A stretch of 23,241 nt of DNA from Promethearchaeota archaeon (GTDB taxonomy: Archaea > Asgardarchaeota > Lokiarchaeia > Sigyniarchaeales > SOKP01), in NCBI GenBank assembly GCA_048940645.1, contig JBHLOI010000054.1:1-23241 (forward strand), written 5' to 3'. Position 1 is the first letter of the stretch. Each line of letters opens with the position of its first letter. The notes below the pieces were generated by a model. The model was not told the DNA's origin. It was given only the letters and a program-made list of their open reading frames with translations, and did not search any database. The position numbers and the translations under genes are program-made. This document shows, in pieces, positions 1 to 23,241 of this stretch.

Positions 1-2123
1 ATTCCAACACCTCCTCTATATGCATCATATATATAGATTATAGGTTGTTGTTTAATAGGATCAAAATCGATTGAAACTCCTCCCAAATCCCATCTTGAAA
101 TTTGAGTTAAGGCTGGTGTTATTGCTATCATGGCATGTTCAATAGCATGAATTGTCCCTCCTAAATCAAATCCTTCTAATTCTAATTCTTTTTGAAAATC
201 AAATGGTATTGTAAACCAAAATGCTTGAGTTTCAAACTCAATAATTGGAATATCTTCTAAAGGATGGCGAGAAACAATTTCTTGTGTTAATGTGTCTAAA
301 GCTTTATAGGCATAGTATTCATGCTCAACTTTAACATTTCCAAAAAAAGACATAATTTGGTTATTTTCTTTGAGAGGAGTTTGTGATAGTATTTCTAAAG
401 GAGTAATTTCTGTATGCTTTAAAGACTGTGTGTAATAGTCTAATTCGGCTCTTTTAAGATATACTATTCTTTCCCCTAAATCCAGTTCTTCAATAATATA
501 AGTTTCTGCTTCATAAAGGTAAACGGCACCTGGGTGTAAATCTCTAAATACATAGCTCTCATCTTCCACGGTTAAGAGCTCTTCATCACCATGAATTTTT
601 AATATGACCTTATAACTTTTGGATGATAAATCATTTAATCCAAACTTTTCATTTGGAAAGAATCCGCCTCTCCAGTAATACTTATCTCCTCTTTTCATTA
701 AAAGTGATTCTGATACAAGTTCTTCTATACATTGTTTAAAAAAATCTTGATTTTCAACGCCAAAAAGATTGTAATCGTCAAGTTTTACAGGTATCTCTTT
801 AGAGGCACAGCATAAATGATTTTTGAGGATATATTTATTTTTTAACGTAATCAAAACATCTTCTTGAATATTCCCAAATAACTTATTAGGGTTATGAATA
901 TAGAATAAATCAAGAGGATTTTGCATGGGAATGAAAGTAGAAATCGAGAGCTCTGAACCTCTTCCTGAGCGACCTATCTGCTGTTTAAAACTGGAAATTG
1001 TACCTGGAAAACCAGAGCTAATGGTAGCTTCTAAAGAGCCAATGTCTATACCTAACTCTAAAGCATTAGTTGAGCTAATGCCTATAATATCCTTGCTTTT
1101 AAATTTTAGTTCAATTTCTCTTCTTCTTTTTTTACTTATTCCTGCTCTATAGCTAAATATCTTATCTTTTAAATAAGGAAGGGCTTTTCTTGTCCAAATA
1201 GCCTGTAATTCTGCCATCTTTCTTGAAAGCGTAAAAGCTAAGGTTTGAACACCAGTTTTATAAGTTAGATGGGAAATAAATAAGTTTTTAGTTTCTTGGT
1301 GGGGTGATCGGTATTTATTTGAGATGTCATCATATGGTAAGTCCCACAGTATAACTTTTTTAGGACCAGAAGGAGAATCATCTTTATCAACAATTACAAA
1401 TTCTTCTCCGATTAATTTTTCACTGAATTCTTTCGCATTGTGAATTGTGGCACTACATAATATCCAGATTGGTTTTACGTTGTAAGTTTCAAGAATTCTT
1501 TTTAGCCGCCGTATTAATAAAGCAAAATTAGATCCAAAAATCCCTCTATAAATATGGATCTCGTCTAAAACAATGTATTTTAAATTCGTGCATATTCTTC
1601 TCCAGTTTTGTTTAAACCATGGTAAATAAAAATGAAGGCCATAAGGGTTTGTAATTATGACATTGGTATTTGCTAGCACTTTCCTTTTCTCATTTGGTTG
1701 AACATCTCCATCATAAACGCCTACTCTATTTTCTTTAATGTTGGTTTCCGCTAAGGTTTTTTTCAAAACTTCATATTGATCCCTTGCTAATGCCTTGGTC
1801 GGAAAAACATAAATTGCTGTCGCTTTTTCATTATTTAATATTGAATTAAGAACACACAAGTTATAACATAATGATTTTCCTGATGCTGTGGAGGTAACTA
1901 TAACAGTATTTCTTCCTTCCCGAATATAATTTATGGCTTCTGCTTGATGACGCCACAATTTTACATTCTTTGTATCTAACCAACGCTCTAATCTTCTTTT
2001 TAATGGTTTATTTAAATTATCATAACGAGCTTTTAGCTCAGGAATATGCTCAATATGACAAATTTGACCACTATAATAATCTTTGGACTTAATATAATTA
2101 ATAAAGTCATCAAAGTCAAACAT
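1..2123 (-). CDS. DEAD/DEAH-box helicase with C-terminal DUF1998 (MrfA/YprA/Hrq1-like); 3' end lies outside the window
   Basis: Not in the ORF track because it runs off the edge. Manual translation from ATG at 2123: MFDFDDFINYIKSKDYYSGQICHIEHIP...; Q-motif-like LWRHQAEA, Walker A TSTASGKS, YVFPTKALARDQ, Walker B VLDEIH, SAT, ELGIDIG, motif VI QQIGRSGR; DUF1998-type IHAIEHAMI and DLGG...IYIYDAYRGGVG at the window edge. Confidence 0.93.
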   Translation of the reverse strand, partial: MFDFDDFINYIKSKDYYSGQICHIEHIPELKARYDNLNKPLKRRLERWLDTKNVKLWRHQAEAINYIREGRNTVIVTSTASGKSLCYNLCVLNSILNNEKATAIYVFPTKALARDQYEVLKKTLAETNIKENRVGVYDGDVQPNEKRKVLANTNVIITNPYGLHFYLPWFKQNWRRICTNLKYIVLDEIHIYRGIFGSNFALLIRRLKRILETYNVKPIWILCSATIHNAKEFSEKLIGEEFVIVDKDDSPSGPKKVILWDLPYDDISNKYRSPHQETKNLFISHLTYKTGVQTLAFTLSRKMAELQAIWTRKALPYLKDKIFSYRAGISKKRRREIELKFKSKDIIGISSTNALELGIDIGSLEATISSGFPGTISSFKQQIGRSGRGSELSISTFIPMQNPLDLFYIHNPNKLFGNIQEDVLITLKNKYILKNHLCCASKEIPVKLDDYNLFGVENQDFFKQCIEELVSESLLMKRGDKYYWRGGFFPNEKFGLNDLSSKSYKVILKIHGDEELLTVEDESYVFRDLHPGAVYLYEAETYIIEELDLGERIVYLKRAELDYYTQSLKHTEITPLEILSQTPLKENNQIMSFFGNVKVEHEYYAYKALDTLTQEIVSRHPLEDIPIIEFETQAFWFTIPFDFQKELELEGFDLGGTIHAIEHAMIAITPALTQISRWDLGGVSIDFDPIKQQPIIYIYDAYRGGVG

Positions 2124-2292
2124 AAATAGAATCATTTTCAATAATGAATAATATTAATTAAAAATTTCAAAGTGAGTTGATTTATTCATTTTCAAAGAAA
2201 CATCAAATTTAGATGTACTAAAATATAAATAGTTAAACCCTTTAATGAGATCAAACGAATTTTAAAAATAAATATAATTTCAATCTTGACCT

Positions 2293-3300
2293 ATGTCTGA
2301 TTCTGAATGGTATAAAGTAGATTTCCAAGATTTTATCAATAAATTCAGTAAAAATATTGTAATTGATACAGCACCAACTATACTATATTCTAAAAAAGAT
2401 AAAGAACATGAAGCTTATAATGCTTTAATCGCATTTTTCTTTATTTCTGGATTTTTGCTCATCTATATTGCAGTTTCTATGATTTTAATAGAACTTTACT
2501 TCAGTTTAATATTATTCGTGTTAGTTATAATTGTTGCAGCAATAGCTGATGCGATACTAATGTTGATTTATATACGTTCAAATATAGCAATCAAACCACT
2601 TGAAAGTTGGATTGAAATATATGAAAGCATTCCAAAAGGAAATGAAACTTACTACTGTTTTTCCTATTATATAGTTTTTTCAGGAAAATGTATTCCAAAT
2701 AAAGCAAGAAATGTAGTATATAAATTATATCAGGAGAACCTACTTAAGAGTAAGATTGATATTACTCAAATTGAAATCTATTTGAAAAAAAACAGAGAAG
2801 AATCTAATAAATTGGATGTTTTAGGTTACTTTTTTCAATATGGAGAGGGAAAGCCATTCAAAAGCGAGGATATTAATAGAAATTCATGGAAATTTTTTCC
2901 TTATGAAACAAGTTTTAATGAAAATTATTTAGCTATCGCTAATTGGGATCATCAATATGAATGGCGTAATGATCTAGAGCTTGATTACGATAAGTTACAT
3001 GATTATGCTCCTTGGGTAATAACCACGTGGAGTAAAGAAAAGTTAAAACCTTTAACTGACGTTTATAAAAAGTCATTAAATTGGGATTTAAGACAGCTTG
3101 ATTCAGAGCCTAAATTAAAGCCTTGGTTAAGTAATCTAGAAACTCAAACGTATGAAAGCTTTCGAGCATATAAGGATCTTCAATTGATGATTGAAGCAAT
3201 TGAAAATGTAATTGGAAATGATAAAGAACTAAAAAAATTAAAGGATTTAAAAGGATATTTATTAAAAATAAGAGCTTATTTTAGAGATTTAAATTATTAA
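2293..3300 (+). CDS. hypothetical membrane protein (two N-terminal TM helices, soluble C-terminal domain)
   Basis: 335-aa ORF with two long hydrophobic segments at about aa 43-93. No family recognised. Its 3' end overlaps the convergent kinase gene by 20 bp. Confidence 0.8.
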   Translation: MSDSEWYKVDFQDFINKFSKNIVIDTAPTILYSKKDKEHEAYNALIAFFFISGFLLIYIAVSMILIELYFSLILFVLVIIVAAIADAILMLIYIRSNIAIKPLESWIEIYESIPKGNETYYCFSYYIVFSGKCIPNKARNVVYKLYQENLLKSKIDITQIEIYLKKNREESNKLDVLGYFFQYGEGKPFKSEDINRNSWKFFPYETSFNENYLAIANWDHQYEWRNDLELDYDKLHDYAPWVITTWSKEKLKPLTDVYKKSLNWDLRQLDSEPKLKPWLSNLETQTYESFRAYKDLQLMIEAIENVIGNDKELKKLKDLKGYLLKIRAYFRDLNY

Positions 3301-4840
3301 ACATCTTTTTATTGCGCTTATATATTTTAAGAAATTCAGCAAACAACTTGTTGTAAACTTTTCTATTATCAATATTAGGTTGATATGTTTTTTTAATTTT
3401 AATGAGAGAGTTAGCTTCTGCAAAGGTATTGAATAAACCTAAACCAATAAGCGCAATTATCGCAGAACCTCTTATGGCTGATAAGTTAGGATATTCTACC
3501 TGTTTAACTTCTCTATCAGTAATATCAGCTAAAATTTGGCACCAAATATTTGATTTTGCACCCCCTCCTATGAAATTAAGGCTTTTATTAACTCCGATCA
3601 ATTTTTCAACTATAGTTAATGCCCACCTTATATTAAATGCTACTCCTTCATACACTGCCCTTAAAATGTCAGCTCTGTTATGATCCAGGCTTAAATTATA
3701 GAAACCAGCTCTAACATTTGAATCATTTAAGGGACTTCTTTCCCCAAACATCCATGGAGTAAAAATAAGATTTTTTGAACCTGCATTAGTTGTTTCAACC
3801 ATCTCATCCAGATGAGTATAAAGTTGGTTTAAATTTTCTTTATACTCTTCTTTCTCTTTTTGAAACATTTGATCAATAATCCAATTAAGACAAGCAGCAC
3901 CTGTTTCTTGCTTTGATATGCATAAATATTTATCTTGTACTGAACTTATTGAACCCGTATAATTTAAGAGGTCTTTTAATCTCTTATCTGTATGAGAGGC
4001 CACCCAGTCAGCAGTTCCGAGATTTACTATAATCTGATTGTCTTGAGCCCCTGAACCAATTGCAGAGGCTACAAGATCACCTGAACCGACAATAATGGGT
4101 ATATTTGGTTCCAGTCCTAATTCTTGAGCTGATTTTTCTGTTAATTTCCCTGCAATTTCAGTCGACTTATGTATTTCAGGTAGTTTTTCCTTGTCTATTT
4201 TGAACATTTTTAATATCTTATCTGCCCAATAAAAGTTTCCTGGGTTTGAATCCATAAGCCATGAAGTATGCCCCAAATCTCTTGAAGTGATTGCATTTCC
4301 TGTAGTCTTAAATATTACATAATCTTTAACACTAAGAAATTTATAAGTATTTTTGTATATTTCCGGTTCGTTCTCTTTTATCCATAAAATATGAGAGATG
4401 GGATCTTTTCCATTAGTTCCTGGAGCTCCTCCCGTAACTTTAATAAATTTTAATAACTTTCTTAAACCAAATCCAGAAATTTTGATTAAGCCTTTCACTT
4501 TTCTTCTTATTAAGTCAGCAGCTCTTACATCAAGCCAGTTGATGCATTTCATTAATGGTTTTCCTGCATTGTCAATAGGCACCGTACAGTTCATTTGACA
4601 GTCAAATGTAAGTGCTTGAATGTTTTTTAAATTTATTTTACTTTCTTGAATCAAAATTGAATTCACTTTCTTAACTGAATTCCAATAATCTTCGGCTTCT
4701 TGCTCAACACAACCTTTTTTTGGATAATACAAAGGGTATTCCACCTTTGTATGGTTTATAATATTTAGTTTTTTATCTAATAATGCCGCTTCATTTCCAG
4801 TTGTACCTAAATCATAAGCTAAAATATATTTTTCATTCAT
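3281..4840 (-). CDS. FGGY-family carbohydrate kinase (xylulokinase-like)
   Basis: N-terminal YDLGTTG phosphate-1 motif, EQEAEDYW, WLDVRA, GSGD, NLGT, GERSP, EGVAF, GGGAKS..WCQILAD. Confidence 0.92.
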   Translation of the reverse strand: MNEKYILAYDLGTTGNEAALLDKKLNIINHTKVEYPLYYPKKGCVEQEAEDYWNSVKKVNSILIQESKINLKNIQALTFDCQMNCTVPIDNAGKPLMKCINWLDVRAADLIRRKVKGLIKISGFGLRKLLKFIKVTGGAPGTNGKDPISHILWIKENEPEIYKNTYKFLSVKDYVIFKTTGNAITSRDLGHTSWLMDSNPGNFYWADKILKMFKIDKEKLPEIHKSTEIAGKLTEKSAQELGLEPNIPIIVGSGDLVASAIGSGAQDNQIIVNLGTADWVASHTDKRLKDLLNYTGSISSVQDKYLCISKQETGAACLNWIIDQMFQKEKEEYKENLNQLYTHLDEMVETTNAGSKNLIFTPWMFGERSPLNDSNVRAGFYNLSLDHNRADILRAVYEGVAFNIRWALTIVEKLIGVNKSLNFIGGGAKSNIWCQILADITDREVKQVEYPNLSAIRGSAIIALIGLGLFNTFAEANSLIKIKKTYQPNIDNRKVYNKLFAEFLKIYKRNKKMFNNLNL

Positions 4841-5057
4841 GAGATAATACCAATTTTTTATTAATCTATAATTACTTTCTGAAATTATTTATAATTTCTT
4901 CTATGACAAAAACAAAATCTACATAGAATTAGAGCTTTTCTAATTGAATTTAGAAAACTTGATAAAGATTATTGATCATATAATTACTATAAAATTATAA
5001 AACTCATGAGAATATATAGCAAGTAATTAATTTTAGAAAATAGAAAGGAAATCTAAA

Positions 5058-6443
5058 ATGGCGTCGTTAGAAACCATAAATAGGTTAGAAATTGAGACTA
5101 ATAAGATTTTTTATGACAAAAAATCAGAATTATTATCGATATATATTTTTGATTTTGTTTTTATCGGAACTTATAAAAAATCTACTAAAGTAAGTAAAAT
5201 ATTGGATGATCTACATAATTCTTTTGGAAAAATTCCCTTAACTCGTGAAAATATATTTATTGTAGATTTCGTTACATATATGCCAATTAACGAAAATATG
5301 AAATTAAAGAAATTAAATTTATTAACGAAAAAAGAAAAGGAAAGGAAGAAGGAGGAACCTAAAAAAGAAAAGGTAAAAATATCTCCAGAAGAACAAGAAA
5401 GAAAAAAACGCAAGAAAGCTCTAGTAGTTAAGAAAGAGGCAAAAGAAGATGTGGATAAATTCAAGGAAAAGGATGTTGACTTAAGAAGAGATGATTTTGG
5501 GTATGTAGAAGCGGAAGAGGAAGCTTTATTAGAGGATTTTGATGAAGCTGAAGATTATGAAGAAGTTAAAACCGTAGAATCCAAACCTGCCCCATCTGTT
5601 GCACCTCCTCCTCCTCCGGGGGGTCCACTACCTGCCCCGAAAGCCGGGCGTGCAGCTACTCCTGATATGGGTCCTCCCGCTGAGTTTATAAAACGATTAG
5701 AAGAAGCTCCAGCAGATGTAATTCCAGAACCTCCTAAGCCTACTGTATATGAGATTAATATGGGCTTACAGTATTACTCTGTAATGATGGAACAGTCAAG
5801 TTATTTATTCTATGTTTATTTTTCTCATAAAGAATTGAAGATTGTTGATGAAGAGGGCAAGACAGTATTTGAAACAACAATTAGGATTAAAACCATCAAA
5901 AAAGAGCCTCCAATATTAGATTTAAGAGTAGAAGGTGAAGGTTTTGAGGTTCATCCATTATATGGCAAGGTTGAAGTAAAAAAAGATGCAGTAAATCCTC
6001 CAGTAATGATTTTTTCAATACTACCAATTAAAAAGAAAAAGAAAACAAAAAAGGAGAAAAAAGAGGGAGAGCGAAGATATTTACATATTTATATTAACTA
6101 TGAAGAGAAAACCATCAATCATTCGATTCTATCAATAATTGTGCAACCCAAACATTTTCGTTTAGATATTGGACCTATTCATCTAAATATAAGTAAAAGA
6201 ACAGCGGTGATAGTTTCATTTCTTTCTGTAGTAGTCGCAGTCGCATCTTTGGTTTTTACGATCTTTTCTATAGATACTACATCATCATTTGTAGATTTTG
6301 TCAGTAGTTTTGCTCCTGGATTAGGATCAATTCTCTTTGTTACAATCTTTCTAATTACGTTGTTTAAAGAGGGAATTTATCCTCTAAAAGAGAAAATAAG
6401 CTATTTCTTAAATTTCGATAAAACAGGCGTATTAATTAAGTGA
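5058..6443 (+). CDS. hypothetical membrane-anchored protein with Lys/Glu-rich, acidic and polyproline low-complexity linker and two C-terminal TM helices
   Basis: 461-aa ORF; APPPPPGGPLPAP tract; beta-rich globular segment; two hydrophobic helices near the C-terminus. Confidence 0.85.
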   Translation: MASLETINRLEIETNKIFYDKKSELLSIYIFDFVFIGTYKKSTKVSKILDDLHNSFGKIPLTRENIFIVDFVTYMPINENMKLKKLNLLTKKEKERKKEEPKKEKVKISPEEQERKKRKKALVVKKEAKEDVDKFKEKDVDLRRDDFGYVEAEEEALLEDFDEAEDYEEVKTVESKPAPSVAPPPPPGGPLPAPKAGRAATPDMGPPAEFIKRLEEAPADVIPEPPKPTVYEINMGLQYYSVMMEQSSYLFYVYFSHKELKIVDEEGKTVFETTIRIKTIKKEPPILDLRVEGEGFEVHPLYGKVEVKKDAVNPPVMIFSILPIKKKKKTKKEKKEGERRYLHIYINYEEKTINHSILSIIVQPKHFRLDIGPIHLNISKRTAVIVSFLSVVVAVASLVFTIFSIDTTSSFVDFVSSFAPGLGSILFVTIFLITLFKEGIYPLKEKISYFLNFDKTGVLIK

Positions 6444-6455
6444 AGACTTGAACCT

Positions 6456-7367
6456 TCAATTCTTATTTTTTATTTTTTCATTTATATAATTCCAGAACTT
6501 TTTCTTAAATTCACTTAATTCATTTACCTCTTTTAATTTAATAAAATACAAGGGTCGTTTCGCAATAATTGGATGATCTTTAATTTTTAGGATTTTAATC
6601 AATCCAGCTTTTTCGGCCTTATTTGCCATCATTTCGCTCATTATACTGATATAATTAGATTCGCTAACAGCTGTTATGATGGAATCGTTATCATTCATTT
6701 CAAGCTTTATATTTAATTTCTCGTAATCAAGAAACTGACGTTTAAAAATGTCTCTCATTCCAGAACCATGTTCTCTCCATACAAATGGATATTTAGTGAG
6801 TTGATCGAGAGTTATCATATTATCGCCATCTTTTAATAAGTCATGACCGGGAGAACATATAAAACTTAACTTATCTGTCCCTATATGGATATAATCAAAC
6901 TTATCTTTATCATAATTAATAAAACTACCGATTCCACTAAAATCTGCTAAACCTTTTTTTAAATTTTCGATGGAATTTTGAGAGTTATTAATAAGAATTT
7001 TAAAATCAACATTAGGATTCTCATTTCGAAAATCGGTAATAAATTTGGGCAGAACATGCGAACCTGGGATGGAAGAAGCTGAAATTACTATTTCTTCAAA
7101 TTTTTGTACACTAAATTTAGAGAGTTCCTGCTCGCATGAATCATATAAATTAATGATCTTTTTAGCATAACCTAACAATATGATTCCTGCTTCAGTTATC
7201 TCAAACTTTTTTGTAGTTCTTTCAATAAGAAGTACCCCAAAATCTTTTTCTAGTTGAGAAATTTGATGCGATAAAGTACTTTGAGAAATTGGAATATCTT
7301 TTGCTAATTCTGAGAAACTCTTATACTGGGTTAATTTAATAAAGTTCCTGAGATATTCTATATTCAT
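6456..7367 (-). CDS. LysR-family transcriptional regulator (CysL/selenium-metabolism-associated-like substrate-binding domain)
   Basis: HTH signature SFSELAKDIPISQSTLSHQISQLEKDFGVLLIERTT..FEITEAG; ASSIPG..LP and REHGSGMR in the effector domain. Start placed at MNIEYL (7367), the typical LysR N-terminus, rather than the TTG at 7409. Confidence 0.92.
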   Translation of the reverse strand: MNIEYLRNFIKLTQYKSFSELAKDIPISQSTLSHQISQLEKDFGVLLIERTTKKFEITEAGIILLGYAKKIINLYDSCEQELSKFSVQKFEEIVISASSIPGSHVLPKFITDFRNENPNVDFKILINNSQNSIENLKKGLADFSGIGSFINYDKDKFDYIHIGTDKLSFICSPGHDLLKDGDNMITLDQLTKYPFVWREHGSGMRDIFKRQFLDYEKLNIKLEMNDNDSIITAVSESNYISIMSEMMANKAEKAGLIKILKIKDHPIIAKRPLYFIKLKEVNELSEFKKKFWNYINEKIKNKN

Positions 7368-7382
7368 AATTTTTCTGTTCCT

Positions 7383-7410
7383 ATTGATTCTCTTTAAATA
7401 AAAAATCAAT
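7383..7410. promoter_or_regulatory. inverted repeat ATTGATT-N14-AATCAAT enclosing a TATA-like element upstream of lysR
   Basis: Perfect 7-bp arms at 7383-7389 and 7404-7410. The spacer reads TATTTAAA on the minus strand, about 26-33 nt upstream of the lysR ATG. Confidence 0.4.
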
Positions 7411-7537
7411 CATTCAATTAAGAATAACAGTTCACATTATATAATCTTTTTATCTAAAAAATAAATAATTATTTACGAAAAAACTAATAAATCTTAATTA
7501 ATTCAGTATCATAACACCTATATCAAGGTCAAAAACG

Positions 7538-7897
7538 ATGGCTGAAAAAAGTAAAACTTTCACGGTTGTAATTGGTAATGGTGCTTATACGTCGGAAAGA
7601 CCTTTCACTATGTTAAGGTTTGCTTACACTGCCCTTTTGGAAGAACATAAAGTTAATATATTTTTAGTAGAAGACGGAATATTTGTTGGGAAAAAAAATC
7701 AAAACCCTGCTACTTATGATAATGTAGGGAAATGGATGTCAGATGTGATTGAAGAGGGGGCAAAAGTTACAGCATGTGGCGTTTGCATGAAGGCAAGAGG
7801 TATATCTGAGGATGAATTGATAGAAGGTATATCCAAAACATCCATGCATGGATTTGTTAGTATGTGTGCAGAATCTGATCATATTTTATTTAGTTAA
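7538..7897 (+). CDS. DsrE/TusD-family sulfur relay protein
   Basis: 119 aa; AYTSER, IFLVEDGI, conserved ACGVCMKARGI motif. Confidence 0.88.
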   Translation: MAEKSKTFTVVIGNGAYTSERPFTMLRFAYTALLEEHKVNIFLVEDGIFVGKKNQNPATYDNVGKWMSDVIEEGAKVTACGVCMKARGISEDELIEGISKTSMHGFVSMCAESDHILFS

Positions 7898-7919
7898 TAT
7901 TAAAAATTTGGTGAATTAT

Positions 7920-8147
7920 ATGGGGAATAATTATGAATTAAATTGTACTGGCTTAGTGTGCCCTTTACCTGTTGCAAAAACTAAAAGAAAATTGATGGAG
8001 CTTCAGAGTGGTGATATTCTAGAGATTTCTGGAGATTTTGCTGAAGCAGGAGAAAATATCAAACGATATATTGATAAAACTGAAAACCAAATCTTAGCGT
8101 TTGAAATAGAGCGAGAAAATTTCTTTATTAAGATTCAAAAGACTTAA
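7920..8147 (+). CDS. tusA: TusA/SirA-family sulfur carrier protein
   Basis: LNCTGLVCPLPVAKTK (CPxP motif) and SGDILEI; ATG at 7920 is preceded by a GGTGA RBS, so the 7848 start in the ORF track is probably spurious. Confidence 0.88.
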   Translation: MGNNYELNCTGLVCPLPVAKTKRKLMELQSGDILEISGDFAEAGENIKRYIDKTENQILAFEIERENFFIKIQKT

Positions 8148-8185
8148 GTTTCATAAAATAATTTTATTTTTTCTTTAAATTTATT

Positions 8186-9427
8186 TTATTCTTGAATTAC
8201 ATTTTTAATTATCTCTTCCAACTCTTTTTCAGTAACAAACTTTTTAGTGGTTATTTTTAAATGAATCTTATTTAAAATTTCAGGGAGATAATCAACGTAT
8301 TCTCTATAACCCATTTGGTTACATTTTATTTTAATGGCATCTCCATGTAGAGTCGTAGGACCAAAAATAATTTGTTCCTCTTGTCCCACAATTTCTGGAC
8401 GATAAGGAGTAAAACACATCCAATATTTCTCTTTTTTTAAAGCGCTCATTACGTGGAGTTCGCTTTCATGCAAAAATGTATTTCTTCCAACTATAGGTTT
8501 ATTAAAAGGAATAGGTATCCCAGAATAATTTTCAACGAGTTTACTCAACTCATAGAGTTTAGAGAGATCAATACCTGTATCAATACCATATAACATTTCT
8601 AAGGAAACAACGACTTCCTCTAATGATGTATTTCCTGCACGATCACCCAGTTTATTTACTACTAGATCCATAAATGTAGCTCCTTGTTCTACTGCTGCGA
8701 TAGTAGACGCAGTTCCTAAACCAAAGTCATCATGAACATGAATCCCTATTGGGGTATTATTAACAACTGGTTTAATTTTCTTTATCATATATGAAATTGC
8801 AGATACATTACATGCTCCTACGGTGTCATAGAGCATTACCATCTTGACATCATTTTTAACTCCTTTTTCTATTGCCTTTATAAGAATAGATAAATCAGAA
8901 CGGGTTGCGTCCACGCAATCTAATATTGCTTTGCCCCCTAATCGTCTAATTCTTTTTAATACCGTAGGAATTAATGAAATAATAACATCAGGCGTAACTT
9001 TCTTATCTTCTGTGAATAGTCCAAGTTGCCAATCGGTTAAGACAATCCCAAAGCCAATAAAATCGCAATTAGCTTCTAAAGATTTATTAATCTCATCAGT
9101 CCATCTTGAAGGATTTGAACTTAAATGTGAATAAGTTTTCACTTTAATGCCTAATTCTTTAATTCTTTTCGCTAAGTCCCATTGATCTTGTACCTGACCT
9201 ATATATCCACAATCTATATGTTCCACATTTAATTTTTCTAATTTTTCAACAATCTGTATTTTTTCATCAAGAGTATAGAATACTCCAGGAGTTTCCTCAC
9301 CTTCTCTTATTGTTGAATCTCTTACAAAAACTCTTTGAGGGTATTGAAAATTTGCTCGTAAATCATCGAAATAATTTATTGGAGAAACACACCATTTATC
9401 ATTAAACCATTTTGTTCTTTTTTTCAT
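8186..9427 (-). CDS. DRE-TIM metallolyase, homocitrate/isopropylmalate synthase-like, paralogue 1 (no LeuA regulatory domain)
   Basis: RDSTIREGEETPG, DTVG, HVHDDFG metal-binding motif, LGDRAGN..LEEV, NKPIVG.N.FLHES. Start is 9427 or 9448. Confidence 0.88.
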   Translation of the reverse strand: MKKRTKWFNDKWCVSPINYFDDLRANFQYPQRVFVRDSTIREGEETPGVFYTLDEKIQIVEKLEKLNVEHIDCGYIGQVQDQWDLAKRIKELGIKVKTYSHLSSNPSRWTDEINKSLEANCDFIGFGIVLTDWQLGLFTEDKKVTPDVIISLIPTVLKRIRRLGGKAILDCVDATRSDLSILIKAIEKGVKNDVKMVMLYDTVGACNVSAISYMIKKIKPVVNNTPIGIHVHDDFGLGTASTIAAVEQGATFMDLVVNKLGDRAGNTSLEEVVVSLEMLYGIDTGIDLSKLYELSKLVENYSGIPIPFNKPIVGRNTFLHESELHVMSALKKEKYWMCFTPYRPEIVGQEEQIIFGPTTLHGDAIKIKCNQMGYREYVDYLPEILNKIHLKITTKKFVTEKELEEIIKNVIQE

Positions 9428-9548
9428 AAGATAAAGCCTTTTTATCATTAATCTGATTTTGTAATAAATGATTTGATATATATCTTTTCAAATTAAAAAT
9501 TTAAATAGATTAACACCATATAATTAAATTAAAATTTTATCTTGAAAG

Positions 9549-10826
9549 TTGATATTCTTGAAAAAGATTTCTTCTACTAAAATATTAATCCTATTAACTT
9601 TTTTTTCTTCTGCTTTATTTAGTATAATAACTCCGATGGCTAAAGAACTTACCGATAGTTTGAATTTAGGTGGTGAAGGAATAGTCTCATTAATAAATTC
9701 TATATTTTTGATGGTTGGTGCGGTTAGTTCACTCTTTTGGGCTATCTTAGGGGATAAATTTCCCCGCAAAGTCTTATTAATTATTGCTACTTTAGAATGG
9801 TCTATTCTTATTCTATTAACAATTTTATCCACTGATTTTTATTCCCTGTTGACCTTTCAAATATTAACCGCAATAGGTTTTGGTGCAGCTTTACCATTAG
9901 TTTTCTCCCTAACAGTTGATCTTGTTGAATCTGAACAAAGAGGAAAAAGATTTGGGATCCTAAGTGCAGTTTATGTTTTAGGAAATGGTTTGGGTCAAGC
10001 TCTATCCGGATTTTTAATTGATGTATATCCATGGCAAACTCCTCTTATAATTATTTCTATCGGGGGCTTTATTTGTACTGGATTACTATTTTTTATTGAG
10101 GAACCTCAAAGAGGAACAATGGATGATCTCCGTTCCAGTGAAGAATCGGTAAAATATGACTACAGAATTAAGAGAGCAGATCTCAAAAATATTTTGAAAA
10201 TAAAATCAACCTTATGGATTTTAATTTTTAATTTTGTTATGTTCATTGCAATTGGCTCAATATCGTCATTTTTTATTTCAATGCTTAAAAATGACTATAT
10301 ACTCTCATCAACATTGGCTACTGTGTTTCTGATTATAGTTTTTGGTAGCCAGATTCCCAGCGGTCCTATATTCGGGAGATTAGGTGATAAAAAACGGGAA
10401 ACTAATTTAAATGGGCGAATGAAAGTAGTTCTTTTTTGTATCATTAGTGGTTCTATCTTTTATATCATCGGATTCTTAACTTCATTTATTTCTAAAAACC
10501 TGATATTTGCTTTTATTTTCCTTATCTTCGCATTAATAGCGGCATTCTTATTTGGCGGAATTGATCCTCTTACTCAGGCGACTCTGGGAGAAATAAATCC
10601 ACCTCAAATAAGATCTACCATATATTCGCTAAATTATTTAACGTATACATTTGGCAGGAGTATAAGTTTAATCTTTCTTGGTCAATTCTTTATGTTATTT
10701 AATAATCAATATAGCCCTGGATATTTAATATTAGTAATATTAGCTCTACTAAGTAGCTTGTTTTTAATACCAATCTTAAAATATCTCCCAAAAGATGTCG
10801 AAAGAATTAAATCAGGAGAAATATAA
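9549..10826 (+). CDS. MFS transporter
   Basis: About 12 hydrophobic helices; motif A-like ILGDKFPRK and FGRLGDKKR; EEPQRG in the central loop; TTG start. Confidence 0.92.
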   Translation: MIFLKKISSTKILILLTFFSSALFSIITPMAKELTDSLNLGGEGIVSLINSIFLMVGAVSSLFWAILGDKFPRKVLLIIATLEWSILILLTILSTDFYSLLTFQILTAIGFGAALPLVFSLTVDLVESEQRGKRFGILSAVYVLGNGLGQALSGFLIDVYPWQTPLIIISIGGFICTGLLFFIEEPQRGTMDDLRSSEESVKYDYRIKRADLKNILKIKSTLWILIFNFVMFIAIGSISSFFISMLKNDYILSSTLATVFLIIVFGSQIPSGPIFGRLGDKKRETNLNGRMKVVLFCIISGSIFYIIGFLTSFISKNLIFAFIFLIFALIAAFLFGGIDPLTQATLGEINPPQIRSTIYSLNYLTYTFGRSISLIFLGQFFMLFNNQYSPGYLILVILALLSSLFLIPILKYLPKDVERIKSGEI

Positions 10827-10843
10827 TCCCAATTGTATCATAG

Positions 10844-11545
10844 ATGTTAATTAAAGAAGAATTATGTATAGGATGTGGGCAATGTGTTATAATTTGTCCA
10901 GTAAATGCAATTAGTATTGTAAATGAAAAAGCAATTATTAATGAAGAAAAATGTGTAGAATGCTATGTATGTTATCGTGATGCTAATTGCCCAACAAAAG
11001 CGATTAAATCAGAAAGACTTAAATGGCCTAGAATAATTAGAAATCCGTTTAGTAGCGTAGTAGCTACTCATAAATTAACCGGAATGCCTGGTCGAGGCAC
11101 AGAAGAAATTAAGACCAATGATATTACTAATCGCTATAAACATGGAGAAATTGGGTTTTCAATAGAGATTGGTCGACCTGGAGTTGGCACTTTATTAAAA
11201 AATATTGAATTATTTACAACTCGATTATCTAAGGTTAGTGTAATTTATGAAAAAGAAAGCCCTGTTACAGCAATTATAATTGATGAAGAAGGCCATATTA
11301 ATCCCGAATTAAAAGAAGAACGAGTACTTTCCGCTATAATTGAATTCAAAATTTCAGAAAATAAATTAAATGAAATTCTGCAAATAATTAGAGATATAGA
11401 TGAATTAATTGACACAGTGTTCACTGTTGGAGTGATTACTAGAGTAGCTGAAGATAATTCTATTCCGGTAATAAACTTATTAGAAAAAGAGGGTTTTAAT
11501 GTTAAGCCAAACGCTAAAATAAATTTAGGTTTAGGAAAAATTTGA
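10844..11545 (+). CDS. 2x[4Fe-4S] ferredoxin-domain protein with uncharacterised C-terminal domain
   Basis: CIGCGQCVIICP and CVECYVCYRDANCP cluster motifs, followed by GRGTEEIKTND and EIGRPGVG segments. Confidence 0.88.
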   Translation: MLIKEELCIGCGQCVIICPVNAISIVNEKAIINEEKCVECYVCYRDANCPTKAIKSERLKWPRIIRNPFSSVVATHKLTGMPGRGTEEIKTNDITNRYKHGEIGFSIEIGRPGVGTLLKNIELFTTRLSKVSVIYEKESPVTAIIIDEEGHINPELKEERVLSAIIEFKISENKLNEILQIIRDIDELIDTVFTVGVITRVAEDNSIPVINLLEKEGFNVKPNAKINLGLGKI

Positions 11546-11563
11546 TATCTAAAGGTGGTATAA

Positions 11564-12151
11564 ATTACACATTCTTTACACAGAAAAGGAACTATAAACA
11601 GTTTAAAAAAGGATTATGTGCTTTTAACATGTCTCGCGAAAGGTTATAATAGAGAGGATGTAGAAAGTCGCAAAAAATTGATTAAGATCGCTGAGATATT
11701 TAGTCAATACAATCCTGTAAATATTATCCCAAAATTTACCTGGAAAGTCTCTCCAGTTATTACTGCAGTATATAATAATATAAACACAGTAAAACAAGTT
11801 ATTCAAAGATTAAAAAGAGAGAATTTCGGAATTTCGATTGTTATAAGTGGAATCATATCAGAAATTAGAAATATTATTAACGAGATGGATTTAATTATGC
11901 ATACAGTACATTTATCACTGGGTATTTTCGGTAAAAAGGAATTACTGCCACCTGAGCAAAAGATTTTAGAAATAACCACCATGTGTGGACATCACTGCAT
12001 ATCTACGCAATCTGTAGAACACTATTTCAATTTAATTAGAGAAGGAAAAATTTCAATAGAAAAATCAGCACAAAATTTAGCTAAACCATGTGTTTGTGGA
12101 ATATTTAATACATCTAGGGCAATTGAAATTTTAAATGAACTTAAAAAATAA
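11564..12151 (+). CDS. conserved hypothetical Cys-motif protein, partner of the ferredoxin-domain protein; probable ATT start
   Basis: TTMCGHHC and PCVCGIFN motifs. The frame is open 18 codons upstream of the GTG at 11618 (ITHSLHRKGTINSLKKDY), bounded by an in-frame TAA at 11561-11563, with an AGGTGG RBS 5 nt before the ATT. Confidence 0.8.
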   Translation: MTHSLHRKGTINSLKKDYVLLTCLAKGYNREDVESRKKLIKIAEIFSQYNPVNIIPKFTWKVSPVITAVYNNINTVKQVIQRLKRENFGISIVISGIISEIRNIINEMDLIMHTVHLSLGIFGKKELLPPEQKILEITTMCGHHCISTQSVEHYFNLIREGKISIEKSAQNLAKPCVCGIFNTSRAIEILNELKK

Positions 12152-12186
12152 ATTTTTTTTTCTTAAAAAGAAATTAAATAAATAAT

Positions 12187-13398
12187 TTATTCAACAATAT
12201 TAATTGCTAAATCTTCAAGTTCTTTTTCAGAGATATAATCTTGGCTTTTAATTTTTTCTTGTATTTTTTTTTGAATAATTTTAAGATGTTCTTCAGTTGG
12301 ATTTAGACCCATTTTTTCCAATTTTGCTTTTATTGCCCTACTTTGGAGAGTTGTAGAGCCAAATATTAATTTTCGGGTTTGTCCAACTACATAAGGTTGA
12401 AATAATTCCCAAGTCACCCAATTGCCTCTCAAGATCTGTTCTACATGTAAATCTGATTCATGTACAAAACAATTTTTTCCCACTATTGGTTTATGAGGTT
12501 GAATTGGGGTTTTGCTATATCGCTCAATAAGTTGAGAAATCTCCATGATCATGTCAAGTTTTAAACCTAAATCAATTCCGTATAAGATTTCTAAAGCCAT
12601 TATTACTTCTTCAGTTGCTGCATTGCCTGCTCTATCACCTAAGCCATTGAAAACTACATCTACAACTTCTGCACCCCCTTCAACTCCTGCAAGTGTATTT
12701 GCTACAGCTAATCCTAAATCCTGATGTGCATGGATCTCAACCGGAATTTCTTTAACAATACCTTTAGTAAATTTTACTACATCCTTAAAAGCAATCGGAA
12801 GAGCGCATCCATTTCCATCATAAACAACCACTCGATCTACTCCCGCATCAACAGCAAGACTTAAAAATTTTTTCCAATATTTGGGAATTACACGTCCAGA
12901 ACCAAATGCCACATAAGCGCCTTGGTCTTTGGCATATTCTATACCCTGTGAAATTCTGCTAAAAACATCATCCCTTGTTTTTATAGCAGGTCCAGGGACA
13001 AGTAAAAAATTGATATGATCTGCTCCTGCGGCTAAAATGTCATCAACCTCTTTTTTGATATCTTCTACATACATTCTAGCATGCGATGATAATTTCGTTT
13101 TTAATCCTTCTTTTTTAAGAGCTTTGAATGTATCTGCATGCTCTTTAATACCAGCCGCATATCCCACTTCTATTTCGGGAATCCCCATTTCTTCTAATAA
13201 TTTAGCAATCTCGATTTTTTGATCAATAGTGAAATAAGTTCTGGGTGTTTCTTCGCCTTCTCTTAAGGTGTCATCTTTAATGATTACTTTTTTTGGTAAA
13301 TCCATTTGATTTCGTATCGATTCAAAGAAATTCCATTCAAAACTCCACCATCTCTGATTTTTATCCATCCGCATCGATGCCCACGCATTCATCCACAT
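12187..13398 (-). CDS. DRE-TIM metallolyase, homocitrate/isopropylmalate synthase-like, paralogue 2 (no LeuA regulatory domain)
   Basis: KDDTLREGEETPR, EIEVG, HAHQDLG, GLGDRAGNAATEEV, HKPIVGKN.FVHES. Confidence 0.88.
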   Translation of the reverse strand: MWMNAWASMRMDKNQRWWSFEWNFFESIRNQMDLPKKVIIKDDTLREGEETPRTYFTIDQKIEIAKLLEEMGIPEIEVGYAAGIKEHADTFKALKKEGLKTKLSSHARMYVEDIKKEVDDILAAGADHINFLLVPGPAIKTRDDVFSRISQGIEYAKDQGAYVAFGSGRVIPKYWKKFLSLAVDAGVDRVVVYDGNGCALPIAFKDVVKFTKGIVKEIPVEIHAHQDLGLAVANTLAGVEGGAEVVDVVFNGLGDRAGNAATEEVIMALEILYGIDLGLKLDMIMEISQLIERYSKTPIQPHKPIVGKNCFVHESDLHVEQILRGNWVTWELFQPYVVGQTRKLIFGSTTLQSRAIKAKLEKMGLNPTEEHLKIIQKKIQEKIKSQDYISEKELEDLAINIVE

Positions 13399-13493
13399 TT
13401 AACACACATTATTTAAACTTTAATTTTTAAGAATAATCATATATTATATTCTAATTTAATATACTTTGAAATATAATTTATGAGGTTAAAAAT

Positions 13494-13700
13494 ATGCCAG
13501 TTGTTCATGTAAATATGTGGAAAGGAATTTCCGAAGAAAGGGTTAAACAAATAATAACGGGAATAACTAAAGTTTTTGTCGACATGGATATCCCTGCTCG
13601 AGCAGTAGAAGTAATTGTCCATGAAATCCCAAAATCTCATTGGGGTATTGAAGGAAAACCAGCTACAGAATCTCGCCCTGATGCGAAACCACCTCAATGA
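13494..13700 (+). CDS. 4-oxalocrotonate tautomerase family protein (DmpI-like)
   Basis: 68 aa with catalytic Pro1 after Met (MPVVHVNMWKG) and VEVIVHEIPKSHWGIEG; GAGGT RBS upstream. Confidence 0.9.
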   Translation: MPVVHVNMWKGISEERVKQIITGITKVFVDMDIPARAVEVIVHEIPKSHWGIEGKPATESRPDAKPPQ

Positions 13701-13794
13701 AAAAGTTTTTCATTATTTAAAATATTCTCTTAATAGCTAGATTAGGAATATGGAAAGAAATAAGAATGATTCAAAAAGTTTAGGATATTTTTAA

Positions 13795-13893
13795 TTAGTG
13801 AAAAAATAAGCTTGTAAAAAATATGAACAAATAGCCTAAGGCAAATAGGGCAGAAATTCCTATGATTGTAAGAATATATGTATATATCTTCAT
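13795..13893 (-). CDS. possible 32-aa single-TM small protein, or a gene remnant
   Basis: Manual translation MKIYTYILTIIGISALFALGYLFIFFTSLFFH*; GGGGG run upstream and an alternative TTG at 13902. Below the ORF-track cutoff. Confidence 0.3.
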   Translation of the reverse strand: MKIYTYILTIIGISALFALGYLFIFFTSLFFH

Positions 13894-14006
13894 AAATTTC
13901 AAACTAATTTCCCCCGTATTAAAATACTATATTCATTCTACTATACTTAAATAGATTATATAAAACTTCTGAATATATTATATAAAATTAGAAAAATAGA
14001 AAAAAA

Positions 14007-15197
14007 CTATTTCTTTATTCTTGCTGAGACCCAGTCATAATACCCTTTATCTTCTAAATGATCAGGAATTTCAGCAAAGAATTGAGATGTTATATCTTTA
14101 ACATGTTTAGCGGCTATTGGATGGAACATCATAGCAAGATCTAAGCCCACTAAGCTAAGAGAGAGAGCGTTAATAATTTCCCATATAGGTCCTCTATATT
14201 GGCGCAATCCCCACTCAGGAGCCTGCTTCTCGCTCATCCATGCCTCACGTGCACCCCAAGCGTTTGTCGTACCTCCACTAATTGGATAAGCTAAATCTTC
14301 TTCACCTAGTAAGCCTGCTATTCGCATTCTCTGATAGATACTAAAACTATATTCCATACCATATCCGAGTGTGGCACATGTTGGGTCCATCACTATTCGA
14401 TTTCTTGGTAATCCTAATTCTATTGCATCTTTATTCATCTTGATTTGATTATTCAAATCTAAACTTGTCCAGAGAAGACAATTGTGGTCATACTTTACCG
14501 CTAATGGGATAACTTCCTCCCATGTTGCCTTATCTGCGGCTGAAAGCATTAAAACCTCACTTTCTGTTGCAGCTGCAGCAGCTTTAAAGAGCTCTATATC
14601 TTTAACTTTATTTCCTGAGCACCCAATAATTACTGGAACATCAACGGTTTGTAATATATCCTCCAGAAATTTTACAGATTGAGAAACAGGAGCGTCTCCC
14701 ATTGCTGGATCGATTTCAAGTGAATGAAATGTAATACATTCAGCTCCAAATTTATCAACAGCAAATTTTGCCCATTGTGCTGGATGTCCTAATACATCTC
14801 CATATTCTTGCTTAATGGGTTTAGGGAGCATCATTTTTGCACCCATATCAAATACATCATAAGTCACAAGAGGAGGATGTGGATTTCGTTTATCAAGTCC
14901 AAGGAAATTATAGAAGGGGGGTACCATCTCTCCTCCAATTACTGCCTTCTTACCGTTTGAACGTACAAATTCTACTGTTTGAATCGTTCCCGGATAAGAA
15001 ACATCAAGTGAAAATTTGGTTGCTGTCCACTCTGCTTTCCCGATACCAGGAAGGGCTGCTTGAGCTGCTGCTTGAACGAGACTTGGAAGCATTTGAAATT
15101 CTAGATATTCTGCGAATAATTCTACATTTTTTAATTCAATCTCTTCAGTTTCTTTCAGTAACTCTGCAAATTTTTTACTAATCTCTTCAAATGAAAT
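14007..15197 (-). CDS. cdhD: acetyl-CoA decarbonylase/synthase delta subunit (corrinoid Fe-S protein small subunit); probable ATT start
   Basis: IGGEMVPPFY, VFD, PAQWAK, VDVPVIIGCSGN..KD, IVMDPT.ATLGYGMEYS, L.GEEDL.YP, NAWGAREAW, RGPIWE. The frame is open 35 codons upstream of the ATG at 15092, giving an archaeal CdhD-like N-terminus (FAELLKETEEIELKNVELFAEYLEF). Confidence 0.93.
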   Translation of the reverse strand: MSFEEISKKFAELLKETEEIELKNVELFAEYLEFQMLPSLVQAAAQAALPGIGKAEWTATKFSLDVSYPGTIQTVEFVRSNGKKAVIGGEMVPPFYNFLGLDKRNPHPPLVTYDVFDMGAKMMLPKPIKQEYGDVLGHPAQWAKFAVDKFGAECITFHSLEIDPAMGDAPVSQSVKFLEDILQTVDVPVIIGCSGNKVKDIELFKAAAAATESEVLMLSAADKATWEEVIPLAVKYDHNCLLWTSLDLNNQIKMNKDAIELGLPRNRIVMDPTCATLGYGMEYSFSIYQRMRIAGLLGEEDLAYPISGGTTNAWGAREAWMSEKQAPEWGLRQYRGPIWEIINALSLSLVGLDLAMMFHPIAAKHVKDITSQFFAEIPDHLEDKGYYDWVSARIKK

Positions 15198-15274
15198 TTT
15201 ATCTCACTTTTATTTTATGTATGATATATTAGGTAGGGAATTGATGAATTGAATTTAAAATTATGTGATGGAGA

Positions 15275-15289
15275 TTGATCAAAGATCAA
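15275..15289. promoter_or_regulatory. palindrome TTGATC-AAA-GATCAA upstream of cdhD (candidate operator)
   Basis: Perfect 6-bp arms, about 14 nt upstream of a TTTTAAAT TATA-like element on the minus strand. Confidence 0.35.
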
Positions 15290-15436
15290 CGGATTACATG
15301 CTTTTTGTTAGTTCTTAAACAAGAAATGAGAAAAAAATTACGAAAAAAGAAAAAGGATTTAAATTTAATAGCGACGGTTTTCGTCATGCATGATTTTATA
15401 TTTATTATTTTAACGAAATAAATAAAGAGAAAAGAA

Positions 15437-15949
15437 TCAAGTCTTTTGAATTTTCTTCTTATAAATAAGGATTAATAATCCAGAGATTGAAGGAATTAAA
15501 ATAATAAGTAAAAGCAAATGATATCCTGGAATTATAGGTAGGTAATAGCGAGTTAGTTCCTTATTACTATAAATGAAAAATGTATCTGGACCTTCATCAA
15601 GCAATATAAGCTGGAAATAGAAAATTTTAGACTCTGAAGCGTTATAAAATAGATATGGATTTTCATCTAAACTATAATTAATAGCGATGTTGAAGATTTC
15701 TTTGTTAAGGGTTTTATCAAAATTAACATATGACTCAAAAGGGCGTTCATCAAAAAGGAAAAGGGTAAAGTTACCATCCCCTAAGTGAGTCACGTTTATT
15801 TCAATACTTTCTCCCACATCAAGAGCTGTTAGATAATAAACGGAAATACCTTCATTAATATTATCAGAGTATTCATATGCATGTACTGAAGGCACCCAAA
15901 TAAGCAGTAAAAGAGCTAATAATGGTAAAATAAAAATTCTTTTTTTCAT
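15437..15949 (-). CDS. secreted/surface protein with Loki-CTERM-type sorting signal
   Basis: Signal peptide MKKRIFILPLLALLLLIWVPSVHA; C-terminal IPGY motif followed by a TM helix and basic tail KKKIQKT. Confidence 0.85.
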   Translation of the reverse strand: MKKRIFILPLLALLLLIWVPSVHAYEYSDNINEGISVYYLTALDVGESIEINVTHLGDGNFTLFLFDERPFESYVNFDKTLNKEIFNIAINYSLDENPYLFYNASESKIFYFQLILLDEGPDTFFIYSNKELTRYYLPIIPGYHLLLLIILIPSISGLLILIYKKKIQKT

Positions 15950-16133
15950 AATGATAATCTTAAAGATTTTTCAAATTGAATATAATATAATAATTTGAAG
16001 CTTTATTTAGGTTTTTCAGAAACTATTATAATAATGACGTAAAAGAGAAATTTTTTTCAGTGAAGCTTTAATCTAATTATTATTTGAATTAAGAGATATA
16101 AAAGTTGAAATTGCTTATTATAAATGAATAAAA

Positions 16134-17006
16134 ATGATTCTTGAAAATTTAGATTTTGAAAAACATCATGGACTCGGAAATGACTATGTTATTATAAGTG
16201 ACCTCAAATGGAATATACCTGATGAAAAGAAAGCAGATTTAGCTAAAGTATTATGTCAGCCTCATTTTTCCATTGGAGCTGATGGTTTATTATTTGTATG
16301 CAATTCAGAAAAGGCAGATATAAAAATGAGGATGTTTAATCCAGATGGTTCAGAAGCAGAAATGTGTGGCAATGGTATTAGGTGTTTTTCCAAGTACATT
16401 TATGAAAATAATATTTTAAAAAATGAATATATAAAAATTGAAACTCCTAAGGGTATAATCATTATTAGATTAAAGGTAAAAACTAATAAAGTAATTTCTG
16501 TTAAAGTTGATATGGGTTCTCCAATATTAGATTGTGAAGAGATTCCTGTTGAATTAGATGAAATTGTGGATAGATGTGTAAATGAACAAATTGTAGTTTT
16601 AGATAAAATATTTAATTTCACAGCGGTTTCAATGGGAAATCCCCATGCAATTATTTTTACTCAAAACGTAATTAGTGATAAGGATTTGAATATATATGGT
16701 GCTGCTCTAGAGTCTAATAAACATTTCCCAAATAAAACTAATGTTGAATTTGTAAAAATTGTTTCAAAAACGGAAGCAAGATTAAGAGTTTTTGAAAGGG
16801 GTGTAGGTATTACACTATCATGCGGGACGGGAACTTGTGCTGCTGTAGTAGCAGGTACGATATTGGGATTATTTGAAAAAAATGCACCCATTACTGTCCA
16901 TAATGACGGAGGAGATTTAATAATTACTTATGATGGCAAAAATGTCTATATGGAAGGACCAATTGTTAAAGTTTTCAGTGGATTTATTGATAAAATTGAA
17001 TTTTAA
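16134..17006 (+). CDS. dapF: diaminopimelate epimerase
   Basis: FEKHHGLGNDY, GADG, FNPDGSEAEMCGNGIRC, SMGNPH, NVEF, ERGVG.TLSCGTG. Confidence 0.97.
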   Translation: MILENLDFEKHHGLGNDYVIISDLKWNIPDEKKADLAKVLCQPHFSIGADGLLFVCNSEKADIKMRMFNPDGSEAEMCGNGIRCFSKYIYENNILKNEYIKIETPKGIIIIRLKVKTNKVISVKVDMGSPILDCEEIPVELDEIVDRCVNEQIVVLDKIFNFTAVSMGNPHAIIFTQNVISDKDLNIYGAALESNKHFPNKTNVEFVKIVSKTEARLRVFERGVGITLSCGTGTCAAVVAGTILGLFEKNAPITVHNDGGDLIITYDGKNVYMEGPIVKVFSGFIDKIEF

Positions 17007-17026
17007 TTAATTCAACAAGTATTTAG

Positions 17027-18349
17027 ATGGTTTTAATGGAGAGTAAAGATTGGTTGGATTCAAAGGGATTAGAATATCGAAATGAGATTCTGTATTTTAA
17101 TGATGTAAACACTATAGAATTGGCAAAAAAATTTGGAACCCCTATCTATGTAATAAGTGAAGAAATCATACGAGAGAAATATAGAACTCTAAAAAATGTA
17201 CTCACTTCAGAGTATAAGAAAAATCATATCCATTATGCTGTTAAAGCTAACTCCAGCATTTCAATATTAAAAATCTTAAATACTGAAGGTGCTTTTTTTG
17301 ATTGTACATCTCAAGGCGAAATTTTTACTTGTTTTAAGGCAGGAATTGCGCCAGAAAGAATCATTTATACTGGTAATATGTTTACTAATGACGATTTTGA
17401 ATTTTCTGTTAAGAATGATATTATAATTAATTTAGACAGTATTAGCCAATTGGAACGATTAATAAAAATCCATGAAAAATTAAGGAAAGAAAAGAAAATT
17501 ATCTCATTTAGAATAAATCCTGAGTTTGGAGCAGGACATCATGTTCACGACATCACTGCTGGAAGGGAAGTTAAATTCGGAATTTTAGAACATCAAATTA
17601 TAGAAGCCTACAAGAAAGCTAAAGATTTTGGTTTTGAGAGATTTGGCATTCATCAACACATTGGTTCAGGAATTAATAACCCATATAATTTTGAAAAAGC
17701 AACGGATAAGTATTTTTCTATAATAAAGAAATTAGCAAGTTCCTTAAAGATTCATTTTGATTTTATCGATTTTGGAGGAGGTTTAGGAATCCCCTATCGT
17801 CCTAATGAGGAGTCTTTCGATCTTGAAGTATATAATGAGATTGTAGTAAAACCATTTAAAAAATTAATAAATGTTGAAAGCCTAGGGGAACCAATTTTTA
17901 AATTAGAACCGGGAAGGTTTTTAGTTGCTGAATCATGCATATTAATAACTCAGATAAATACGATTAAAGATAACGGATACAAATTATTTGCTGGAGTAGA
18001 TGCTGGATTTAATACTTTGATTCGGCCCACAATGTATGGATCTTATCATCATATTATGGCATGCGATAAAAATGAAAAAGAAAAAATATTAAAATATGAT
18101 ATAGCTGGACCTATATGTGAATCTGGTGATGTTCTTGGAAAAGAAAGAGAATTAACAAAATTAAAAGAGGGTGATTATCTTGCCATTCTTGATGCTGGAG
18201 CATATGGTTATGTAATGAGCAGTAATTATAATTCTAGACCACGTTCAGCTGAAATCTTAATTAGTGATGGCCATATTTTTAAAATTCGAGAAGCTGAAGT
18301 CTTTGATGATTTATTAAGAAACCAGATTGTCCCAGATCACTTAAAATAA
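17027..18349 (+). CDS. lysA: diaminopimelate decarboxylase
   Basis: FGTPIYV, YAVKAN (PLP lysine), HIGS, DFGGG.GIPY, EPGR, GPICESGD, GAYG..MSSNYNSRPR. Confidence 0.97.
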   Translation: MVLMESKDWLDSKGLEYRNEILYFNDVNTIELAKKFGTPIYVISEEIIREKYRTLKNVLTSEYKKNHIHYAVKANSSISILKILNTEGAFFDCTSQGEIFTCFKAGIAPERIIYTGNMFTNDDFEFSVKNDIIINLDSISQLERLIKIHEKLRKEKKIISFRINPEFGAGHHVHDITAGREVKFGILEHQIIEAYKKAKDFGFERFGIHQHIGSGINNPYNFEKATDKYFSIIKKLASSLKIHFDFIDFGGGLGIPYRPNEESFDLEVYNEIVVKPFKKLINVESLGEPIFKLEPGRFLVAESCILITQINTIKDNGYKLFAGVDAGFNTLIRPTMYGSYHHIMACDKNEKEKILKYDIAGPICESGDVLGKERELTKLKEGDYLAILDAGAYGYVMSSNYNSRPRSAEILISDGHIFKIREAEVFDDLLRNQIVPDHLK

Positions 18350-18466
18350 AATTTAAATTAATTAATTTTTGGGAAAAAAATTAAAATTCGCATTACTCTT
18401 TATTATTATGAGATAGAATTATAAAATAAGGAATGATTAAGGCTTGGATACCCTTTAATCATTTAG

Positions 18467-18528
18467 ATGAAGAGTCGGCGTTATGAAATCTGCTTATTCA
18501 GATTGATGAAAAGACTGATCTGCTCTGA
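18467..18528 (+). ncRNA. candidate archaeal box C/D guide sRNA
   Basis: C-like ATGAAGA (18467-73), guide GTCGGCGTT, D' ATGA (18483-86), internal stem AATCTG/CAGATT, C' TGATGA (18504-09), guide AAAGACTGATCTGCT, D box CTGA (18525-28). A locally GC-richer patch in a 233-bp convergent intergenic gap. Confidence 0.55.
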
Positions 18529-18582
18529 AAAGTTTTATAATTTTATCTCTCTTTATAAAGAAATCTAATCATGATATTATCT

Positions 18583-19404
18583 TCACAATCCTAATACTTC
18601 ACTTGTGCTATAAATTTTAGCTTCCTTAGCCTGTGTTATGAATTTTATTGCTTTGATAGCTCCTTCAGCAAAGCAATATCTACTATGTGCTTGATGTTTC
18701 AATTCAATTCTTTCACCAGTTCCAGCATAAAGAATGATATGATCGCCAACAATGTCCCCTGCACGTATTGAGTGAAATCCTAATTCATTTTTTCCTCCAA
18801 TTATTCTCTTATTTGGACCACGATTTCGGCCAAATTTGACTGTTTGCTCGAAATCTGAACCCAAACTAGTACTAATAATCTGACCTATTTTTAAAGCTGT
18901 TCCACTTGGAGCATCAATTTTCCTATGATGGTGTGCCTCTATTACTTCTATATCCCAATTAGATAAAAAGTTTGTTAAAACCGATGCCATTTTGAATAAT
19001 ACATTTACACCTATCGCCATATTAGGAGAAATTACTGAAGGAACGTGAAAATTCTTTACTGAATTTTCAAATTCATTCAAAAATTCTTGGGATAATGCAG
19101 TTGTTCCAATCACACAGCGAATCCCATTTTTTGCACAAATTAGGCAATTTTTTTCTGTTGCTTGTGCTACAGTAAAATCAACCGCTACTTCGGGTTTTGT
19201 TTCATCTATTATTAATTGTAAGTTATTTACATCAGTTATTTTAATATTCTTAGAATCTTTTACAGCTACAAAAGATCCAAGTTTATCACCAATATTATTG
19301 ATATCACAAGCTGCAACAACTTCTATCTCTTCATCTTTCAGAGCTAATTCACTAATTAATTTTCCCATAGCCCCAGTGGGTCCTAAAACTAGTAATTTTA
19401 TCAA
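18583..19404 (-). CDS. dapB: 4-hydroxy-tetrahydrodipicolinate reductase
   Basis: GPTGAMG, VDFT, VIGTT, EAHHHRKIDAPSGTA, RAGDIVGDH, ERIELKHQA; TTG start with AGGTAG upstream. Confidence 0.97.
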   Translation of the reverse strand: MIKLLVLGPTGAMGKLISELALKDEEIEVVAACDINNIGDKLGSFVAVKDSKNIKITDVNNLQLIIDETKPEVAVDFTVAQATEKNCLICAKNGIRCVIGTTALSQEFLNEFENSVKNFHVPSVISPNMAIGVNVLFKMASVLTNFLSNWDIEVIEAHHHRKIDAPSGTALKIGQIISTSLGSDFEQTVKFGRNRGPNKRIIGGKNELGFHSIRAGDIVGDHIILYAGTGERIELKHQAHSRYCFAEGAIKAIKFITQAKEAKIYSTSEVLGL

Positions 19405-19429
19405 TTTTAACTACCTAAAATTTAGTTTA

Positions 19430-20329
19430 TTAAATTAAATTTAGATCCTTTAGGACTTGTTTAATTTTTTTCTTATTATCTTTTAATGGCGGTGTTAGTG
19501 GTAATCTCATTCTACTATCCATTAAACCCATTAAATCTGCAGCATATTTAACAGGTCCAGGATTTGTTTCGATAAATAAAACTTTAAATAAATCAAACAA
19601 TTCTAATTGTTTTTTACGAGCCTTATCCCATTCTCCATTTAACATGAAATTTGTGAATTCCACTAATTGAGCTGGTATGATATTAGAAGCTACACTTACA
19701 ACGCCTTTACCCCCAAGTGCCATTATATGATATGTCATCCCGTCATCACCACTAAGAACAATAAAATTTTCTGGTGTTGTTTTGATAATTTTTGTAATTT
19801 GATCAATATTTCCGCTTGCGCATTTAATACCAACGATATTATCTTTCGAATATGCTAATTTAGATACAGTTTCTGGTTCTAAATTACGCCCGGTACGACT
19901 GGGAACGTTATATAAAATTATCGGTAAAGAAACTGAGTCCGCAACTGCCGAAAAATGATCAATTAATGAATGTTGTACTGGTTTATTATAATAGGGTACA
20001 ACAACTAAGCAACCATCAGCGCCTGCTTTTTCGGCATATTGGCAAAGAGAGATCGCTTCTTTTGTTGAATTGCTTCCAGTACCTGCTAAGACAAACGGGT
20101 CCTTTCCGCTTTTTTTCGCCTCATCAATTGCAATATCCATTGCAATATGATGTTCCTCATGGGAAAGGGTTGCAGATTCTCCAGTAGTACCCATAGTTAA
20201 AAGATGACAATTATTCTTTATTTGATATCTAATAAATTCTCGATATTTTTCTTCATTTATAGAATAATCTTCATTAAAAGGAGTAATTAATGCAGTTATG
20301 GTATTTCTTAATTTTTCTAAACTAAACAT
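19430..20329 (-). CDS. dapA: 4-hydroxy-tetrahydrodipicolinate synthase
   Basis: TALITPF, GTTGESATL, GTGSNST, PYYNKP, LYNVPSRTG, IVGIK (Schiff-base Lys), LSGDD, ETNPGPVK. Confidence 0.97.
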   Translation of the reverse strand: MFSLEKLRNTITALITPFNEDYSINEEKYREFIRYQIKNNCHLLTMGTTGESATLSHEEHHIAMDIAIDEAKKSGKDPFVLAGTGSNSTKEAISLCQYAEKAGADGCLVVVPYYNKPVQHSLIDHFSAVADSVSLPIILYNVPSRTGRNLEPETVSKLAYSKDNIVGIKCASGNIDQITKIIKTTPENFIVLSGDDGMTYHIMALGGKGVVSVASNIIPAQLVEFTNFMLNGEWDKARKKQLELFDLFKVLFIETNPGPVKYAADLMGLMDSRMRLPLTPPLKDNKKKIKQVLKDLNLI

Positions 20330-20547
20330 ATTTAACTATCAAAATCAATATGGTATTTGATTAAAATAAATATTATTAACGAATTTATATAAGTATTTAT
20401 TGAGAATTATTCAATTTGAAAACAAATTTATTTGACTGGTCCTTTTTTGTTAAAAAATAATATTAAATACAAATTTTTTTATTGAATTTATATGGAAAAT
20501 ACGTAATTTCTATAAAATAATAAATTTTTATCAGTTTTTGAGGTATA

Positions 20548-22818
20548 TTGAAGGAAGAAGAACCCTTATCTAAACGATTAGAAGATATTTATAGAAAGGT
20601 TTTGGAAACCATTTCTGAACACATTGTTTATTATGATAAAGATTTCAAAATTATTTGGGCAAATAAAACAGCAGCTGATTCATTTAATTTAACTCCGGAA
20701 CAATTAATTGGAAAAAATTGCTATAATTTATGGCAAGGGCGAAATAAACCATGTGAAGAATGTCCAGTATTAAAAACGCTTAAGTTTGGAGGAGTAAACT
20801 CTAAGGAAATGATTATTCTTGATGGAAGGTGGTGGTTTATTGAGGGATATCCTGTTTTTGATAATACCAACAAAATTAGTGGGGTAGTGGAAATTGCTCG
20901 GGATATAACTGAAAGGAGAGTAGCAGAGCAAAAATTAAAAGAATCTGAAGTGAAATATCGAAACATCCTCGAAAATATGTTGGAAGGATATTTTGAAACT
21001 GATCTTAGGGGAAATTTTATCTATGCTAATATTGAGTATTGTAAAATAATGGGATATTCAAAGGAAGAAATTGTAGGAAAGAATTTTCGCTTACTATACG
21101 ATACACAATCATCCGAACTTTTATTCAGCATGTTCAACCAAGTTTATAAAACAGGGATTCCTCGCCCTCCAACTGGAGTTGCTAAAGTAACAACAAAAAA
21201 GAAGAAGCTAATCTATTTTGAAGGATCAATTGATCTATTATACGATTCTAAAGGAAATAAGGTTGGATTTTATGGTCTTGTTCGCGATATAACGAAAAGA
21301 AAAATTGCCAAGCAAAAATTAAAAAAATCTGAAGAAAAATATCGTTCTTTGTTTGAGAATATGAACACAGGATTTGCTCTTCATGAGGTTATTGTTGATG
21401 ATAACAATAAACCAGTTGATTATAGATATATTGAAGTGAATCCTGCTTTTGAAAGATTCACAGGTATAAAAAAAGAAAATTTAATTGGAAAGACTGTAAC
21501 TGAAGCAATTCCAGGAACAGAAAATGATCCTGCGGATTGGATTGGCAAATTTGGAAATGTAGGATTAACAGGAATTCCGCTAACAGTAGAGGATTATTCA
21601 GAGGCACTGGATCGTTGGTACAAAGTTTCAGGATATTCTCCAAGGAAGGGTTATTTTGCAGTGACCTTTACTGATATAACTGAACGTAAGAAGGCAGAAG
21701 ATGCCTTAAAAGAATCAGAGGAAAAGTTCAGAACAATTGCCGAACAATCATTCATGAGTATTTATATCATACAAGATGGCATTTTTAAATATTTTAATGA
21801 AAGAGTACCAAAAGTCAATGGATATTCAAGCGAAGAAATAAAAAATTGGAAGCCGTATGAATTTGCTAAGCTCATACATCCTGATGATAGGGATTTTGTT
21901 ATGGAGCAAGCTAGAAAAAAAGAGGTTGGAGAAAAAGGAGTAATTAAACAATATAGGTATCGCATAATTAGGAAGGATGGAGAAATTAGATGGCTTGAAA
22001 ATTTTTCAAAAACAATTAATTATAAAGGAAGGCCAGCCGATTTCATAATGTCCATAGACATTACAGAACAAATGAATGCTGAAAAGCAATTAAGGAGGTC
22101 TGAAAAAAAATATCGGGAAGCTTTTAATAGATCTAATTTTTATAAGGACTTAATTTCCCACGATATAAACAATGTTCTTCAAAACATCTTATCTTCCGTT
22201 GAATTATGCTCCCTTTATTTGGATAAAGAGAAAAATTTGAATGAAGTAAAACAATTGTTAAAAATGTCTAAAAATCAAGTTGGTAGGGCGGCCAATTTAA
22301 TCTCAAATACCCGAAAACTGTCAAGATTGGAAGAAGTAAAAATTCCCACCCAACCCATTGAAGCCATTGAAGTATTGAATCAATCAATAGATTTTTTACT
22401 AAAAAGTCTCCAAGAAAAAAAGATTAATATACAGTTTGAAAACCCTTATAAAGTAATAACAGTTCAAGCAAATGAGCTTTTAATAGATGTTTTTGAAAAT
22501 ATTTTAATCAATGCTGTAAAGTATAATCACAATTTTCTTGTTGAAATAAAGATCAAAGTTTCAAAACTTCGAAAAGATGGCTTAAAATTTGTTAAATTTG
22601 AATTTGAAGACAACGGAATCGGAATACCTGATACTAATAAAGGAAGCGTATTTCAGAGAGCATATAACGTAGATAGAACCGTCAGTGGAATGGGAATTGG
22701 ATTATCACTTGTAAAAAAAATCTTATCAACTTATAAAGGGCAAATATGGATCGAGGATAAAGTTAAAGGAGACTATACAAAAGGAAGTAATTTTGTTGTA
22801 TTAATTCCTGAGGTGTAA
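20548..22818 (+). CDS. cytoplasmic multi-PAS (4 PAS/PAC) sensor histidine kinase
   Basis: Four PAS/PAC units ending in DITE/DITK with LKESEEKYR-type linkers; H-box LISHDINN, N-box NILINAVKY, G1 EDNGIGI, G2 GMGIGL; no TM segment; TTG start after GAGGT. Confidence 0.95.
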   Translation: MKEEEPLSKRLEDIYRKVLETISEHIVYYDKDFKIIWANKTAADSFNLTPEQLIGKNCYNLWQGRNKPCEECPVLKTLKFGGVNSKEMIILDGRWWFIEGYPVFDNTNKISGVVEIARDITERRVAEQKLKESEVKYRNILENMLEGYFETDLRGNFIYANIEYCKIMGYSKEEIVGKNFRLLYDTQSSELLFSMFNQVYKTGIPRPPTGVAKVTTKKKKLIYFEGSIDLLYDSKGNKVGFYGLVRDITKRKIAKQKLKKSEEKYRSLFENMNTGFALHEVIVDDNNKPVDYRYIEVNPAFERFTGIKKENLIGKTVTEAIPGTENDPADWIGKFGNVGLTGIPLTVEDYSEALDRWYKVSGYSPRKGYFAVTFTDITERKKAEDALKESEEKFRTIAEQSFMSIYIIQDGIFKYFNERVPKVNGYSSEEIKNWKPYEFAKLIHPDDRDFVMEQARKKEVGEKGVIKQYRYRIIRKDGEIRWLENFSKTINYKGRPADFIMSIDITEQMNAEKQLRRSEKKYREAFNRSNFYKDLISHDINNVLQNILSSVELCSLYLDKEKNLNEVKQLLKMSKNQVGRAANLISNTRKLSRLEEVKIPTQPIEAIEVLNQSIDFLLKSLQEKKINIQFENPYKVITVQANELLIDVFENILINAVKYNHNFLVEIKIKVSKLRKDGLKFVKFEFEDNGIGIPDTNKGSVFQRAYNVDRTVSGMGIGLSLVKKILSTYKGQIWIEDKVKGDYTKGSNFVVLIPEV

Positions 22819-22823
22819 ATAAA

Positions 22824-22910
22824 ATAGCTTCAGTTCTTTTCGTTGATGATGATCAATCACTTATATTTTTATTTAAAAAAGTATTAGAAATGTCAATATT
22901 ACTGATTTGA
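22824..22910 (+). pseudogene. truncated response-regulator receiver-domain remnant
   Basis: Directly after the kinase stop: (I)ASVLFVDDDQSLIFLFKKVLEMSILLI*, i.e. REC beta1-acidic pocket-alpha1, then TGA after 28 codons; GAGGTG RBS inside the end of the kinase gene. Confidence 0.6.
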
Positions 22911-22984
22911 AAACTAAAATTAAAAAGGTCTTTAATAATTTAATGTAAACCAACAAAATAAAATACTCATTATACCCTTTTAAA

Positions 22985-23241
22985 ATGCCAATTGATTATT
23001 TAGATAAATTTTCAGGAACTTTACTTGGAGTAGCATTGGGGGATACATTAGGGCATCCATTTGAAGGTGTTTTACGAGAAGATATTTATTCTAAGTTTAC
23101 TGATTTTAAAGAATATATTAATAGTCATAAGAAGTTATTCAATACTTATACAGATGATACACAATTAACGTTACATACTGCTGAAGCGCTTATTCAAAGC
23201 TCAGGATTTAATTTGGATAATTTAATTAGAGAATATATAAA
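22985..23241 (+). CDS. ADP-ribosylglycohydrolase (DraG/ARH) family protein, 5' part only
   Basis: Manual translation MPIDYLDKFSGTLLGVALGDTLGHPFEG...YTDDTQLT, matching the family GDA/TLG and TDDT metal-binding motifs; runs off the window. Confidence 0.9.
   Translation, partial: MPIDYLDKFSGTLLGVALGDTLGHPFEGVLREDIYSKFTDFKEYINSHKKLFNTYTDDTQLTLHTAEALIQSSGFNLDNLIREYI

Follow-up and report, generated by a model that had tools for sequence, protein, structure and literature searches.

Gene content of the locus

The window, the whole 23,241-nucleotide stretch of DNA analysed here, comes from a Promethearchaeota archaeon. It contains nine tightly packed genes, and all nine open reading frames were found with the domains described in an earlier note. 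Their spacing and their divergent and convergent arrangement are as claimed there, with two starts corrected (TusA and the partner subunit):

6456-7409, minus strand: LysR regulator (PF00126 and PF03466 matches)
7538-7897, plus strand: DsrE (PF02635, 78 bits)
7920-8147, plus strand: TusA (PF01206, 67 bits)
8186-9448, minus strand: DRE-TIM paralogue A, HMGL-like, 'REGEE' type, HCS/LeuA-like (PF00682, 149 bits)
9549-10826, plus strand: MFS transporter (PF07690, 157 bits)
10844-11545, plus strand: 2x[4Fe-4S] Fe-S subunit (Fer4 matches at residues 1-60 only)
11564-12151, plus strand: Cys/His partner subunit, 195 aa (conserved family; ATT start)
12187-13398, minus strand: DRE-TIM paralogue B, HMGL-like, 'REGEE' type (PF00682, 175 bits; HCS_D2, 46 bits)
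13494-13700, plus strand: 4-oxalocrotonate tautomerase family protein, 4-OT (PF01361, 43 bits; begins Met-Pro)

LysR is divergent from the DsrE-TusA operon, and the MFS gene is the first of an MFS / Fe-S / partner operon. The DRE-TIM paralogues share 36% identity, and translation of paralogue A may in fact begin at the Met in position 8. For TusA, the start is best read as the ATG at 7920, with GGTGA 5 nt upstream. The partner starts at ATT 11564 (GGTGG 5 nt upstream) and not at GTG 11618: its conserved N-terminus THSLHR comes after an in-frame TAA, and in a profile search position 1 of the family profile is residue 1 in nearly all relatives.

A five-gene insert in a conserved backbone

The five inner genes (A, MFS, Fe-S subunit, partner and B; 8186-13398) are an insert between TusA and 4-OT. 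They interrupt a conserved backbone, because relatives join the minus-strand LysR, DsrE and TusA straight to 4-OT and CdhD. In the cassette-free genome G263 the order is LysR(-)-DsrE-TusA-4OT-CdhD, with 4-OT directly after TusA. In cassette-free G250, TusA adjoins CdhD. Both arrangements lie inside the same helicase...DapF/LysA backbone.

Alternatively, all nine genes could form one pathway, in which TusA/DsrE deliver sulfur to the Cys-motif protein, 4-OT acts on the product and LysR regulates the set. The tight packing in the window and in its two nearest relatives, the only ones where 4-OT lies beside paralogue B, speaks for such a pathway. Against it, LysR-DsrE-TusA is a near-universal backbone unit in the family regardless of the cassette. 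Of 135 family genomes, 112 have a DsrE orthologue, in most cases on a different contig from the DRE-TIM genes. Where both occur, the trio usually lies either on a separate contig or at a distance of more than 100 kb. LysR accompanies DsrE-TusA in 11 of 12 cassette-free loci (its best NCBIfam match is the selenium-metabolism-associated LysR, at 217 bits against a cut-off of 250). Outside genus-level relatives, the neighbourhood comparison found none of DsrE, TusA, LysR or 4-OT beside the Fe-S/partner pair or the synthases. Synteny thus largely refutes the nine-gene pathway, which we find hardly credible; LysR-DsrE-TusA and 4-OT are backbone neighbours outside the module.

The uncharacterised cassette proposed in the earlier note is hence narrowed to the DRE-TIM enzymes, the MFS and the Fe-S pair. 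These five genes recur elsewhere in several gene orders, beyond chance; the nine together recur no more often than chance predicts. The note had also suggested sulfur insertion, and a promoter region shared between 4-OT and paralogue B. Both arguments fall, because in cassette-free relatives the trio abuts 4-OT and CdhD.

Two unusual DRE-TIM enzymes

By sequence, A and B belong to a separate 'REGEE' clade, and not to the ordinary LeuA, CimA or AksA enzymes, in line with what had been suspected. The clade is separate in the tree (SH-aLRT 100), and both are PF00682 enzymes that score below every NCBIfam cut-off. Homocitrate synthase (HCS) is the nearest solved relative of both; for paralogue B the closest structure is that of S. 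acidocaldarius (6ktq, E 1e-52).

With this archaeal/LysS-type HCS and with Claisen-condensing LeuA/CimA/HCS enzymes in general, A and B share the TIM-barrel HMGL-like domain together with an HCS_D2 subdomain, the start of the REGE- signature (Arg-Glu) and the HxH metal ligands. They likewise have two His in a C-terminal H-x-S-x-x-H motif and lack a LeuA regulatory domain. In contrast to all of these enzymes, they read REGEE for REGEQ, GDRAGN for GERAGN and HES[D/E]LH for HESGIH, and carry a Trp-rich N-terminal extension. The clade retains the Arg and the Glu/His/His metal ligands, and its REGEE and HES[D/E]LH changes add acidic residues at two active-site positions. The catalytic Glu of the F-x-x-E-D-x-x-R motif is missing from both paralogues and from all 44 bacterial or metagenomic relatives inspected. 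Paralogue A (IREGEETPG, HESELH) has LDCVDATR where that motif is expected, and paralogue B has VAFG-SGR.

DmpG/BphI (4-hydroxy-2-oxovalerate aldolase) is a DRE-TIM enzyme of the same superfamily. Its catalytic His lies four positions after the signature Arg, the position at which the REGEE enzymes have their new Glu. 4-OT and DmpG are members of one meta-cleavage pathway. However, the match to DmpG/BphI is weak (TIGR03217, 87 bits against a cut-off of 286; PDB 1nvm, E 2.5e-14), a DmpF-type partner is absent and 4-OT, as a backbone gene, is not linked to the module.

Could A and B just be LeuA/CimA-type anabolic synthases with which the organism makes its branched-chain amino acids? Their own genome (89.6% complete) contains no other PF00682 gene, and it has aconitase-family and Iso_dh genes elsewhere. 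Yet both aconitase-family genes, which lie by citrate synthase, are of a long form (about 650-670 aa) and not LeuCD-like, and both synthases fall far under every equivalog cut-off and lack the catalytic Glu. The REGEE enzymes are also patchy: of 400 Asgard genomes, 34 have an orthologue of paralogue B (71-91% identity), and extra, weaker family matches accompany the REGEE enzymes in many genomes. Seven homologues sampled from other Asgard families have the canonical motifs (Q kept in 7/7, the ED and G patterns matched in 6/7). An anabolic role is therefore very improbable. The analogy to AksA-style chain elongation drawn in the earlier note is weak as well, with the catalytic Glu absent and no aconitase- or IPMDH-type partner near the Asgard loci.

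An obligate pair of Fe-S subunit and partner

The genes for the Fe-S protein and its partner form an obligate pair: they stand side by side in 78 of 80 loci, which come from Asgard archaea, Bathyarchaeia, Bacillota, Chloroflexota and Desulfobacterota. A relative fused to a polyferredoxin also speaks for the pair. The Fe-S subunit consists of an N-terminal 2x[4Fe-4S] ferredoxin domain and a conserved domain of about 170 aa that no family model matches and that has a generic ferredoxin-like fold (Z at most 6.5). Its eight Cys and the motifs GRGTEE.K.ND and GRPG.G are invariant. The partner, from a family of 884 representatives, has no match in Pfam, NCBIfam or the PDB, and these databases hold no relative of the distinctive parts of either subunit.

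The two proteins are predicted to form a heterodimer with an ipSAE of 0.93 (best control 0.02). Among solved complexes 58 of 80 reached this mark, against 2 of 110 mismatched pairs. Runs share at least 94% of contacts, with a partner pLDDT of at least 90. A sequence search found no similar solved complex, so the score is unlikely to reflect a memorised structure. The predicted interface joins the conserved N-terminus and the Cys/His residues of the partner to the conserved motifs of the Fe-S subunit, and also contacts the loops of both ferredoxin-type clusters.

Invariant residues of the partner (H3, H6, R7, C141-G-H143, C176 and C178) suggest a candidate Cys3/His metal site. Aconitase and IspH/IspG, which have a catalytic [4Fe-4S] cluster held by three Cys, offer a lead. 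The partner likewise has invariant Cys at exactly three positions, with an invariant His, across archaea and bacteria, and is associated with a 2x[4Fe-4S] electron-transfer domain. Neither its sequence nor its fold was found to resemble these enzymes.

Linkage of the pair, the MFS and the synthases

The five inner genes are a real, recurring and uncharacterised module in Asgard archaea. In 14 of 33 species genomes, no more than 5 kb separates paralogue B from the pair, and at least four gene orders are represented. Across the same 33 genomes, the orthologue of A adjoins B in 22 and the MFS does so in 15. All Asgard linkage evidence comes from one taxonomic family, however, so that inherited synteny inflates these counts. 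Of 57 Asgard loci, 34 have an MFS orthologue upstream of the Fe-S pair. One single-copy MFS orthologue links both enzyme sets: it adjoins the pair (as in G179), the synthases (as in G233, G242 and G162), or both. Among family genomes at least 90% complete, the pair is present in 30 of 33 REGEE-positive and 12 of 56 REGEE-negative genomes, a hand-tabulated comparison in which related genomes are not independent.

The pair also works without the synthases, since 19 of the 33 genomes do not have paralogue B near it, and of 42 genomes that carry the pair 12 are without a REGEE enzyme. The DRE-TIM adjacency might thus be incidental and the MFS-Fe-S-partner operon self-contained, for example as an electron-transfer or an aldehyde- or acid-linked redox module, with the REGEE enzymes serving some unrelated purpose. 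This idea fits the majority of the pair's Asgard loci, about 28 in number: they have no DRE-TIM gene, and their context is a DtxR-type repressor, an unknown gene, MFS, Fe-S, partner, an F420 oxidoreductase, DUF1028 and a Zn-ADH. It is also favoured by Bathyarchaeia and Bacillota, in which the pair stands in one gene string with a polyferredoxin, a MoaD-like gene and AOR, and by one partner relative fused to a polyferredoxin. Against it stand the phyletic co-occurrence, a linkage that survives at least four rearrangements, the MFS that alternates between both enzyme sets, and an independent recurrence on a bacterial contig, where the pair is divergent from GntR-TctCBA-REGEE enzyme-HpcH-2xICL. 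We consider incidental adjacency unlikely.

The gene strings with AOR resemble AorABC-like AOR tungsten complexes, which polyferredoxin subunits wire together, and would fit the pair as an electron-accepting or -donating catalytic module. Unlike in those complexes, no AOR lies beside the pair in the window and its genome context, and the pair lacks any domain for binding flavin or nucleotides; that it replaces the AOR flavoprotein subunit is conjecture.

The DtxR-type repressor, F420/NADP oxidoreductase and Zn-ADH suit metal or aldehyde themes equally. In a metal-chelator system, the HCS-like enzymes would make a polycarboxylate chelator, the MFS would move it and the heterodimer would reductively release or handle the metal. 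Several observations point this way: the iron-dependent DtxR-family repressor heads the pair's commonest Asgard operon, in 24 loci (NikR is nearby in 3), an F420_oxidored-type reductase comes after the pair, the partner's invariant residues include His and Cys, some of them N-terminal, TctC receptors lie near bacterial pairs, and HCS is the nearest solved relative of both enzymes. However, no metal transporter or chelator-assembly gene recurs, and A and B lack the HCS residues that grip the distal carboxylate of 2-oxoglutarate. A chelator is also hard to reconcile with the AOR, 2-hydroxyacid dehydrogenase and glycerate kinase contexts, and with a bacterial locus where as many as five copies of the pair stand in tandem among catabolic-looking genes. 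A chelator system is thus distinctly unlikely.

A possible function of the module

We favour, with a probability of about 0.55, a five-gene accessory module that combines carboxylic acid uptake, a C-C lyase or synthase step and ferredoxin-linked redox chemistry. Uptake and conversion of a carboxylic acid is what we infer from the gene contexts. Bacterial REGEE genes neighbour TctABC or MFS, aconitase subunits, PrpD, HpcH and ICL-family lyases. The pair's neighbours include TctC, GntR, 2-hydroxyacid dehydrogenase, glycerate kinase, AOR and Zn-ADH.

In such a module, the MFS would import a di- or tricarboxylic hydroxy- or oxo-acid, or possibly export it. The DRE-TIM pair, possibly as a heteromer, would act on a 2-oxo or 2-hydroxy acid bound to the metal and make or break a C-C bond there, with a relocated base in catalysis. 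The heterodimer's two [4Fe-4S] clusters would pass ferredoxin-level electrons to the Cys3/His metal site and thereby reduce or oxidise the substrate or product of the DRE-TIM pair. LysR-DsrE-TusA and 4-OT would act independently, as genes of the backbone into which this accessory module was inserted.

Gene content of the window

ORF and domain searches confirmed the domains that the earlier note had claimed for nine genes in the window, although the starts of two of them had to be corrected. GC content is low (about 30%) and the host is an Asgard archaeon; the closest public homologues carry the labels Hodarchaeota, Hermodarchaeota or Promethearchaeota. The genes are arranged in the following transcription units:

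LysR regulator: leftward unit
DsrE and TusA (TusA from ATG 7920, corrected start): rightward unit
8186-9448 (-), DRE-TIM enzyme A: leftward unit
9549-10826 (+) MFS transporter, 10844-11545 (+) Fe-S subunit and 11564-12151 (+) partner subunit: rightward unit with gaps of 17 and 18 nt
12187-13398 (-), DRE-TIM enzyme B: leftward unit
4-OT tautomerase: rightward unit

The second corrected start belongs to the partner. It is an ATT at 11564, right behind an in-frame TAA and 5 nt downstream of GGTGG (window 11553-11566). The N-terminus read from this ATT, (M)THSLHR, is kept in all relatives, and in a profile search the match starts at residue 1 of nearly every one of them. Standard ORF calling loses 18 codons of the partner, together with the invariant THSLHR. 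A sigma-70 promoter scan did not rise above shuffled sequences, and the sigma-70 model has no bearing on an archaeon.

LysR and DsrE-TusA form a divergent pair, as is usual for this type of regulator; the best NCBIfam match of LysR, under the cut-off, is the selenium-metabolism-associated LysR. DsrE matches PF02635 (78 bits). TusA matches PF01206 (67 bits) and bears CPLP, and hence the Cys of the CPxP motif. 4-OT matches PF01361 with 43 bits against a cut-off of 22, and its protein begins Met-Pro, which provides the N-terminal Pro.

Five genes are inserted into a conserved backbone

The earlier note read the nine genes as a cassette for a single pathway, possibly with sulfur insertion. They do lie side by side in the window, but synteny shows that they are not one unit. 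DsrE was looked for in the 135 genomes of the taxonomic family to which the window belongs, and twelve of its loci were fetched. A single DsrE orthologue exists in 112 of the 135 genomes. Orthologues of DRE-TIM B exist in just 34 of 400 Asgard genomes, every one within the same family. DsrE adjoins the DRE-TIM genes only in the window's own genome (G000) and in two others (G260 and G235). In other genomes that have both, they are mostly on separate contigs or over 100 kb apart, for example about 117 kb (G188) or about 319 kb (G149) from DsrE to B.

The twelve loci show a conserved order: helicase, a hypothetical protein (hyp335), FGGY kinase, a second hypothetical protein (hyp461), LysR on the minus strand, DsrE and TusA. 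Past TusA the same backbone runs on with 4-OT and/or CdhD, then hyp170, DapF and LysA. In genome G263, 4-OT lies directly behind TusA. In genome G250 the next window gene beside TusA is CdhD, and the DRE-TIM, MFS and Fe-S genes are on a different contig. Because the backbone continues from TusA to 4-OT or CdhD without the block in these two genomes, the five genes at 8186-13398 (A, MFS, Fe-S subunit, partner and B) are an insert in the lineage of G000, G260 and G235. The TusA-4-OT spacer of G263, when aligned with both borders of the block, is consistent with insertion. Searches at the insert borders revealed neither a tRNA nor terminal repeats, direct or inverted.

Hence the TusA/DsrE relay is not borne out as a part of the cassette, with which it co-localises in three genomes only, and the divergent promoter that B and 4-OT seemed to have in common is a side effect of the insertion. 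We give very little weight to a single sulfur pathway.

Other genes of the window were noted as well. The proteins encoded at 2293-3300 and 5058-6443 (335 and 461 aa) lack a Pfam match and are syntenic with LysR-DsrE-TusA family-wide. A lone CdhD, the delta subunit of acetyl-CoA decarbonylase/synthase, lies at 14007-15092; the other Cdh subunits are absent from the window, and its position next to 4-OT is a conserved backbone feature. A diaminopimelate lysine cluster follows at 16134-20329, with dapF and lysA and then dapB and dapA on the opposite strand. A homocitrate synthase is not needed for lysine synthesis in this organism.

A and B belong to a clade with a rewired active site

Since the closest structure to A and B is the homocitrate synthase of S. 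acidocaldarius (E = 6e-42 for A and 1e-52 for B), the earlier label "homocitrate-synthase-like" is fair. Both match HMGL-like (PF00682) with 149 and 175 bits, respectively, and thus have the TIM barrel of Claisen-condensing synthases. They are the only PF00682 genes in their own genome, which is 89.6% complete. They are 36% identical to each other. In a quick maximum-likelihood tree they form distinct deep branches and are not recent duplicates.

Neither enzyme reaches a curated equivalog or subfamily cut-off of NCBIfam, and both fall far under; in the best hits A and B score 281 and 304 bits for NF002085 (cut-off 517), 260 and 285 bits for TIGR02090 (cut-off 485) and 197 and 242 bits for TIGR02146 (cut-off 414). 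They differ from the canonical LeuA/CimA/HCS type in several active-site motifs, one of which, REGEE, names the clade. REGEE replaces R[D/E]GEQ, GDRAGN replaces GERAGN and HES[D/E]LH replaces HESGIH. Furthermore, the Glu of the motif F-x-x-E-D-x-x-R is missing. A reads LDCVDATR and B reads VAFG-SGR at this position, where the solved enzymes 6ktq, 6e1j and 3rmj have AED or CED. In LeuA, CimA and HCS enzymes this Glu is the proposed general base for acetyl-CoA enolisation.

The altered pattern, including the absence of the Glu, extends to 52 Asgard orthologues and 44 bacterial or metagenomic relatives of about 40% identity. Of seven canonical Asgard homologues, all retain the Q and six match the ED motif and the H-x-[SA]-G-x-H pattern. 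In the quick tree 60 REGEE sequences split from the canonical ones with an SH-aLRT support of 100. A and B are a new variant within a known superfamily.

All REGEE members have the R-E and HxH motifs. To the possibility that A and B are plain anabolic synthases we attach real weight. The motifs show the loss of one acidic residue and the gain of two, with the Arg, the metal ligands and both His retained, which suggests a relocated base and, with it, altered chemistry: another donor, another stereochemistry, or a lyase or aldolase reaction.

No canonical LeuA/CimA/HCS-type gene was found in the window's own genome (89.6% complete), and many genomes of the same genus have weaker, non-REGEE matches only (best E about 1e-55). 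The organism may be a leucine auxotroph, or the gene may have fallen into an assembly gap. HCS-related Re-citrate synthases, a further candidate identity for A and B, have been characterised from C. kluyveri, S. aciditrophicus, D. mccartyi and H. modesticaldum. The window's own genome has a canonical Si-citrate synthase. The Re-citrate synthase family is heterogeneous (PMC12016533).

The Fe-S subunit and its partner are predicted to form a heterodimer

A partner alignment was scanned against one genome per species, which yielded 80 loci. In 78 of these the Fe-S gene directly precedes the partner, across Asgard archaea, Bathyarchaeia, Bacillota, Chloroflexota and Desulfobacterota. The partner family comprises 884 representatives (clusters at 50% identity, E ≤ 0.001) and ranges over Asgard archaea, Bathyarchaeia and a number of phyla of anaerobic bacteria. 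In Asgard metagenomes members of both families are plentiful and are annotated only as hypothetical or under misleading names.

The Fe-S subunit has Fer4 matches and a 2x[4Fe-4S] ferredoxin domain, in which C8, C11, C14, C18, C37, C40, C43 and C49 are invariant among 30 sequences and form two CxxCxxCxxxC-type motifs. Its second domain, about 170 aa long, has invariant motifs of its own, and these motifs abound in Arg, Lys, Glu and Asp. Residues conserved in the partner from archaea to bacteria include H3, H6, R7, D17, N53, S91, C141-G-H143, C176, C178 and N182. Three Cys are invariant; a fourth is variable.

The distinctive parts of both proteins have no match in Pfam, in NCBIfam or among PDB sequences. 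For the partner, neither sequence nor profile searches gave a PDB hit, and when 23 diverse homologues of it were scanned with Pfam at E up to 1, no consistent family emerged. The two subunits show no detectable homology to each other (hhalign probability 0.3%). NCBI names some Fe-S subunit homologues DUF362; we rejected this name, as the subunit does not match PF04015 at E ≤ 0.01. Genuine DUF362 proteins occur as neighbours in their own right at 13 of 33 loci.

The partner model is confident (pLDDT 88), and the Fe-S subunit modelled alone folds poorly at residues 38-94. Foldseek found nothing in the PDB for the partner model at E ≤ 0.001. Full VIA-align searches with the partner and with the Fe-S C-terminal domain brought up generic ferredoxin-like or ACT-like matches and nothing else (Z ≤ 6.5). 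The searches point to no functional analogue for either.

Together, the subunits are predicted to form a heterodimer with ipSAE values of 0.93, 0.93 and 0.92, compared with 0.02 for the best control; these values express model confidence and are not a measurement. Of 80 solved complexes 58 reach this mark, as do 2 of 110 mismatched pairs. At least 94% of the contacts are shared between runs, and the pLDDT of the partner is 90 or more. Since no similar solved complex is known, the prediction is unlikely to be recall. On the partner side the predicted interface includes the N-terminus (3-8) and segments 110-125, 143-150 and 174-178. On the Fe-S side it would include the conserved stretches 83-95, 111-114 and 218-233 and the ferredoxin-cluster loops 15-21 and 40-46. 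Such a complex may represent a new type of enzyme.

In P0393 (411 aa) and P0423 (397 aa) the partner is naturally fused to an Fe-S domain on its C-terminal side. The fused domain of P0393 is a Fer4_11-type polyferredoxin that resembles the one downstream of the pair in AOR operons of Bathyarchaeia.

Linkage and genomic settings of the five genes

Among 33 species genomes with a B orthologue, A adjoins B in 22, an MFS orthologue is adjacent to B in 15, the pair lies within 5 kb of B in 14 (in at least four gene orders) and a DUF362 protein is near B in 13. The MFS gene is single-copy. It lies beside the pair in G179, beside the synthases in G233, G242 and G162, beside both in the window and beside neither in G188. 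In family genomes at least 90% complete, the pair occurs in 30 of 33 genomes with a REGEE enzyme and in 12 of 56 without, a hand tabulation over related, non-independent genomes that is descriptive only. The pair was found on one of three bacterial contigs chosen through a B homologue (identities 47% and 36%), where it is divergent from GntR, TctCBA, a REGEE enzyme, an HpcH aldolase and two ICL-family lyases. The other two contigs carry a REGEE enzyme with IclR, MFS or TctC, aconitase subunits and PrpD.

That the pair operon and the REGEE synthases are independent units has real weight. The 19 of 33 genomes in which B lies away from the pair fit this alternative; the linkage kept through at least four gene orders, the MFS gene found beside either unit, and the joint occurrence within the family and on the bacterial contig speak for a common role.

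The earlier note drew an analogy to AksA-type chain elongation. Neither an aconitase-type isomerase nor an isopropylmalate-dehydrogenase-type enzyme lies beside A or B in the 33 Asgard genomes, but aconitase subunits do adjoin the REGEE enzyme in two of the three bacterial loci. The window's own genome has two long aconitase-family genes by the citrate synthase and one Iso_dh.

Further neighbours were recorded. Downstream of A, an RsmB/F methyltransferase, small GTPases, Fwd subunits, a DNA methylase and gelsolin look like unrelated synteny and were set aside. Loci without MFS beside B (within L104-L134) often have a QueT-family (7 loci) or Vut_1/YhhQ-family gene (5 loci), so that three unrelated transporter families take turns at the same spot. 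DUF362 proteins with an inserted 2x[4Fe-4S] domain recur (L012, L013, L019 and L108-L123), beside B in 13 of 33 genomes and near the bacterial REGEE locus L100. The window's own genome has five DUF362 genes (C17, C22, C54, C76 and C68), none within the window.

Three settings predominate for the pair on its own. In most Asgard loci a DtxR-type repressor leads its operon, which also contains an F420/NADP oxidoreductase and a Zn-ADH. In Bathyarchaeia it accompanies AOR, a polyferredoxin and MoaD, plus 2-hydroxyacid dehydrogenase and glycerate kinase, and in bacteria TctC and GntR. Transported small carboxylic acids and aldehydes and low-potential electron transfer are the theme common to the pair and REGEE settings. 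Alternatively, the five genes could be a metal-chelator system, which also has real weight: a DtxR-type repressor fits it, and the settings with AOR, 2-hydroxyacid dehydrogenase and glycerate kinase do not.

About 24-28 of the Asgard loci (within L017-L067) have a string of DtxR-family repressor, a 252-aa protein, in some cases MFS, Fe-S subunit, partner, F420_oxidored, DUF1028 and Zn-ADH. This operon-like string hints at metal-dependent control of the pair. Tandem copies of the pair occur within single loci, up to five in L086 (a Thermodesulfobacteriota MAG) and several in L074, L080 and L076. Such loci adjoin TctC-type receptors and GntR regulators. The tandem copies look like paralogue expansion of a catabolic enzyme.

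A candidate route for carboxylic acids

Beyond the insertion, the rewired motifs, the linkage statistics and the predicted heterodimer, which are results of the analysis, we infer that the five-gene module most likely imports and processes a di- or tricarboxylic hydroxy- or oxo-acid. The MFS protein would import the acid, A and B would make or break a C-C bond in it, and the heterodimer would carry out a ferredoxin-linked redox step on its route. We put at roughly one in three (0.35) the chance of a more specific reading. Here the heterodimer would be a new class of ferredoxin-dependent metalloenzyme, with a Cys3/His centre at the interface that includes the partner's N-terminus. Together with base-relocated REGEE enzymes and a dedicated MFS transporter it would form a new anaerobic carboxylic-acid route common to Asgard archaea, Bathyarchaeia and anaerobic bacteria.

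A full-text literature search with the family motifs (THSLHR, REGEETPG, TTMCGH, CGIFN and LREGEE) returned only chance string matches, in papers on oyster and fish immunity, degrons and tumour antigens; it found no publication describing either the pair or the REGEE family.

Separating the five-gene insert from the LysR-DsrE-TusA/4-OT backbone drops a misleading lead toward sulfur insertion. Two enzyme families without a function are now defined well enough for testing. The first is a heterodimeric Fe-S protein, whose partner subunit and Fe-S C-terminal domain lack a Pfam or NCBIfam model and a structural relative. The second is a homocitrate-synthase-like clade in which the canonical catalytic Glu is gone and new acidic residues have appeared elsewhere in the active site. 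Annotation pipelines label these proteins "isopropylmalate/homocitrate synthase", "DUF362" or "indolepyruvate ferredoxin oxidoreductase subunit", and metabolic reconstructions of Asgard archaea built on such labels would be wrong here.
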